Below, piece after piece: positions 1 through 64,000 of a stretch of 64,000 nucleotides of DNA. Below the pieces are notes generated by a model. That model worked only from the letters and a program-made list of their open reading frames with translations, had not been told where the DNA came from and did no database searches. The position numbers were made by a program, and so were the translations under genes. Source of the stretch: Escherichia coli (GTDB lineage: Bacteria > Pseudomonadota > Gammaproteobacteria > Enterobacterales > Enterobacteriaceae); the NCBI RefSeq assembly GCF_013315695.1, contig NZ_CP054353.1; one strand, written 5' to 3'. Position 1 is the first letter of the stretch. Each line of letters begins with the position of its first letter.

Positions 1-1852
1 GGAAGCCCACGAGGCGCTGGCGGAAGCGATGAACAGCATCGGCGGTAACTCAAACTCCGGCGAAGGCGGTGAAGACCCGGCGCGCTATGGCACTAACAAA
101 GTGTCGCGCATCAAGCAGGTGGCGTCCGGTCGCTTCGGCGTTACTCCGGCGTACCTGGTCAATGCCGACGTCATTCAGATAAAAGTCGCCCAGGGCGCGA
201 AGCCGGGTGAAGGTGGTCAGTTACCGGGTGATAAAGTCACTCCTTACATTGCCAAACTGCGCTATTCGGTGCCGGGCGTGACGCTGATCTCCCCGCCGCC
301 GCACCACGATATCTACTCTATTGAGGATTTAGCGCAGCTGATTTTCGACCTCAAGCAGGTCAATCCAAAAGCGATGATCTCCGTGAAGCTGGTTTCCGAA
401 CCGGGCGTAGGCACCATCGCGACTGGCGTGGCAAAAGCTTATGCCGATTTAATCACCATCGCAGGCTATGACGGCGGCACCGGCGCAAGTCCGCTTTCAT
501 CGGTGAAATACGCAGGCTGTCCGTGGGAGCTGGGGCTTGTTGAAACCCAACAGGCGCTGGTTGCCAACGGCTTGCGTCACAAGATCCGTTTGCAGGTTGA
601 TGGCGGCCTGAAAACCGGCGTTGATATCATCAAAGCGGCGATTCTCGGCGCAGAAAGCTTCGGCTTCGGCACTGGCCCGATGGTGGCGCTCGGCTGTAAA
701 TATCTGCGTATTTGCCATCTGAACAACTGCGCGACGGGTGTTGCAACTCAGGATGACAAACTGCGTAAGAATCACTATCACGGCCTGCCGTTCAAGGTGA
801 CTAATTACTTTGAGTTTATCGCACGTGAAACCCGCGAGCTGATGGCACAGCTGGGGGTAACGCGTCTGGTGGATCTGATTGGTCGCACCGACCTGCTGAA
901 AGAGCTGGACGGTTTCACCGCCAAACAGCAGAAACTGGCGCTGTCGAAGCTGCTGGAAACTGCCGAGCCACATGCAGGTAAGGCACTCTACTGCACCGAA
1001 AACAACCCGCCGTTTGATAACGGCCTACTGAACGCGCAGTTGCTGCAACAGGCAAAACCGTTTGTCGATGAACGCCAGAGCAAAACCTTCTGGTTCGATA
1101 TCCGCAACACCGATCGTTCTGTCGGCGCGTCGCTTTCAGGCTATATCGCCCAGACGCACGGCGATCAGGGGCTGGCTGCCGATCCGATCAAAGCATACTT
1201 CAACGGCACCGCAGGCCAGAGCTTCGGTGTGTGGAACGCGGGCGGCGTGGAACTGTATCTGACCGGCGATGCTAACGACTATGTCGGTAAAGGCATGGCG
1301 GGCGGCTTAATTGCCATTCGTCCTCCGGTTGGCTCAGCCTTCCGCAGCCATGAAGCAAGCATTATCGGCAACACCTGCCTGTATGGCGCGACCGGAGGTC
1401 GTCTGTATGCCGCAGGCCGCGCGGGTGAACGTTTCGGCGTACGTAACTCCGGTGCTATCACCGTGGTAGAAGGCATTGGCGACAACGGCTGTGAATATAT
1501 GACGGGCGGTATTGTCTGTATTCTGGGTAAAACCGGCGTTAACTTCGGCGCGGGCATGACCGGCGGCTTCGCTTACGTTCTCGATGAAAGCGGCGATTTC
1601 CGCAAACGCGTTAACCCGGAACTGGTCGAGGTCTTAAGCGTTGACGATTTGGCGATCCATGAAGAGCATCTGCGTGGTCTTATCACCGAGCATGTGCAGC
1701 ATACCGGTTCCCAGCGCGGTGAAGAGATTCTGGCGAACTGGTCAACCTTCGCCACGAAATTCGCGCTGGTTAAACCGAAGTCCAGTGATGTAAAAGCACT
1801 GCTGGGTCACCGTAGTCGTAGCGCAGCAGAGTTGCGCGTGCAGGCGCAGTAA
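1..1852 (+). CDS. gltB: glutamate synthase large subunit, C-terminal portion (5' end lies outside the window)
   Basis: Open frame runs in from the window start with no stop; translation matches the GOGAT FMN/synthase and C-terminal domains; gltD follows directly. Confidence 0.93.
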
Positions 1853-3283
<1,431 letters not shown>

Positions 3284-3451
3284 GCTCTGCCTCAGCGCCG
3301 CCTTCTCAGAAAAGAGTCGGCGCTGAAATTCTCCTTTCGTTCTGGAAAGCGCCTCGCATAATCTGAAGAAAACCAATGTAATACGCACATCTGGATTGTT
3401 ACCGGCAGATGCCCGGCGTATAGCTGATTCCATTATTCAACACTGCGCCAT

Positions 3452-4566
3452 ATGAAGGGACAGATAATGGAATCGCTCTCAGAAGGAACCACAGCAGGCT
3501 ACCAGCAAATCCACGACGGCATTATTCATCTGGTCGATAGCGCCCGGACGGAAACGGTACGTAGTGTTAACGCGTTAATGACCGCCACATACTGGGAAAT
3601 TGGCCGACGAATTGTCGAATTTGAACAAGGTGGCGAGGCCAGGGCTGCGTATGGTGCGCAGCTAATCAAGCGACTATCAAAGGATTTACGTCTAAGGTAT
3701 AAGCGTGGGTTTTCCACCAGGAATTTATGGCAGTTTAAGAATTTTTATATTTGTTTTCAACGAATTGAAATTGTGCAGACACTGTCTGCACAATTCGCCA
3801 GACACTATCTGGCGAATCTTGCCATTTAGCGCAACTGGCCAAATCCTTCCCCCTGCCCTGGTCCACTTACGTCCGTTTGCTTTCTGTTAAAAACGCTGAC
3901 GCTCGTAGCTTTTATGAGAAAGAGACACTCCGCTGTGGCTGGTCTGCTCGTCAGCTCGAACGGCAAATTGCGACCCAATTTTATGAGCGGACACTACTGT
4001 CACATGACAAATCAGCCATGCTGCAACAACACGCTCCTGCCGAGACGCATATTCTTCCGCAACGGGCGATACGCGATCCCTTTGTGCTCGAATTTCTGGA
4101 ATTGAAAGATGAATATTCAGAATCCGATTTTGAGGAGGCGCTGATCAACCACCTGATGGATTTCATGCTGGAACTTGGGGATGATTTTGCCTTTGTTAGT
4201 CGACAGCGAAGGTTACGCATTGATGACAACTGGTTTCGTGTCGATCTGCTGTTTTTCCACCGCCGTTTACGCTGCCTGCTAATCGTCGATCTAAAAGTGG
4301 GCAAATTCAGCTATAGCGATGCCGGACAGATGAATATGTATCTCAACTACGCCAAAGAGCACTGGACGCTACCGGATGAAAATCCGCCCATCGGTCTGAT
4401 TCTCTGTGCAGAGAAAGGAGTCGGAGAAGCGCATTATGCACTGGCTGGTTTGCCTAACACCGTTCTGGCGAGTGAATATAAGATGCAACTACCTGATGAA
4501 AAACGACTCGCGGATGAACTCGTTCGAACACAGGCGGTGTTAGAGGAAGGCTATAGACGCCGTTAA
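3452..4566 (+). pseudogene. yhcG: yhcG-like DUF1016/PDDEXK-type protein, split into two frames (3452-3829 and about 3769-4566)
   Basis: Two adjacent ORFs in different frames together cover one YhcG-like protein; the conserved LPWSxY...ARSFYE segment lies in the downstream frame; frames overlap at a palindrome-rich segment. Confidence 0.6.
3769..3817. repeat. two overlapping perfect palindromes (P1 3769-3795, P2 3793-3817) with shared core CAGACAC(T)(G/A)TCTG
   Basis: Read directly: AATTGTGCAGACAcTGTCTGCACAATT and ATTCGCCAGAcactaTCTGGCGAAT. Confidence 0.8.
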
Positions 4567-4581
4567 TTTCAGCAGTTTCGA

Positions 4582-4606
4582 ATTCTCCAGACACTGTCTG
4601 GAGAAT
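4582..4606. repeat. third palindrome (P3) of the same family, in the convergent yhcG/yhcH intergenic region
   Basis: ATTCTCCAGACAcTGTCTGGAGAAT, near-identical to P2 including the trailing AATCTT. Confidence 0.8.
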
Positions 4607-4625
4607 CTTTAAAACGAACTAAGTT

Positions 4626-5958
<1,333 letters not shown>

Positions 5959-5962
<4 letters not shown>

Positions 5963-6648
5963 AGCACCGCCTTTTTCATCGCTGTGTTGTACCACTGACA
6001 AATGTGTTCAAGACGCGTAATGGCAGAACCGACCGTCACCGCCCACGCGCCGTGGCGCATCGCATCCGCCGCCTGAGCAGGCGTGTTGTAACGCCCTTCG
6101 GCAATCACTCGACATCCGGCGTCGCTCAACGTTTTCACCAGCGCCAGATCCGGCTCTTCTGGCGTTTCAGGCGTGGTATAGCCAGAAAGCGTAGTGCCAA
6201 TAATTTCGGCTCCCAGCTTTTGGCATGCCAGGCCGTCTTCCGGCGTGGAACAGTCGGTCATCGCCAGTAAACCGTGATGGTGAATACGTGCCAGCAACGT
6301 TTCAACAGGCACCGGACGCGGGCGGTCGGTGCCGTCAATGGCGATAATGTCCGCGCCCGCCTGCGCCAGCGCATCAACATCTTCAATATAGGCCGTGATG
6401 CGTACCGGAGAATCCTCCAGATCTCGTTTCACAATCCCGATAATTGGCACGCTCACTACCGCACGCGTGGCTTGCAGATTTGCCACACCTTCGATGCGAA
6501 TGGCAACCGCGCCCGCCTGCTCTGCCGCTAATGCCATGGCTGCGACGATTTCGGGTTTATCGAGCGGGCTGTCAGGAACCGGCTGGCAGGAGACAATCAG
6601 GCCACCGTTAGCAGCGATTTTTTGATCCAGTTGTGCAAGTAACGACAT
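5959..6648 (-). CDS. nanE: N-acetylmannosamine-6-phosphate 2-epimerase
   Basis: 229-aa product from internal start MSLLAQLD; operon context nanA-nanT-nanE-nanK. Confidence 0.92.
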
Positions 6649-6695
6649 ACATCTTCCCTTAGCGAAAGGCCCGGTACAGAGACCGGGCAACAGGA

Positions 6696-8186
6696 TTAAC
6701 TTTTGGTTTTGACTAAATCGTTTTTGGCGCTGCCAAACGGCACGGCACCGCTAAATGGTTTGCCGTCGATAGCGTCATGAGTACGCAATGCTTCCGGGCG
6801 CAGCCAACGCTGAACGCGAGAAGGCATATCCAGACCAATCAGCAGGATCACCACAAACGTCAAACTGAACGAGAGCGATGCCAGCGCAGTACCCAGATCC
6901 AGACGTTGAGCGATCAACGCGCCGATGATTGGGGCCAGTGCGCCGCCCAATGCGCCAACGTTGTAGGTAAAGCCCAGGCCCGCTGCACGCTGGTCGGTAT
7001 CGAAATAACCGCCAATCAGTTTCGGTAAGATCCCGGCGATCCCTTGTCCAAGCATTTGCTGGAAGAACAGTAACAGACCGAGCACCCAGACGTTTGCGCC
7101 GCCAATCGCAAATACCGGAATAATCAGCAGCTGCGAGGCCAGCAGACTACAAACGTACGCTTTGCGGGTTCCCAGCCAGTCACCGAGGAAGCCACCGACG
7201 CAGCACCCCACCGCCGCGCCAAAGCCACTAAAGAACAGCACATTGGCGACAGTATGCGGGTCATAAGCCAGATCGGTTTTCAGATACGTTGGCAGCAGCG
7301 CCTGAATCGGCCATGAGTAGAGGAAAGCAAACAACACGACCACCATCAGCATTACGCCCGTTGGCCAGCGTTTGCCCGTACTCTGCACCATAAAGCTGAT
7401 AAAGATTGCGGCGCATAACAGCCCAAGAACAGCGACGATCGCGGCATTTTGCAGGTTACCGGCGAAGCAGAACCACAGCGCAGTAGCCGCCGCCAGTGTC
7501 ATTACGATATTGGCAATGCGATGTTCACCACGGTAGAGAATATCCACCATTGTGCGTACCGGTGCTTTACCCCCGTGTTTCTCTTTCCAGTCTTCCGCTT
7601 CCGGGATGTTTTTACGCAGCCAGAGAGCAAAGATGATTGGCAAAATGCCGATAAAGAACAGCGCGCGCCAGCCCCAGACCGGAACCACCAGACTATAGAC
7701 CTGAGCGGCAACGACGGCCCCCACTGAGAAGCCTGAAATCAGAAAACCACTGGCTTTGTTACGCAGATGCTTTGGCCAGCTTTCAATGACATAGGTGGCG
7801 CTGGAACCGTATTCACCCGCCATCCCCATGCCGATGACCAGACGAGCGATAAACATGGTGATGTAGCCTGGCGCAAAGCCGCAGGCCAGCGTCCCGGCCG
7901 AGAAGAGAACGATGCTGGTGACCATTGCCAGACGACGCCCGTAGCGGTCACCCATAGCGCCGAGCATCAGGCCGCCGAACCAGCGAGAGATAAAGGCTGC
8001 GGAGATCAGACTTGCCGCCTGCACCGTCGTGAGCCCGAATTCACCCTGTACTTCGGTGAGTACCAGGGCGATTAAAACGAAATCAAAACCGTCAAGCAGA
8101 TATCCCAACCAGGCAGCGGAAAATGCCCGCCATTGTGCGCGGTTAAGATGGCGATACCACGGGATATTCTGGGTTGTAGTACTCAT
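6696..8186 (-). CDS. nanT: sialic acid (Neu5Ac) MFS transporter
   Basis: 496-aa polytopic membrane protein starting [11 protein letters not shown]; position between nanA and nanE. Confidence 0.93.
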
Positions 8187-8256
8187 TGTGAGTCTCCCGC
8201 GGTGGGCGATGCCCACACGCTTTGGTATGAAAATTGTAGGGTACAGATGCGTTTAT

Positions 8257-8289
8257 TTCCCCTCACCCGGTAGGGGCGAGCGAGGGGAA
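8257..8289. repeat. GC-rich imperfect palindrome (TTCCCCTC...GAGGGGAA), intergenic nanA-nanT
   Basis: 8-bp inverted arms around a 17-nt loop; same family as the copy at 26876-26912. Confidence 0.6.
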
Positions 8290-8294
8290 AAAAC

Positions 8295-9188
8295 TCACCC
8301 GCGCTCTTGCATCAACTGCTGGGCCAGCGCCTTCAGTTCTGGCAGATATTTTTCATCTACCGGACCAAACGGTTTGCGGCACAGCGGCACAGAAACGACA
8401 TCCATATAATGGAGGACAGTTTTCAGGCCGCGGAATACGCCCGTTTTGATCAGTAAATCAATGACTTTATTGCACTCAGTTTGCAGTTTCTGCGCGGTCT
8501 GGATATCGCCTTCTTTCAGCGCCTTAACAATGCCCTGATAACGCCAGCCCATGATGTTGTAGGTACTACCGATACCACCATCAGCGCCCGCCAGAAGACC
8601 AGAGGCGAAGATTTCGTCGTAACCGTTGTAGAGCACCAGATCCGGATGTTCACGACGGATCTGCTCCATCTGATAGAGATCGCCAGAGGTCTGTTTCAGC
8701 GCGCCAACACCTGGCAACGTAACCAGAGTGTTGATCTGATCCAGGCTCAGTTTAACGCCACTTAACGCCGGAATGTTGTACACCACCATCGGCAAACCAT
8801 CCGCTGAATCAATAATTGCCCGATAGTGATCGCAGTGTTCTTCAAAGCTGAAAGGATAGTAGAACGGCGTAACGGCAGAGACGGCATCGAAGCCATAACG
8901 TTTAGCCGATGCCGCAAGTTGTTGGCTTTCAGCAGTGCTGACGCAACCTACGTGAGCGATGAGTTTAATCTTGCCTTTCGCCTCTTCGGCGACGATTTCC
9001 AGTACCTGTTCACGCTCGGAAAGGCTTTGTACAAAGGCTTCGCCGGTAGAACCACCCACGTATAAACCGTCGATGCCCTGCTGAATATTGAACTGAACCA
9101 GGCGACGCAGACTCGCTTTATCCAGTGCTTGTTGTTGATCAAAAGGAGTCAGGAGTGCGGCCATTACGCCACGTAAATTCGTTGCCAT
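8295..9188 (-). CDS. nanA: N-acetylneuraminate lyase
   Basis: 297-aa ORF of the DHDPS/NAL class I aldolase family (GSTGE motif); first gene of the nan operon. Confidence 0.95.
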
Positions 9189-9223
9189 AAATACCTCTGA
9201 AGTGATGCTTGTCTGATAAACGA

Positions 9224-9246
9224 TATACCTTTATACCTGTTATACC
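9224..9246 (-). promoter_or_regulatory. NanR operator: three GGTATA repeats in the nanA promoter region
   Basis: Plus strand reads TATACCtttaTATACCtgtTATACC, i.e. GGTATA x3 on the nanA strand; NanR is known to bind GGTATA repeats. Confidence 0.75.
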
Positions 9247-9309
9247 AGATCAATTAAGCAACACCCCATACAGAAAGCTTATAATGCGATCTGCTTCACT
9301 AAAGTGGCA

Positions 9310-10101
9310 TTATTTCTTTTTGTTGGTGGTCTGACCGAAGGCGTGCCAGGTAGCAGAGACGCTGTTGAGATGCGATTGCAACGCGCGATCGGCTTCATCG
9401 GGATCGTGGCGGCGGATCGCGTCAACGATCGCAATATGCTGTTGATAGCTAACGTTGTTATGCTCGTGCAGAGCCTGATCAGCCACGGTTGGACGTGCGG
9501 CGATCAGCCAGTCGAGCAGGGCAACGTGGATCGCCATGAAGATTGGGTTACCGGGGATCTCCGCCAGCACGCGGTGGAAATCAACGTCTGAACGAATGAA
9601 TGCCGCGTTGTTATCCAGCGACTGACTGTTGATTTCCAGTGCTTTTGCCAGCAAATCGATTTGCTCATCGGTGGCGTGTTCAGCCGCATAGCGCACCAGG
9701 CTGGATTCAAAGAACAGACGTAATTGTTCGAAATGGGCAATCCCGCCAGGATGAGAAAGGAAATCTTTCGCCATGCCGGAAAGCTCGCCGATGATGGTGT
9801 CCGCAGAAGGACGTGAGACGCGAGCGCGTTCGCCGTTGTTTATCTGCACCAGACCTTTGCGTTTTAACGCTGCCAGCGCTTCACGCACCGAAGGACGCCC
9901 GACGTTAAAGAACGCCATCAGTTCGCGTTCAGACGGTAATTGTTCACCTTCGCCAAATTCACGACGGCGGATCATCTGTTCCAGCTCTTCTTCCACCATT
10001 TCGGAGAGTTTTTTACGCGCCAGCGGGCGGCTGCGTAAGTTGCGGCCAATTGCAGGTGAAGAATCTTCGGTTTGCGAATCAAATGCGTTCATAAGGCCCA
10101 T
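9310..10101 (-). CDS. nanR: nan operon repressor (GntR/FadR family)
   Basis: 263-aa ORF with N-terminal wHTH; upstream of nanA on the same strand. Confidence 0.95.
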
Positions 10102-11648
10102 TCTGTAAGGTCAGTGTGATTAACATCATCAGTGACATCCTATCACAGGATTGAAAGTAGGGGGAAATGGCGGGGTTTTCTCTTTGTGCCTCATCATTAC
10201 TATAATTAACTGAATAATTAACTATTGCGAAAAATTAATGTAACGCAGATAAAAACATCCCGACTGAATTATTCATAAGACTATTAACAAGTATTATGAA
10301 TATTATGAATGTGTTCTTACAAAATAATCATAAGCGCATATTTTTTAATGAAAAATCACCTCATCTACAATTAAAAACACGACATCCGCACCATAAATAG
10401 CCTTGCAAAAAATATAACATCATTGTTTTCAATCTGCCGTTTATGGGATTGACCGTTTTCTTTTGACACGGAGTTCAACAATGTTCGGCATAATTATATC
10501 TGTCATCGTATTAATTACGATGGGCTATTTGATCCTGAAAAACTACAAACCTCAGGTGGTGCTGGCTGCCGCAGGTATCTTCCTGATGATGTGCGGTGTC
10601 TGGTTAGGGTTCGGTGGTGTGCTCGATCCCGCCAAAAGCAGCGGCTACTTGATCGTCGATATTTATAATGAAATCCTGCGCATGCTGTCCAACCGCATTG
10701 CCGGATTGGGGCTGTCGATTATGGCAGTGGGTGGTTATGCCCGCTATATGGAGCGCATAGGGGCCAGTCGCGCGATGGTGAGCTTGTTAAGCCGCCCGTT
10801 AAAACTCATTCGCTCGCCGTATATTATTCTGTCGGCAACTTACGTCATCGGCCAAATCATGGCGCAGTTTATTACCAGCGCCTCCGGTCTGGGTATGTTG
10901 CTGATGGTCACCTTATTTCCGACGCTGGTGAGTCTGGGAGTAAGTCGCCTCTCTGCGGTGGCGGTTATCGCAACCACGATGTCCATTGAGTGGGGGATTC
11001 TGGAAACGAACTCCATTTTTGCTGCCCAGGTCGCAGGAATGAAAATTGCCACTTACTTCTTCCACTACCAGCTTCCGGTCGCCTCTTGCGTCATTATCTC
11101 GGTGGCGATCTCCCACTTTTTCGTGCAACGCGCTTTCGACAAAAAAGATAAAAATATCAATCACGAACAGGCAGAGCAAAAAGCTCTCGATAATGTCCCG
11201 CCGCTCTATTACGCCATTTTACCGGTGATGCCGTTAATCCTGATGCTCGGCTCGCTGTTCCTTGCCCACGTCGGGCTGATGCAGTCAGAACTGCATCTGG
11301 TGGTGGTGATGTTACTGAGTTTGACGGTGACGATGTTTGTTGAGTTCTTCCACAAGCATAACTTGCGCGAAACAATGGACGATGTGCAGGCGTTTTTTGA
11401 CGGCATGGGTACGCAGTTTGCCAACGTGGTAACGCTGGTGGTCGCGGGTGAAATATTTGCGAAAGGCTTAACGACGATTGGCACTGTCGATGCGGTTATC
11501 AGGGGGGCGGAGCATTCTGGTCTGGGCGGTATTGGCGTGATGATTATTATGGCGCTGGTCATTGCCATTTGTGCCATTGTGATGGGCTCAGGCGGTGATG
11601 CTGCCAACTTACTGATTTAGTGTATGATGGTGTTTTTGAGGTGCTCCA

Positions 11649-11924
11649 GTGGCTTCTGTTTCTATCAGCTGTCCCTCCTGTTCAGCTACTGACGGGGTGG
11701 TGCGTAACGGCAAAAGCACCGCCGGACATCAGCGCTATCTCTGCTCTCACTGCCGTAAAACATGGCAACTGCAGTTCACTTACACCGCTTCTCAACCCGG
11801 TACGCACCAGAAAATCATTGATATGGCCATGAATGGCGTTGGATGCCGGGCAACAGCCCGCATTATGGGCGTTGGCCTCAACACGATTTTACGTCACTTA
11901 AAAAACTCAGGCCGCAGTCGGTAA
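11649..11924 (+). CDS. insA: IS1 InsA (transposition inhibitor / N-terminal part of transposase)
   Basis: 91-aa ORF with zinc-finger-like CPSC...CSHC motif typical of IS1 InsA. Confidence 0.9.
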
Positions 11925-12346
11925 CCTCGCGCATACAGCCGGGCAGTGACGTCATCGTCTGCGCGGAAATGGACGAACAGTGGGGCTATGTCGGGGCTAA
12001 ATCGCGCCAGCGCTGGCTGTTTTACGCGTATGACAGGCTCCGGAAGACGGTTGTTGCGCACGTATTCGGTGAACGCACTATGGCGACGCTGGGGCGTCTT
12101 ATGAGCCTGCTGTCACCCTTTGACGTGGTGATATGGATGACGGATGGCTGGCCGCTGTATGAATCCCGCCTGAAGGGAAAGCTGCACGTAATCAGCAAGC
12201 GATATACGCAGCGAATTGAGCGGCATAACCTGAATCTGAGGCAGCACCTGGCACGGCTGGGACGGAAGTCGCTGTCGTTCTCAAAATCGGTGGAGCTGCA
12301 TGACAAAGTCATCGGGCATTATCTGAACATAAAACACTATCAATAA
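11843..12346 (+). CDS. insB: IS1 InsB frame (expressed as InsAB' transposase by -1 frameshift)
   Basis: 167-aa ORF overlapping insA in the -1 frame, as in canonical IS1. Confidence 0.85.
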
Positions 12347-12637
12347 GTTGGAGTCATTACCCGCTCAGGCAATGCGCCGTTTATGTCATTTGCCAGTCTT
12401 ATTCCGAATATCGCAGCCGGACTACATGTACCAGCGGTTGTAATGATTATGCCGATGCATTTTGCCACGACGCTAGCGCGCGCTGTTTCGCCGATTACTG
12501 CGGTGGTGGTCGTTACGTCAGGAATTGCAGGCGTTTCGCCTTTTGCGGTAGTGAAGCGGACAGCGATCCCCATGGCAGTCGGTTTCGTGGTGAATATGAT
12601 TGCCACTATCACGCTATTTTATTAAGCGATTAAAAAG

Positions 12638-12666
12638 ACAAAACAGGCCGCCAGGGCCTGTTTTAG
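12638..12666. terminator. bidirectional rho-independent terminator between dcuD and sspB
   Basis: Hairpin AACAGGCC-GCCA-GGCCTGTT flanked by an A-run and a T-run. Confidence 0.7.
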
Positions 12667-12668
12667 TA

Positions 12669-13166
12669 TTACTTCACAACGCGTAATGCTGGTCGACCAC
12701 CGCGTGGTGGCTGCGGTGGTTCATCGTCAGGATGAGTGTCATCATCGTGATCTGGCTTGTCGCCATCAATAACCGACATAACGGTTTCGTTGTCTGCCGA
12801 TGCCTCTTCATCATTCATGATGCTGGCATCTTCATCGTAGGCAGCTTCAGGTTCAAACATCGTGCCTGCGCCATTTTCACGGGCGTAGATAGCCAGCACG
12901 GCAGCCAGCGGCACAGAAACCTGACGCGGAATGCCACCAAAGCGCGCGTTAAAGCGCACCTCATCATTCGCCAGTTCCAGATTGCCGACAGCTCGCGGCG
13001 CAATGTTGAGTACGATTTGCCCGTCACGCGCATATTCCATAGGAACCTGCACGCCAGGGAGCGTCACATCCACCACCAAGTGCGGCGTGAGCTGGTTATC
13101 CAGCAACCACTCATAGAATGCACGCAGCAGATAGGGACGACGTGGTGTTAGCTGTGACAAATCCAT
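12669..13166 (-). CDS. sspB: stringent starvation protein B (ClpXP adaptor)
   Basis: 165-aa ORF with acidic C-terminal tail; directly downstream of sspA. Confidence 0.93.
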   Translation of the reverse strand: MDLSQLTPRRPYLLRAFYEWLLDNQLTPHLVVDVTLPGVQVPMEYARDGQIVLNIAPRAVGNLELANDEVRFNARFGGIPRQVSVPLAAVLAIYARENGAGTMFEPEAAYDEDASIMNDEEASADNETVMSVIDGDKPDHDDDTHPDDEPPQPPRGGRPALRVVK

Positions 13167-13171
13167 ACAGA

Positions 13172-13810
13172 TTAACTCCGGCCCAGACGCATTTCACGTT
13201 CAGCTTCAGTTAAAGAAGCAAGGAAAGAGTCACGCTCAAAGACGCGGGTCATATAGCCTTTCAGCTCTTTCGCACCCGGGCCGCTGAACTCGATGCCCAG
13301 TTGCGGCAAACGCCACAGCAGCGGAGCAAGGTAGCAATCGACCAGGCTGAACTCATCGCTCAGGAAGTACGGCTTCTGACCGAAGACCGGTGCAATCGCC
13401 AGCAGTTCTTCGCGCAGTTGCTTACGTGCGGCATCTGCTTCAGAAGCTGAACCGTTGATGATGGTGTTCATCAGCGTGTACCAGTCTTTTTCGATGCGAT
13501 GCATGTACAGACGGCTTTCACCGCGAGCTACCGGGTAAACAGGCATCAGTGGCGGATGCGGGAAACGCTCATCCAGATATTCCATAATGATGCGAGATTC
13601 CCACAGGGTCAGCTCACGATCCACCAGGGTCGGAACGCTCTGATTCGGGTTGAGGTCAATCAGATCCTGAGGCGGATTGTCCTTTTCCACGTGTTCGATC
13701 TCGAAACTTACACCTTTCTCAGCCAGCACAATGCGGACCTGATGGCTATAGATGTCAGTAGGACCGGAAAACAGCGTCATTACCGAACGTTTGTTGGCAG
13801 CGACAGCCAT
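13172..13810 (-). CDS. sspA: stringent starvation protein A (GST-like)
   Basis: 212-aa GST-fold protein; sspA-sspB operon. Confidence 0.95.
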   Translation of the reverse strand: MAVAANKRSVMTLFSGPTDIYSHQVRIVLAEKGVSFEIEHVEKDNPPQDLIDLNPNQSVPTLVDRELTLWESRIIMEYLDERFPHPPLMPVYPVARGESRLYMHRIEKDWYTLMNTIINGSASEADAARKQLREELLAIAPVFGQKPYFLSDEFSLVDCYLAPLLWRLPQLGIEFSGPGAKELKGYMTRVFERDSFLASLTEAEREMRLGRS

Positions 13811-14143
13811 GAAAACCTCCAGGTATAGTCAGAATTTTTACTGCTACCAGCCACCAGGTGGCCAGTCAGAAGTTGTGTTACCCAGTAAGGAACGACTCTC
13901 TTTGTTCGAAAATCAAACAAAAAATGAGCAATACCCGACATTTGGGCAGAAAATTGGATGATAGTTTACCAGATTTTGCGACCTTTGTGGTGAGTCGATG
14001 CCGGAAATGGGGAAAAAGAGATGCGCTTTAGTCTGAAATAGTTGACTTAGTCCCTTATTGGCGATGTGGTTTTTGTTTTGCCTGTTGTCAGACGGCAGCA
14101 AAAAGCAACTTTCCATTTTTTACGCTGATTCAGAATTTAGCCA

Positions 14144-14172
14144 TAAAAAAACCCGCCGAAGCGGGTTTTTTC
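14144..14172. terminator. rho-independent terminator downstream of rpsI
   Basis: AAAAAAACCCGC-CGAA-GCGGGTTTTTT hairpin with flanking A/T runs. Confidence 0.8.
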
Positions 14173-14203
14173 GCAAATTGTTTTCTGCCGGAGCAGAAGC
14201 CAA

Positions 14204-14599
<396 letters not shown>

Positions 14600-14611
14600 C
14601 TATAATCCCGA

Positions 14612-15127
<516 letters not shown>

Positions 15128-15258
15128 CTACCCCTTCGAATAGCCTATGCCAGCACACAAAAAGTTTTGGGAAAAAAACTTTCTTGTAACGTGGGGTCGC
15201 AGGATTATAGAGAAGTCGGGGTCAAAGATCGACCCCTTTTTGTGATTTGTGGCAGGTT

Positions 15259-16386
15259 TTAACCCGCTAAATGCTCGCGCTTCAGATACTCTTCGCTTTG
15301 CATCTCTTGCAGACGTGACAGGCAACGCTGGAACTCAAATTTCAGCCGCTCGCCCTGATAAATGTCATATAGCGGCACTTCTGCACTCACCACTAATTTG
15401 ACATGGCGCTCGTAAAACTCATCCACCAGCGCAATAAAGCGCCGCGCTTCGCTCTCCATCAACCGCGTCATAACTGGTACATCAAACAACATGACCGTGT
15501 GAAAGAGGCGTGAGAGCGCAATATAGTCATGCTGACTGCGGGCGTCGACGCACAGCGTAGTAAAAGAGACCGCCAGCGTCTGGTTCTCGACGCCCATTGT
15601 CGCCAATGGCCGATGGTTGATTTCTAATGTCGGTGAATTTTCTCGTTTCGCCCCCGCCAGCGCCAACCATAGTTTATCCATTTGCGCCCGAGTTTCATCG
15701 TTGAGGGGCGAAAGCCACAGATGCGCCTGAGTGAGTGTACGCAGTCGATAATCAACACCAGCGTCCACGTTCATTACATCACAATGCTGTTTAATGGCAT
15801 CGATTGCAGGCAAAAAACGCGCACGTTGTAGGCCATTTCGATAAAGTTCGTCCGGCGGAATATTTGACGTCGCTACCAGGGTAATACCGCGGGCGAACAG
15901 GGCTTTCATCAGACCGCCAAGTAGCATGGCATCGGTAATATCAGAAACAAAAAATTCGTCAAAACAGAGCACGTCAGTTTCTGCTTTAAAGCGATCAGCA
16001 ATAATTTCCAGCGGATCGGTCTGCCCCTGTAAGGCAGTTAGCTCTTCATGCACCCGCAGCATAAAACGGTGAAAGTGCAGGCGCTGTTTCCGCTCTCCCG
16101 GCAGGCTTTGATAGAAAAGGTCCATCAGCCAGGTTTTCCCGCGTCCTACACCGCCCCACATATATAAGCCACGCACTGGCGTATGCTTTGTGTCTTCGCG
16201 TTTACCCCACAGCTTACCGACCCGCGCCATTAGCCCACTCGTCGTGGGGGCTGGAGGCGTGCTATTGATGAGTTCCTGATAAATAATTTCCAGGCGGCTG
16301 ACGGCCTCTTTTTGAACGTCGTCGGGTTGATGGCTGCCTTCATTGAGCGCCTTCAGGTATTGCGATGTTGGGGTAACGCTTTGCAT
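15259..16386 (-). CDS. zapE: cell division AAA-ATPase ZapE (YhcM)
   Basis: 375-aa ORF with Walker A GGVGRGKT. Confidence 0.9.
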   Translation of the reverse strand: MQSVTPTSQYLKALNEGSHQPDDVQKEAVSRLEIIYQELINSTPPAPTTSGLMARVGKLWGKREDTKHTPVRGLYMWGGVGRGKTWLMDLFYQSLPGERKQRLHFHRFMLRVHEELTALQGQTDPLEIIADRFKAETDVLCFDEFFVSDITDAMLLGGLMKALFARGITLVATSNIPPDELYRNGLQRARFLPAIDAIKQHCDVMNVDAGVDYRLRTLTQAHLWLSPLNDETRAQMDKLWLALAGAKRENSPTLEINHRPLATMGVENQTLAVSFTTLCVDARSQHDYIALSRLFHTVMLFDVPVMTRLMESEARRFIALVDEFYERHVKLVVSAEVPLYDIYQGERLKFEFQRCLSRLQEMQSEEYLKREHLAG

Positions 16387-16578
16387 GATCTTATTGTTAT
16401 TCCTTGAATAATCGGTGCGCCGTTGTTCACGGTTGACGAAAAAAGGCCGTTCTACACTACGCGATATGCAGTCGGGATTCCACTTCTGTGGAATTAACGG
16501 TTATAGTGGCATAATCAGCCGCAGGCATGGAGCCTGAAGCCAACACCCTACGGAAACAAAAGACAACGGGAGATGTTC

Positions 16579-16977
16579 ATGACCTGGGAATATGCGCTAA
16601 TTGGGTTAGTCGTCGGCATCATTATTGGTGCTGTGGCCATGCGTTTTGGTAATCGTAAACTACGCCAGCAACAGGCGTTGCAGTACGAACTGGAAAAGAA
16701 TAAAGCTGAACTGGACGAGTATCGCGAAGAGCTGGTTAGCCACTTTGCCCGCAGCGCGGAATTACTGGATACCATGGCGCACGACTATCGCCAGCTGTAT
16801 CAGCACATGGCGAAAAGCTCCAGTAGCCTGCTGCCGGAACTGTCTGCGGAAGCAAACCCGTTCCGTAATCGTCTGGCAGAGTCTGAAGCCAGCAACGATC
16901 AGGCACCGGTGCAGATGCCTCGCGACTATTCTGAAGGCGCATCCGGCCTGCTGCGTACTGGCGCGAAGCGCGACTAA
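16579..16977 (+). CDS. yhcB: inner membrane protein YhcB/ZapG (DUF1043)
   Basis: 132-aa protein with one N-terminal TM helix then coiled coil; start at MTWEY. Confidence 0.9.
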   Translation: MTWEYALIGLVVGIIIGAVAMRFGNRKLRQQQALQYELEKNKAELDEYREELVSHFARSAELLDTMAHDYRQLYQHMAKSSSSLLPELSAEANPFRNRLAESEASNDQAPVQMPRDYSEGASGLLRTGAKRD

Positions 16978-17130
16978 TTTATTTTTCGGGCGCAGCCATT
17001 GCGCCCTCCTCTTCTCTCCCTCCCCGACTATCATTTAATCTGGTGTCTCATTGTTAGCCGTCTGAAAATTCAATAACATCAAACTGTTTTGAATCTCTTT
17101 TCTTATCATTCAGGTACGAGAGCAGGAATA

Positions 17131-18498
17131 ATGAAAAAACAAACCCAGCTGTTGAGTGCATTAGCGTTAAGTGTCGGGTTAACTCTCTCGGCGTCATTTC
17201 AGGCCGTCGCGTCGATTCCAGGCCAGGTTGCCGATCAGGCCCCCCTCCCCAGTCTGGCTCCAATGCTGGAAAAAGTGCTTCCGGCAGTGGTGAGCGTACG
17301 GGTGGAAGGAACGGCCAGTCAGGGACAGAAAATCCCGGAAGAATTCAAAAAGTTTTTTGGTGATGATTTACCGGATCAACCTGCACAACCCTTCGAAGGT
17401 TTAGGCTCCGGTGTCATCATCAACGCCAGTAAAGGCTATGTACTGACCAACAACCATGTGATTAATCAGGCACAGAAAATCAGTATTCAGCTCAATGATG
17501 GGCGCGAGTTTGATGCAAAACTGATTGGTAGCGATGACCAGAGCGATATCGCCCTGTTACAAATTCAAAACCCGAGCAAATTAACGCAAATCGCTATTGC
17601 CGACTCCGATAAATTGCGCGTCGGTGATTTTGCCGTGGCGGTCGGTAACCCATTTGGCCTTGGGCAAACCGCCACCTCTGGCATTGTTTCCGCATTAGGC
17701 CGCAGCGGGTTGAATCTTGAAGGTCTGGAAAACTTTATCCAGACAGATGCTTCCATTAACCGCGGTAACTCCGGCGGAGCACTGTTAAACCTTAACGGTG
17801 AGTTAATTGGCATCAACACGGCAATCCTTGCGCCTGGCGGTGGGAGCGTCGGGATTGGATTTGCCATCCCCAGTAATATGGCGCGAACACTGGCGCAGCA
17901 GCTTATCGACTTCGGTGAAATCAAACGCGGTCTGTTAGGCATCAAAGGCACCGAGATGAGTGCCGATATCGCCAAAGCCTTCAACCTTGACGTGCAGCGT
18001 GGCGCGTTTGTCAGCGAAGTGTTGCCAGGTTCTGGCTCGGCAAAAGCGGGCATCAAAGCGGGCGATATTATTACCAGCCTCAACGGCAAACCGCTGAATA
18101 GCTTTGCTGAGTTGCGCTCTCGTATCGCGACCACCGAGCCGGGCACAAAAGTGAAACTTGGCCTGCTGCGTAACGGCAAACCACTGGAAGTAGAAGTGAC
18201 GCTCGATACCAGCACCTCTTCGTCGGCCAGCGCTGAAATGATCACGCCAGCGCTGGAAGGTGCAACGTTGAGCGATGGTCAGCTAAAAGATGGCGGCAAA
18301 GGTATTAAGATCGATGAGGTTGTCAAAGGAAGCCCAGCTGCTCAGGCTGGCTTGCAAAAAGACGATGTGATCATTGGCGTCAACCGCGATCGGGTGAACT
18401 CGATTGCTGAAATGCGTAAAGTGCTGGCGGCAAAACCGGCCATCATCGCCCTGCAAATTGTACGCGGCAATGAAAGCATCTATCTGCTGATGCGTTAA
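17131..18498 (+). CDS. degQ: periplasmic serine endoprotease DegQ
   Basis: Signal peptide, trypsin-like catalytic triad region (GNSGGAL) and two PDZ domains; 455 aa from MKKQTQLL. Confidence 0.95.
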   Translation: MKKQTQLLSALALSVGLTLSASFQAVASIPGQVADQAPLPSLAPMLEKVLPAVVSVRVEGTASQGQKIPEEFKKFFGDDLPDQPAQPFEGLGSGVIINASKGYVLTNNHVINQAQKISIQLNDGREFDAKLIGSDDQSDIALLQIQNPSKLTQIAIADSDKLRVGDFAVAVGNPFGLGQTATSGIVSALGRSGLNLEGLENFIQTDASINRGNSGGALLNLNGELIGINTAILAPGGGSVGIGFAIPSNMARTLAQQLIDFGEIKRGLLGIKGTEMSADIAKAFNLDVQRGAFVSEVLPGSGSAKAGIKAGDIITSLNGKPLNSFAELRSRIATTEPGTKVKLGLLRNGKPLEVEVTLDTSTSSSASAEMITPALEGATLSDGQLKDGGKGIKIDEVVKGSPAAQAGLQKDDVIIGVNRDRVNSIAEMRKVLAAKPAIIALQIVRGNESIYLLMR

Positions 18499-18587
18499 TG
18501 TCGTAAACCGGGCATCAGGCTGACGTGTGATGTCCGGTTAACTCGTGGTATGCTGCTGCCGTTCCCTTTTTTAATGACGCCTCCATC

Positions 18588-19655
18588 ATGTTTGTGAAGC
18601 TCTTACGTTCCGTTGCGATTGGATTAATTGTCGGCGCTATTCTGCTGGTTGCCATGCCTTCGCTGCGCAGCCTTAACCCGCTTTCCACTCCGCAATTTGA
18701 CAGTACCGATGAGACGCCTGCCAGCTATAATCTGGCGGTTCGCCGCGCCGCACCAGCGGTGGTTAACGTTTACAACCGTGGTTTGAACACCAACTCTCAC
18801 AACCAGCTTGAGATCCGCACCCTGGGATCCGGTGTAATCATGGATCAACGCGGTTATATCATCACCAATAAACACGTCATCAACGACGCCGATCAGATCA
18901 TCGTCGCCTTACAAGATGGACGTGTATTTGAAGCATTGCTGGTGGGATCTGACTCTCTAACCGATCTGGCGGTACTTAAAATTAATGCCACTGGCGGTTT
19001 ACCTACCATTCCAATTAATGCACGTCGCGTACCGCACATTGGTGACGTGGTACTGGCGATCGGTAACCCGTACAACCTCGGGCAGACCATTACCCAGGGG
19101 ATTATTAGTGCCACGGGTCGAATTGGTCTGAACCCAACCGGGCGGCAAAACTTCCTGCAAACTGATGCTTCCATTAATCACGGTAACTCTGGCGGCGCGC
19201 TGGTGAACTCGCTGGGCGAACTGATGGGCATTAACACGCTATCGTTTGATAAGAGTAACGATGGCGAAACGCCGGAAGGTATCGGCTTTGCGATTCCTTT
19301 CCAGTTAGCAACCAAAATTATGGATAAACTGATCCGCGATGGTCGCGTGATCCGCGGCTACATTGGCATTGGTGGACGTGAGATCGCACCACTGCACGCG
19401 CAAGGCGGTGGTATAGATCAACTGCAAGGGATCGTGGTTAATGAAGTGTCACCTGACGGCCCGGCGGCGAATGCGGGTATTCAGGTCAATGATTTGATTA
19501 TTTCGGTGGATAACAAACCGGCCATCTCTGCTCTGGAGACGATGGATCAGGTGGCGGAAATTCGCCCTGGCTCGGTGATCCCGGTTGTAGTGATGCGTGA
19601 TGATAAGCAGTTAACGCTGCAGGTCACCATTCAGGAATATCCGGCAACCAATTAA
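18588..19655 (+). CDS. degS: envelope-stress sensor protease DegS
   Basis: 355-aa HtrA-family protease with N-terminal TM anchor and single PDZ domain. Confidence 0.95.
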   Translation: MFVKLLRSVAIGLIVGAILLVAMPSLRSLNPLSTPQFDSTDETPASYNLAVRRAAPAVVNVYNRGLNTNSHNQLEIRTLGSGVIMDQRGYIITNKHVINDADQIIVALQDGRVFEALLVGSDSLTDLAVLKINATGGLPTIPINARRVPHIGDVVLAIGNPYNLGQTITQGIISATGRIGLNPTGRQNFLQTDASINHGNSGGALVNSLGELMGINTLSFDKSNDGETPEGIGFAIPFQLATKIMDKLIRDGRVIRGYIGIGGREIAPLHAQGGGIDQLQGIVVNEVSPDGPAANAGIQVNDLIISVDNKPAISALETMDQVAEIRPGSVIPVVVMRDDKQLTLQVTIQEYPATN

Positions 19656-19671
19656 GTCGTGCGCTCAAAAC

Positions 19672-19701
19672 AAAAAACCGGAGTCTGTGCTCCGGTTTTT
19701 T
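19672..19701. terminator. bidirectional rho-independent terminator between degS and mdh
   Basis: CCGGAG-TCTGTG-CTCCGG hairpin flanked by A6 and T6. Confidence 0.8.
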
Positions 19702-19717
19702 ATTATCCGCTAATCAA

Positions 19718-20731
<1,014 letters not shown>

Positions 20732-21028
20732 TTACAATGACCACATCTCAAGAATGTGTAGTCACGCAAGTTTAGCGTTTATGCATTTAATTGCCGTAAT
20801 CAGGAACCTAACTTACGTAATTAACAGTCGCTTATGCATTAGCGCAACATTCCAACAGGTGGTGACAATATACCCTACCGTTCAGCCAAAACAACATCAA
20901 TTTGATAACAATTAATTTACTTTTAAGCAGAATTTGCATGCCGTGACGCAGGCATGTTTCTCAATAACGAAATTTGATAAAATCCCGCTCTTTCATAACA
21001 TTATTTCAGCCTTCTTCAGGGCTGACTG

Positions 21029-21064
21029 TTTGCATAAAAATTCATCTGTATGCACAATAATGTT
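21029..21064 (+). promoter_or_regulatory. tandem ARG boxes (ArgR autoregulatory operator) upstream of argR
   Basis: TTTGCATAAAAATTCATC followed by TGTATGCACAATAATGTT, matching the ARG-box pattern TGAAT/ATTCA, about 30 bp before the argR start. Confidence 0.6.
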
Positions 21065-21087
21065 GTATCAACCACCATATCGGGTGA

Positions 21088-21561
<474 letters not shown>

Positions 21562-21924
21562 TCTCTGCCCCGTCGCTTCTGGCGGCGGGGAAAATGTTGC
21601 TTATCCCTCTCAAACCCCTGCTTTCCCCTGCGATTAATTTAACGAATAGTGCGTTTTACTGCGACATATCATTCACACAATGAATGCATATAGTAAAAAA
21701 GCACATTATGCAAAATTCATTATCTAATTGAAAACACGATAATTAACAATAAATTATCGTGTTTTTAATTCTTTTTTGTTATTAAAATTCACATTTTTAA
21801 CACTTAGTATCAACTGAAACAGTTAGCGTGGTATTAATTAGTTCAATAATTAGTGTATACTTGATTTTGTGATATGGGTCACGAAACAAAGGCCCAGCTA
21901 AAAGATTATGTCGAGGTAAAAATC

Positions 21925-22188
21925 ATGAAAATCAAAACCACTGTTGCTGCATTAAGCGTACTTTCTGTTCTCTCTTTCGGTGCATTCGCTGCCGACTCCA
22001 TTGATGCTGCACAAGCACAAAATCGTGAAGCAATCGGGACCGTATCCGTAAGTGGTGTGGCGTCTTCGCCAATGGATATGCGTGAAATGCTGAACAAAAA
22101 AGCAGAAGAGAAAGGCGCAACGGCCTACCAGATTACTGAAGCTCGTAGCGGTGACACCTGGCACGCTACGGCTGAACTGTACAAATAA
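21925..22188 (+). CDS. yhcN: periplasmic stress protein YhcN (DUF1471)
   Basis: 87-aa secreted protein with signal peptide; start at MKIKTTVAAL. Confidence 0.85.
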   Translation: MKIKTTVAALSVLSVLSFGAFAADSIDAAQAQNREAIGTVSVSGVASSPMDMREMLNKKAEEKGATAYQITEARSGDTWHATAELYK

Positions 22189-22214
22189 ACCCTCATCATC
22201 TTGTCCGACGATAT

Positions 22215-22240
22215 TGCCCCCGGTTCGGGGGCTTTTTTTT
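22215..22240. terminator. bidirectional rho-independent terminator between yhcN and yhcO
   Basis: GCCCCCGG-TTCG-GGGGC hairpin followed by T8. Confidence 0.8.
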
Positions 22241-22243
22241 GCG

Positions 22244-22516
22244 CTAATGACGAACATTAAAACGCAAATGCCCTTCCAGCTCTTCCTCTGCCTCATCAAA
22301 CAGCAATATTAACGCGCCAAAACGGCGACGCGTTTTCTCTCCCAGATGAACAAATTCAATCTCAAGTGGTAGCGGCAGGACATCGTTCATTAACACATCC
22401 CATAGAGAGTCGAGATCGCGTACTTTATCTTTTGCCAGACCAAAGGTTTGGCTGAAGTCGCGGTAAAAATCCTCCTGACTCTCAATCTCATCAAAATCAA
22501 AGGTATAAATATTCAT
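22244..22516 (-). CDS. yhcO: barstar-like protein YhcO
   Basis: 90-aa acidic ORF; conserved position before aaeB. Confidence 0.8.
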
Positions 22517-22607
22517 CTGTTGCCACCGTCACGTTTCGCGGCGAGTTCTGCCGTTCATTGCTAAGTATAGCCATGAAAAAACCGACGCTTTTGGCGTCGG
22601 TTTTGAC

Positions 22608-24575
22608 TTAACTATCGGTCAACGCATGTTGATACTTATGGAGCATACCCGTAAGCCGATGTACTGGTTCCGTCACCTGCGGTGGCGCTTGCCAGATGCG
22701 TAGCTTTTCCTGGTAGATTTCCAGTTCTTCCAGCAACTGGCCAAAGTACCGACGACGTTTATCATCGCTACGGGCAGATATCACATGGTCTGCTGTGCGG
22801 CGCATTTGCCGGTGAAATGCCGATAAATCCTCGTTAACCGGGATCGGCGCATCACGCAGGCGCTGGTGCGCGATAATCATCGTCAGTGCCAGGCGAAATT
22901 TCGGCAAATCCCCTGGGAACTTATTCATCAGCAAAAACAGCTGCTGATAAAGTGCCGGGAGGTGATTCTCTTTACGACGTGCCACATTGGTAGTCATCGC
23001 GGAAACAGCGGCAGAAACAAACTGATTAAGCAGTACACGTCCAGTCCTGTCGCGCGATTTATCCCGCACCAGCAAAATAACGGTGAACGCGAGCACACAG
23101 CCGACGATTTGCCCTAATGCGCTGTCGAGAAACTGACTGAAATGGAAAGTCATCGGGTTATCCAGCACGATAATATTTATGGTGCTGGCCAGCGCCCCCA
23201 TCGAGCCCAGTCGCCGTTTCTGTACTTCTATACCGAGGAAAAATCCCAGCACTGCCAGGCTAATACACAGCAATAACATGCTTTGTTGGGTATTAGGGAT
23301 AATCACCAAAAAGTAGAGCAGCCCTAACGGCAGCGCCGCCAGCGTCCCATAGATAAAGTCGATCGCCACCATGCGTGGATTCGGCAAACGCATTGCCAGT
23401 GACGTCACGACCGCAATCATCACCATTGCACCACTGCCGGAAGTCCAGCCCGTCCACAGCCAGAAAAGCGTGCCCAGAATGCAAGAAAGTGTGGTTCGCC
23501 AGAAGTTAACCATTGCATGATGACGTTCGGCTGACTCTACTTTTACTTCCGGTTCGCCTTGCAGGATCTCTTCTTCGGTGGCGTTAATTTTTGTGTTACT
23601 GATAACGCCGCGCTTGAGAAGCTGATAACGCGTTGCCGCCGCGACCCAGCTATAAATGGTAACAGGCGTTTCCCGTTCCCCGGTCCAGGCGATCACTCTC
23701 CGCAGGCGTTTGAGCTGCTTGTGGACGTCCTGCGCGGTTTCTACCGGCGTGTCAAAAAATTCGCGGAAAGTATCAGTGATCAATTCCGGGCGCGTATTCT
23801 GAATAAGATAAGTTTCGCAGGATTGTGTAATCAGCGTCAGCGATAGCGTATTGATCGCTTTTAAACGTCGATTGGCCCGCGCCCAGCGGGAAGATTCCAT
23901 ATTCAGGTTGCTGCGCATACCTTGTAACGCCGTAGTACGTCGCACCAGATCGCCCCAGGCTTTATCGACAACTTCACCATCGCCATGCTTGATACAGAGT
24001 TGCATTAATTGATATTGCGCGACCAGCAAACTTTCCAGCTCTCGATCCACTTCTTGTTTGATCGATCGCGGAGAAAAGAGCAAATCCGCCATAATTGCAC
24101 ACACAATACCGATAACGATCTCGCTACAACGTTCGACGGCAAACTGCGGCGTAAGCAATGGTTCCGGCTGAATGGTGATCACAATGATCAGCGCGGTATA
24201 ACCGGCCAGCCCCCACGCATACGAGTTTTCTATTCGTACCAGCGAGGATATCCAGGTACAAAAACCGGCCCAGATACAGCACACCAGAATCATCAATAAT
24301 GGTGCGCGGATCATCGCAATGATGATTACCAGTCCGGCAATACAGCCAATAAATGTGCCGATGATGCGCAAAAAGCCACGATAGCGAATGGCGCCAGAAT
24401 ACGGTTCACCTCCCGCAGCAAAGGCCGGACCGGCGGCAACAATCGCCGCTGTCAGTACCGCCCAGCGTGGCGTTTCCAGCTGGAAGTGAAAGCCAACAAA
24501 CAGCGCCAGTACAATGGCGGTCGCCAGTTTTACCGCAAAGCGAATATGTTGATTAGCAATGGACAAAATACCCAT
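22608..24575 (-). CDS. aaeB: p-hydroxybenzoic acid efflux pump subunit AaeB
   Basis: 655-aa polytopic membrane protein; aaeXAB operon. Confidence 0.92.
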
Positions 24576-24580
24576 CGTGA

Positions 24581-25513
24581 TTAACCAAACTCACGCAGGC
24601 GATGGGCCATTTTACGGAAGAACGAATCCTGGCTTTCGTCGCGATCTTGTTTGCCAGTGACCACCACTGTAGCAGTGGTGCCCGCAGGCCAGATGTTCTC
24701 TTGCTGGTTGTCGAGACGAATGCGTACCGGAACACGTTGCGCCAAACGTACCCATTCAAGGTTAGAGTCGATGGTCGCCATCCCTTTGTCGTCACGCGTG
24801 CTGCTGGCGTTGGTGACCCCTGCGGCAACACTATCAACAGTCCCTTTCAGCACTTTGTTACTGCCAAGCGGCGTGATCTCTGCACGATACCCAGGGCGCA
24901 CTCCTTCCAGCTTGGTTTCTTCCATATAGGCCAGTACATAGAAAGAGTTCTGTTTCACCAGCGCAACCGCCGTTGATCCACGGGTAATAAACTCACCGGT
25001 ATAGACGTTGAGGTTGGTCACCCAGCCATCTGCTGGCGCGCGGATCACCGTGCGTTCAAGATCCAGTTTTGCCAGATCGCGGGTCGCCTGCGCTTTCGCT
25101 AACTGATGCAGAACCGTTTGTAGTACGTTGTTGGCCTGATCGATCTCTTCGCGAGACATCGCCTGCACACCGAGACGGTTACGACGTCCGGCCTCCTGGC
25201 GTTTCTCCTGTGCCAGTACCTGATAATAAGCAACATCGGCTTGCGCTTCCTCAAGCGCCTTTTGATAGCGCGGCTGGTCGATGGTGAACAGTACCTGTCC
25301 TTTTTTCACCAGCTGGTTATCATGAACATTCACCTGGGTAATGAGTCCAGAAACGTCCGGCGCGATCGCAACGACGTCAGCGCTAAAGCGCGCGTCACGC
25401 GTCCACGGGGATTCGGTGTAATAGACCCAGGCATTAAAAATTGCGATGAAGGCCAGAATGACTAATACGACCGTGATGGCCGTACGGGAGAATTTTCTTA
25501 TTAGTGTTTTCAC
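24581..25513 (-). CDS. aaeA: efflux pump membrane fusion subunit AaeA
   Basis: 310-aa HlyD-like protein with N-terminal TM anchor. Confidence 0.92.
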
Positions 25514-25520
25514 TTCAACC

Positions 25521-25724
25521 TCAAACGAACAGTCGCGATATCAAATAAAACAAGCAGCAATAGAGCGCGGTGTTGAACAACGCCGGATGCCAGACAAAGT
25601 CGTAGATACCTGTTGGCACAAGTACCCGGCGCACCAGCCAGAAAATCGCCAGTGATAAAAGCAATTCAAAAAATATCGGTGGAAAGGACAGCCCAAACAC
25701 CACGATAACGGGAAACAGACTCAT
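25521..25724 (-). CDS. aaeX: small membrane protein AaeX
   Basis: 67-aa hydrophobic ORF from internal start [10 protein letters not shown]. Confidence 0.85.
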
Positions 25725-25906
25725 GTTGACCTTGGTTGTATAGAGAGAGCAGGCGTTATTATTTTCAGCATCTGTCGCCGCAGAGAAGGGCATGGAAAGC
25801 CGGGCGAGAGCAACATTGCTGTAGATTGATATTTAATATATTAGCGTAACTGTTATGCTGTTATCTATATTATGTGATCTAAATCACTTTTAAGTCAGAG
25901 TGAATA

Positions 25907-26836
25907 ATGGAACGACTAAAACGCATGTCGGTGTTTGCCAAAGTAGTTGAATTTGGCTCTTTTACCGCCGCCGCCAGACAGCTACAGATGAGCGTTTCGT
26001 CCATCAGTCAGACGGTGTCAAAACTGGAAGATGAGTTACAGGTAAAGCTGTTAAACCGTAGTACACGCAGCATTGGCCTGACCGAAGCCGGTAGAATTTA
26101 CTACCAGGGCTGCCGTCGGATGCTCCATGAAGTGCAGGATGTTCATGAGCAACTGTATGCCTTCAATAACACCCCCATCGGGACGCTGCGCATTGGCTGT
26201 TCTTCAACTATGGCACAAAATGTTCTCGCCGGGCTGACAGCAAAAATGCTGAAAGAATACCCAGGTTTGAGCGTCAATCTGGTTACCGGAATTCCTGCCC
26301 CCGACCTGATTGCCGACGGTCTGGATGTGGTGATCCGCGTCGGCGCGTTGCAGGATTCCAGCCTGTTTTCCCGCCGTCTGGGCGCGATGCCAATGGTGGT
26401 GTGCGCCGCGAAAAGCTATCTCACACAATACGGCATACCGGAAAAACCCGCCGATTTAAGTAGTCATTCATGGCTTGAATACAGCGTGCGACCCGACAAT
26501 GAATTTGAACTGATCGCACCGGAAGGGATCTCGACTCGCCTGATCCCGCAAGGGAGATTTGTGACTAATGATCCGATGACGCTGGTGCGCTGGCTGACTG
26601 CAGGCGCTGGGATCGCCTACGTGCCGCTGATGTGGGTGATCAACGAGATTAATCGCGGGGAGCTGGAGATCCTGCTGCCACGTTACCAGTCAGATCCACG
26701 CCCGGTTTATGCGTTATATACCGAAAAAGATAAGCTGCCGCTGAAGGTACAAGTCGTGATCAACTCGCTAACGGATTATTTTGTTGAGGTCGGTAAATTG
26801 TTTCAGGAGATGCACGGGCGCGGGAAAGAGAAGTAA
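25907..26836 (+). CDS. aaeR: LysR-family activator of aaeXAB
   Basis: 309-aa LysR-type regulator with N-terminal HTH; divergent from aaeX. Confidence 0.92.
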   Translation: MERLKRMSVFAKVVEFGSFTAAARQLQMSVSSISQTVSKLEDELQVKLLNRSTRSIGLTEAGRIYYQGCRRMLHEVQDVHEQLYAFNNTPIGTLRIGCSSTMAQNVLAGLTAKMLKEYPGLSVNLVTGIPAPDLIADGLDVVIRVGALQDSSLFSRRLGAMPMVVCAAKSYLTQYGIPEKPADLSSHSWLEYSVRPDNEFELIAPEGISTRLIPQGRFVTNDPMTLVRWLTAGAGIAYVPLMWVINEINRGELEILLPRYQSDPRPVYALYTEKDKLPLKVQVVINSLTDYFVEVGKLFQEMHGRGKEK

Positions 26837-26875
26837 TTAATATTGTACTGTTACGTTGTACAAACCTGTGCCAAT

Positions 26876-26912
26876 GGGGTCCCCTCACCCTAATCCCAGA
26901 GGGCGAGGGGAC
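26876..26912. repeat. GC-rich palindromic intergenic repeat (GGTCCCCTC...GAGGGGACC)
   Basis: 9-bp perfect inverted arms; shares the CCCCTCACCC...GGCGAGGGG pattern with the 8257-8289 copy. Confidence 0.65.
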
Positions 26913-26962
26913 CGTTCGTGCACGTAAAAGGATTAATTATCCTTCTGAAAATACTGAAATTA

Positions 26963-28423
<1,461 letters not shown>

Positions 28424-28455
28424 TTAGTTACTGCAGTAGAGGATTTTTTACGGCT

Positions 28456-28489
28456 GCCGGATGCGGCGTGAACGCCCTGTCCGGCCTAC
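28456..28489. repeat. REP element
   Basis: GCCGGATGCGGCGTGAACGCCCTGTCCGGCCTAC matches the canonical enterobacterial REP consensus. Confidence 0.85.
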
Positions 28490-28563
28490 GGTTATGTTCC
28501 GGCTCGTTGGCCTTTGGCAACGATTATCATATGAGATTGGGGCAATTACGCGCCCTCGTCAAA

Positions 28564-31500
28564 TCATTGCGCTTTTTCTTTACGCGGTTGGCGCAACACT
28601 TCGTTGATTTGCGGATCGTCCAGCGGACCCGAAATGTGATAGCGCAAAATGGAGACTTTGCTCCACAGCGGCCCCAGCACTTTACTGGCTGCAAACACTG
28701 CCGCGCCAACAATGGGGTTAACCGCAAAAGCCGCAGCCACGCCCACCGTCGCAGAAATCTCTGGTGCGACAACCGCTTCCATATTCAGGTCGCGACGCAC
28801 CAGATTTACCGACCCTTTCATGGCAATGTCCGCTTCCAGGCCATCCACCAGCGTGTCGTCGGTGTGCATAACGCCGTCTTTAATCCACGCGGTGCTGCGA
28901 ATGGAGTCAAAATAGAACCCTTCACCAAAGGTGTCTCTGAAATCAAAACGCAGCTTACGCATCAGGGCATCAACGCTCAATAAGCGCAGCAATTGCCCGG
29001 CATGTCCGGTATTGATTTCGGTAATTTCGCCTTTGCCCAGTTGAGTATGAATGATGCCATTCAACGTCGCCTCATCTGGTTGCCAGGGTGCTTTGCGCCA
29101 GTGTAAATCGTAATCCACATTAAATGACGACTGGCGTATGGGCGTCGTGACACCAAAAAATTCTGCGGCGGCATCAATTTTCTGCCCACGCAGTTTTCCT
29201 TTCAGCGAGGTGCGTTCATTTCCCGGATTGTTAACCCATTCACCATCGGCAGTAAGCCGCGAGAAACCAGTATCAATCAGTCCATTGGTCAGCGTTAATG
29301 TATTGCCAGAAATGGTGATATCACTGTCAATGCGCCCGAATTTTTGCCCCCAGAACCAGCACTCTGCGCATCGTATTTGGGCGTCCGGCCAGCCACGGAA
29401 GTTAATGCGCTCCGTTGTCGGGAAAGATGATGACTGTGTTGAATCACCACGAGTTTTCGCCACGCTCGGGTTGTAATAAAGATATTTGATATTCGCCAGC
29501 CACGGCGCGTTATTACGCATCGCCAGCGTGGCGTTGATTTCACGCCCTTGCGCCTCAACCAGGGTGCCATTTGCCGTCGGTTGCGAAACAATACTCAGGT
29601 TATTCCATTGCTGATTTCCCAGCGACAACATAGGCGTACGTAACGTTATGTGTTGTGGGAAACTCGCTGCACCACCGACACTCTCCGCCGCGCCTTTCTG
29701 GAACAGGGCCAGCCACTCGGCACCATTCATCGGCGGCATATTGAGTTCAACGCCACTTTGTTCCGGCAACGGCGGGAGCGTTTTACTGTCTGCCGCCCAA
29801 ATAGCACGATCGAGCGTCAGCTTTTGACCGAGCAACCAGCGGCTATTGAAATGGTTATCCGCACCTGCCTGTCCGGTTAATTCAAAGCTGTTGAGATTGC
29901 CATCAACCTTAACGTTTACCGGTAGTGGTTCACCCGCAGGTTTGGCTAACGGTGAAGGTAAGTGACTGCTCACATTCTTCAGATCGCCGTTCAGCTCTAC
30001 GTTATAGGTCGCGCCAGCATGATAAGGCAACTCAATGCCCACTTTACCATCCCACGCCACGCTGCCATTTAATGCTTCGTTCACCGCTTCAGGCAGAACG
30101 CCGGTTTTCGCTGGTTGCCAGTTACCGTTGAGATTCACCGCGACCTGGTAGGCTTTTGCCCCTTCTTTGGTGGAAAAATCCACGTTCAACGGCTGATTAA
30201 ACCAGCTTGCTGTCAGTGGTTCACTTTGCAGATCGCCATTAATAAAGCTGAATTTCCCGCTCAAATTTTTCAGGGTGCTGTCGAGTGGTTTGATAAACAG
30301 ACTGTTATTACGCAGCGTCACTTCACCTTTCGCGGTTACCAGTTCGCCGTTCAGCGGGATATCAAGATGTAAGCGAGCATTCACATCGCCGTCGAGCTGG
30401 AGTTCTTGCAGGGTCGCACCCAGAGAATCTTTCAGCGGTGTCTCATCAAAGTAAGGGCCGACGGCTTTACCCGGGCCTTTAATGTCAGCGTCAATCAGCA
30501 GTTTTTCTTTTGAGTAGTCAGGGATCACTGCGGTGAGATTACTCGCACGCACGCCGCCCAGATTAACGCCATCGGTTTTCATCCATAAACCGTCGTTAAT
30601 AAAGTCCAGTTCAATATCAAGGTTAGTTAATGCAGGCCAGTCCGGCTGGAAGGCAAACTTCGCGTTGCGCAGCGGCACCAGCACTTCAAACTGACCTTCA
30701 TTGTGTTTATAGGGGAAGAGTTGCGGATTGCCACCATAAACCAGCGTCGCGTTATCCGCTTCACCGCCCTGAATCGCGCCACTTAAGTAATCAACCAGGT
30801 CTTTACCCATCAAGTTTTCCGGGAAATAGCGCCAGGCTTGTGAACCATCATCGGTACTGATGCCAGCCAGAATACCCAGCCAGGGTTCATCGTTAGCAGG
30901 TTGCAGGTAACGAAAATCGCCGCGCGCATGGACGGCTTTGGCTTTAACGTCAATATTACGTCCATCCAGCTGGAAACCTTTGTCATTGTTCAGCCAGCTT
31001 ATCGTTGCCTGGCCGTCGGCGATTTCCAGTGGCGCGCGGAATACCGTTTCGTAAGGCATCTTTGCCTGCTTCATCGACGCAGTAAGCAAACCATTTTCTA
31101 CGCTGCCGGAAAGCGTCCCGGAGAAGTGTTCCGCACCCGGTAATAATTTCCATTGCTTCCAGGCCAGATCGCTCCACGATGCCTGAAAACGGGTCTTGTC
31201 TGCCGCCTGAAGCGGGATATCCAGCGCCAGAGTGTTAATCTTGCCGCTCGGTTGTGTGGAGCGCCAAACATCACCCAGTGCAGGTGAAAGTTTCGCGACC
31301 AGCGGGCGTACGCCCTCCAGGCCTGCCAGCTCCAGATTACTGGCGCGAATCCGGAGTTCGTCACTGCGTTTATTGTCTTTGCCTCTAACGTCCTGTTCCG
31401 GTATCCAGGCCAGCGTCAATGCTCCGCTCGGCCAGGGTTTGCCGTCCATCGTGATCCGTGTATCGGGAATAGAGAACTGCCATCCCGGATTTTCACGCGT

Positions 31501-32364
31501 AATATGCGCAGTCAGATTATCCACCGACAGCGTATGTGTTTCCTTCTCGCCCAACCAGCTGGCACCGCCCTGTTTCAGCCAGACGTCACCGCCGGTTACA
31601 TCGCCTTTGTCGATCGTCATCCAGCCTTCAAGGGAGAACTGTGCCGTTTCCAGCGCAATATTGTCCTGCATCCATTTACCGAGCCACGGCTTCAGGTCGA
31701 TGTCATCCGCCTGGAGCCAGACGCGACCATTGCTTAACAACCCCTCATCATCGCGCAAATCCATGCGCACCTGCATCACGCCGTGCTGTCCGGTAAGGCT
31801 GGAGAGGCTTACCAGGCCTTCCGCACGGTGTCGACGTGGATCGTTCAGCCAGGTGAGCTGTGGGATCGCCAGCTCGGCGCGCTGACCGGATAGCGTCAGG
31901 AAACTGACTTCACTGTCGCGGAGATCGAAATGGTCAAATTGACGAAGAAAAAGATCGCTGATGTGACTGGCTTCCAGGCTATCATTACCACCACCGCTGG
32001 TGATAGGAGTGTTGGTGCGAAAGCGCAGCTGCCAGAAAGTGAGGTCGCGAAACTGCCAGCGCATATGTAACAAGCTCTGCCAGACATCCAGCGCCAGAGT
32101 AACGCGTTTAACCGAAAATTCGCCGCCATCTTTTAGTTCTGCACGGATGTCGTGCGCTTCAAGCGTCGGACCAAAATTCTGCCAGCTGGCTGAGAGCTGA
32201 CTGGCTTCTACCGGCATGCCAGTCGCGGATTCTATTTTGTTGAGGATTTCCGGACGCCAGGCGTCAAGATGCGGTAAAGCAATACGCAGGCCGCTAACCA
32301 GCAGGGCAGCGATCACAACGAGCGCAGCTCCAGTAAGCAGTAAAATCCCCGGCAATCGCCTCAC
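28564..32364 (-). CDS. yhdP: AsmA-family envelope protein YhdP
   Basis: 1266-aa ORF with N-terminal TM anchor; between tldD and rng. Confidence 0.92.
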   Translation of the reverse strand: MRRLPGILLLTGAALVVIAALLVSGLRIALPHLDAWRPEILNKIESATGMPVEASQLSASWQNFGPTLEAHDIRAELKDGGEFSVKRVTLALDVWQSLLHMRWQFRDLTFWQLRFRTNTPITSGGGNDSLEASHISDLFLRQFDHFDLRDSEVSFLTLSGQRAELAIPQLTWLNDPRRHRAEGLVSLSSLTGQHGVMQVRMDLRDDEGLLSNGRVWLQADDIDLKPWLGKWMQDNIALETAQFSLEGWMTIDKGDVTGGDVWLKQGGASWLGEKETHTLSVDNLTAHITRENPGWQFSIPDTRITMDGKPWPSGALTLAWIPEQDVRGKDNKRSDELRIRASNLELAGLEGVRPLVAKLSPALGDVWRSTQPSGKINTLALDIPLQAADKTRFQASWSDLAWKQWKLLPGAEHFSGTLSGSVENGLLTASMKQAKMPYETVFRAPLEIADGQATISWLNNDKGFQLDGRNIDVKAKAVHARGDFRYLQPANDEPWLGILAGISTDDGSQAWRYFPENLMGKDLVDYLSGAIQGGEADNATLVYGGNPQLFPYKHNEGQFEVLVPLRNAKFAFQPDWPALTNLDIELDFINDGLWMKTDGVNLGGVRASNLTAVIPDYSKEKLLIDADIKGPGKAVGPYFDETPLKDSLGATLQELQLDGDVNARLHLDIPLNGELVTAKGEVTLRNNSLFIKPLDSTLKNLSGKFSFINGDLQSEPLTASWFNQPLNVDFSTKEGAKAYQVAVNLNGNWQPAKTGVLPEAVNEALNGSVAWDGKVGIELPYHAGATYNVELNGDLKNVSSHLPSPLAKPAGEPLPVNVKVDGNLNSFELTGQAGADNHFNSRWLLGQKLTLDRAIWAADSKTLPPLPEQSGVELNMPPMNGAEWLALFQKGAAESVGGAASFPQHITLRTPMLSLGNQQWNNLSIVSQPTANGTLVEAQGREINATLAMRNNAPWLANIKYLYYNPSVAKTRGDSTQSSSFPTTERINFRGWPDAQIRCAECWFWGQKFGRIDSDITISGNTLTLTNGLIDTGFSRLTADGEWVNNPGNERTSLKGKLRGQKIDAAAEFFGVTTPIRQSSFNVDYDLHWRKAPWQPDEATLNGIIHTQLGKGEITEINTGHAGQLLRLLSVDALMRKLRFDFRDTFGEGFYFDSIRSTAWIKDGVMHTDDTLVDGLEADIAMKGSVNLVRRDLNMEAVVAPEISATVGVAAAFAVNPIVGAAVFAASKVLGPLWSKVSILRYHISGPLDDPQINEVLRQPRKEKAQ

Positions 32365-32431
32365 CCGTCACTCCTTGTCTGCTAAAAATGTGACTCAAAA
32401 ACCCTTTGCCGGATGGCGGCCCAGCATCTGT

Positions 32432-33901
32432 TTACATCATTACGACGTCAAACTGCTCCTGGTTATAGAGCGGTTCAATTTGTACTTTAACCTGTTTGCC
32501 AACGAAAATTTCCACTTCCGCCAGCGAGTGTGACTCTTCGCCTTTCAAGGCTTCGGCTACTGCCGGAGAAGCATAGACCAGGAAACGGTCGGAGTCGTAA
32601 GCATGGTGGACACGAACAATCTCGCGCATGATTTCATAGCATACCGTTTCCACGGTTTTCACCGTTCCGCGACCGTGGCAGGTTGGGCATTCGTTACACA
32701 GTACGTGCTCAATGCTTTCGCGGGTGCGTTTACGCGTCATCTCCACCAGCCCCAGCGCCGAAAAACCATTAACGCTGGTTTTCACCCGATCTTTGCTCAA
32801 CGCCTGCTCCAGCGAGTGCAGCACGCGGCGGCGGTGATCTTCATTATTCATATCGATGAAATCAATAATGATAATCCCGCCCAGATTACGCAACCGTAAC
32901 TGGCGAGCGATAGCCTGCGTCGCTTCAATATTGGTATTGAAAATGGTGTCGTCCAGATTGCGATGACCGACAAACGCCCCGGTATTGATGTCCACGGTGG
33001 TCATCGCCTCGGTCTGGTCGATAATCAGATAGCCACCGGATTTCAGTTCTACTTTGCGTTCCAGCGCCCGCTGGATTTCGTTTTCGACATCAAAGAGATC
33101 GAAAATCGGCTGGCGTCCGGTGTAATGCTCCAGCTTGCTGGTCATCTCGGGAATGTACTCCGAGGTAAACTCCAGCAATGCTTCGTAAGTCAGGCGTGAG
33201 TCAACGCGAATGCGGTCGAGTTCGGCGTCGGCGAAATCACGCAGAACACGCTGCGCCAGCGCCAGTTCGCCGTACAGCTGATAACGGGTCTGTGGGCGCT
33301 TTTTACGCTCCATAACTTTGGTCCAGACGCGTTTCAGATAAGCGGCATCGGAGGCCAGTTCAGCCTCGCCAACCCCTTCCGCTGCGGTACGGATGATAAA
33401 CCCGCCCTGCTCGTCGCAATACTCTGCGACCACTTTTTTCAGGCGTTCACGTTCTGATTCGCTTTCAATTCGTTGGGAAACCCCAACGTGAGAAGCCCCT
33501 GGCATAAATACCAGATAGCGAGAAGGCAGCGTGATATCGGTGGTCAGGCGCGCACCCTTAGTGCCAAGCGGATCTTTCACCACCTGCACCATCAGATCTT
33601 GCCCCTGACGGACCAGCTCCGAGATGTCGCGCACCGTGAATTGCTTTTGTTCTTCACCCGCCACACATTCGGTGTGCGGCATGATGTCAGATGCATGAAG
33701 AAACGCGGCTTTATCCAGCCCAATATCTACAAAAGCCGCCTGCATACCCGGAAGTACACGACTTACACGACCCTTGTAGATATTGCCTACTATTCCGCGT
33801 CGCGCCTCACGTTCAATATGAATTTCCTGCAGAATACCGCCATCAATATACGCCACTCGCGTTTCCGAAGGCGTTACGTTTACTAACAATTCAGCCGTCA
33901 T
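32432..33901 (-). CDS. rng: ribonuclease G
   Basis: 489-aa RNase E/G family protein with S1 domain; start at MTAELLVNV. Confidence 0.95.
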
Positions 33902-34484
33902 GTTTATCCCTTTTCTCACGCAGTGCGTTAAAATTACTTAATAATTCATACGTTTCAACCAGCGGTAAGCCGACTACGGCGTGATAGCTGCCATTTATCT
34001 TCCTGACAAAACAGCCACCCAGCCCCTGAATACCGTATGCACCTGCTTTATCTAACGGTTCACCGCTGGCGACATAGCCCGCGATGTCTTCGTCTGTTAA
34101 CGTTCTGAAAGTCACATCGGTGACCACCAGGCAATCGAGAATGTGCTGGCTGTCGGCCAACGCCACTGCCGTCATTACCTGATGGGTCTGACCCGATAAT
34201 TTGCGCAACATCTGCGCCGCATGCTCTGCGTCGCGCGGTTTCTCCAGTACTTCTCCGTTCAGGATAACGATAGTATCCGCACCCAGCACCGGGAGATCCT
34301 GCGCCGTTTGCGCGACACCCGCCTGTGCTTTCTCGCGCGCCAGACGCACAACATACTGCTGCGCGCTCTCCTGCGGCTGACGCTGCTCCTCAATGCCCGT
34401 AACAATACGTTCAAAGGTTACGCCAAGTTGCGCAAGTAACTCCTGACGACGCGGAGAACCGGAAGCTAAATACAGAGAAGTCAT
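33891..34484 (-). CDS. yhdE: Maf-like nucleotide pyrophosphatase YhdE
   Basis: 197-aa Maf-family ORF downstream of mreD. Confidence 0.92.
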
Positions 34485-34492
34485 AGAAACCT

Positions 34493-36084
<1,592 letters not shown>

Positions 36085-36149
36085 AAGTTATGCGTATTCT
36101 CGTATCAGACCAGGCAGGGTAAACAGACGCTTCCCCTGCCTGCATCCGA

Positions 36150-37319
<1,170 letters not shown>

Positions 37320-37497
37320 TTACAAATCTCTGCCTGAGTCCAGAAAGGCTTAATGCATCAGCAGCATTCCTCGCCTGTTTGCAACCGCGTAAGGTCATTC
37401 ATCTGCATATGTGCTGCAACAATCTGGCGAGCAGACAAGCACACTCCCATGAGACGCAGCGCGCGTTATTCTACGTGAAAACGGATTAAACGGCAGG

Positions 37498-39438
37498 TTA
37501 AACCGAGTATCTTTGTGAATATTTTTTCACGTTAGTATCAAGTGGCTGTGAGGACGCGAAAAAATCCCCTTGCCCACCTGTAACACCGCGCTGAATCAGG
37601 GTCTGCCACTCGCTTCGCGAACGCACGCCGGTGGCGTAAACCTGGGTGCTGGTCCCGGAGCAGGCTTCCACCAGGCTTTGAACCAGCAGCTGGTTCTCCG
37701 TTCGCTTCTCAATGTTTCTGACCAGCCCCGGATGGAGCTTGAGTAACTCAACATTAAGTTCTTTGATCCAACTGGTGCTTACCAGCGTCAAACCAGCCTG
37801 GTTGACGGCTACCCGTACCCCTAAAGCATTCACTAAACGAATAACAGGTTGTAAGCGACTGATATGTTGACCTACATCGGCCTCTGCAAGTTCAATAATT
37901 ATGCGTTTTCGTTGCGATCTTTCACATTGCATTAACGTATCGCGCAGCCAACGCTGAAAACGCGGGCGAATCAGCGACTCAACGGTAACCTGAATCGCCA
38001 GATTTTCCTCCGGCCAGTAACGCAATAGTGGAATCAGACGGCTGATTTGCAGGCGGTCATACTCTTCCGATAAGCCAAACTGCAAGACCATCGGCATATA
38101 CTCCGCCGAGCTAACCTCTTCATTACCATCGAAGATGCGGCACATGAGTTCGCGATGATGAACCTGACCTTCGCGAGTAACCGCCGGTTTTTGATAAAGG
38201 CGCGGGCCGCCGCGACTCAGCATTTGCTCGATAAGCGTACGCCAGCGAACATTACCGCGTCCTTTTTCAGGCAACGAGTCATCGTAAATAGCCCAGCTAT
38301 TGCCGCCCTGCAATCCCGCATTACGCGTGGCAGACTCTGCATGTTCCATTACCTGCTCGGTATCCTGACCACTACGCCAGGCACAGATACCAATGTGGAT
38401 CATATCGTCGCGATCGAGCATTTTATTGTTCGGCAAGGTATCGACGGCTTTGATTAACTGACTGGCGATGCTCTCTGCCTCTTTTAACGTCCGGTGCGGT
38501 AACAGCGCAGCAAAATCACTGCGGTGGTAACGCGCCAGCAGTGCGCCAGGGTAGCGCATCATAAATGTCGATAGCAGATTCGTCAGAGAGAAGAACTGTT
38601 CTTCAACCTGGCTGTGCCCCCAGGTATCACTCAACATATTGAAATCCGGCAGACGAATCATCATCACGATCCCGTGGGTACCTACTTTCTCCTGATCTTC
38701 CAGTAACGTTGCTAACTGATTATCGAAGAAGAGTCGGTTATTGAGGCCGGTTTTCATGTCCTGGGCGGCATAAGAGCGGATCAGCGTATCAAGACGGCTG
38801 TGTTGTTCGCGTGCGTTCTGAATTTCACAAAGCAGCGTATCCAGCGCACTGCTGGTTCTGGGCGGCCATTCATAGATGGTTCCCAACACATTAGAGCCAC
38901 GCTCACCGTTTAAGATACGAGTAGCCCGGGTTTCCAGCAATTCTTGCCCGGCAAGTTGCCGTTGTAACCAGCGTACCGCCAGGAAGAGCATAAGAATGAT
39001 AAAGCCAATCGCCCCCGTGAGCGGCGCGGTAGTCATTAAAGAATGGAAATAGTTGCCCATCGGATCCTGATAAACCAGACGCAGCGACATCCCCGGATGC
39101 TTTATCAACGGAACGCTCAGTTCGCGAAACAGATCGCTGGTGCCAACCGGACGATAACTACCATTTCTGGCCAGGGTATATACCTGTTTATCACTATGCA
39201 GCAGGTCTACACGAACGATATCTGCTGACATCATTAATTCGGTAATTTGTGGCCTTAATGCGCTGAAGTCATTCGACACAAGATGGGTATCAATCGCCGT
39301 CGCCACCGCCTGAACGCGATGACTAAACTTATACTGAATGGCGTTGTAGAAACTTAGCGAACAGCCCAGCAAAGTCACAAAAATTGTTAACCCGGTGAGC
39401 AGCGTAACAAAGGCCGAAAATTTCGTCGTTAATCTCAT
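37498..39438 (-). CDS. csrD: CsrB/CsrC sRNA decay factor CsrD (degenerate GGDEF-EAL)
   Basis: 646-aa ORF with two N-terminal TM helices followed by GGDEF-like and EAL-like domains. Confidence 0.93.
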   Translation of the reverse strand: MRLTTKFSAFVTLLTGLTIFVTLLGCSLSFYNAIQYKFSHRVQAVATAIDTHLVSNDFSALRPQITELMMSADIVRVDLLHSDKQVYTLARNGSYRPVGTSDLFRELSVPLIKHPGMSLRLVYQDPMGNYFHSLMTTAPLTGAIGFIILMLFLAVRWLQRQLAGQELLETRATRILNGERGSNVLGTIYEWPPRTSSALDTLLCEIQNAREQHSRLDTLIRSYAAQDMKTGLNNRLFFDNQLATLLEDQEKVGTHGIVMMIRLPDFNMLSDTWGHSQVEEQFFSLTNLLSTFMMRYPGALLARYHRSDFAALLPHRTLKEAESIASQLIKAVDTLPNNKMLDRDDMIHIGICAWRSGQDTEQVMEHAESATRNAGLQGGNSWAIYDDSLPEKGRGNVRWRTLIEQMLSRGGPRLYQKPAVTREGQVHHRELMCRIFDGNEEVSSAEYMPMVLQFGLSEEYDRLQISRLIPLLRYWPEENLAIQVTVESLIRPRFQRWLRDTLMQCERSQRKRIIIELAEADVGQHISRLQPVIRLVNALGVRVAVNQAGLTLVSTSWIKELNVELLKLHPGLVRNIEKRTENQLLVQSLVEACSGTSTQVYATGVRSRSEWQTLIQRGVTGGQGDFFASSQPLDTNVKKYSQRYSV

Positions 39439-39589
39439 CCTTGTGTTAACTCCGATAGTGAGGAAGCGGGCATACTAGCAAATCAGATTTATCTCGCAAT
39501 TTATTGCGCTTCATCGGCTTTGCTTTTCCATTAGCGAGTATAGTCTTCAGAAATTATTTTCCAATCCATCATGCACATGAGGACCACTT

Positions 39590-40564
39590 ATGCAGGCGTT
39601 ACTTTTAGAACAGCAGGACGGCAAAACTCTCGCATCAGTACAGACTCTGGACGAAAGTCGCCTGCCGGAAGGCGATGTCACGGTTGATGTTCACTGGTCG
39701 AGCCTGAACTACAAAGATGCGCTGGCAATTACCGGTAAGGGAAAAATCATCCGTAATTTTCCGATGATTCCTGGGATCGATTTTGCCGGAACTGTACGCA
39801 CCAGCGAAGATCCGCGTTTTCATGCCGGTCAGGAGGTGTTACTCACTGGCTGGGGCGTTGGTGAAAACCACTGGGGTGGGCTGGCGGAGCAGGCGCGAGT
39901 GAAAGGTGACTGGCTGGTTGCCATGCCGCAAGGGCTGGACGCGCGTAAAGCAATGATTATCGGTACTGCCGGTTTTACCGCCATGCTGTGTGTGATGGCG
40001 CTGGAAGATGCCGGTGTTCGCCCGCAGGACGGCGAGATTGTCGTAACGGGTGCCAGTGGTGGCGTCGGCAGTACCGCCGTGGCGCTGCTGCATAAGTTGG
40101 GTTATCAGGTCGTTGCCGTTTCCGGTCGCGAAAGTACCCATGAATATCTGAAAAGTTTAGGAGCCAGCCGTATTCTCCCTCGCGATGAGTTTGCCGAATC
40201 CCGTCCTCTGGAAAAACAAGTCTGGGCTGGGGCAATTGACACCGTTGGCGACAAAGTGCTGGCAAAAGTGCTGGCGCAAATGAATTACGGCGGCTGCGTG
40301 GCGGCCTGTGGTCTGGCGGGTGGTTTTACTCTGCCAACCACGGTCATGCCATTTATTCTGCGTAATGTCCGTTTGCAAGGGGTGGATTCAGTAATGACGC
40401 CACCAGCACGCCGCGCACAAGCCTGGCAGCGACTGGTCGCCGATTTACCGGAATCATTCTATACCCAGGCGGCAAAAGAGATATCTCTGGCAGATGCACC
40501 GAAGTTTGCCGAGGCCATCATTAATAACCAGATCCAGGGTCGCACGCTGGTGAAGGTTAACTAA
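39590..40564 (+). CDS. acuI: acrylyl-CoA reductase / zinc-type oxidoreductase AcuI (YhdH)
   Basis: 324-aa MDR-superfamily quinone oxidoreductase-like protein. Confidence 0.92.
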   Translation: MQALLLEQQDGKTLASVQTLDESRLPEGDVTVDVHWSSLNYKDALAITGKGKIIRNFPMIPGIDFAGTVRTSEDPRFHAGQEVLLTGWGVGENHWGGLAEQARVKGDWLVAMPQGLDARKAMIIGTAGFTAMLCVMALEDAGVRPQDGEIVVTGASGGVGSTAVALLHKLGYQVVAVSGRESTHEYLKSLGASRILPRDEFAESRPLEKQVWAGAIDTVGDKVLAKVLAQMNYGGCVAACGLAGGFTLPTTVMPFILRNVRLQGVDSVMTPPARRAQAWQRLVADLPESFYTQAAKEISLADAPKFAEAIINNQIQGRTLVKVN

Positions 40565-40600
40565 CCATTTAGCAAGGATTAATAAGAGAGGGAACTCATT

Positions 40601-41431
40601 TTGAAATCATTATTCAATCGGTTAACGGGAAAAGCGGTTAGCCGGACAGCTTTCGTCGAACATCTTGGTCATGAAGTTGTACAACATCATCCAAACTGGA
40701 AAGTCATGATTTCGACTGACCATAAATTGATGCGCATTGATACGGGTCACCAAACGGTGGAAATCACTCTTGATGATGCCTACAAACGTTATCAAGCCGC
40801 ACCAGACCCGCTGGAAGAAGTGGCTGCAGATATGCTGAAACAGCTTGCAGAAATGCTGCCGACCGGGCGCTGTATTGTTCCGGTGATTAAAGAAAAAGCC
40901 TGGCTGGATACCGTTCGCCAACAGCTTAGCCAGTATGAATCTGATCCAGAGATCCTCAACGCCTCGCTGGATTTTGCCTGGGAAGACTTTAACGATGAGT
41001 TAATTATCTTGTTTGCTGAAGATGGTAGCGAAACCATGCGCTATCTGATGCGCTACGAAGTGACCATTGACCGCGAACAAGCCATCAATAATTTGAAGCA
41101 AATATTGCCGGAAGTTTCGGCTGAAATCGTTGATACAGGCGCAAACGCTGGAAAAGTTGCCGTTATCTCCGCAGGGGGTACTTATGAGCCCAGTCTGATG
41201 CTCATTGACGATCTTTGGGTGCAATCACCCGATCCTGAATGCGGCGACCTGTTAGTGACTGTTCCCTCCAGAGGAAAACTGTTTTTCACCTACAATGATC
41301 AGCCAGCAAATCTCAGCGCATTACGACAGTTAACAGAACAATGCTTCCGTGAGGATGACCATCCTCTGACAACACAGATATTCATCCGCCGTAACGGTCA
41401 CTTTTATCCCTGGGTAGAAACCTTGCATTAA
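40601..41431 (+). CDS. hypothetical protein, 276 aa (TTG start)
   Basis: Uninterrupted ORF with a plausible Shine-Dalgarno (AGAGAGGGAA) about 10 bp upstream; protein-like composition; no confident family assignment. Confidence 0.55.
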   Translation: MKSLFNRLTGKAVSRTAFVEHLGHEVVQHHPNWKVMISTDHKLMRIDTGHQTVEITLDDAYKRYQAAPDPLEEVAADMLKQLAEMLPTGRCIVPVIKEKAWLDTVRQQLSQYESDPEILNASLDFAWEDFNDELIILFAEDGSETMRYLMRYEVTIDREQAINNLKQILPEVSAEIVDTGANAGKVAVISAGGTYEPSLMLIDDLWVQSPDPECGDLLVTVPSRGKLFFTYNDQPANLSALRQLTEQCFREDDHPLTTQIFIRRNGHFYPWVETLH

Positions 41432-42296
41432 CGCAACCTCCGTCATGCTTGAAAAAGCTTGTCGGAGTATGTGATGAATGCTGCAAACTCACCGAAGCCG
41501 ATTTTGCCACCAAATCGGCTTTTTTATTGTCACGCGGCAAATTCTGAATGCATCACATAGCCGCACTGCCGCCTGACAAAACAGTTTACCTTCTGCAAAA
41601 TGGGGGGAATAATCTGATTTTATTTGATTACAAATTAACCACTTAAACCTATTTAATGCTGAGCATTGTCAGTCGGTTGATTTTGCGTGCTTTAGCATTC
41701 ACATCTATCCAGACGATGCAGTGAAAATTGGGTAATCCCCAGCAACCGCTGCGTAATGTCGTCTATCTTGTCGCGATCCTGGCATCCCTACATTATTTGT
41801 GGTCTGTGAAGATTATCTCATTGCAGCCCCTCATCTTCGCAGGGCTGGCTTTACAGCTTTTCACCTTACGTTATAAGAAGTTCCGTCGATGATGGCGCTA
41901 ATTTCGTGAATTGTGCGGCTTGTTGCAAATTACACGGTGTTGAAGGTTATTTACATGTTAGCTGTTGATTATCTTCCCTGATAAGACCAGTATTTAGCTG
42001 CCAATTGCTACGAAATCGTTATAATGTGCGACCTCGTCCTCCCTGACGCAGTTTTTGCGCTGCGGAAAAGGTGACATTGGCGCAACGAAGGTATATTTTG
42101 TTTTTTGCCGGAGGATAGCAGCAGATCGCTGCACAATGTCCGTCAAGTCTAACATTGACACTCTGGGGCAAAATAGACCGGCGTCCCGGCCTGCTGGAAT
42201 TTATCGCTATGCATACAGCTGTCGGGGCATACGCTTTACAGACGGCGGTGAAACGCCTGTCACAATCACACTAAACAAAGAGTACGGAACCCACTC

Positions 42297-42767
42297 ATGG
42301 ATATTCGTAAGATTAAAAAACTGATCGAGCTGGTTGAAGAATCAGGCATCTCCGAACTGGAAATTTCTGAAGGCGAAGAGTCAGTACGCATTAGCCGTGC
42401 AGCTCCTGCCGCAAGTTTCCCTGTGATGCAACAAGCTTACGCTGCACCAATGATGCAGCAGCCAGCTCAATCTAACGCAGCCGCTCCGGCGACCGTTCCT
42501 TCCATGGAAGCGCCAGCAGCAGCGGAAATCAGTGGTCACATCGTACGTTCCCCGATGGTTGGTACTTTCTACCGCACCCCAAGCCCGGACGCAAAAGCGT
42601 TCATCGAAGTGGGTCAGAAAGTCAACGTGGGCGATACCCTGTGCATCGTTGAAGCCATGAAAATGATGAACCAGATCGAAGCGGACAAATCCGGTACCGT
42701 GAAAGCAATTCTGGTCGAAAGTGGACAACCGGTAGAATTTGACGAGCCGCTGGTCGTCATCGAGTAA
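42297..42767 (+). CDS. accB: biotin carboxyl carrier protein of acetyl-CoA carboxylase
   Basis: 156-aa ORF with Ala/Pro-rich linker and biotinylation motif EAMKMMN. Confidence 0.97.
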
Positions 42768-42777
42768 CGAGGCGAAC

Positions 42778-44127
42778 ATGCTGGATAAAATTGTTATTGC
42801 CAACCGCGGCGAGATTGCATTGCGTATTCTTCGTGCCTGTAAAGAACTGGGCATCAAGACTGTCGCTGTGCACTCCAGCGCGGATCGCGATCTAAAACAC
42901 GTATTACTGGCAGATGAAACGGTCTGTATCGGCCCTGCTCCGTCAGTAAAAAGTTATCTGAACATCCCGGCAATCATCAGCGCCGCTGAAATCACCGGCG
43001 CAGTAGCAATCCATCCGGGCTACGGCTTCCTCTCCGAGAACGCCAACTTTGCCGAGCAGGTTGAACGCTCCGGCTTTATCTTCATCGGCCCGAAAGCAGA
43101 AACCATTCGCCTGATGGGCGACAAAGTATCCGCAATCGCGGCGATGAAAAAAGCGGGCGTTCCTTGCGTACCGGGTTCTGACGGCCCGCTGGGCGACGAT
43201 ATGGATAAAAACCGCGCCATTGCTAAACGCATTGGTTATCCGGTAATTATCAAAGCCTCCGGCGGCGGCGGCGGTCGCGGTATGCGCGTAGTGCGCGGCG
43301 ACGCTGAACTGGCACAATCCATCTCCATGACCCGTGCGGAAGCGAAAGCTGCTTTCAGCAACGATATGGTTTACATGGAGAAATACCTGGAAAATCCTCG
43401 CCACGTCGAGATTCAGGTACTGGCTGACGGTCAGGGCAACGCTATCTATCTGGCGGAACGTGACTGCTCCATGCAGCGCCGCCACCAGAAAGTGGTCGAA
43501 GAAGCACCAGCACCGGGCATTACCCCGGAACTGCGTCGCTACATCGGCGAACGTTGCGCTAAAGCATGTGTTGATATCGGCTATCGCGGTGCAGGTACTT
43601 TCGAGTTCCTGTTCGAAAATGGCGAGTTCTATTTCATCGAAATGAACACCCGTATTCAGGTAGAACACCCGGTTACTGAAATGATCACCGGCGTTGACCT
43701 GATCAAAGAACAGCTGCGTATCGCTGCCGGTCAACCGCTGTCGATCAAGCAAGAAGAAGTTCACGTTCGCGGCCATGCGGTAGAGTGCCGTATCAACGCC
43801 GAAGATCCGAACACCTTCCTGCCAAGCCCGGGCAAAATCACCCGTTTCCATGCACCTGGCGGTTTTGGCGTGCGTTGGGAGTCTCATATCTACGCGGGCT
43901 ACACTGTGCCGCCGTACTATGACTCAATGATCGGCAAACTGATTTGCTACGGTGAAAACCGTGACGTGGCGATTGCCCGCATGAAGAATGCGCTGCAGGA
44001 GCTGATCATCGACGGTATCAAAACCAACGTTGATCTGCAGATCCGCATCATGAATGACGAGAACTTCCAGCATGGTGGCACTAACATCCACTATCTGGAG
44101 AAAAAACTCGGTCTTCAGGAAAAATAA
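42778..44127 (+). CDS. accC: biotin carboxylase
   Basis: 449-aa ATP-grasp enzyme starting [16 protein letters not shown]; the track ORF extension overlaps accB and was rejected. Confidence 0.97.
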
Positions 44128-44174
44128 TTTGTGATGCGCGGTGTTTTCATCGCGCTTAGCAAAGAACGTAATCA

Positions 44175-44208
44175 ACGCCGGGCCTGTTAACGCTGCCCGG
44201 CGTTTTTA
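44175..44208. terminator. rho-independent terminator after accC (also downstream of the convergent islet operon)
   Basis: CGCCGGGC-loop-GCCCGGCG hairpin followed by T5. Confidence 0.7.
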
Positions 44209-44218
44209 TTGCCGTTAG

Positions 44219-45265
44219 CTAACGGTAGCTTGCAATTTCCGCTTTCAACGCGCTAATTTCAGCATCGCCATCAACAATTCCCAGCTCAAAGCAGTATGTC
44301 TTTGTTTCCCCTGGCTCTATAAAGGGCAGACGCCCCTGCGCTCGTTCTTTATCACGACCGTCAGGAAAACTATTGCTGACCTCCAGCCCCATAACATATT
44401 CACCCGCGCCTAAATTTTTCCAGTGGATAAAGTTGGGTAGCTGCATGGTGTCGAATTTCTCGTAAATTCCCCACCCCAGTTCGGCGTTCACCAGCGCAAC
44501 TTTACTCATCCCCTGACTGTCGCTATTCAACGTGAGATAGTAAACCTGCTCGTCAAAACCGGGCTGTGGGGTACAAATCTCCAGATGACTGGTTAACCCT
44601 TCCGCCGCATGCGGGGTTCGTGGCGTTACGCTTTTAGCCGACAGCAAGATTTCTGCCTGTGGCGATAATAAAGGCCAGCCGTAATTAAAGTGATAAAGAA
44701 TTTGCAGCGGCTGGCGGGTGAAACCATGATTAGTCACCTTGTCTTCAATGCGCAGCACATTTTCGCCATAACGGCAGCGAATGGTCCTTTCCAGCGTCAG
44801 ATTTTCACCGAACAATCGTGTTTCCCGTACTTTGCCATTGATGACAAATTCAATGCCGTCGTCGGTCCGTTCTGTGCGATACCCCACCTCTTCTGCTGGA
44901 GTCGCAGCCAAACGCCCGTGTAACCCCAGCGTTTCTCCGTTATCCTCACAGGGCGTGCCAATGTAGCTAAGTCCGCAGGTAGTCAGTAACCCCGCGTAGA
45001 AGCTACGTAAAAACCCGTTGCCCTGAGACTCAAAAAAAGCGGGGGCGACAATGCCGTTGGGGGTGATAAAAGAGAGCGCAGTATCCTTGTAGCTGGCCCA
45101 TGCAATATCCAGCGCGCGATCTTTTACCACCGTAAATGCCAGTCCCGCACCAGTACGGACATCAAACGCTTCTGTCCCCTTTGCTCTGCCACTACGTAAC
45201 TCATAGTGTTTAATTCCGGCAACCTGCGAGAGATCGCCAATCCACGACCAAATTTCGTTTTTCAT
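44219..45265 (-). CDS. mutarotase-like / DUF4432-like protein (islet)
   Basis: 348-aa ORF overlapping the upstream kinase stop by 4 bp; family assignment from memory only. Confidence 0.6.
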   Translation of the reverse strand: MKNEIWSWIGDLSQVAGIKHYELRSGRAKGTEAFDVRTGAGLAFTVVKDRALDIAWASYKDTALSFITPNGIVAPAFFESQGNGFLRSFYAGLLTTCGLSYIGTPCEDNGETLGLHGRLAATPAEEVGYRTERTDDGIEFVINGKVRETRLFGENLTLERTIRCRYGENVLRIEDKVTNHGFTRQPLQILYHFNYGWPLLSPQAEILLSAKSVTPRTPHAAEGLTSHLEICTPQPGFDEQVYYLTLNSDSQGMSKVALVNAELGWGIYEKFDTMQLPNFIHWKNLGAGEYVMGLEVSNSFPDGRDKERAQGRLPFIEPGETKTYCFELGIVDGDAEISALKAEIASYR

Positions 45266-46224
45266 TGTGCTGCTTCCCGAATGGACATGTCATGGCGCTG
45301 GATGAACGCTTCGATTTCCGCAAGGCGAGACGTTCCCTCCATTGGGCCACGTCGGGTTACCGCCAGTGCACCGCAGGCGTTGGCATATTGTAATGCCCGA
45401 TGGGCGTCAAACCCTAGCTGGCGGCAGGCAATCCACGCGCCACCAAAACAGTCTCCCGCACCGGTCGGGTCAACTTCTTCCACCGGATAGCTCTCAACAT
45501 GAAACTGCTCATTCGCGGAGTAGTAACTGGCACCTTGATTGCCGCGCTTCACAATCACCTCTTTAACACCTTCTTCAAGAAAACCAGCGATTGCACGCTC
45601 CGGTGTCGAGTGTGGCGACAAGAGCAACACTTCTCCCTCGCTGGGCATATAGATATCTGTTAACTCAAGAACAAAGTGGAGGGCGTCACGCATTTCTGGA
45701 ATATCGAGCATCTCTTTCCGAATATTAGGGTCAAAAGAAATAACGCCACCATTCTCTTTTACAATGGTTACCGCTTTCTTTACTGCGTCTACCATATGGA
45801 ATGAAAACAGGGATGAACCCATAATATGAAAATGGGTACAGTCCTTCAGAATATTTTCATCAACATGCTGCGCCGATAATTTACCGCAAGCGGCATTCTT
45901 GATATTAAAAATAAAATCGCGATCGCCAGAGTTATGATAAGTAACAAAGGCACTCCCGGTAGCTTCCAGAGGTAAGACTGAAATCCCCCTGATATCCACA
46001 CCGTCAGCAGCCAGACGATGTATATTAATATCACCAAAGCCATCATTCCCCACACAGCTAATGATGCCGCACGGAACGCCAAGACGTGTCACCTGGTCGA
46101 TAAAAATAGCGGGTGCGCCACTGGGATAAGGGCCGTTCCAGATACCTGGTTGATCAAATGGCTGGCCGATTTTACTCGCCATAATTTCAACCAGAATTTC
46201 TCCAATTGTGAAGACCTTACTCAT
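45262..46224 (-). CDS. PfkB-family sugar kinase (islet kinase 1)
   Basis: 320-aa ORF with ribokinase-superfamily motifs (GG..N.A, DPTGAGDCF anion-hole). Confidence 0.85.
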   Translation of the reverse strand: MSKVFTIGEILVEIMASKIGQPFDQPGIWNGPYPSGAPAIFIDQVTRLGVPCGIISCVGNDGFGDINIHRLAADGVDIRGISVLPLEATGSAFVTYHNSGDRDFIFNIKNAACGKLSAQHVDENILKDCTHFHIMGSSLFSFHMVDAVKKAVTIVKENGGVISFDPNIRKEMLDIPEMRDALHFVLELTDIYMPSEGEVLLLSPHSTPERAIAGFLEEGVKEVIVKRGNQGASYYSANEQFHVESYPVEEVDPTGAGDCFGGAWIACRQLGFDAHRALQYANACGALAVTRRGPMEGTSRLAEIEAFIQRHDMSIREAAQ

Positions 46225-46245
46225 ATGATTAATTCCTTGAAATGA

Positions 46246-47235
46246 TTAGCTGCGTTTTCTTTTATTTCTTACGTCAAAATAAACGGCTACAAGAATGACT
46301 AATCCTTTAACCACCATCTGATAGAAATAGGGAACGTTCATTAAGTTCATGCCATTATTAATAACGCCGATGGTTAATGCCCCGATTACCGTCCCCACCA
46401 CGGTTCCATAGCCGCCGTTCAGGCTGGTGCCTCCCAGTACAGCCGCAGCAATAGCATCCAGTTCGTAGCTCAACGCGGAATTCGGTTGCCCGGAATAGAG
46501 GCGTGAGGCGAGGATCATCCCGCTGATACCTGCCAGCACAGCTGTAATCATAAAGACTTTTATTTTCAAGCGGGTGACATTTATCCCTGAATAAACTGCC
46601 GCTTCTTTATTACCACCAGTGATATAAATCTTTCGTCCAAAGGTTGTTTTAGTAAGAATGAAATGGTTAATCAGCAATAAGATAATTAATATCCAGATTG
46701 GAATAGGTATATAGAGAAATTCTCCATTCCCCAGCGCCAGAAAGGCATCATCTTTAATCATGATGGGCATACCATCGGTCACTATATAAGCGATACCACG
46801 GAAGATCCCCATAGTAGCAACGGTGACAATAAACGACGGGATCCCCGCTATAGCCGTCAAGCCACCATTTATCATCCCCAGAGCCAGGGCTGCAATAATG
46901 GATAATGGGACCAATAAAATAAATGGAATTCCCCATGAAGCCCCAAGCGCAGCAAATGTGCCAATCAATGCAATGGTTGAACCAACCGATAAATCAATAT
47001 CGCCAAGCAAAAGTACGTAAGTCATTCCATAGGCGGTAATTGCAATTATCGAAACCTGAAGAATAATATTAGTAATGTTATTGGCGGTAAAAAAACTGTC
47101 ATTAATAAAACTGAACAGAATGATTAACACCACCATTCCACTGAGGATACCGCCATATTGCCTGAAGACTTTTTTAAAATTATTTGCAATGGGAATTTCC
47201 GAAGGTTTCGGACTGGCAAGAGTTTTCTCTGTCAT
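46246..47235 (-). CDS. sugar ABC transporter permease (RbsC/AraH-like)
   Basis: 329-aa polytopic membrane protein abutting the ATPase gene. Confidence 0.85.
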   Translation of the reverse strand: MTEKTLASPKPSEIPIANNFKKVFRQYGGILSGMVVLIILFSFINDSFFTANNITNIILQVSIIAITAYGMTYVLLLGDIDLSVGSTIALIGTFAALGASWGIPFILLVPLSIIAALALGMINGGLTAIAGIPSFIVTVATMGIFRGIAYIVTDGMPIMIKDDAFLALGNGEFLYIPIPIWILIILLLINHFILTKTTFGRKIYITGGNKEAAVYSGINVTRLKIKVFMITAVLAGISGMILASRLYSGQPNSALSYELDAIAAAVLGGTSLNGGYGTVVGTVIGALTIGVINNGMNLMNVPYFYQMVVKGLVILVAVYFDVRNKRKRS

Positions 47236-48735
47236 TTAACGTACTCCTGTTGCAGCGGTCATTACCTGTGTCTGCGTTAAATTTTCACATGAATAAATAT
47301 CGGCAATCGTTTTATTACGCATTACCACCAGACGATCGCTAAGTGCCATGACTTCTGGCAGTTCAGAGGACACCAGAATAATTGCTGTCCCTGCCGCAGC
47401 CAGTTGACGTATCACGTTATAGATTTCAAATTTTGCGCCGACATCCACTCCGCGCGTTGGCTCATCGAGCAATAAAATACGCGGAGTTTTCTCCAGCCAC
47501 TTCGATAACACGATTTTCTGTTGATTACCGCCGCTCAGTGCTCCCACTGCCTGATGTACAGAACTCACTTTAGTGTTCATTCTGGCAATTGATTGCAGCG
47601 TCTTCGCCTCTTCTTGTCGGTGATTGATAAGTCCTATCCGCGAAGCGTTATATTGAAACGCCACATGGTGCGTGTTCATATTGACGTCGTGCATCAGCAC
47701 TAACCCTTCTTCCTTGCGGTTTTCGGTCACAAAAGCAATGCCATGATCAATAGCCTGTTTGGGATTAGCGATCCTGACTTCCTTACCATCAATCAACACA
47801 GTCCCGTGATACGAAACGAGGCCAAATAGCGCCTTCATCACATCGGAACGCCCGGCCCCCACCAGGCCAAAAAATCCGAGGACTTCCCCCGGACGCACAG
47901 CGAAACTGACCTCTTTAAAAAGCGAAGGATGGGAAAGGTTTTTTACTTCCAGTTTTGCAGGAACATTTTCATCCGGCTTTTCCCCAAGACGTGCTGGCCA
48001 AATATTTTTCATTTCCCGACCAACCATTTGGGCAATCAAATGCTGGATATCACTGTTTTTCTTTTCATGCGTAGCGATATACTCACCGTCGCGGATCACC
48101 GAAATATCATCTGAAATCCGCATAATTTCATCCATGCGATGAGAGATATAAATAACCGCACAACCTCGCTGCTTTAATTTCTCAATAATGTTAAACAGAA
48201 TCTCTGCTTCATTATCACTTAGCGAAGATGTCGGTTCATCCATAATCACGACATCTGCTGCATAGCTTAAGGCTTTGGCAATTTCTACCAGTTGCCTATG
48301 TGCCATCGACATATTGCCGACCATTTCCAGCGGATCCAGTGGGATGCCCAGTTCCGCGAGGAGATTCTGGCAATCTGCGAGCATTTTTTTATCGTTAATA
48401 ATGCCAAAACGTCGCGGTTCATTATTGGCATAAATATTTTCCGCCACGGTCATATTATTACTCAGGCTCAGTTCCTGAAAAATAATCGCAATCCCTAACT
48501 GGCGAGAATGCTGCGGATTATTAATGGTGATGGTTTCACCACGTAGTGTTATCGTTCCCTGGGTTGGCGGATAAACACCGGCGAGTATTTTCATTAATGT
48601 CGATTTACCGGCACCATTCTCGCCTAATAAAGTATGCACCCGCCCTTTACGTAAAGAGAGGGTAATATCTTTTAATGCCTGAACATGACCAAATGTCTTC
48701 GCAATATGCGAAACATCAAGAATAACATCCGTCAT
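47236..48735 (-). CDS. sugar ABC transporter ATP-binding protein, duplicated-domain type (RbsA-like)
   Basis: 499-aa ORF with two ABC cassettes (Walker A GENGAGKST, signature LSGGNQQK). Confidence 0.88.
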   Translation of the reverse strand: MTDVILDVSHIAKTFGHVQALKDITLSLRKGRVHTLLGENGAGKSTLMKILAGVYPPTQGTITLRGETITINNPQHSRQLGIAIIFQELSLSNNMTVAENIYANNEPRRFGIINDKKMLADCQNLLAELGIPLDPLEMVGNMSMAHRQLVEIAKALSYAADVVIMDEPTSSLSDNEAEILFNIIEKLKQRGCAVIYISHRMDEIMRISDDISVIRDGEYIATHEKKNSDIQHLIAQMVGREMKNIWPARLGEKPDENVPAKLEVKNLSHPSLFKEVSFAVRPGEVLGFFGLVGAGRSDVMKALFGLVSYHGTVLIDGKEVRIANPKQAIDHGIAFVTENRKEEGLVLMHDVNMNTHHVAFQYNASRIGLINHRQEEAKTLQSIARMNTKVSSVHQAVGALSGGNQQKIVLSKWLEKTPRILLLDEPTRGVDVGAKFEIYNVIRQLAAAGTAIILVSSELPEVMALSDRLVVMRNKTIADIYSCENLTQTQVMTAATGVR

Positions 48736-48795
48736 AATGACCTCGGTGTCACAACAAAACGTCGATAACGTTTTGTTGTGAAATGAAGATGTTTA

Positions 48796-49686
48796 TCATT
48801 TACCTGTATAAACGCCGGGTTGTACCGGGATCATTTTTTCTACCGGTTTACCATTGAGGTGATCAACAGCGGCATCAATGGCTTTAGCACCCATTTGATC
48901 GGGATATTGCCGAATCACGGCCGCAAACGTTTTTTCACTGTCAACGGCATCACGCGCTTCTTTCATGCCGTCAAAACCAATGATTTTGATGTTGTCGTTA
49001 TGCGCAGATTTCGCTGCGATAACCGCTGCCAGCGCCGCATCATCACCAAAGCCAAACAGACCATTCAGGTTGGCATTTGCCTGCATAATGTTTTGCGCAG
49101 TCGTTAACGCTTCAGCCCGCGTAATACCAGGCTGTTCAGCAACAATTTTAATATCCGGTGTATCGCTTAACCCTTTCTTAAAACCATCAACGCGCGCAAC
49201 CACCGATTGTAATGCCGGATAAGAAATAATGGCTACAGTACCTTTACCATTCAAAAGTTTGCCCATTAACTTGCCTGCTTCAACGCCTCCCGCGTAGTTA
49301 TCGGTCGCAACATGCGATACGACCGGAACGCCTTCCGCAGCGACGTCGACGGTGATAACGGGAATACCGGCCTTATCGGCTTTAATTATCGCCGCCTGGA
49401 CGCCTTTCGAATCGACCGGAGAGATAATAATGGCATCCACTTTTTTAGTAATAAAATCCTCAACATCAGAAAGTTGTTTGTTTAAATCCTGATTGGCAAT
49501 AGAGACACTTAAATTGACATTGTCTTTTTTTGCCTCTTCTTTCATGGCATTCGCAAGATCAATATAGAAAGGATGTTGCTGTGTTAATAATGACGCACCA
49601 ATTTTATACTCTTTTGCCAACGAGCTTTGCGAGAACAATGCCAGGCTCACCAACATAGCTGAACCAAGTAATTTAATATTTTTCAT
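48796..49686 (-). CDS. periplasmic sugar-binding protein (RbsB-like)
   Basis: 296-aa ORF with signal peptide MKNIKLLGSAMLVSLALFSQSSLA. Confidence 0.85.
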   Translation of the reverse strand: MKNIKLLGSAMLVSLALFSQSSLAKEYKIGASLLTQQHPFYIDLANAMKEEAKKDNVNLSVSIANQDLNKQLSDVEDFITKKVDAIIISPVDSKGVQAAIIKADKAGIPVITVDVAAEGVPVVSHVATDNYAGGVEAGKLMGKLLNGKGTVAIISYPALQSVVARVDGFKKGLSDTPDIKIVAEQPGITRAEALTTAQNIMQANANLNGLFGFGDDAALAAVIAAKSAHNDNIKIIGFDGMKEARDAVDSEKTFAAVIRQYPDQMGAKAIDAAVDHLNGKPVEKMIPVQPGVYTGK

Positions 49687-49721
49687 AAATAATCCTCATT
49701 GTTTTTGTAGGGTACAACATC

Positions 49722-50603
<882 letters not shown>

Positions 50604-50917
50604 TTACAAAATGAAGAAAGAGAATCTTCACTTTCATTTTGAAAGCAAACTAGCACAGCAAAAGCGGCAAAAAGCGTGATGCATGTCGAATATCATCAAA
50701 ATAACTTACAAAAAATAACTTAATTTGTTTTTTACTTTGTAAGTGAAACCAATGACACCTCTGCATAAATATGAATATATTCATTTATTTTTCAATGTAT
50801 TAAGCTATTTTCGTTGCGATTTTTGACCCATGATTTTCTTTTCGAATTGTCGATATTATTGAAGGGTAACTTTCAAAGAAAAATACAAGGGGCTATAGTG
50901 TTACGCATTAAAGGCCA

Positions 50918-51748
50918 ATGAAGAGTGTTAACGTGCCGAGAAAATCGTCTAACCTACTGAAACGCAGATTAAAAATTGCAGAAATTGTTGCCGCCCAGGG
51001 TGAAATCAAAGTTGATGACTTATCTGCGCAACTTGGTGTCTCTAGCGTGACGATCCGCGGCGATCTCAGTTATCTGGAGCAACAGGGATATTTAAAGCGA
51101 TCATTTGGCGGTGCTATTGCGACACCACTCTCCTCTGAACCAGAAGCGATACAACCGATCGCGCCGTTGTCTCTGGCACAACAAATGGAAATAGCACGAC
51201 ATTGCGCACGGTTAATTCGGGATCGTGACACGCTATTTCTTGGACATGGGACAATCTGCCGTAAGATCATTCCCTTGCTCAGCGAAGTGAAAAAACTGCG
51301 TCTGATCACCAACGATCCCGAACATGCGCTGCTGGCAAATCAGTTTATTGATGGCGAAATAATACTGGCTGGCAGTGAAATGCTGCGCCCCGATACCGCA
51401 CTGGCCGGAAAACCTCTCGAACAGGCACTTCAGCATTTCACCATTACACATAGCATTCTGGAAATCAGCCATCTGGATGCTGATGGTACTTTAAATATCA
51501 ACGTTCCCAGACTTGCCGCTGCCTGGCAGCTCTGTTTCGATAATGCCCAGAATAAGACGGTTATCGTTGCCGCCGATCCTGCGCCATCAACGGCTGCTAT
51601 CGGGCATTTGCATCAAGCAGAAAATGTGATCGTCAGCCGCAGCATTAACGAACAATATCAGCAACAATTGCAGTCGGCTGATTTCGTTATCCTTTATACC
51701 AGTAATGAGTGCTTTACCTGGTCCAATCGCGAAAGGCTTCAGGAATGA
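50918..51748 (+). CDS. DeoR-family transcriptional regulator
   Basis: 276-aa ORF with N-terminal DeoR HTH (LSAQLGVSSVTIRGDL) and sugar-phosphate-binding C-domain; divergent from the aldolase-ABC operon. Confidence 0.8.
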   Translation: MKSVNVPRKSSNLLKRRLKIAEIVAAQGEIKVDDLSAQLGVSSVTIRGDLSYLEQQGYLKRSFGGAIATPLSSEPEAIQPIAPLSLAQQMEIARHCARLIRDRDTLFLGHGTICRKIIPLLSEVKKLRLITNDPEHALLANQFIDGEIILAGSEMLRPDTALAGKPLEQALQHFTITHSILEISHLDADGTLNINVPRLAAAWQLCFDNAQNKTVIVAADPAPSTAAIGHLHQAENVIVSRSINEQYQQQLQSADFVILYTSNECFTWSNRERLQE

Positions 51749-51758
51749 GAGGGGTTTT

Positions 51759-52715
51759 GTGACAATAACTATCTGCGCTATGGGCGAATTGCTGGCCGAG
51801 TTTTTGTCCCGCAACCCACATCAAAAATTCACTCAGCCTGGGGAGTTTATCGGGCCATTTCCCAGCGGTGCACCAGCAATTTTTGCTGCTCAGGTGGCAA
51901 AACTGTCCCATCGGGCCATCTTCTTCGGATGTGTTGGTAATGATGATTTTGGCCGACTCATTATAGAGCGTCTCCGTCATGAAGGTGTCATTACCGATGG
52001 GATTCACGTTATGAACAATGCCGTCACAGGTACGGCGTTCGTGAGTTATCAAAATCCCCAGCAGCGGGATTTCGTCTTTAATATCCCTAACAGCGCCTGC
52101 GGTTTGTTTACTGCCGAGCACATTGATAAGGATCTGCTTAAACAGTGTAACCATCTGCATATTGTGGGCTCATCGTTGTTCTCATTTCGCATGATCGATG
52201 TCATGCGTAAAGCAATAACGACGATCAAATCGGCTGGCGGAACCGTTTCTTTCGATCCCAATATTCGCAAAGAGATGCTGAGCATTCCTGAAATGGCGCA
52301 GGCCCTCGATTATTTGATTGAATATACGGATATTTTTATCCCCAGCGAAAGCGAACTCCCTTTCTTCGCGCGTCACAAAAATCTGTCAGAAGAACAGATT
52401 GTTAGCGATCTTCTCCACGGCGGCGTAAAACATGTGGCGATAAAACGCGCCCAGCGTGGGGCCAGCTATTACAAGCTTAAAAACGGTACATTACACGCCC
52501 AGCATGTTACAGGCCACGATATCGAAATTATCGATCCAACGGGTGCAGGCGACTGCTTTGGCGCAACGTTTATCACTCTTTTCTTATCCGGTTTCCCGGC
52601 ACACAAGGCGCTGCAATATGCAAATGCCAGCGGCGCGCTCGCCGTAATGCAGCAAGGTCCGATGGAAGGGATATCCTCACTGACTGACATTGAAGACTTT
52701 TTGCAGCAGCACTGA
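51759..52715 (+). CDS. PfkB-family sugar kinase (islet kinase 2, paralog of kinase 1)
   Basis: About 50% identical to kinase 1 over its full length; GTG start chosen after RBS GAGAGGGG and by alignment with the kinase 1 N-terminus. Confidence 0.8.
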   Translation: MTITICAMGELLAEFLSRNPHQKFTQPGEFIGPFPSGAPAIFAAQVAKLSHRAIFFGCVGNDDFGRLIIERLRHEGVITDGIHVMNNAVTGTAFVSYQNPQQRDFVFNIPNSACGLFTAEHIDKDLLKQCNHLHIVGSSLFSFRMIDVMRKAITTIKSAGGTVSFDPNIRKEMLSIPEMAQALDYLIEYTDIFIPSESELPFFARHKNLSEEQIVSDLLHGGVKHVAIKRAQRGASYYKLKNGTLHAQHVTGHDIEIIDPTGAGDCFGATFITLFLSGFPAHKALQYANASGALAVMQQGPMEGISSLTDIEDFLQQH

Positions 52716-52807
52716 ACGGCAATTTTCTGTCAGATTATTTTCCCTGCCTGAAGAGTTGCCGTAGAATTGCCCGTTTCTCGTATCCCCCCATGAGGAGGAC
52801 CCCTTCC

Positions 52808-53050
52808 GTGGACACTCGTTTTGTTCAGGCCCATAAAGAGGCGCGCTGGGCGCTGGGGCTGACCCTTTTGTATCTGGCGGTATGGTTAGTAGCCGCTTAC
52901 TTACCTGGCGTTACCCCCGGTTTTACCGGCTTTCCACGCTGGTTTGAGATGGCTTGCATCCTGACGCCGCTGCTGTTTATTGGACTGTGCTGGGCGATGG
53001 TGAAATTTATCTATCGCGATATCCCACTGGAGGATGACGATGCAGCTTGA
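52808..53050 (+). CDS. yhdT: small membrane protein YhdT (DUF997)
   Basis: 80-aa two-helix ORF with GTG start (VDTRFVQAH), overlapping the panF start. Confidence 0.85.
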   Translation: MDTRFVQAHKEARWALGLTLLYLAVWLVAAYLPGVTPGFTGFPRWFEMACILTPLLFIGLCWAMVKFIYRDIPLEDDDAA

Positions 53051-54491
53051 AGTAATTCTACCGCTGGTCGCCTATCTGGTGGTGGTGTTCGGTATCTCTG
53101 TTTATGCGATGCGTAAACGAAGCACTGGCACCTTCCTTAATGAGTATTTCCTCGGCAGCCGCTCTATGGGCGGTATTGTGCTGGCGATGACACTCACCGC
53201 GACCTATATCAGTGCCAGTTCGTTTATCGGCGGGCCTGGAGCTGCTTATAAATACGGCCTGGGCTGGGTATTGCTGGCGATGATTCAGCTTCCTGCAGTC
53301 TGGCTTTCGCTCGGTATTCTCGGCAAGAAGTTCGCAATTCTTGCGCGCCGCTACAATGCGGTGACGCTGAACGATATGCTGTTTGCCCGCTACCAGAGTC
53401 GTCTGCTGGTGTGGCTGGCGAGTTTAAGTTTGCTGGTTGCGTTCGTTGGTGCGATGACCGTGCAGTTTATCGGCGGTGCGCGCCTGCTGGAAACCGCGGC
53501 GGGTATCCCTTATGAAACAGGTTTGCTGATTTTTGGCATCAGCATTGCGCTCTACACCGCCTTTGGCGGCTTTCGCGCCAGCGTGCTGAACGACACCATG
53601 CAAGGGCTGGTGATGCTGATTGGCACCATTGTGCTGCTTATTGGCGTGGTCCATGCTGCTGGCGGCTTAAGCAATGCAGTAGAGACGCTGCAAACCATCG
53701 ATCCGCAACTGGTTACGCCACAAGGCGCTGACGATATTCTGTCACCTGCGTTTATGACGTCGTTCTGGGTGCTGGTGTGCTTTGGCGTTATAGGCCTGCC
53801 GCATACTGCGGTGCGCTGTATCTCTTATAAAGACAGCAAAGCAGTACATCGGGGGATCATCATCGGTACGATTGTAGTCGCAATCCTGATGTTCGGTATG
53901 CATCTGGCCGGAGCGTTAGGTCGGGCGGTGATCCCCGATCTCACCGTACCGGACCTGGTGATCCCGACGTTGATGGTAAAAGTACTGCCACCGTTTGCTG
54001 CCGGGATCTTCCTTGCAGCTCCTATGGCTGCGATCATGTCGACGATCAACGCCCAATTGCTGCAAAGTTCCGCTACGATCATTAAAGATCTCTATCTGAA
54101 TATCCGTCCGGATCAAATGCAAAACGAGACGCGCCTGAAGCGGATGTCGGCGGTGATTACGTTGATTCTCGGCGCGTTGCTGCTGCTTGCTGCATGGAAG
54201 CCGCCTGAAATGATCATCTGGCTGAATTTGCTGGCCTTCGGCGGGCTGGAAGCTGTCTTCCTGTGGCCGCTGGTACTGGGTCTTTACTGGGAACGCGCTA
54301 ACGCCAAAGGCGCGCTAAGTGCGATGATCGTTGGCGGCGTGCTGTATGCCGTACTTGCGACACTGAATATTCAGTACCTGGGCTTCCACCCTATCGTGCC
54401 CTCGTTGCTGCTAAGTTTGCTGGCTTTCCTGGTCGGAAACCGTTTCGGTACGTCCGTCCCGCAAGCTACCGTTTTGACTACTGATAAATAA
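53040..54491 (+). CDS. panF: sodium/pantothenate symporter
   Basis: 483-aa SSS-family transporter from MQLEVILPL. Confidence 0.95.
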
Positions 54492-54502
54492 AGAGTTTTG
54501 CC

Positions 54503-55384
54503 ATGCCTTGGATCCAACTGAAACTGAACACTACCGGCGCGAACGCGGAAGATCTTAGCGATGCGCTGATGGAAGCGGGTGCCGTTTCTATCACTTTTCA
54601 GGATACCCACGATACGCCAGTATTTGAGCCGCTGCCGGGCGAAACGCGCCTGTGGGGCGACACCGATGTGATTGGTCTGTTCGACGCTGAAACCGATATG
54701 AACGACGTGGTGGCGATTCTGGAAAACCATCCGCTGCTCGGCGCGGGCTTCGCGCATAAAATCGAACAACTGGAAGATAAAGACTGGGAGCGCGAATGGA
54801 TGGATAATTTCCACCCGATGCGCTTTGGTGAACGACTGTGGATCTGCCCAAGCTGGCGTGATGTGCCGGACGAAAACGCCGTCAACGTGATGTTAGACCC
54901 AGGGCTGGCGTTTGGTACGGGTACCCATCCAACTACCTCTCTGTGCCTGCAATGGCTCGACAGCCTCGATTTAACCGGTAAAACGGTCATCGACTTTGGC
55001 TGTGGTTCCGGCATTCTGGCTATCGCGGCGCTGAAGCTGGGTGCAGCAAAAGCCATTGGTATTGATATAGACCCGCAGGCGATTCAGGCCAGCCGCGACA
55101 ACGCCGAACGTAATGGCGTTTCTGACCGTCTGGAACTCTACCTACCTAAAGATCAGCCAGAAGAAATGAAAGCCGACGTGGTGGTCGCTAACATCCTTGC
55201 AGGCCCATTACGTGAACTGGCACCGTTAATCAGCGTCCTGCCGGTTTCAGGTGGCTTGCTGGGCCTTTCCGGTATTCTGGCAAGCCAGGCAGAGAGCGTT
55301 TGTGAAGCTTATGCCGACAGCTTCGCTCTGGACCCGGTCGTGGAAAAAGAAGAGTGGTGCCGCATTACCGGTCGTAAGAATTAA
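54503..55384 (+). CDS. prmA: ribosomal protein L11 methyltransferase
   Basis: 293-aa SAM-dependent methyltransferase ([13 protein letters not shown] motif). Confidence 0.95.
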
Positions 55385-55643
55385 CCTTCGCATCGCCGTA
55401 GGGTGACGCAAGGCGAAGTGCGAGCAAGGTCACAAAAGGCACGTTAATTTGCCCATTATTTACGCAAATTTGCGTGCCAAAATTTTCATTCATAAAGAAA
55501 AATTGAGAACTTACTCAAATTTCTTGGAGTGTAAATTTTAGTCACTATTTTCTAATATAATGATTTTTATGAGTAATTATCGCGCCAAGCTCATTTTAAA
55601 TGCAATTCTTTGATCCATCTCAGATGATTGGTCAAAGTTTGGC

Positions 55644-55690
55644 CTTTCATCTCGTGCAAAAAATGCGTAATATACGCCGCCTTGCAGTCA
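55644..55690 (+). promoter_or_regulatory. candidate dusB-fis promoter (-35 TTCATC, -10 TAATAT, GC-rich discriminator)
   Basis: Hexamers with 16-bp spacing and a GC-rich discriminator (ACGCCGCC) before dusB; consistent with the growth-rate-regulated fis promoter. Confidence 0.5.
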
Positions 55691-55712
55691 CAGTATGGTC
55701 ATTTCTTAACTC

Positions 55713-56678
55713 ATGCGCATCGGACAATATCAGCTCAGAAATCGCCTGATCGCAGCGCCCATGGCTGGCATTACAGACAGACCTTTTCGGACGTTGTGCT
55801 ACGAGATGGGAGCCGGATTGACAGTATCCGAGATGATGTCTTCTAACCCACAGGTTTGGGAAAGCGACAAATCTCGTTTACGGATGGTGCACATTGATGA
55901 ACCCGGTATTCGCACCGTGCAAATTGCTGGTAGCGATCCGAAAGAAATGGCAGATGCAGCACGTATTAACGTGGAAAGCGGTGCCCAGATTATTGATATC
56001 AATATGGGTTGCCCGGCTAAAAAAGTGAATCGCAAGCTCGCAGGTTCAGCCCTTTTGCAGTACCCGGATGTCGTTAAATCGATCCTAACCGAGGTCGTCA
56101 ATGCAGTGGACGTTCCTGTTACCCTGAAGATTCGCACTGGCTGGGCACCGGAACACCGTAACTGCGAAGAGATTGCCCAACTGGCTGAAGACTGTGGCAT
56201 TCAGGCTCTGACCATTCATGGCCGTACACGCGCCTGTTTGTTCAATGGAGAAGCTGAGTACGACAGTATTCGGGCAGTTAAGCAGAAAGTTTCCATTCCG
56301 GTTATCGCGAATGGCGACATTACTGACCCGCTTAAAGCCAGAGCTGTGCTCGACTATACAGGGGCCGATGCCCTGATGATAGGCCGCGCAGCTCAGGGAA
56401 GACCCTGGATCTTTCGGGAAATCCAGCATTATCTGGACACTGGGGAGTTGCTGCCCCCGCTGCCTTTGGCAGAGGTTAAGCGCTTGCTTTGCGCGCACGT
56501 TCGGGAACTGCATGACTTTTATGGTCCGGCAAAAGGGTACCGAATTGCACGTAAACACGTTTCCTGGTATCTCCAGGAACACGCTCCAAATGACCAGTTT
56601 CGGCGCACATTCAACGCCATTGAGGATGCCAGCGAACAGCTGGAGGCGTTGGAGGCATACTTCGAAAATTTTGCGTAA
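55713..56678 (+). CDS. dusB: tRNA-dihydrouridine synthase B
   Basis: 321-aa TIM-barrel flavoenzyme; co-operonic with fis. Confidence 0.95.
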
Positions 56679-56703
56679 ACAGAAATAAAGAGCTGACAGA
56701 ACT

Positions 56704-57000
56704 ATGTTCGAACAACGCGTAAATTCTGACGTACTGACCGTTTCTACCGTTAACTCTCAGGATCAGGTAACCCAAAAACCCCTGCGTGACTCGGTTAAAC
56801 AGGCACTGAAGAACTATTTTGCTCAACTGAACGGTCAGGATGTGAATGACCTCTATGAGCTGGTACTGGCTGAAGTAGAACAGCCCCTGTTGGACATGGT
56901 GATGCAATACACCCGTGGTAACCAGACCCGTGCTGCGCTGATGATGGGCATCAACCGTGGTACGCTGCGTAAAAAATTGAAAAAATACGGCATGAACTAA
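56704..57000 (+). CDS. fis: nucleoid-associated protein Fis
   Basis: 98-aa ORF with C-terminal HTH ([27 protein letters not shown]). Confidence 0.98.
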
Positions 57001-57024
57001 TTCAGGTTAGCTAAATGCTTGATT

Positions 57025-57061
57025 AAAAAGGCGCTACTCGGCATGGGGAAGCGCCTTTTTT
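57025..57061 (+). terminator. rho-independent terminator after fis
   Basis: AAAAAGGCGC-loop-GCGCCTTTTTT hairpin. Confidence 0.8.
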
Positions 57062-57085
57062 ATAGGTGTCACAAAGGGAGTGACC

Positions 57086-57970
57086 ATGAGAACAGGATGT
57101 GAACCGACCCGATTTGGTAATGAAGCAAAGACCATCATCCAAGGTGATGCATTAACCGAACTTAAAAAGATCCCCGCCGAAAGTGTAGATCTGATCTTTG
57201 CCGACCCACCGTATAACATCGGTAAAAATTTTGATGGTCTGATCGAAGCCTGGAAAGAAGATCTGTTTATCGACTGGCTGTTTGAAGTGATTGCAGAGTG
57301 CCACCGCGTTCTGAAAAAGCAGGGCAGCATGTACATCATGAACAGCACGGAAAACATGCCCTTTATCGATCTCCAGTGCCGCAAGCTTTTTACCATCAAA
57401 AGTCGCATCGTCTGGTCATATGACAGTTCTGGAGTGCAGGCGAAAAAACACTACGGCTCCATGTACGAACCCATCCTGATGATGGTGAAAGACGCAAAGA
57501 ACTACACGTTCAACGGTGATGCTATTCTGGTAGAAGCCAAAACCGGATCGCAGCGCGCGTTGATCGATTATCGCAAAAATCCTCCACAGCCTTACAATCA
57601 TCAAAAAGTACCGGGTAACGTCTGGGATTTTCCGCGCGTGCGTTATTTGATGGATGAATATGAGAATCACCCGACGCAAAAACCGGAAGCCTTACTGAAA
57701 CGCATTATTCTCGCCTCTTCCAACCCAGGCGATATCGTTCTCGACCCGTTTGCCGGTAGCTTTACTACCGGTGCCGTAGCCGCCGCCAGCGGGCGAAAAT
57801 TCATTGGTATTGAGATCAACAGCGAGTACATCAAAATGGGGCTTCGACGGCTGGATGTCGCGTCGCATTACTCTGCGGAAGAACTGGCGAAAGTGAAAAA
57901 AAGAAAGACCGGCAACCTGTCAAAACGAAGCCGGTTAAGCGAAGTTGACCCCGATCTCATTGCAAAGTAA
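57086..57970 (+). CDS. yhdJ: DNA adenine methyltransferase YhdJ
   Basis: 294-aa N6-MTase with DPPY motif and SAM-binding motif near the C-terminus. Confidence 0.92.
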   Translation: MRTGCEPTRFGNEAKTIIQGDALTELKKIPAESVDLIFADPPYNIGKNFDGLIEAWKEDLFIDWLFEVIAECHRVLKKQGSMYIMNSTENMPFIDLQCRKLFTIKSRIVWSYDSSGVQAKKHYGSMYEPILMMVKDAKNYTFNGDAILVEAKTGSQRALIDYRKNPPQPYNHQKVPGNVWDFPRVRYLMDEYENHPTQKPEALLKRIILASSNPGDIVLDPFAGSFTTGAVAAASGRKFIGIEINSEYIKMGLRRLDVASHYSAEELAKVKKRKTGNLSKRSRLSEVDPDLIAK

Positions 57971-58053
57971 AGGAAGTGTAAGCCTGGTTTTCAGATTATT
58001 CATTTCGTGTATATTTCCTGCCAGACTTGGTTAAACATGCACAGGCTCAGGTA

Positions 58054-58233
58054 ATGATTCGCAAGTATTGGTGGCTCGTCGTTTTCGCTGTCTTCGTTTT
58101 TCTGTTTGATACTTTACTGATGCAGTGGATTGAACTGCTGGCAACAGAAACAGACAAATGCCGCAATATGAACTCAGTTAATCCACTAAAACTGGTTAAC
58201 TGTGACGAACTGAATTTTCAGGACAGAATGTGA
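58054..58233 (+). CDS. yhdU: small membrane protein YhdU
   Basis: 59-aa ORF with one TM helix (MIRKYWWLVVFAVFVFLF). Confidence 0.7.
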   Translation: MIRKYWWLVVFAVFVFLFDTLLMQWIELLATETDKCRNMNSVNPLKLVNCDELNFQDRM

Positions 58234-58235
58234 AT

Positions 58236-58898
58236 TTATATGACACTTAATTCATTCGTTTGATGAATTAATTTCGTTATGTTTTCATCTGGCATGAACA
58301 TTCTTAATACGTTATCGACCAGTGCGGGTGCTTGTTTATAAAGATCATAACCCGCCATATTCATTAACCAGTTTTGAACAATTCCGCTGAAGGCACCATC
58401 AATAATAATCATCACAACATCTAAATCGAGATTATTTGCTATACAACCTTGTTGCTGACATGCCTGCAATACTTCGCGGAGAGTCTGCGGATTAAAGCCC
58501 ATCTTTTCGCGTATCACTCCCTCTGCCAGCATCTCATCATTAAATTCACATTTGTGATATAAGATTTTCAGCAACGCCTGCTGGCGGGGAATTTTGGCAA
58601 TATATTGCAAGCCAACAATCAATTTTTCACGCAATTGCTGAAACGGGTCATGCTCTAACCCAGCAGTCAAGTGATCCTGGATTAACTCCCGCAATGAAGG
58701 CTGTTGCAACCACATCTCATTAAACAGTTGGGTCTTGTTCTCGAAGTGCCAGTAGATAGCGCCACGCGTAACGTTAGCGGCGTCGGCAATGTCGTTGAGC
58801 GTCGTCTTGCTTACGCCATGCTGCGCAAACTGGGCGATGGCAGTTTCAATCAGTTCTTGCCGGGTCTTCAGAGCTTCGGCTTTGGTTCTTTTTGCCAT
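58236..58898 (-). CDS. acrS: TetR-family repressor AcrS (EnvR)
   Basis: 220-aa TetR-type regulator; divergent from acrE. Confidence 0.93.
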   Translation of the reverse strand: MAKRTKAEALKTRQELIETAIAQFAQHGVSKTTLNDIADAANVTRGAIYWHFENKTQLFNEMWLQQPSLRELIQDHLTAGLEHDPFQQLREKLIVGLQYIAKIPRQQALLKILYHKCEFNDEMLAEGVIREKMGFNPQTLREVLQACQQQGCIANNLDLDVVMIIIDGAFSGIVQNWLMNMAGYDLYKQAPALVDNVLRMFMPDENITKLIHQTNELSVI

Positions 58899-59296
58899 GA
58901 TTAATTATTCAGGAAATAAATATATTCGACACAGAGTGAGAAAATAGCGAAGGTTAATCTATCACCTAATGTGTATTTATACGAGAGGCTAATATTGAGT
59001 TGCTATAAATCGTTAAATAAATAATATATATTATTTACCTAAGATACATTCACTACATCAATATATATTTCAATTTACGAGGATTTGATTCTACCTCTTT
59101 CAACCCGCGTCAAAATAAAACAGTAGAATATTAATCTTTTTTTGTGTTTATGTGCCTTGAGACGCCAGTATTCATAACTATTCCTTACATCGACGAATGA
59201 TAATTTGTAGGATAGCGAACTGTATTTTTCTTTCTGCGAGTTAACGCGTTGCCTTTTTGGGTAAATAACGCGCTTTTGGTTTTTTGAGGAATAGTA

Positions 59297-60454
59297 ATGA
59301 CGAAACATGCCAGGTTTTTCCTCCTGCCCTCCTTTATTCTGATCTCCGCGGCTTTAATCGCCGGTTGTAACGATAAGGGAGAAGAGAAAGCTCACGTCGG
59401 TGAACCGCAGGTTACCGTTCATATTGTGAAAACGGCCCCGTTAGAAGTTAAGACTGAATTACCAGGCCGCACCAATGCTTACCGTATAGCCGAAGTTCGC
59501 CCACAGGTTAGCGGGATCGTACTGAGTCGCAATTTCACTGAAGGCAGCGATGTGCAAGCAGGCCAGTCTCTGTACCAGATCGATCCCGCGACCTATCAGG
59601 CAAGTTATGACAGCGCGAAAGGCGAACTGGCGAAAAGTGAAGCCGCCGCCGCCATCGCGCATTTGACGGTAAAACGTTACGTTCCGCTCGTGGGTACGAA
59701 ATACATCAGTCAGCAGGAGTACGACCAGGCCATTGCTGATGCTCGCCAGGCCGATGCCGCCGTGATTGCCGCAAAAGCCACAGTCGAAAGCGCTCGCATC
59801 AATCTCGCTTATACCAAAGTGACTGCGCCAATTAGCGGACGTATCGGCAAATCGACTGTGACCGAAGGCGCTCTTGTCACTAATGGGCAAACGACTGAAC
59901 TGGCGACTGTCCAGCAGCTCGATCCTATCTACGTTGATGTGACCCAATCCAGCAACGATTTTATGAGGCTGAAGCAATCCGTAGAGCAAGGAAATTTGCA
60001 TAAGGAAAACGCCACCAGCAACGTAGAGTTGGTCATGGAGAACGGTCAAACCTATCCCCTGAAAGGTACGCTGCAATTCTCCGATGTGACCGTTGATGAA
60101 AGCACCGGCTCCATAACCCTACGTGCTGTCTTCCCTAACCCGCAACATACGCTTTTGCCGGGTATGTTTGTGCGCGCACGGATTGATGAAGGCGTCCAAC
60201 CTGACGCCATTCTTATCCCGCAACAAGGCGTTAGCCGCACACCACGTGGTGCTGCAACCGTGCTGATTGTTAACAATAAAAGTCAGGTTGAAGCGCGCCC
60301 TGTCGTTGCCAGTCAGGCGATTGGCGATAAGTGGTTGATTAGCGAAGGTCTGAAATCTGGCGATCAAGTCATTGTCAGCGGCCTGCAAAAAGCGCGTCCG
60401 GGAGAGCAGGTTAAAGCCACTACCGATACCCCCGCAGATACTGCATCGAAGTAA
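59297..60454 (+). CDS. acrE: RND efflux membrane fusion protein AcrE
   Basis: 385-aa lipoprotein with a Cys in the signal peptide (LIAGC). Confidence 0.95.
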   Translation: MTKHARFFLLPSFILISAALIAGCNDKGEEKAHVGEPQVTVHIVKTAPLEVKTELPGRTNAYRIAEVRPQVSGIVLSRNFTEGSDVQAGQSLYQIDPATYQASYDSAKGELAKSEAAAAIAHLTVKRYVPLVGTKYISQQEYDQAIADARQADAAVIAAKATVESARINLAYTKVTAPISGRIGKSTVTEGALVTNGQTTELATVQQLDPIYVDVTQSSNDFMRLKQSVEQGNLHKENATSNVELVMENGQTYPLKGTLQFSDVTVDESTGSITLRAVFPNPQHTLLPGMFVRARIDEGVQPDAILIPQQGVSRTPRGAATVLIVNNKSQVEARPVVASQAIGDKWLISEGLKSGDQVIVSGLQKARPGEQVKATTDTPADTASK

Positions 60455-60465
60455 GGTAATCTGAC

Positions 60466-63246
60466 ATGGCAAACTTTTTTATTCGACGACCGATATTTGC
60501 ATGGGTGCTGGCCATTATTCTGATGATGGCGGGCGCACTGGCGATCCTACAATTGCCCGTCGCTCAGTATCCAACCATTGCACCGCCTGCGGTTTCTGTT
60601 TCAGCAAACTATCCGGGCGCTGATGCGCAGACTGTGCAGGATACGGTGACGCAGGTTATCGAACAGAATATGAACGGTATCGATAACCTGATGTATATGT
60701 CCTCCACCAGCGATTCCGCCGGTAGCGTGACAATTACCCTTACCTTCCAGTCCGGGACCGATCCTGATATCGCGCAAGTGCAGGTGCAGAACAAACACCA
60801 GCTCGCCACGCCGTTGCTGCCGCAGGAGGTTCAGCAGCAGGGGATCAGTGTTGAAAAGTCCAGTAGCAGCTATTTGATGGTGGCGGGCTTTGTCTCTGAT
60901 AACCCAGGCACCACACAGGACGATATCTCGGACTATGTGGCCTCTAACGTTAAAGATACGCTTAGCCGTCTGAATGGCGTCGGTGACGTACAGCTTTTCG
61001 GCGCACAGTATGCGATGCGTATCTGGCTGGACGCCGATCTGCTAAACAAATATAAACTGACACCGGTTGATGTGATTAACCAGTTGAAGGTACAGAACGA
61101 TCAGATCGCTGCCGGACAGTTGGGCGGAACGCCAGCGTTACCAGGGCAACAGTTGAACGCCTCGATTATTGCTCAGACGCGGTTAAAAAATCCGGAAGAA
61201 TTCGGCAAAGTGACCTTGCGCGTAAACAGTGACGGCTCGGTGGTACGCCTGAAAGATGTCGCACGGGTTGAACTTGGCGGTGAAAACTATAACGTTATCG
61301 CTCGCATCAACGATAAACCGGCGGCGGGCCTGGGTATTAAGCTGGCAACCGGCGCGAATGCTCTCGATACCGCGAAAGCCATTAAGGCAAAACTGGCGGA
61401 ATTACAGCCATTCTTCCCGCAGGGAATGAAGGTTCTCTACCCTTATGACACCACACCATTCGTCCAGCTTTCTATTCACGAAGTGGTAAAAACGCTGTTC
61501 GAAGCCATTATGCTGGTGTTCCTGGTGATGTATCTGTTCTTGCAGAATATGCGAGCAACGCTGATCCCCACCATTGCGGTACCCGTGGTGTTGTTAGGGA
61601 CGTTTGCCATCCTCGCCGCTTTTGGTTACTCCATCAACACACTAACGATGTTCGGGATGGTGCTTGCCATCGGGCTGCTCGTCGATGATGCGATAGTGGT
61701 GGTGGAGAACGTCGAGCGCGTGATGATGGAGGATAAGCTCCCGCCAAAAGAAGCGACGGAAAAATCGATGTCGCAAATTCAGGGCGCACTGGTGGGTATC
61801 GCGATGGTGCTGTCAGCGGTATTTATTCCAATGGCATTCTTCGGCGGTTCTACTGGGGCAATTTACCGCCAGTTCTCTATCACCATCGTTTCGGCAATGG
61901 CGCTTTCTGTTCTGGTGGCATTGATTCTTACCCCAGCGTTATGTGCAACACTGCTCAAACCCGTCTCTGCTGAGCATCACGAAAATAAGGGCGGTTTCTT
62001 CGGCTGGTTTAATACCACCTTCGATCATAGCGTTAACCACTACACCAACAGCGTCGGCAAAATCCTCGGTTCCACAGGACGATATTTACTGATCTATGCA
62101 CTAATTGTTGCTGGAATGGTGGTGTTGTTTTTACGTCTTCCGTCTTCCTTCTTACCTGAAGAGGATCAGGGAGTCTTTCTGACTATGATTCAGTTACCCG
62201 CTGGCGCGACGCAAGAGCGGACGCAAAAAGTGTTGGATCAAGTGACGGATTACTATCTGAAGAACGAGAAAGCGAACGTAGAAAGTGTCTTTACGGTTAA
62301 CGGCTTTAGCTTCAGCGGCCAGGCACAAAACGCCGGTATGGCCTTCGTCAGTCTGAAACCGTGGGAAGAGCGTAGTGGTGACGAAAACAGTGCGGAAGCG
62401 GTAATCCATCGTGCCAAAATGGAATTGGGCAAGATCCGCGACGGTTTTGTCATTCCATTCAATATGCCAGCCATTGTTGAACTGGGCACGGCAACGGGTT
62501 TCGACTTTGAGTTAATTGATCAGGCTGGGCTGGGTCACGATGCCCTGACCCAGGCCCGTAACCAGTTGCTTGGCATGGCGGCGCAACATCCTGCCAGCTT
62601 AGTCAGCGTGCGTCCTAATGGTCTGGAAGACACCGCGCAGTTTAAACTGGAAGTTGACCAGGAAAAGGCGCAGGCATTAGGTGTTTCACTTTCTGACATC
62701 AATCAGACCATTTCAACGGCGTTGGGTGGGACTTACGTTAACGACTTCATTGACCGTGGTCGCGTGAAAAAGGTGTATGTTCAGGCGGATGCCAAATTCC
62801 GTATGCTGCCAGAAGATGTCGATAAACTTTATGTCCGCAGCGCCAACGGCGAAATGGTGCCATTCTCTGCCTTTACCACTGCACATTGGGTGTATGGCTC
62901 TCCGCGACTGGAGCGCTACAACGGTCTGCCGTCAATGGAGATTCAGGGGGAAGCCGCGCCAGGAACCAGTTCCGGCGATGCCATGGCGTTGATGGAAAAC
63001 ATTGCGTCAAAATTACCGGCGGGCATTGGTTATGACTGGACGGGTATGTCATATCAGGAACGTTTATCGGGAAACCAGGCTCCCGCTCTGGTAGCAATTT
63101 CCTTTGAGGTTGTTTTCCTGTGCCTTGCTGCACTCTATGAAAGCTGGTCAATTCCTGTCTCGGTTATGTTGGTCGTGCCGTTAGGGATTGTCGGCGTGCT
63201 ACTGGCGGCAACACTCTTTAATCAAAAAAATGACGTCTACTTTATG
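60466..63246 (+). pseudogene. acrF: RND efflux transporter AcrF, truncated at codon ~927 by IS1
   Basis: AcrB-family ORF ([20 protein letters not shown]...) runs into the IS1 left inverted repeat at 63247 and stops inside it; full length expected about 1034 aa. Confidence 0.88.
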
Positions 63247-63301
63247 GGTGATGCTGCCAACTTACTGATTTAGTGTATGATGGTGTTTTTGAGGTGCTCC
63301 A

Positions 63302-63577
63302 GTGGCTTCTGTTTCTATCAGCTGTCCCTCCTGTTCAGCTACTGACGGGGTGGTGCGTAACGGCAAAAGCACCGCCGGACATCAGCGCTATCTCTGCTCT
63401 CACTGCCGTAAAACATGGCAACTGCAGTTCACTTACACCGCTTCTCAACCCGGTACGCACCAGAAAATCATTGATATGGCCATGAATGGCGTTGGATGCC
63501 GGGCAACAGCCCGCATTATGGGCGTTGGCCTCAACACGATTTTACGTCACTTAAAAAACTCAGGCCGCAGTCGGTAA
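63302..63577 (+). CDS. insA: IS1 InsA
   Basis: Protein identical to the insA of the first copy. Confidence 0.9.
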
Positions 63578-63999
63578 CCTCGCGCATACAGCCGGGCAGT
63601 GACGTCATCGTCTGCGCGGAAATGGACGAACAGTGGGGCTATGTCGGGGCTAAATCGCGCCAGCGCTGGCTGTTTTACGCGTATGACAGGCTCCGGAAGA
63701 CGGTTGTTGCGCACGTATTCGGTGAACGCACTATGGCGACGCTGGGGCGTCTTATGAGCCTGCTGTCACCCTTTGACGTGGTGATATGGATGACGGATGG
63801 CTGGCCGCTGTATGAATCCCGCCTGAAGGGAAAGCTGCACGTAATCAGCAAGCGATATACGCAGCGAATTGAGCGGCATAACCTGAATCTGAGGCAGCAC
63901 CTGGCACGGCTGGGACGGAAGTCGCTGTCGTTCTCAAAATCGGTGGAGCTGCATGACAAAGTCATCGGGCATTATCTGAACATAAAACACTATCAATAA
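63496..63999 (+). CDS. insB: IS1 InsB frame
   Basis: Protein identical to the insB of the first copy. Confidence 0.85.
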
Positions 64000-64000
64000 G

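Follow-up and report, generated by a model that had tools for sequence, protein, structure and literature searches.

The D-tagatose utilisation gene cluster of Escherichia coli was initially reported from Nissle 1917, a probiotic strain, and the pathway was established genetically by Ha et al. 2022 (PMC9720028) and Park et al. 2025 (PMC12226905). Deletion of the six genes tagYABCDE, or of tagD alone, abolished growth on tagatose, and the tagD deletant of Nissle 1917 lost tagatose consumption as well (PMC9720028). Plasmid-borne copies of the six genes, without tagK, gave growth on tagatose to K-12, B and W strains; this growth was lost in a pfkA deletion and kept in a pfkB deletion, host and plasmid both lacking tagK in the pfkA experiment (PMC9720028). 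The operon was expressed at levels from >40-fold to >1000-fold higher on tagatose (PMC9720028; PMC12226905), and the expression of tagK was low and barely regulated, with an induction of only about 2-fold (PMC9720028). In reporter assays, which involved no tagR deletion, expression from the tagR-tagY intergenic region was abolished when tagR was supplied on a plasmid (PMC12226905). These studies have shown that tagYABCDE is necessary and sufficient and that tagD and pfkA are necessary, and have also established the transcription starts and the repression by TagR. The growth phenotype pertains to Nissle 1917 and plasmid-bearing laboratory strains only. The kinase and aldolase reactions were deduced from genetics and homology, a limitation stated by the authors (PMC9720028).

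Two other types of tagatose locus are relevant here, and are given as PMC9720028 presents them. In the PTS-type locus of Klebsiella oxytoca and Salmonella, gatY-tagKTH-gatZABCD (Shakeri-Garakani et al. 2004, cited in PMC9720028), a fructose-type PTS takes up the sugar as tagatose-1-phosphate, and a second kinase of the 1-PFK/FruK type, the original 'TagK', acts before a GatY-type aldolase cleaves tagatose-1,6-bisphosphate. In the ABC-type pathway of Sinorhizobium meliloti and Agrobacterium tumefaciens (Kohlmeier et al. 2019 and Wichelecki et al. 2015, cited in PMC9720028), tagatose-6-phosphate is converted to fructose-6-phosphate by a GatZ-family epimerising enzyme.

The tag locus at the accC/yhdT site

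The window, i.e., the whole 64-kb stretch of E. coli DNA analysed in this study, contains the published D-tagatose utilisation (tag) locus between accC and yhdT, with tagYABCDE and tagRK transcribed divergently (Table 1). In a blastn comparison with K-12, homology ends after position 44127 and resumes at 52809, and the junction sequences place the edges of the insert at the stop codon of accC and the start codon of yhdT. This location and the absence of the locus from K-12 are supported by the RefSeq annotation of the identical strain, the K-12 comparison and the junctions. The GC content is 0.42-0.46 within the insert versus about 0.51-0.55 in the flanks. Eight intact ORFs were found, six on one strand (for an aldolase, a binding protein, an ATPase, a permease, a kinase and an epimerase-like protein) and two divergent ones (tagR and tagK).

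The insert is collinear with the corresponding region of Nissle 1917 (HW372_RS02435-02470), with 97.9% nucleotide identity and zero gaps, and the tag proteins are 97-99.7% identical to their counterparts. The site, genes, gene order, strands, intergenic promoters, CRP site and operators are the same as in the Nissle 1917/B2-phylogroup locus, as is the divergent tagY-tagR intergenic region (50577-50917, 341 bp). We are thus dealing with the same system, and the differences are allelic only (~2% of nucleotides, one mismatch in tagO1 and 1-10 residues per protein). The strain of the window is not Nissle 1917, from which it diverges by about 2%, and the published genetics concern a locus about 98% identical. 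At least 80% of the tag cluster is present in 1419 of the 5426 complete E. coli genomes, and the cluster is therefore not a chance arrangement. We are highly confident that the tag locus, together with the tagatose mechanism proposed below, is the best overall explanation of this region.

The locus and its sugar pathway are already known, not new. The initial annotation had called the gene combination no textbook E. coli pathway; the combination has since been described, the locus having been published in 2022 and its regulation in 2025 (PMC9720028; PMC12226905). The unit that it delimited, 45262-52715, was too small, missing tagE, and the regulator was not discussed.

Table 1. Positions of the insert, genes and control elements of the tag locus in the window
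Feature	Coordinates	Strand	Description or basis
Strain-variable insert (tag locus)	44128..52807		stands where K-12 has a 109-bp accC-yhdT intergenic region
tagE	44219-45265	-	DUF4432/aldose-1-epimerase-family protein, sixth and last gene of the operon; PF14486
tagD	45262-46224	-	D-tagatose kinase (PfkB family), predicted to make tagatose-6-phosphate; homology and Nissle 1917 genetics
tagC	46246-47235	-	ABC permease (CUT2, RbsC/AraH-like); AraH/RbsC models
tagB	47236-48735	-	fused double ABC ATPase (CUT2); XylG/AraG/RbsA models
tagA	48796-49686	-	periplasmic sugar-binding protein, ribose-binding-protein-like; RbsB model
tagY	49722-50576	-	class II tagatose-1,6-bisphosphate aldolase (GatY-like), first gene of the operon; TIGR01858, 1GVF
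tagO2	50603-50621	+	TagR operator; exact match to published sequence
tagO1	50627-50645	-	TagR operator; one mismatch to published sequence
Ptag promoter	50647..50690	-	-10 TAGTTT 50652-50647, -35 TTTTTG 50673-50668
Predicted CRP site of Ptag	50690-50675	-	pattern TTCGA-N6-TCACG, one match
Preg, tagRK promoter	50872..50899	+	-35 TTCAAA, 16-nt spacer, -10 TATAGT
tagR	50918-51748	+	DeoR/GlpR-family repressor of the tag operon; DeoR-family NCBIfam models
tagK	51759-52715	+	second PfkB kinase, co-transcribed with tagR; start GTG 51759

Uptake and catabolism of tagatose

In the proposed pathway, free D-tagatose would be brought into the cell by TagABC, a ribose-type ABC importer, and phosphorylated by TagD to tagatose-6-phosphate. 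The 1-phosphate would then be added by PfkA, the housekeeping 6-phosphofructokinase encoded elsewhere, and TagY, a GatY-like class II aldolase, would cleave tagatose-1,6-bisphosphate to DHAP and glyceraldehyde-3-phosphate; the exact kinase products are putative. The import of a free ketose by an ABC transporter, two phosphorylations and the cleavage of a 1,6-bisphosphate had been anticipated in the initial annotation, and D-tagatose, first on its list of candidate substrates, is the published one (PMC9720028). Its assignment of the second step to a kinase of the cluster is not supported: that phosphorylation is attributed to PfkA, because the tagK-free operon suffices and growth needs pfkA (PMC9720028).

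The three importer genes bear out the earlier recognition of a periplasmic-binding-protein ABC importer, and place it in the CUT2 (ribose) type, as they encode an RbsB-like binding protein, a fused double ATPase and an RbsC/AraH permease. TagA scored 160.4 bits against the RbsB model, under the cut-off, and its relatives in the PDB are ribose- and allose-binding proteins. The best NCBIfam matches of TagB were XylG, AraG and RbsA (511-554 bits, all under the cut-offs), and those of TagC were AraH (281.9 bits) and RbsC (279.8 bits), both under the equivalog cut-offs. As all of these matches fell under the equivalog cut-offs, no known sugar specificity was assigned to TagABC. The three proteins differ from those of Nissle 1917 in 1 of 296 (TagA), 3 of 499 (TagB) and 2 of 329 (TagC) residues.

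TagD scored 413.9 bits against the NCBIfam 'tagatose kinase' equivalog NF049991, just under the cut-off of 420, and only 46 bits against the phosphosugar-kinase subfamily TIGR03168 (cut-off 216.4). It is near-identical to PDB 3IQ0/3K9E (E 1.7e-217) and differs from its Nissle 1917 counterpart in 3 of 320 residues (99% identity).

TagY was correctly recognised at the outset as a GatY-like class II aldolase. It scored above the cut-offs of both TIGR01858 (476.5 bits vs 443.55) and the GatY subfamily model NF009374 (528.9 bits vs 383), and its residues 1-283 align full-length with AgaY (PDB 1GVF, E 5.6e-104); five of the 284 residues differ from Nissle 1917 TagY. The absence of GatZ/KbaZ and PTS components had also been pointed out, and tblastn with K. 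oxytoca proteins (E<=1e-3) detected no homologs of GatZ/KbaZ, PTS EII or 1-PFK-type kinases in the 64-kb window. TagY may act without GatZ, although the tested hosts all carry gatZ and/or kbaZ. In two related species, Serratia sp. H1w and Budvicia, GatZ occupies the operon position of tagE.

TagE matches PF14486 over its full length (E 3.3e-104, model positions 2-303 of 304) and is related to PDB 3TY1 (E 3e-32). Its gene overlaps tagD by 4 nt, and 10 of the 348 residues differ from Nissle 1917 TagE. H116, R118, H192, N194 and E295 were invariant across 31 homologs. H116, H192 and E295 would correspond to the His/His/Glu pattern known in GalM mutarotases. Judged from its family and these conserved residues, TagE may be a mutarotase of sugars or a converter of their ring forms, and probably switches free tagatose between its ring or anomeric states, making the 6-OH available to the kinase.

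Control region and the second kinase

The two operators, tagO1 and tagO2, the CRP site and both promoters, Ptag and Preg, occur in the window with the expected spacing. The published sequences of tagO1 and tagO2 (PMC12226905) gave one match each, with 0 expected by chance, and together form an imperfect inverted repeat (50603..50645) over the transcription start of the tag operon. Read against the elements reported in PMC12226905, the sequence places this start at about 50640. Preg, with a transcription start at about 50907, was recovered by a promoter scan and is identical to the published one (PMC12226905). TagR differs from Nissle 1917 TagR in 4 of 276 residues and matches 11 DeoR-family NCBIfam models over residues about 14-258, the best being AgaR (107.4 bits), all 11 under their equivalog cut-offs. 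In the proposed control, TagR, whose gene has a weakly regulated promoter of its own, blocks Ptag through the two operators that overlap the transcription start, and is released in the presence of tagatose; catabolite control of Ptag acts through the CRP site. The real ligand of TagR we can only infer.

As the initial annotation stated, the locus carries two PfkB kinases, TagD and TagK, which show 51% identity over 311 residues (E 8e-116). The RefSeq start of tagK, ATG 51780, lies seven codons short of the conserved GTG at 51759, which is supported by cross-species alignment of 5' ends and by a Shine-Dalgarno sequence (GAGAGGGG); the ORF was also called as 51705-52715(+). In the kinase tree, TagK fell in a separate clade, K, apart from clade D of TagD. 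The best NCBIfam match of TagK is again tagatose kinase NF049991 (342.5 bits, clearly under 420), and against TIGR03168, which covers the phosphosugar kinases LacC, FruK and Pfk-2, the type required for the formation of a ketose 1,6-bisphosphate, it scored 51.3 bits, far from the cut-off of 216.4 and from the 323.6 bits of the K. oxytoca tagatose-1-phosphate kinase. The initial annotation had alternatively proposed different substrates for the two kinases, which is possible, but the active-site motifs of TagK and TagD are essentially identical. No clade-specific basic residues were found in TagK. TagK and clade D have 98 invariant columns in common, and the five fixed differences are all hydrophobic. 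With a dN/dS of 0.045, tagK is under strong purifying selection. Kinases of the TagK clade always lie 3' of a DeoR (TagR-type) gene, in ABC-type and PTS-type tagatose loci alike, and Enterobacter sp. BIGb0383 has kept the cluster with tagK absent. TagK belongs to an old, distinct and conserved kinase clade and lacks phosphosugar-kinase features. Its probable substrate is the free ketose on which TagD acts, with TagK working at a low constitutive level.

What TagK contributes can be read in several ways. Two PfkB paralogs adjoin a bisphosphate aldolase, which invites the idea of TagD and TagK working in series, the former making the 6-phosphate and the latter the 1,6-bisphosphate, so that the locus would be self-sufficient for the bisphosphate; the published pfkA-dependence came from a tagK-free plasmid and does not formally exclude such a role of TagK in native strains. 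We nevertheless regard this as very improbable, as (i) six genes without tagK suffice in K-12, B and W, with PfkA then essential, (ii) tagatose hardly induces tagK (PMC9720028), (iii) TagK has every substrate and catalytic motif of the free-sugar kinase clade, (iv) its TIGR03168 score is that of an outsider next to the genuine Klebsiella enzyme, and (v) the Enterobacter strain dispenses with it. TagK as the second-step kinase is not supported.

The shared active-site motifs and the NF049991 match are what would be expected if TagK served, at a low level, as a backup or salvage kinase acting on free tagatose or on a closely related ketohexose such as psicose, sorbose or fructose. The low, barely regulated expression of tagK, its dispensability for plasmid-borne growth on tagatose (PMC9720028) and its loss in one lineage point the same way. 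Under such a reading TagK would play no part in regulation, and would be linked to tagR for historical reasons. We find this plausible, yet would stop a little short of giving it an even chance, since the strict regulator-kinase pairing across two uptake systems and the strong purifying selection exceed what redundancy predicts. Alternatively, the operator, TagR and TagK may constitute a conserved sensory module in which TagK forms the inducer, so that tagatose-6-phosphate, and not free tagatose, would release TagR. The effectors of characterised DeoR-family regulators are mostly sugar phosphates. The pairing of the clade with a TagR-type regulator even in PTS-type loci counts for this possibility, as a kinase of free sugars contributes nothing to catabolism there; so do the operator motif common to both locus types, the purifying selection on tagK and the nearly constitutive promoter that tagRK has of its own (PMC9720028; PMC12226905). 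TagK, made constitutively alongside the repressor, would phosphorylate traces of free tagatose. Against it, a tagD deletion with tagK intact showed no measurable tagatose consumption (PMC9720028), and the flux through TagK is therefore very small at best; one lineage has lost tagK, and tagatose-1,6-bisphosphate could be the common effector, leaving TagK unneeded. We put this forward tentatively, and the backup kinase is the reading that we prefer.

Comparison with other tagatose loci and the lsr locus

The PTS-type locus resembles tag in its final step, the aldolase being 69-72% identical to TagY. As in tag, genes for a DeoR regulator and a TagK-clade kinase lie divergent to the aldolase gene in Klebsiella, Kluyvera, Lelliottia, Buttiauxella and Citrobacter; these kinases are 57-61% identical to E. 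coli TagK, and the same operator motif occurs. Across both locus types this motif gave 49 matches upstream of the regulator versus 1 in about 317 kb elsewhere. Unlike tag, the PTS-type locus takes up tagatose as the 1-phosphate, holds GatZ in the cluster and has no ABC transporter, TagD or DUF4432 gene, and its 1-PFK/FruK-type kinase is a different protein from E. coli TagK. Loci of the S. meliloti/A. tumefaciens type combine, like tag, a CUT2 ABC importer with a tagatose kinase of clade D, and their gene order is the same; the retrieved clade-D kinases of Burkholderiaceae and alphaproteobacteria are 54-62% identical to TagD. Their GatZ-family gene, which sets their chemistry apart from that of tag, directly follows the kinase gene, its product being about 50% identical to K. 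oxytoca GatZ; in contrast to tag, they have no bisphosphate aldolase, DUF4432 gene or TagK-clade kinase.

To the literature on tag, the present analysis adds the TagK clade, the regulator-kinase pair and operator across PTS-type loci, the purifying selection, the start of tagK and the GatZ/tagE position. It is attractive to speculate that tagR-tagK and the operator form a portable tagatose-sensing module of PTS-type and ABC-type loci, with tagatose-6-phosphate made by TagK as the ligand of TagR, although we consider this possible rather than likely. If this is the case, a corollary is that the last position of the operon is filled either by TagE (DUF4432) or by GatZ, and their alternation raises the question of whether TagY needs GatZ in trans. 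A comparable arrangement is known from the lsr (autoinducer-2) locus of E. coli, where lsrRK is divergent from lsrACDBFG and the product of the kinase is the inducer. The likeness is an analogy of architecture only: a co-transcribed repressor and kinase, divergent from an operon for a CUT2 importer and processing enzymes. LsrK is an FGGY kinase, LsrR is of SorC type and the substrate is another one, whereas the tag locus has a second, operon-encoded kinase.

Gene content and published background of the locus

Six minus-strand and two plus-strand genes were recovered in the tag locus by ORF listing and translation, and their products were assigned to families by NCBIfam and Pfam searches.

Features of the tag locus and its surroundings in the window
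Feature	Coordinates	Strand	Product	Assignment or remark
ORF between acuI and accB	40601-41431		276 aa	intact
Insert relative to K-12	44128-52807
tagE	44219-45265	-	348 aa	full-length DUF4432 protein, aldose-1-epimerase-like (Pfam)
tagD	45262-46224	-	320 aa	PfkB kinase
tagC	46246-47235	-	329 aa	CUT2 permease
tagB	47236-48735	-	499 aa	fused double ATPase
tagA	48796-49686	-	296 aa	ribose-binding-protein-like binding protein
tagY	49722-50576	-	284 aa	class II tagatose-bisphosphate aldolase
tagO2	50603-50621			exact copy of published operator
tagO1	50627-50645			one mismatch to published operator
CRP pattern	50675-50690
tagR	50918-51748	+	276 aa	DeoR-family regulator
tagK	51705/51780-52715	+	336 or 311 aa	second PfkB kinase
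acrF region	60466-63999			acrF apparently truncated

The "tagatose kinase" model NF049991 was the top NCBIfam hit for both TagD (413.9 bits, cut-off 420) and TagK (342.5 bits), which are 51% identical to each other, and TagY scored 476.5 bits against TIGR01858 (cut-off 443.55). Solved structures near-identical or related to the tag proteins are 3IQ0, 1GVF and 3TY1; 3IQ0/3K9E, a structural-genomics entry named "putative ribokinase II", is essentially identical to TagD, and TagE is related to 3TY1. Tblastn searches with Klebsiella oxytoca queries found no match to GatZ, PTS EIIBC, EIIA-HPr, GatA or the 1-PFK-type kinase in the 64-kb window. The gene assignments and this negative result confirm the observation, made in the initial annotation, of two PfkB kinases and an aldolase combined with an ABC importer and no GatZ or PTS; for the window's locus, the aldolase indeed stands without a GatZ partner. 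The genes of the unit proposed there are real, but its coordinates leave out tagE, with its 4-nt overlap with tagD, and the regulator is missing from its description.

The system is the published E. coli tag locus and matches the description of the latter in detail. Ha et al. 2022 (PMC9720028) reported the accC-yhdT region of Nissle 1917 as 8.5 kb with eight genes in two divergent clusters 341 bp apart, and found the locus in 93% of B2 genomes. D-tagatose raised the expression of the six-gene cluster by >40-fold to >1000-fold, and deletion of the six genes, or of the kinase gene ECOLIN_RS18675 alone, abolished both growth on tagatose and its consumption. The plasmid-borne cluster conferred tagatose growth on K-12, B and W strains, for which pfkA, but not pfkB, was required (PMC9720028). 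The names tagYABCDE and tagRK are those of Park et al. 2025 (PMC12226905), who mapped both transcription starts (one per operon), predicted Ptag, Preg, a CRP site and two operators, and presented evidence that TagR is a repressor responding to tagatose. Thus, in this 98%-identical locus, tagYABCDE are both required and sufficient, tagD and pfkA are needed, and TagR represses (PMC9720028, PMC12226905); catabolite repression has also been shown in the published work. PMC9177967 describes a different tagatose pathway. The divergent intergenic region between tagR and tagY is 341 bp in the window as well, and both Ptag and Preg were found at the published spacing.

On the basis of homology and genetics, TagABC would import free tagatose, TagD would convert it to tagatose-6-phosphate, PfkA would phosphorylate the latter to the 1,6-bisphosphate, and TagY would cleave the bisphosphate to DHAP and glyceraldehyde-3-phosphate; the absence of enzyme assays behind these steps is a limitation stated by the authors themselves. 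The scheme of import, two phosphorylations and cleavage in the initial annotation was therefore largely right in outline, but gave the wrong enzyme for the second phosphorylation, which is assigned to the housekeeping PfkA encoded outside the cluster.

The tag locus enables B2-phylogroup E. coli, including the probiotic Nissle 1917, many extraintestinal pathogens and adherent-invasive strains, to grow on D-tagatose, a low-calorie sweetener. It is thus relevant to diet-microbiota effects, and is already in use as a tagatose-inducible expression system. Its significance in these respects has been published, and the locus itself represents no new biology; what is new here is confined to the comparative points.

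Chromosomal site and spread

The tag locus is absent from K-12. Homology to K-12 breaks off at the stop codon of accC (44127) and restarts with the second base of the start codon of yhdT (52809), so that the insert replaces the whole 109-bp accC-yhdT intergenic region. As a consequence of the right junction, yhdT starts with GTG at 52808 in the window versus ATG in K-12. GC content falls to 0.42-0.46 within the insert. The window is collinear and gap-free with Nissle 1917 over 41600-60000 (97.9% nucleotide identity), and each of the eight tag proteins differs by 1 to 10 residues. Strain MSB1_4I, in which accC and yhdT flank the tag locus, is identical over 44200-53000 (100%). Of the 5426 complete E. 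coli genomes searched by megablast, 1419 carry 80% or more of the 8.8-kb stretch.

Variation was also noticed on both sides of the locus. The first 143 nt of the ORF between acuI and accB correspond to the K-12 pseudogene yrdF, and K-12 and Nissle 1917 both lack the remainder, 40744-41599; for the product, nothing beyond a weak, non-significant similarity to DUF1444 was found. The acrF ORF, of 935 aa, ends at 63273, and another ORF starts at 63496; acrF of MSB1_4I is annotated as a pseudogene lacking the C-terminus, with an adjacent IS1A element.

For comparison, a TagK scan of one genome per species (GTDB representatives) retrieved 72 loci, onto which the eight tag genes and the Klebsiella PTS and GatZ genes were mapped. 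The accC/yhdT site also holds an ABC-type tag cluster in Enterobacter spp., Superficieibacter, Trabulsiella, Klebsiella spallanzanii and Serratia sp. H1w (retrieved loci L005-L012 and L039), with somewhat varied gene content. Enterobacter sp. BIGb0383, for instance, retains the cluster at this site without tagK and tagE. Varied gene content at a shared site points to either early acquisition with subsequent losses or recurrent transfer through homology of the flanks.

Possible roles of TagK and of TagE

When all kinases of the retrieved loci were placed in a neighbour-joining tree, two old clades separated. Clade D comprises TagD and ABC-linked kinases of Enterobacterales, Burkholderiaceae and other proteobacteria, and is of the characterised tagatose-kinase type. 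Clade K, to which TagK belongs, is confined to Enterobacterales and Orbales among these loci, and every clade-K gene in them has a DeoR regulator directly 5'. TagK is not a recent duplicate of TagD, as it groups with the regulator-linked kinases of the Klebsiella type in an old clade apart from TagD. Nor is tagK a decaying gene: its dN/dS against a divergent Escherichia lineage is 0.045 (at dS 0.46), near the 0.036 of tagD, indicating purifying selection, and yet it was lost in one lineage.

One reading in the initial annotation has the two kinases acting in series. Across the two clades, 98 alignment columns are invariant, among them all recognisable substrate and catalytic motifs, and only five fixed substitutions, all hydrophobic, set the clades apart. 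Against TIGR03168, the phosphosugar-kinase subfamily (cut-off 216), TagK scored 51 bits, whereas the Klebsiella tagatose-1-phosphate kinase scored 323 bits. The selection on tagK, the motifs, this score and the loss in BIGb0383 argue against the serial arrangement, and favour the free ketose used by TagD as the substrate of TagK too. Because the pairing of clade-K kinase and repressor is conserved, we suggest that TagK may serve to form the inducer; alternatively, it may be a plain backup kinase.

RefSeq probably annotates tagK seven codons too short. The annotated ATG (51780) is ATC, ATA or CTG in other species. What is conserved instead is a start seven codons upstream, a GTG in the Escherichia, Enterobacter, Superficieibacter, Trabulsiella and K. 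spallanzanii loci; in the window it is at 51759 and follows the Shine-Dalgarno sequence GAGAGGGG.

Free tagatose is mostly pyranose, with O6 as a ring atom. For this reason TagE may, as a reasonable but unproven inference, convert ring or anomeric forms of tagatose and thereby feed the 6-kinase. Five residues (H116, R118, H192, N194 and E295) are invariant in 31 TagE homologs and resemble the mutarotase catalytic set of GalM. Distant DUF4432 homologs are encoded in a variety of sugar-catabolic loci, and several directly adjoin transporter or kinase genes; the gene contexts examined gave no clue to a specific substrate. In Firmicutes, Bacteroidota and other bacteria (metagenomic and genome contigs, L076-L079), genes for homologs with 44-56% identity to TagE are next to mannitol-dehydrogenase/PfkB, FGGY-kinase/class II aldolase/fucose-isomerase-like or CUT2-ABC/SDR/lactonase genes, suggesting that this uncharacterised family has a general role on free sugars. 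Literature searches (DUF4432, tagK/Nissle follow-up, Salmonella STM325x) returned no functional study of TagK-clade kinases or DUF4432.

A GatZ homolog, 68% identical to K. oxytoca GatZ, occupies the exact position of tagE in the ABC-type clusters of Serratia sp. H1w and Budvicia (L045, no accC/yhdT flank seen), and Trabulsiella has neither gene there. All hosts of the published complementation experiments possess gatZ or kbaZ.

Comparison with PTS-type tagatose loci

The name tagK has been given to two unlike genes. The classical K. oxytoca tagK encodes a tagatose-1-phosphate kinase of the 1-PFK type and adjoins the PTS genes, and is thus not the ortholog of E. coli tagK. The Klebsiella homolog of the latter is a separate unnamed gene after the DeoR regulator, on the opposite side of gatY (the two kinase genes lie at 7029-7943 and 9977-10927 of the K. 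oxytoca locus L069).

As in the E. coli locus, the pair of regulator and clade-K kinase in the classical PTS-type locus is divergent from the operon, which here encodes a gatY-like aldolase, the 1-PFK-type tagatose-1-phosphate kinase, fructose-type EIIBC, EIIA-HPr and usually gatZ and gatA. This arrangement was seen in K. oxytoca, K. pneumoniae and K. grimontii, and also in Kluyvera, Lelliottia, Buttiauxella, Citrobacter, Izhakiella, Tatumella and Zophobihabitans. When 16 PTS-type loci were searched for the E. coli operator 15-mer CTTTCAAAATGAAAG with up to two mismatches, 49 matches lay within 450 bp upstream of the regulator, versus one in the remaining ~317 kb. The regulator-kinase pairing and the operator in both locus types indicate that aldolase, operator, regulator and clade-K kinase form a shared core, and it is the module for uptake and first phosphorylation that has been exchanged between ABC-type and PTS-type loci.

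Follow-up and report, generated by a model that had tools for sequence, protein, structure and literature searches.

The window, a stretch of 64,000 nucleotides of Escherichia coli DNA (contig NZ_CP054353.1), carries an islet of sugar-utilisation genes between accC and yhdT. Six genes on the minus strand form an operon in the order tagY, tagA, tagB, tagC, tagD, and tagE, and tagR and tagK are divergent from it (Table 1). Of 5426 complete E. coli genomes, 1422 carry the islet, and the region matches E. coli strain MSB1_4I with 100% identity. It is the D-tagatose utilisation cluster already published for E. coli Nissle 1917 (EcN), which was described by Ha et al. (2022; PMC9720028) and whose eight genes received the names used here in a 2025 paper (PMC12226905). 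Gene content, gene order, insertion site, and the 341-bp spacing all match the Nissle 1917 cluster as published, and the ORF at the end of the operon is the gene already named tagE. There is no novelty at the level of the locus, since both the gene and the operon are in the literature. According to Ha et al., the cluster occurs in 93% of phylogroup B2 (PMC9720028). In our search of E. coli genomes, the islet was otherwise chromosomal at accC/yhdT, with plasmid places in two cases for the cluster and in one for tagE.

Table 1. Features of the tag islet and its surroundings in the window
Feature	Position	Strand	Description or basis
276-aa ORF between acuI and accB	40601..41431	plus	'hypothetical protein', WP_000838294.1
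Hairpin between convergent tagE and accC	44174..44204		perfect 10-bp stem
tagE	44219..45265	minus	348 aa, ATG start, cytoplasmic DUF4432 / galactose-mutarotase-like
ATGA overlap of tagD stop (TGA) and tagE start (ATG)	45262..45265	minus	sequence
tagD, PfkB-family D-tagatose 6-kinase	45262..46224	minus	PF00294, E = 4.7e-42
tagC, ABC transporter permease, RbsC/AraH-like	46246..47235	minus	PF02653, NCBIfam
tagB, ABC transporter ATPase, two ATP-binding domains	47236..48735	minus	PF00005 in two stretches, NCBIfam
tagA, periplasmic sugar-binding protein	48796..49686	minus	PF13407
tagY, class II tagatose-1,6-bisphosphate aldolase, GatY-like, first gene of the operon	49722..50576	minus	PF01116, E = 1.6e-100
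Divergent regulatory region tagY/tagR, 341 bp	50577..50917		length equals the value published for EcN
Promoter-like hexamers	50752..50803	both	consensus matches only
tagR, DeoR/GlpR-family regulator	50918..51748	plus	PF08220, PF00455, annotation; name from PMC12226905
tagK, second PfkB kinase, paralogue of the tagatose kinase	51780..52715	plus	PF00294

Ha et al. report that tagatose raises the expression of each of the six operon genes more than 40-fold, up to more than 1000-fold, and that of tagK only about two-fold (PMC9720028). The six operon genes alone suffice for growth of K-12 on tagatose, provided that PfkA is present (PMC9720028, PMC12226905), and this requirement points to the route tagatose, tagatose 6-phosphate (Tag-6-P), tagatose 1,6-bisphosphate (Tag-1,6-BP), trioses. 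The tagE product is labeled 'putative aldose 1-epimerase' with its role explicitly placed outside the tests, and the tagD deletion (EcN-delta-1) is the sole single-gene deletion made and tested in the EcN cluster (PMC9720028). In our literature search, neither TagE nor any other DUF4432 protein turned up with an enzyme assay or a genetic test, and full-text searches for DUF4432, PF14486, 3TY1, and KPN_04629 found no functional literature. The name itself needs care: tagE is the DUF4432 gene in PMC12226905, and TagE is the Sinorhizobium meliloti tagatose-6-phosphate epimerase in PMC9720028, a collision that could mislead automated annotation transfer.

The other products of the islet have clear family assignments. 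The best NCBIfam model of TagD is TagKinase ('tagatose kinase'), with 413.9 bits just below the cutoff of 420, and TagK has the same best model at 342.5 bits, also under the cutoff. TagD is near-identical over its full length to PDB entries 3IQ0 and 3K9E (E = 1.7e-217), whose deposited title is 'putative ribokinase II'; the tagatose kinase thus already has a structure, under a non-informative name. TagA is closest to ribose-binding proteins (RbsB model E = 5.7e-47; PDB entries E = 1e-34 to 7e-48), and TagY exceeds the cutoff of the NCBIfam GatY subfamily with 528.9 bits. Downstream of the operon, the hairpin between tagE and accC has a folding energy of −21.6 kcal/mol (z = −2.6) on the minus strand, where no U-tract follows. 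In the plus-strand context it reaches −41.2 kcal/mol (z = −4.6) and is followed by UUUUUAUU, a U-tract present on this strand only, indicating that the hairpin is the accC terminator. Beyond accC, the hypothetical protein between acuI and accB matches DUF1444 only below threshold (E = 0.009), and about 860 bp without an annotated gene separate it from accB.

The initial annotation had proposed a 348-aa ORF at the distal end of an operon, sharing 4 bp with the kinase gene before it, and each of these points was confirmed. The minus-strand frame is open throughout, whereas the plus-strand translation is riddled with stops; tagE is the last of the six minus-strand genes, and its start codon shares the ATGA with the tagD stop codon. 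GGGAAG located 8 nt upstream of the start is a plausible ribosome-binding site. The ATGA overlap is kept in all three orthologous clusters compared (E. coli E69, Superficieibacter electus, and Enterobacter sp.) and probably couples the translation of tagE to that of tagD. Against the same orthologues, the dN/dS of tagE is 0.03–0.09, similar to the 0.03–0.055 of tagD, and strong purifying selection acts on tagE. All 1421 E. coli genomes carrying tagE, ST131 and APEC O18 strains among them, have it at full length with 95–100% identity. The Pfam match described below, the 3177 relatives at E ≤ 1e-3 in a search of cluster representatives, the low dN/dS, and the RefSeq label 'aldose 1-epimerase family protein' together establish tagE as a real gene and not a chance ORF.

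The allele in the window is a less common one, with 230 genomes at least 99% identical to it and 1191 at 95–99%. The tagE copy of E. coli strain E69 (L011, 8001-9047) differs from that of the window by dS = 0.49, far above the usual within-species value. It seems that the islet exists in distinct alleles or that E69 is a divergent lineage. A 493-aa E. coli protein (P0017) was considered as a natural fusion of the kinase and DUF4432. It turned out to be an internal deletion in one assembly, in which the tagD product without its C-terminal end is joined to TagE from about residue 156, removing the N-terminal half of TagE.

The initial annotation had named the family as DUF4432-like and mutarotase-like, and the HMM search proved the DUF4432 assignment right. 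PF14486 (DUF4432) scores 348.6 bits on TagE residues 29-329 (E = 2.9e-104; gathering cutoff 32.5), with profile positions 2-303 of 304 aligned, and it is the only Pfam match of TagE. There was no NCBIfam match and no match to PF01263 (Aldose_epim) at E ≤ 0.01, which places TagE outside PF01263, as a relative within the superfamily. With DUF4432 as the only Pfam match, TagE belongs neither to RbsD/FucU (PF05025) nor to the family of the rhizobial Tag-6-P 4-epimerase. Ha et al. likewise describe the E. coli and rhizobial TagE sequences as highly divergent (PMC9720028). Structure comparison with galactose mutarotase and 3TY1 shows a mutarotase-like fold, as the earlier call had it: TagE shares the three-dimensional structure of 3TY1, the solved DUF4432 member, and has the beta-sandwich of a stand-alone mutarotase, at a TM-score to galactose mutarotase of only about 0.6 with an identity of about 12–16%. 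The subfamily of 3TY1 itself (P0270 and P0316; L095/L096, 7001-8209) has 402 aa and a clear signal peptide and is probably a periplasmic branch of DUF4432. In its Serratia context, the gene stands alone and adjoins a liv-type ABC transporter.

The residues of a mutarotase active site could be traced in TagE by remote profile comparison. Across 53 homologues (32–83% identity), H116, G117, R160, N179, H192, G196, P198, and Y290 are invariant, and E295, P296, D175, K283, W282, R50, and N194 are conserved in at least 90%. A profile search of the PDB placed the LHG, YHxN, and GLEP motifs of TagE on the HG, YH, and EP motifs of 3OS7 (E = 0.023) and on those of Bacillus subtilis GalM (4BZF, E = 0.66), weakly in both cases. 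Local hhalign of the TagE family against a mutarotase profile, built from E. coli GalM, YeaD, YphB, and YihR and enriched with fragments of 3OS7 and 4BZF, gave a probability of 92.8% and E = 3.9e-7 over 204 columns. In this single enriched profile alignment, which relates residues at the alignment level and not by superposed coordinates, H116, H192, E239, and E295 of TagE correspond to H104, H175, D245, and E309 of E. coli GalM. The same positions correspond to the mutant structures H96N, H170N, D243N/A, and E304Q/A of Lactococcus lactis GalM, and from the work of Frey and Holden we take them to be the mutarotase acid/base pair and the sugar-binding residues. Judged from this alignment, the His/His/Glu (plus acidic) catalytic set of mutarotases is retained in TagE. 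Less enriched comparisons gave less. The DUF4432 alignment did not match a single GalM sequence in hhalign or the four E. coli paralogues in global mode, and phmmer and hmmsearch of TagE against GalM, YeaD, YphB, and YihR returned nothing significant. Unfiltered hmmsearch yielded sub-threshold matches only, though these fell on the correct motifs.

We propose that TagE is a cytoplasmic mutarotase and an accessory enzyme of the D-tagatose operon, which opens the pyranose ring so that the furanose reaches the 6-kinase TagD, and we put the probability of this reading at roughly 55%. The Rbs-like ABC transporter would deliver free D-tagatose, which in water should be mostly alpha-D-tagatopyranose. 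Predominance of the alpha-pyranose has been reported (PMC12429656), in qualitative form; our literature search found no percentages for the tautomers. The fructokinase of Vibrio cholerae, which is a PfkB-type 6-kinase for ketohexoses, takes the sugar as beta-furanose, with O6 alone exposed (PMC6240065). In the pyranose, O6 is the ring oxygen, and a 6-kinase is thus restricted to the furanose or the open-chain form. The furanose would then be the only ring form offering TagD a free 6-OH. TagE may open the tagatose hemiketal by acid/base catalysis, as GalM does on aldoses, and the open keto form would re-close to the furanose and keep TagD supplied. Because all ring forms interconvert via the open keto form, such an enzyme would speed every interconversion among them. 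The resulting Tag-6-P would then pass through PfkA and the aldolase TagY into glycolysis. A tagE knockout would be expected to grow more slowly on tagatose or to show a longer lag, and not to lose growth. In this reading, the mutarotase fold and active-site residues, the coupling of tagE to tagD, the purifying selection, and the induction on tagatose are shown; the substrate and the gain in flux are inferred.

Several points count against this reading. Tagatose clusters of alpha- and beta-proteobacteria have no such gene, and the similarity to PF01263 lies below what Pfam or phmmer can register. Since the rhizobial tagatose clusters manage without a tagE-like gene, the role of TagE should be an accessory one. 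Mutarotases with a GalM-type fold are known for aldoses or aldose phosphates, and we know of no ketose-specific one.

The genomic neighbourhoods of DUF4432 provide a view of the substrate beyond the tag operon. Using an alignment of 17 sequences as the query, we fetched 80 loci from reference genomes, of which 79 could be analysed; flanking ORFs were called and clustered, and the cluster representatives were annotated with Pfam. Six metagenomic contexts with precomputed Pfam labels were added. Within five genes of DUF4432, any recognisable sugar-catabolic gene was present in 49 of the 79 loci, a transporter component in 36, and a PfkB or FGGY kinase in 29 (directly adjacent in 11). The same distance holds a Lyx_isomer or Fucose_iso_C isomerase in 12/79 loci, a GH38/GH92 mannosidase in 11/79 (10 directly adjacent), and RbsD/FucU in 5/79, in every case directly adjacent. 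Three further loci have a divergent cupin isomerase. The presence of RbsD/FucU beside DUF4432 in five loci implies that the two families are not simply interchangeable. In about 90 fetched loci, no ORF of 200 aa or more near DUF4432 was a canonical PF01263 mutarotase, and annotation of 85 further neighbours revealed no dominant family.

Several arrangements recur besides the enterobacterial tag operon. In Bacteroidota, the order is GH38, DUF4432, an MFS transporter, a mannose/lyxose isomerase (Lyx_isomer), a PfkB kinase, and a mannitol dehydrogenase. This GH38 (and GH92) cluster was seen in L022, L025, L026, L028, L034, L083, L085, and other loci. From its gene content, it looks like a route from mannoside through mannose and fructose to fructose-6-phosphate that would bypass mannose-6-phosphate. 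No relevant literature was found on clusters of GH38, lyxose isomerase, and epimerase. A second arrangement comprises an isomerase, DUF4432, an aldolase, and an FGGY kinase, which is the layout of fucose and rhamnose operons, whose usual fourth member is a mutarotase. A third combines an ABC transporter, DUF4432, a dehydrogenase, and a lactonase, without a kinase. The order in Blautia and Konateibacter (L057, L068, L073, L081, and L084) is ABC transporter, RbsD/FucU, DUF4432, a 445-aa protein, FGGY kinase, GFO/IDH oxidoreductase, and a xylose-isomerase-like TIM barrel. The 445-aa protein has no Pfam match and a weak match to phosphomannose isomerase 1QWR (E = 0.03). Two loci (A3 members) have galT within two genes of DUF4432, the usual place of galM, which hints that DUF4432 may replace GalM in some Leloir operons. 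Taken together, the contexts suggest that the family acts on a free sugar and not on a sugar phosphate, and they fit a generic accessory mutarotase role.

These contexts bear directly on the idea that TagE is a phosphosugar mutarotase, which would interconvert alpha- and beta-tagatose 6-phosphate for PfkA as YeaD/Ymr099c do for hexose 6-phosphates. The fold permits this activity, and the conserved Arg and Lys residues could bind a phosphate. However, DUF4432 also occurs with kinase-free sets of ABC transporter, dehydrogenase, and lactonase and next to GH38, and a subfamily bearing a signal peptide is probably located in the periplasm, where phosphosugars are absent. The fold score of TagE is no closer to phosphosugar mutarotases than to GalM-type enzymes. 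In addition, furanose phosphates anomerise fast unaided. We consider this activity unlikely.

TagE could also be an ordinary aldose mutarotase serving another natural substrate of the transporter and not tagatose. About 20 of the 79 loci contain an aldose-ketose isomerase (Lyx_isomer, Fucose_iso_C, and divergent cupins), the classical partner of a mutarotase, and the two loci with galT nearby would agree with an aldose substrate. The E. coli islet, however, has no isomerase, its operon responds to tagatose and its six genes confer growth on this sugar in K-12, and tagE is coupled to the tagatose kinase gene itself. An aldose as the physiological substrate of TagE in this operon is therefore improbable in our judgment.

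Of the two activities that the initial annotation had considered, fixing the anomer or the epimer used by the kinase, the former, taken as the ring form, fits the evidence with the mutarotase catalytic set retained, and the latter found no support. A true epimerase or isomerase (forming, e.g., fructose or sorbose from tagatose, or tagatose from galactose) would replace the rhizobial Tag-6-P 4-epimerase, and tagE indeed takes the position of the Tag-6-P epimerase gene in clusters of the S. meliloti type (PMC9720028). However, TagE is unrelated to that epimerase, no cofactor or metal motif was seen in it, and the published pathway needs no epimerisation, making such an activity very unlikely. 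We also regard as highly improbable a non-catalytic TagE that partners TagY, as GatZ/KbaZ do for GatY/KbaY, or regulates by binding sugar: TagY shares 63.7% identity with the GatZ-dependent GatY, a gatZ homologue is missing from the islet, and a class II ketose-bisphosphate aldolase lies within five genes of DUF4432 in 9/79 loci (directly adjacent in 4), is also adjacent in L005, and is within a few genes in L004, but 70/79 loci have no such aldolase, a scaffold does not require the invariant or near-invariant catalytic His/His/Glu, and DUF4432 has a periplasmic subfamily.

With TagE as a ring-opening mutarotase, a wider proposal may be put forward tentatively, at somewhat less than even odds. 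Sugar mutarotases would then include DUF4432 as a second widespread family, and a ketohexose ring would be shown for the first time, in TagE, to be opened by an enzyme; TagE would be a functional counterpart of RbsD with an independent origin on the GalM fold. Members of DUF4432 number in the thousands (more than 3000 cluster representatives) across bacteria and some archaea, and cytoplasmic as well as periplasmic branches occur. If true, this would give a large DUF its first functional annotation and extend the GalM-type mechanism from aldoses to ketoses. TagE would also fill the only unassigned step of a pathway that roughly one in four complete E. coli genomes encodes, and its activity could determine how fast E. 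coli of phylogroup B2 use the sweetener tagatose in the gut. TagE could be of use in engineering Nissle 1917 and similar strains to be tagatose-inducible or tagatose-consuming. Current understanding would not be overturned by any of these implications.

Among known systems, the closest is tagE of Nissle 1917 itself (ECOLIN_RS18670 / HW372_RS02470), which has the same locus, six-plus-two order, and annotation, with no structural difference. The solved structure 3TY1 (KPN_04629, Klebsiella pneumoniae), the only one of a DUF4432 protein, is of a 402-aa protein with a signal peptide, unlike the 348-aa cytoplasmic TagE. GalM (EC 5.1.3.3, PF01263; the E. coli and L. lactis enzymes, the latter 1L7J) has the fold and the catalytic set in common with TagE. 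GalM acts on an aldose hemiacetal, whereas the proposed substrate of TagE is a ketohexose hemiketal. In E. coli K-12, YihR, the sulfoquinovose mutarotase, and YphB are also of the PF01263 type, with aldoses as their known or presumed substrates. Parallels to the tag operon in K-12 are yihR-S-T-V and yphFEDCB, the latter with its mutarotase gene last, after an ABC transporter. The proposed logic of the tag operon is that of rbsDACBK, in which ABC import of a pyranose, ring interconversion by RbsD (RbsD/FucU, PF05025), and a PfkB kinase acting on the furanose are combined. TagA, TagB, TagC, and TagD are homologues of RbsB, RbsA, RbsC, and RbsK, respectively. With ribose, RbsD is a pyranase/mutarotase that supplies the ring form for RbsK. 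RbsD and TagE are unrelated in fold and sequence, and the likeness that we propose between them is one of functional analogy only.

Follow-up and report, generated by a model that had tools for sequence, protein, structure and literature searches.

The D-tagatose islet between accC and yhdT

The window analysed here is a stretch of 64,000 nucleotides from Escherichia coli (RefSeq assembly GCF_013315695.1, contig NZ_CP054353.1). It contains an islet of 8,681 bp: homology to K-12 ends at the stop codon of accC (44127) and starts again at 52809. The islet has a GC content of 42–50% compared with 50–55% in its flanks. A search of the borders for insertion scars, direct repeats, and mobility genes found none. 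The features are as follows.

44128–52808, no strand: D-tagatose utilisation islet, between accC and yhdT, replacing the whole 109-bp accC–yhdT intergenic region of K-12
44219–45265, minus strand: tagE, DUF4432 protein, putatively aldose-1-epimerase-like (Pfam PF14486, 348.6 bits; RefSeq "aldose 1-epimerase family protein"; name from PMC12226905)
45262–46224, minus strand: kinase 1, tagD, D-tagatose kinase of the PfkB family, 320 aa (PF00294; NF049991, 413.9 bits, cutoff 420)
46246–47235, minus strand: tagC, ABC transporter permease (PF02653; RbsC/AraH-like in NCBIfam)
47236–48735, minus strand: tagB, sugar ABC transporter ATPase with two ABC domains (PF00005, two stretches)
48796–49686, minus strand: tagA, periplasmic sugar-binding protein (PF13407; RbsB-like)
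49722–50576, minus strand: tagY, class II tagatose-1,6-bisphosphate aldolase (TIGR01858, 476.5 bits, cutoff 443.55)
50577–50917, no strand: divergent promoter region with Ptag, Preg, and predicted TagR operators (341 bp, 32% GC)
50603–50621, plus strand: tagO2, predicted TagR operator, exact match to the published CTTACAAAATGAAGAAAGA and its sole match in the window
50627–50645, minus strand: tagO1, predicted TagR operator, one mismatch to the published CTTTCAAAATGAAAGTAAA and its sole match in the window
50918–51748, plus strand: tagR, DeoR-family repressor, tagatose-responsive (PF08220 and PF00455)
51759–52715, plus strand: kinase 2, tagK, putative PfkB kinase, 318 aa, GTG start (PF00294; TagKinase HMM, 345.8 bits, cutoff 420)

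The islet is the published E. coli D-tagatose cluster, tagK-tagR / tagYABCDE, known from the tag locus of EcN (Ha et al. 2022, iScience, PMC9720028; Park et al. 2025, Microb Cell Fact, PMC12226905). The eight genes, their order and orientation, and the accC/yhdT site are all alike, and the window has both predicted operators. The promoters and transcription start sites, known in EcN from dRNA-seq mapping (PMC12226905), are placed here by sequence identity; the predicted tagO1 overlaps the transcription start of Ptag. The islet is carried by 1,419 of 5,426 complete E. coli genomes. The locus matches at 100% that of E. coli MSB1_4I, where accC and yhdT flank the same eight genes, and has ~97.7% DNA identity to typical B2 alleles. 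The allele in the window is a rarer one, with at least 99% identity in only 5 of 1,422 records. As already published, the locus gives B2-phylogroup E. coli, including ExPEC, AIEC, and the probiotic Nissle 1917, the ability to grow on the sweetener D-tagatose.

The published genetics describe the catabolic route. Tagatose enters through TagABC and is phosphorylated by TagD to tagatose-6-phosphate, PfkA forms tagatose-1,6-bisphosphate, and TagY, encoded by the first gene of the catabolic operon, cleaves this to DHAP and glyceraldehyde-3-phosphate (PMC9720028). TagR, whose repressor function was established with EcN reporter plasmids, keeps the operon repressed until tagatose is present (PMC12226905). 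Park et al. take free tagatose to be the inducer, which is an assumption (PMC12226905). The kinase gene of the ABC-transporter operon, tagD, is strongly induced by tagatose, and deletion of the EcN orthologue of kinase 1 abolishes growth on the sugar (PMC9720028). Kinase 1 is identical at 317 of 320 positions to the protein in crystal structure PDB 3IQ0/3K9E.

The start codon of tagK probably differs from the annotated one. The GTG at 51759, 10 nt past the tagR stop, is probably the true start rather than the RefSeq ATG at 51780, because the Shine-Dalgarno sequence GAGAGGGG lies upstream of it, homologues are 317–322 aa long, and Klebsiella huaxiensis has no internal ATG. The RefSeq start would then be 21 nt too far downstream. 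Neither this codon nor the relationship of the two kinases is analysed in the EcN papers (PMC9720028, PMC12226905).

Similarity and orientation of the two kinase genes

An earlier note on this DNA described two paralogous PfkB kinase genes in inverted orientation that bracket most of the islet. Both open reading frames are present, 45262–46224 on the minus strand (320 aa) and 51759–52715 on the plus strand (318 aa), and together they bracket 7,454 of the 8,681 bp. The one islet gene outside kinase 1, and hence not bracketed, is tagE, which overlaps the kinase 1 gene by 4 nt.

The protein identity of about 50% given in the earlier note is accurate: 159 of 311 aligned residues are identical (51%), with 67% positives and an E-value of 3e-116 (BLASTP). 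The 51% figure had already been published for the EcN locus (PMC9720028 / PMC12226905). The paralogy extends over the whole length of the proteins and well beyond generic PfkB motifs. Both proteins belong to the PfkB family, scoring 144.8 bits (kinase 1) and 154.7 bits (kinase 2) on PF00294, for which the Pfam gathering cutoff is 25.8. The C-terminal GAGD-type motif with the catalytic Asp, DPTGAGDCFG, is the same in both and is at least 90% conserved in all four groups. The top model for each is the NCBIfam TagKinase equivalog NF049991, although both fall under its cutoff of 420. On the hexose-phosphate kinase models TIGR03168 and TIGR03828, kinase 1 reaches 46 and 41.6 bits and kinase 2 reaches 51.2 and 49 bits, below the cutoffs of 216.4 and 292 bits.

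Similarity between the genes is weaker at the nucleotide level. The antisense frames do give similar peptides, as had been claimed, with 28–44% identity in matching frames and E-values down to 3e-63. A codon-aware alignment has 58% DNA identity, and blastn (word size 11) returns one segment of 288 nt at 67% (E 1e-20). Megablast and dc-megablast find no match between the two genes, and a repeat search finds no in-register inverted repeat between them. Third codon positions are 37% identical. The 58% similarity only mirrors protein conservation and adds no evidence beyond it, because identity at the four-fold sites of identical codons is 24%, no more than expected by chance.

RecA-dependent inversion takes ~20–30 bp or more of uninterrupted identity, the minimal efficient processing segment. 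The longest exact run common to the kinase genes is 11 nt, short of this length, and since the DNA is far too diverged, recombination between them is not expected. The earlier note had itself thought inversion improbable, and the E. coli records agree: 1,419 of 1,422 matching records are colinear, aligning on a single strand over 80% or more of the 8.7-kb query, and no inversion of the segment is seen. The kinases lie in opposite orientation because the regulator and catabolic operons run divergently, which is ordinary divergent-operon architecture and not an inverted duplication. The same layout is found in PTS-type tagatose clusters that lack a kinase-1 homologue. The inverted kinase pair is thus real but ordinary, in a tagatose locus that was already known.

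Two old kinase lineages

The phylogeny of the kinases was examined with a neighbour-joining tree of 331–334 homologues and 100 bootstraps, which combined the best matches to each query with 50%-identity representatives; its root depends on distant PfkB sequences. A clade that holds kinase 2 and excludes kinase 1 (clade B) is monophyletic in 100/100 bootstraps. Kinase-1 orthologues form a clade with 90/100 support, while the membership of the wider clade on the kinase-1 side (clade A) is poorly supported at 11/100. A sister relationship between kinase-1 orthologues and clade B appears in 2/100 replicates. Over 120 cluster representatives found in other bacteria resemble kinase 2 more closely than kinase 1 does. 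Kinase 1 itself falls among the tagatose kinases of beta-, alpha-, and other gamma-proteobacteria, and is 59–61% identical to Caballeronia and other tagatose kinases versus 51% to kinase 2. Kinase 2 is 57–61% identical to the DeoR-linked kinases of Salmonella, Gilliamella, and Cedecea.

The earlier note proposed that one kinase gene was duplicated in inverted orientation inside the islet long ago and diverged in place. The divergence is indeed old, with synonymous sites between the genes saturated. Two full-length paralogues within one 8.7-kb islet would fit such an origin, as would the co-occurrence and parallel divergence of their orthologues in E. coli, K. huaxiensis, and Yersinia (86% / 74% for kinase 1, 78% / 69% for kinase 2). 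However, a duplication inside the islet should leave the two kinases as each other's closest relatives, and each has many relatives outside the islet that are closer than its partner. The orthologues are exclusive sisters in 0/100 replicates, and clade B takes in kinases from PTS-type clusters without any kinase-1 homologue. An origin within the islet is therefore very unlikely.

The kinases instead appear to be ancient paralogues, both from the tagatose-kinase branch of the PfkB family, and their split would be older than the islet. The kinase 1 lineage would include transporter-linked tagatose kinases, its closest members probably being ABC-linked kinases and proteobacterial "tagatose kinases". 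Kinase 2 would represent a separate lineage, positioned directly downstream of a DeoR-family regulator.

The duplication could conceivably have occurred in a much older ancestral tagatose cluster, because both kinase types co-occur in a distant metagenome contig (L013). This contig encodes an ABC transporter 64–71% identical to that of E. coli and a kinase-1-like gene (58%), adjoined by a DeoR gene and a kinase-2-like gene that is 57% identical to kinase 2 and falls in clade B at 100/100. A mosaic origin was also considered, in which an ABC cassette from Burkholderia-like clusters brought kinase 1. It finds partial support in the grouping of the kinase only; the solute-binding protein (tagA), unlike the kinase, is just 29% identical to that of Caballeronia. 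As this value and the pairing in L013 undercut the mosaic, the claim is limited to a split that predates the islet.

Genomic context of the kinase 2 lineage

All nine clade-B kinases whose context was examined start 0–13 nt past a DeoR gene. The members checked include those of PTS-type tagatose clusters in Salmonella, Klebsiella, Cedecea, Gilliamella, and Orbus. The pair of DeoR gene and kinase-2-type gene diverges from a tagatose operon that begins with the aldolase gene. This operon has an ABC-transporter version in E. coli, Klebsiella huaxiensis, and Yersinia, and a PTS version in Salmonella, K. pneumoniae, Cedecea, Gilliamella, and Orbus. Linkage to DeoR is not unique to clade B; kinases on the kinase-1 side in Caballeronia, Pseudoalteromonas, and a second metagenome contig (L009) likewise follow a DeoR gene.

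Proposed role of TagK

The best overall explanation, to which a probability of about 0.8 is assigned, is that tagD and tagK are ancient paralogues in divergent operons and that TagK is a presumably active kinase with low expression. The modest additions to the published work are the recognition of two old kinase lineages in place of a duplication within the islet, the conservation of tagK with its DeoR partner across ABC and PTS clusters, the purifying selection on tagK, and its probable upstream start codon.

Purifying selection acts on kinase 2, whose conserved motifs are retained. Between E. coli alleles, the dN/dS of tagK is 0.04–0.16, similar to other islet genes. Conservation reaches 90% or more at 79 positions across both clades, among them DPTGAGDCFG and DPNIRKEML. 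A consistent difference separates the clades at eight positions (I10L, I14F, M15L, I42A, I55F, K149R, L202F, E222H), and kinase-2 orthologues have three further changes of their own (D43A, D74E, S91T). The same comparison revealed no clade-B-specific basic residues that would hint at a phosphosugar substrate; pocket conservation was judged here from motifs. The locus has only two transcription start sites, placing tagK in one transcript with tagR (PMC12226905), and tagRK is induced ~2-fold by tagatose (PMC9720028, PMC12226905). A literature search turned up no reported function for kinase 2 or its Salmonella homologue STM3251.

The main catabolic flux is probably not carried by TagK, because deletion of tagD alone stops growth, tagRK is induced only ~2-fold, and six genes without tagRK are enough for tagatose use in K-12 (PMC9720028). 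TagK would be present at a low, near-constant level alongside TagR, and its most likely substrate is free tagatose or a closely similar ketohexose. The enzyme may make a sugar-phosphate inducer sensed by TagR, or may scavenge free sugar. The leading guess is a regulator-coupled tagatose kinase, possibly one that makes the inducer. A broader and more tentative proposal, on balance doubtful, is that the DeoR and kinase-2-type pair serves gamma-proteobacterial tagatose clusters of both ABC and PTS type as a conserved sensing module, in which TagK would convert traces of free tagatose to the sugar phosphate sensed by TagR or would itself signal to TagR in a Gal3-like manner. If so, free tagatose would not be the direct inducer, against the current assumption.

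Kinase 2 might instead phosphorylate another sugar, a rare ketohexose or a related compound, and widen the range of the cluster with no regulatory role. In its favour, kinase 2 cannot substitute for kinase 1 in growth on tagatose (PMC9720028), and the eight between-clade and three kinase-2-specific positions differ. On the other hand, low expression could explain the failure to complement, both clades retain the motifs expected at the sugar and ATP sites, and clade-B kinases accompany tagatose clusters of two uptake types, with the regulator in 9/9 contexts. A different substrate is conceivable yet unlikely.

A further alternative casts kinase 2 as the "missing" tagatose-6-phosphate kinase, which would form tagatose-1,6-bisphosphate in the native host and leave PfkA needed only in the K-12 reconstruction. 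The requirement for PfkA is indeed known only from K-12 with a six-gene plasmid lacking tagRK (PMC9720028), and the islet encodes no other second phosphorylation step. Yet kinase 2 scores far below the cutoffs of the hexose-phosphate kinase models (51 and 49 bits against 216 and 292) compared with 346 bits on the tagatose-kinase model, clade B lacks distinguishing new basic residues, and tagK is only ~2-fold induced (PMC9720028). Deletion of Salmonella tagK (STM3254, a 1-PFK-like gene) abolishes growth on tagatose though a kinase-2-like gene remains (PMC7972205); the deletion strain had earlier been reported unable to grow on galactitol (PMC7972205). This alternative is quite improbable. That kinase 2 is a redundant, decaying copy is hardly credible: its orthologues are annotated as pseudogenes in strains S88 and H252 (PMC9720028) and tagK is dispensable in the K-12 reconstruction, but its dN/dS is like that of other islet genes, and members of the Enterobacterales and Orbales carry it intact with its motifs conserved.

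These results provide a testable lead on the function of TagK and bear on the tagatose-inducible expression system derived from the locus.

Comparison with known systems

Close parallels are found in the PTS-type gatY-tagK-tagT-tagH clusters of Klebsiella and Salmonella (Shakeri-Garakani et al. 2004, as cited in PMC9720028). They share with the islet an aldolase-first operon and a divergent DeoR gene followed by a kinase-2-type gene; the aldolases are 68–71% identical to TagY, the kinase-2-type kinases are 57–61% identical, and the divergent intergenic regions share the 9-mer TAACTTTCA. They differ in uptake. As summarised in the citing paper, the PTS delivers tagatose-1-phosphate, and a 1-phosphofructokinase-like operon kinase replaces the ABC transporter and kinase 1. 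The name "tagK" in these clusters denotes that different, 1-PFK-like gene.

The rhizobial ABC-type tagatose/galactitol pathway (TagABC-TagD-TagE of S. meliloti; A. tumefaciens) is likewise cited in PMC9720028. It resembles the islet in that free tagatose is taken up by an ABC transporter and then phosphorylated by a PfkB tagatose 6-kinase. It departs from the islet, as far as outlined there, in that tagatose-6-phosphate is epimerised to fructose-6-phosphate by a GatZ-like enzyme, with no aldolase. Kinase 1 groups with kinases of the rhizobial kind and is 59% identical to the Caballeronia enzyme.

Yeast Gal1 and Gal3 are kinase and sensor paralogues, of which Gal3 has lost catalysis. The likeness to the islet is one of analogy only, with no homology: one paralogue serves catabolic flux, and its partner is linked to the pathway's regulator. 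Unlike the catalysis-less Gal3, kinase 2 retains every conserved motif.

Setting of the two kinases

In the window, the E. coli chromosome reads accB-accC, islet, yhdT-panF-prmA-dusB-fis. Alignment with K-12 MG1655 shows homology stopping exactly at the accC stop codon (44127) and restarting at 52809, so that 8,681 bp (44128-52808) take the place of the whole 109-bp accC-yhdT intergenic region of K-12. Neither flanking repeats nor mobility genes were found at the islet borders. GC content is 42-50% inside and 50-55% outside. The eight islet genes are:

Minus strand: class II tagatose-bisphosphate aldolase, three ABC transporter components, kinase 1 (tagD, 45262-46224), and a DUF4432 aldose-1-epimerase-like protein
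Plus strand: DeoR-family regulator (tagR) and kinase 2 (tagK, 51759-52715)

The cluster between accC and yhdT in E. coli Nissle 1917 is a D-tagatose utilization locus (Ha et al. 2022, PMC9720028). Tagatose induces its six-gene operon >40- to >1000-fold; growth on tagatose is lost on deletion of the operon or of kinase 1 alone; and the six genes give K-12, B, and W strains growth on the sugar, with the tagatose-6-phosphate kinase step supplied by PfkA (PMC9720028). The names tagK, tagR, tagY, tagA, tagB, tagC, tagD, and tagE come from Park et al. 2025 (PMC12226905), where TagR was shown to be a tagatose-responsive repressor and two operators were predicted. Their matches in the window are:

50603-50621, plus strand, tagO2, predicted TagR operator
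50627-50645, minus strand, tagO1, predicted TagR operator

Because only two transcription start sites were mapped in the locus, tagR and tagK form one operon, the gene functions of which "remain unexplored" (PMC12226905). Kinase 1 is identical at 317 of 320 residues to PDB 3IQ0/3K9E, a structural-genomics crystal structure labelled "putative ribokinase II". The two kinases are ordinary ancient paralogues within a published catabolic islet.

The islet is found in 1,419 of 5,426 complete E. coli genomes, and the region is 100% identical to that of E. coli MSB1_4I; this allele recurs at 99% identity or more in only 5 of 1,422 records. Comparison of 44219-52715 with two other E. coli alleles (ATCC 25922, L011, and locus L012) gives uneven dS, ~0.12-0.14 for kinase 1 and the aldolase and 0.02-0.07 for the binding protein, tagR, and tagK, a pattern that suggests recombination between islet alleles. 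In ATCC 25922, tagE is annotated as frameshifted (L011 120-1165), from which this DUF4432 gene may be dispensable. The islet of E. coli D72 (NZ_CP035312.1 482126-491602) spans 9,477 bp rather than ~8,700, aligns in two pieces, and carries additional feature names; it probably holds a ~0.8 kb insertion, perhaps an IS element. Klebsiella huaxiensis (L002 2287-10960) has the same eight-gene islet at the same accC/yhdT site with 71-92% protein identity, which implies either old residence there or transfer by recombination via the flanking genes.

Two further differences from K-12 lie close by. An intact 276-aa ORF (40601-41431), a hypothetical protein in RefSeq, sits between a yhdH-like gene and accB, where K-12 has only a short annotated yrdE pseudogene. 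At 52808, yhdT starts with GTG (GTGGACAC) rather than the ATG of K-12, and its upstream region looks closer to that of islet-carrying K. huaxiensis than to that of K-12.

Similarity and age of the kinase pair

Both proteins belong to the PfkB family. The earlier note described them as oppositely oriented and about 50% identical, with similar peptides in their antisense frames, and both descriptions hold: the proteins share 51% identity over 311 residues (E 3e-116), a figure already reported for the two "sugar kinases" (PMC9720028), and the antisense translations reach 44% identity (E 3e-63). The similarity is real and far above chance. That it extends to the nucleotide level is accurate insofar as identity in a codon-aware alignment is 58% (65%, 72%, and 37% at codon positions 1, 2, and 3), but nothing is left beyond the protein signal, as four-fold degenerate sites in identical codons match at 24%, the chance level. 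Blastn finds a single 288-nt stretch at 67% identity, identical runs reach at most 11 nt, and megablast returns no match between the genes. The nucleotide similarity is no independent evidence beyond the protein.

More than 120 cluster representatives, with identities from 89% down to 56%, are nearer to kinase 2 than kinase 1 is, and include proteins of K. huaxiensis, Yersinia, Serratia, Cedecea, K. pneumoniae, Salmonella, Gilliamella, and Orbus. Orthologues of kinase 1 occur in K. huaxiensis, Trabulsiella, Serratia, and Yersinia, and the next nearest proteins are "tagatose kinases" from Caballeronia and Paraburkholderia (58-61% identity). Neighbour-joining trees (100 bootstraps) were built from 331-334 full-length homologues, comprising the best matches to each kinase and representatives at 50% identity taken from an exhaustive profile search. 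Clade B, a group of 120 members that holds kinase 2 and not kinase 1, is monophyletic in 100/100 replicates, and the kinase-1 orthologues group together in 90/100. These orthologues are the sister of clade B in 2/100 replicates, and in 0/100 do the two sets of orthologues pair as exclusive sisters. Elsewhere on the kinase-1 side resolution is poor (exact membership 11/100), so the claim is limited to a split before the islet, with no precise branching order. The duplication proposed to have occurred within the islet is indeed old, but the trees place it before the islet rather than in it.

RecA-dependent recombination needs roughly 20-30 bp of uninterrupted identity, far more than the 11 nt shared here, and a repeat finder detected no in-register inverted repeat between the kinase genes. 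Among matching E. coli records, 1,419 of 1,422 are colinear across 80% or more of the 8.7-kb query, on a single strand; an inversion would preclude such an alignment, so the 5.5-kb inter-kinase segment is not inverted in them. The caution that inversion, though conceivable, was improbable was well placed; inversion between the kinase genes is effectively excluded.

Start of tagK and a candidate regulatory site

RefSeq starts tagK at ATG 51780 (311 aa). The alternative GTG at 51759, the start used in the earlier note, is favoured because a strong Shine-Dalgarno sequence (GAGAGGGG) lies 4 nt upstream of it and none precedes the ATG, because homologues are 317-322 aa long, and because in K. huaxiensis the gene begins at the matching GTG, with TTA at the site of the internal ATG. 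As annotated in RefSeq, the protein probably lacks 7 residues that belong to the first beta-strand.

The 9-mer TAACTTTCA, allowing at most one mismatch, occurs in 1-3 copies in each of six divergent aldolase/DeoR intergenic regions from ABC- and PTS-type clusters, against 0.2-0.3 expected (50628, 50702, and 50867 in the window; comparison loci L002, L004, L005, L006, and L008). Within the 64-kb window it matches exactly just once, at 50867, where it overlaps the published -35 box of the Preg promoter; this copy may be a further TagR site, autoregulatory in role and not listed in the 2025 paper (PMC12226905).

Role of the regulator-linked kinase

The remaining lead of the locus is the role of tagK. 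Kinase 2 is barely induced, is unable at native expression to replace kinase 1, and is dispensable once the operon is expressed constitutively (PMC9720028). Among family models it scores highest with tagatose kinase (346 bits), and it retains the 79 positions with 90% or more conservation in each of the four groups compared, DPTGAGDCFG and DPNIRKEML among them.

DeoR-family repressors usually respond to sugar phosphates. Tentatively, with a probability of about 0.3, TagK would be produced together with TagR at a low level and phosphorylate tagatose or a ketohexose, either yielding the sugar-phosphate effector or scavenging free sugar. Scarcely less plausible is that kinase 2 acts on a different sugar; consistent differences between the clades exist and are mostly hydrophobic swaps (I10L, I14F, M15L, I42A, I55F, K149R, L202F, E222H). 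That it is the missing tagatose-6-phosphate kinase is improbable: comparison of conserved positions across the four groups found no extra basic residues pointing to a phosphosugar substrate, and the 1-PFK and LacC-type models score only ~50 bits. Decay is very improbable, with dN/dS between E. coli alleles of 0.04-0.16 (0.01-0.05 for kinase 1) pointing to purifying selection.

Comparison with known tagatose clusters

Clade-B kinases start 0-13 nt past a DeoR-family gene in 9/9 cases examined. In E. coli, K. huaxiensis, and Yersinia, this pair lies opposite an aldolase-ABC-kinase 1 operon. In Salmonella, K. pneumoniae, Cedecea, Gilliamella, and Orbus, it lies opposite the known PTS-type tagatose operon (gatY-like aldolase, 1-PFK-like tagK, tagT, with or without tagH), and these clusters have no kinase-1 homologue. 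The 1-PFK-like tagK is a different gene from E. coli tagK; in Salmonella its deletion abolishes growth on tagatose with the kinase-2-like gene still present, and an earlier report found no growth of the mutant on galactitol (PMC7972205). On a metagenome contig (L013), an ABC transporter 64-71% identical to that of E. coli is followed by a kinase-1-like gene (58%), and a convergent DeoR pair carries a kinase 57% identical to kinase 2 that falls in clade B (100/100); a second sister-group kinase is likewise ABC-linked.

Other proteobacterial clusters of the tagatose/galactitol type likewise have two kinases from this family (L009 5-955 and 8001-8933; L014 8001-8945 and 11714-12664), one after a DeoR gene and the other beside a short-chain dehydrogenase and a GatZ-like epimerase, with a mutual identity of only 46-48%. 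The combination of a regulator-linked kinase and a pathway kinase thus recurs.

The kinases lie head to head as a consequence of ordinary divergent regulator and catabolic operons. Across these contexts the regulator-kinase 2 module is constant and the uptake-plus-first-kinase module variable; between the E. coli islet and the PTS-type clusters, the aldolases are 68-71% identical and the regulators 41-43%.

Follow-up and report, generated by a model that had tools for sequence, protein, structure and literature searches.

An IS1 element stands at the very end of the 64,000-nucleotide stretch of Escherichia coli DNA analysed here (the window), directly adjoining the reading frame of acrF, and this arrangement raises the question of whether the permease gene has truly been broken by transposition and, if so, what has become of the locus beyond the window's edge. 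A sequence-only reading had proposed that the element interrupts acrF near codon 927 and removes some 107 C-terminal residues, likely including the terminal transmembrane segments, while acrS and acrE stay intact. The features of the window on which the answer depends are the following:

58236..58898, minus strand: acrS (envR), TetR-type repressor gene, intact, 220 aa (ORF and RefSeq annotation)
59297..60454, plus strand: acrE, periplasmic adaptor gene, intact, 385 aa (ORF, relatives)
60466..63246, plus strand: acrF 5' part, codons 1-927 of 1034 (ORF, relatives, profiles)
63238..63246, plus strand: TACTTTATG, 9-bp target-site duplication of IS1, left copy (right copy seen only in AF3 and KE136770.1)
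63247..63273, plus strand: IS1-encoded tail of the chimeric ORF, GDAANLLI and TAG (direct read, translation)
63247..64000, plus strand: IS1 (IS1A type), nt 1-754 of 768, ending at the window edge (read, ORFs, profiles)
11594..12361, plus strand: the other IS1, a full 768-bp copy, which interrupts a dcuC-family (yhcL) gene

The acrF frame that starts at 60466 enters IS1 at 63247 and ends at a TAG codon at 63271-63273, and the resulting ORF (60466..63273, plus strand, 935 aa in the ORF list and by translation) is a chimera of 927 AcrF codons, eight IS1-encoded codons (GDAANLLI) and the stop. The claim that the frame terminates within the left inverted repeat was nearly right: the stop does lie inside IS1, but as IS1 nt 25-27 it falls 2 nt beyond the canonical 23-bp repeat. 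Intact AcrF of close relatives is 1034 aa long (WP_016234949.1) and the window keeps 927 residues, so that exactly 107 are lost; by translation against these relatives the break follows codon 927 of 1034, and both its position and the size of the loss are thus as had been proposed. The retained part is 925/927 identical to WP_016234949.1 (two differences), scores 1645 bits against TIGR00915 (cut-off 940) and stands in the gene order acrS-acrE-acrF, all of which places it in the AcrF/HAE-1 RND family. NCBIfam RND-permease profiles match it at residues 1-927 only, up to about profile position 927 of ~1050, and the 12-helix architecture (about 1034 aa) of a functional HAE-1 RND permease is lacking. 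In MSB1_4I and AF3, two genomes with the same junction, RefSeq calls acrF 'incomplete; missing C-terminus' beside an IS1A-family transposase. On its reading frame, we classify the window acrF as a pseudogene.

A Kyte-Doolittle scan of AcrF, in which twelve hydrophobic regions were recognized, bears out the suggestion that terminal transmembrane segments are among the lost residues, as the final three segments (926-945, 971-994 and 1000-1034, i.e. TM10-12) lie beyond the break. Over its whole length, the 184-residue C-terminal part of intact AcrF aligns with residues 852-1033 of E. coli AcrB; in this alignment AcrF M927 corresponds to AcrB 928, and AcrF K939, R970 and T977, all past residue 927, correspond to AcrB K940, R971 and T978. 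We take AcrB D407, D408, K940, R971 and T978 to form the transmembrane proton relay, in which K940, R971 and T978 partner D407/D408. Truncated AcrF still has D407 and D408, with three of the five relay residues gone. As the 935-aa product is without both TM10-12 and these three residues, AcrEF-TolC would not be a proton-driven pump, and it follows by prediction that truncated AcrF cannot be a working RND permease.

The other two genes of the locus are full length, at 220 aa and 385 aa, in agreement with the earlier claim. Compared with the intact relative MS 21-1, acrS has one substitution (V143 versus I143), and its protein accession is the same as in AF10 and AF14; its RefSeq annotation was taken from the identical stretch in MSB1_4I. 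The window AcrE is identical to MS 21-1 AcrE (WP_000160360.1).

The interrupting element has all the attributes of IS1. Its 23-nt left end, GGTGATGCTGCCAACTTACTGAT, is found on the plus strand at 63247-63269 (IRL) and at 11594-11616, with none expected by chance, and the two copies in the window are identical (754/754). Within the acrF copy, insA (63302-63577, 91 aa) carries the A6C frameshift motif TTAAAAAAC at 63551-63559 (IS1 nt 305), and the insB' frame ends at 63999. InsA matches positions 1-81 and InsB positions 75-199 of NF033558 ('IS1 family transposase'), and the joining of insA and insB' by a -1 frameshift at the A6C motif, together with the transposase domains, is characteristic of the family; Pfam Zn_ribbon_InsA, HTH_Tnp_IS1 and DDE_Tnp_IS1 match the same genes in a relative's locus (L008), and the RefSeq label is 'IS1-like element IS1A family transposase, programmed frameshift'. 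As had been stated, the right junction lies outside the window: the last 14 nt of IS1 (TTGGAGTCATTACC) and the junction itself fall past 64000. The full 768-bp element with its right inverted repeat ...TTGGAGTCATTACC was read at the same locus of MSB1_4I, and both this copy and that at 11594-12361 have the IS1-family length of ~768 bp with imperfect terminal inverted repeats of ~23 bp. The K-12 IS1A-type element is likewise of 768 bp, with ends GGTGATGCTGCC... and ...GGAGTCATTACC, insA and insB', the A6C motif and a 9-bp (or 8-bp) target duplication, and identity to an MG1655 IS1 copy annotated as IS1A family by RefSeq is 99.1%. Known IS1 insertions do not differ in kind from this one, which is distinguished solely by its target (acrF codon 927/928) and its host clone.

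The other copy in the window, in yhcL, is flanked by an 8-bp duplication, GCTCAGGC, with both gene fragments kept, and this insertion is common to the window, MSB1_4I and AF3. Short-read contigs carrying the acrF junction have lengths of 51,136, 51,131, 51,031 and 50,989 bp, approximately the distance between the window's two IS1 copies, which suggests that both insertions are present in the samples concerned. IS1 matches at least 40 pieces in each of MSB1_4I, AF3, AF10 and AF14, the median genome having 10-11 places, and the lineage is therefore IS1-rich.

When 5,426 complete E. coli genomes were searched for the acrF-IS1 left junction, two had it in one piece at 100% identity: MSB1_4I (NZ_LR898874.1), from a rectal swab in Australia, and AF3 (NZ_OZ547117.1), from a blood culture in the UK. 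It was also present in two Broad scaffolds, KE701936.1 (UMEA 3190-1) and KE136770.1. Database records of 23 contigs contain exactly this 935-aa chimeric protein (one being EQX67232.1, from UMEA 3190-1), and in the assembly collection it is found in 31 blocks, among them human-gut metagenome assemblies from ENA and samples from JGI; the short-read contigs end tens of bases into IS1 from acrF. MS 21-1, AF10 and AF14, the nearest relatives that lack the insertion, have an intact acrF (WP_016234949.1, with L111 and V881) and align perfectly up to the junction base. In AF3 and KE136770.1, TACTTTATG is found on both IS1 sides, as a target-site duplication; its right copy is absent, by deletion, from MSB1_4I and UMEA 3190-1. 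These observations bear directly on the possibility, foreseen in the sequence-only reading, that misassembly or a scaffold join has placed the IS1 at the window's edge. Such an artefact, for instance a collapsed repeat, might be suspected from the high repetition of IS1 in the clone (at least 40 pieces in MSB1_4I and AF3) and from the window ending inside the element, but the identical junction recurs in assemblies made independently of one another, from long reads, as scaffolds, from short reads and from metagenomes, and the 9-bp duplication flanks the element in AF3 and KE136770.1. Since the same junction is present in independent assemblies and intact relatives align exactly to it, misassembly is excluded for all practical purposes; the insertion is real and no scaffold join. 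The acrF::IS1 allele is already annotated as a pseudogene in public genomes and is known in kind, as routine gene loss; a literature search found no paper describing this particular allele.

The right side of the IS1 was mapped on the intact MS 21-1 locus as wild-type reference (L004 coordinates), and the relatives were found in two states. MSB1_4I and UMEA 3190-1 (KE701936.1), both collinear with the window, have a deletion in which the IS1 right end, ...GTCATTACC, directly adjoins CGTTAATAAGAGAG, 55 bp upstream of the yhdV start; the junction gtcattacc/cgttaataag is the same in these two independent assemblies. The IS1 end adjoins L004 27768, and the absent 521 bp (27247-27767) comprise acrF codons 928-1034 with the stop, a terminator hairpin (27580-27605) and 197 of the 252 bp of the acrF-yhdV spacer. 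The end of the element is thus kept exactly, its flank joined to a distant position and one duplication lost, as in an adjacent deletion. AF3 and KE136770.1, which are identical to each other over 4.4 kb, have an inversion instead: they keep the acrF 3' remnant, starting with TACTTTATG, and their acrS-acrE spacer contains another IS1, whose duplication is CACCTAATG. The segment containing acrE and the 5' part of acrF is inverted between the two inverted IS1 copies, which in AF3 (L002) are placed as follows:

L002 1448-2215: one IS1 copy flanking the inverted segment
L002 6500-7267: the other IS1 copy flanking the inverted segment

The TACTTTATG and CACCTAATG duplications are exchanged, as predicted for homologous recombination between inverted repeats. 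As the remnant in AF3 and KE136770.1 is flanked by the 9-bp TACTTTATG, the founding event was a true IS1 transposition, and deletion and inversion are alternative later rearrangements of one insertion allele. The acrS-acrE spacer is also the site of published IS insertions that activate acrEF; in AF3 and KE136770.1 the permease gene there is already dead. The two right-junction sequences are GTCATTACCCGTTAATAAGAG and GTCATTACCTACTTTATGGTG, and a right side with the remnant retained would read GTCATTACC and then TACTTTATGGTGGGC. A scan of metagenome contigs with a degenerate pattern for both right junctions gave no hits, as did the left-junction control in spite of the JGI carriers. For the 108-aa product of an acrF remnant, 1,587 blocks were found, the majority of them with a frameshifted acrF from other lineages, and the product is therefore not specific for retention of the remnant.

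In their end products these rearrangements resemble classical IS events, the loss starting exactly at the IS1 end with one duplication gone in MSB1_4I and UMEA 3190-1, and the inversion lying between inverted copies with exchanged duplications in AF3 and KE136770.1; by comparison with the classical IS1 deletions and inversions, the mechanism here is deduced from the end products. Reif and Saedler are said to have dealt with IS1-promoted adjacent deletions, among other topics of classical IS1 genetics, in 1975.

The end of acrF has also been struck in other lineages. An IS4-family element (442-aa transposase) lies in acrF of an unrelated lineage (GCA_964037445.1, ~96% identity), and its 13-bp duplication, CTACTTTATGGTG, shares bases with TACTTTATG, the duplication made by IS1, so the same ~10 bp have been hit by two elements. 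The A7 run at 63223-63229 is A6 in two assemblies of another lineage (CP027552.1 and GCA_046575735.1), splitting acrF into ORFs of 930 aa and 108 aa at 17 bp upstream of the IS1 site; this candidate variant may be a real frameshift or a homopolymer sequencing error. Independent IS1 events of the same orientation were mapped to L004 27091-28481, by a search design that favours one orientation. These lesions are the following:

Window equivalent 63235-63249 (L028 1560-1570 and 2990-3005): IS4 insertion in acrF
Strain 315 (L013): IS1 cuts acrF at codon 875; 972 bp deleted, including yhdV
CU532-9 (L015): IS1 in the acrF stop codon; 911-bp deletion to yhdW codon 3
A10 (L017): IS1; yhdV deleted
MB51 (L016) and M172-1 (L014): simple IS1 insertions with duplications

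The acrF-3'/yhdV/yhdW region is thus a modest local IS1 hot spot. We consider it improbable that the acrF end and the acrF-yhdV-yhdW spacers form a genuine mobile-element hot spot with acrF under recurrent loss in natural E. coli; if the clustering did stem from selection, or from a structurally favoured target, rather than from chance hits in a silent operon that the cell can spare, the IS1 allele of the window would be one case of convergent AcrEF loss in host-associated clones. Elsewhere in the window, the RefSeq annotation of AF3, in which the stretch is near-identical, marks a frameshifted pseudogene with a PDDEXK nuclease domain at ~3467-4566 and, at ~41592-41894, a fragment of the cytochrome b family that contains an internal stop.

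Which of the two states the window genome itself has was approached through its relatives. The window is not MSB1_4I, an identity rejected despite a one-piece '100.0%' match, since six SNPs and one indel (1 bp, in a G run at 26900) separate them in 64 kb, AF3 being similarly distant; it is a third isolate of the clone. Its acrS and acrE are ordered as in the wild type and the spacer between them is free of IS1; it is therefore not in the inversion state. Two sites only separate the sub-lineages, polarised by the intact-acrF outgroup (MS 21-1 at both, AF10 and AF14 at 60797 only). 45083A is common to the window and MSB1_4I, and 60797A (AcrF L111H) to the window, MSB1_4I, UMEA 3190-1 and all short-read carriers examined; AF3 and KE136770.1 keep the ancestral bases. 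The UMEA 3190-1 stretch (L007) contained no informative site for placing the window relative to that strain. As the window is collinear with the deletion type and carries L111H, the sequence past 64000 most likely continues with TTGGAGTCATTACC, then CGTTAATAAGAGAG and then yhdV, and the relatives make it fairly likely that the window genome has the deletion at the IS1 right end. The earlier proposal was to extend the sequence past 64000 so as to find the 3' remnant and target duplication; such an extension would probably find neither, because both have been deleted beside the IS1 in the two collinear relatives. Retention of the simple insertion in the window genome (IS1, a second TACTTTATG and a 324-bp acrF 3' remnant, with no deletion) has to be weighed against this. 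That state must once have existed, since AF3 and KE136770.1 retain both remnant and duplication; the window represents an isolate of its own, whose private 51044A recurs in a single short-read contig (L022) only; and every short-read contig, L022 included, stops inside IS1. The un-inverted, undeleted state was seen in no assembly examined, however, and both collinear L111H assemblies carry the deletion although they come from different continents and years, and we regard retention as rather unlikely.

The deletion itself most likely arose, judging from its end product, by intramolecular (replicative) transposition of IS1, the classical 'adjacent deletion'. Homologous recombination with a second, directly repeated IS1 at L004 27767/27768 would leave an identical product, and independent IS1 elements of the same orientation do occur in the acrF-yhdV-yhdW spacers of MB51 (27676-27684) and M172-1 (28333-28342), both with duplications. 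An IS1 at 27767/27768 was found in none of the 5,426 genomes searched, and at the acrF locus of strains 315, CU532-9 and A10 one IS1 is present in each case, the DNA beside its right end having been deleted. A right-end-side deletion beside a single IS1 is what one-ended IS1-promoted deletion predicts in classical genetics. Recombination is accordingly a possible but less probable origin of the 521-bp loss than adjacent deletion. Whatever its route, the loss (or the insertion before it) could also have been adaptive, through selection against AcrF or through rewiring of yhdV/yhdWXYZ expression by the IS1 right end. The allele persists in a clone that has been recovered from the human gut and from blood, in Australia and the UK among other places, acrF has been hit repeatedly in other lineages (also PMC10202319), and the deletion takes the acrF terminator (L004 27580-27605) together with the sole promoter-like match upstream of yhdV (27647-27674). 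Against this, acrEF is reported to be H-NS-silenced (PMC10202319), so that its loss should be close to neutral; the clone contains many IS1 copies, which have made pseudogenes elsewhere too, dcuC/yhcL among them; and scanning for promoters and terminators around yhdV gave nothing above chance except the obvious acrF terminator hairpin. An adaptive origin is, in our judgement, very improbable.

In our preferred account, a 768-bp IS1 inserted between acrF codons 927 and 928 in an ancestor of the clone, duplicating the 9-bp TACTTTATG; the acrEF message now enters the IS1 left end and translation ends after eight foreign codons, with acrS and acrE remaining intact and the allele being inherited vertically. 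Further decay of acrF may have followed, as V881E (codon 63106-63108, in hydrophobic segment 8) is present in all IS1 carriers and L111H (codon 60796-60798) only in the non-inverted sub-lineage, both being radical changes relative to the intact relatives. These substitutions are consistent with relaxed constraint after inactivation, two sites being too few for proof. By one secondary route, sequence was deleted from the IS1 right end (MSB1_4I and UMEA 3190-1); by another, a second IS1 entered the acrS-acrE spacer, with subsequent inversion of the acrE-acrF5' segment (AF3 and KE136770.1). We hold this account as a whole, from transposition into acrF through vertical inheritance and decay to the two secondary rearrangements, to be highly probable.

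Loss of AcrF has a precedent in ST11/O157:H7, where acrF is inactivated throughout the lineage (Pugh et al. 2023, PMC10202319) by an insertion of 45 bp that brings in two stop codons near nt 1861-1914, and where the gene fails to complement MG1655 delta-acrB delta-acrF and is thus non-functional; H-NS silencing of acrF, and variability greater than that of acrB, are reported in the same paper (PMC10202319). The two cases are alike in having an inherited truncating lesion of acrF in a natural lineage with acrE kept, and differ in that the lesion here is a 768-bp IS1 at codon 927, followed by deletion or inversion, and the evidence for it is that of sequence. A second known system is the activation of the silent acrEF operon by IS1, IS2 or IS10 inserted upstream (Kobayashi 2001; Jellen-Ritter and Kern 2001; Olliver 2005, as these are cited in PMC9330008 and PMC8764528). 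The element family and locus are the same, and AF3 and KE136770.1 do have an IS1 in the acrS-acrE spacer, whereas the IS1 of the window lies inside the coding sequence and acts as a knock-out, with no IS1 upstream of acrE.

Beyond bookkeeping, the finding has little significance. It identifies a human-associated, IS1-rich E. coli clone that is predicted to be without functional AcrF, for which resistance predictions and pangenome counts would consequently be wrong if they take all six RND pumps of K-12 for granted; the same point on RND-pump assumptions has been made for ST11 (PMC10202319). In this clone the escape of acrAB-deficient or inhibitor-treated cells through activation of acrEF by an upstream IS is predicted to be closed. 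The junction and its two derived forms, deletion and inversion, are convenient clonal markers, and the locus provides a natural example of the effect of one IS1 copy on its neighbourhood over time.
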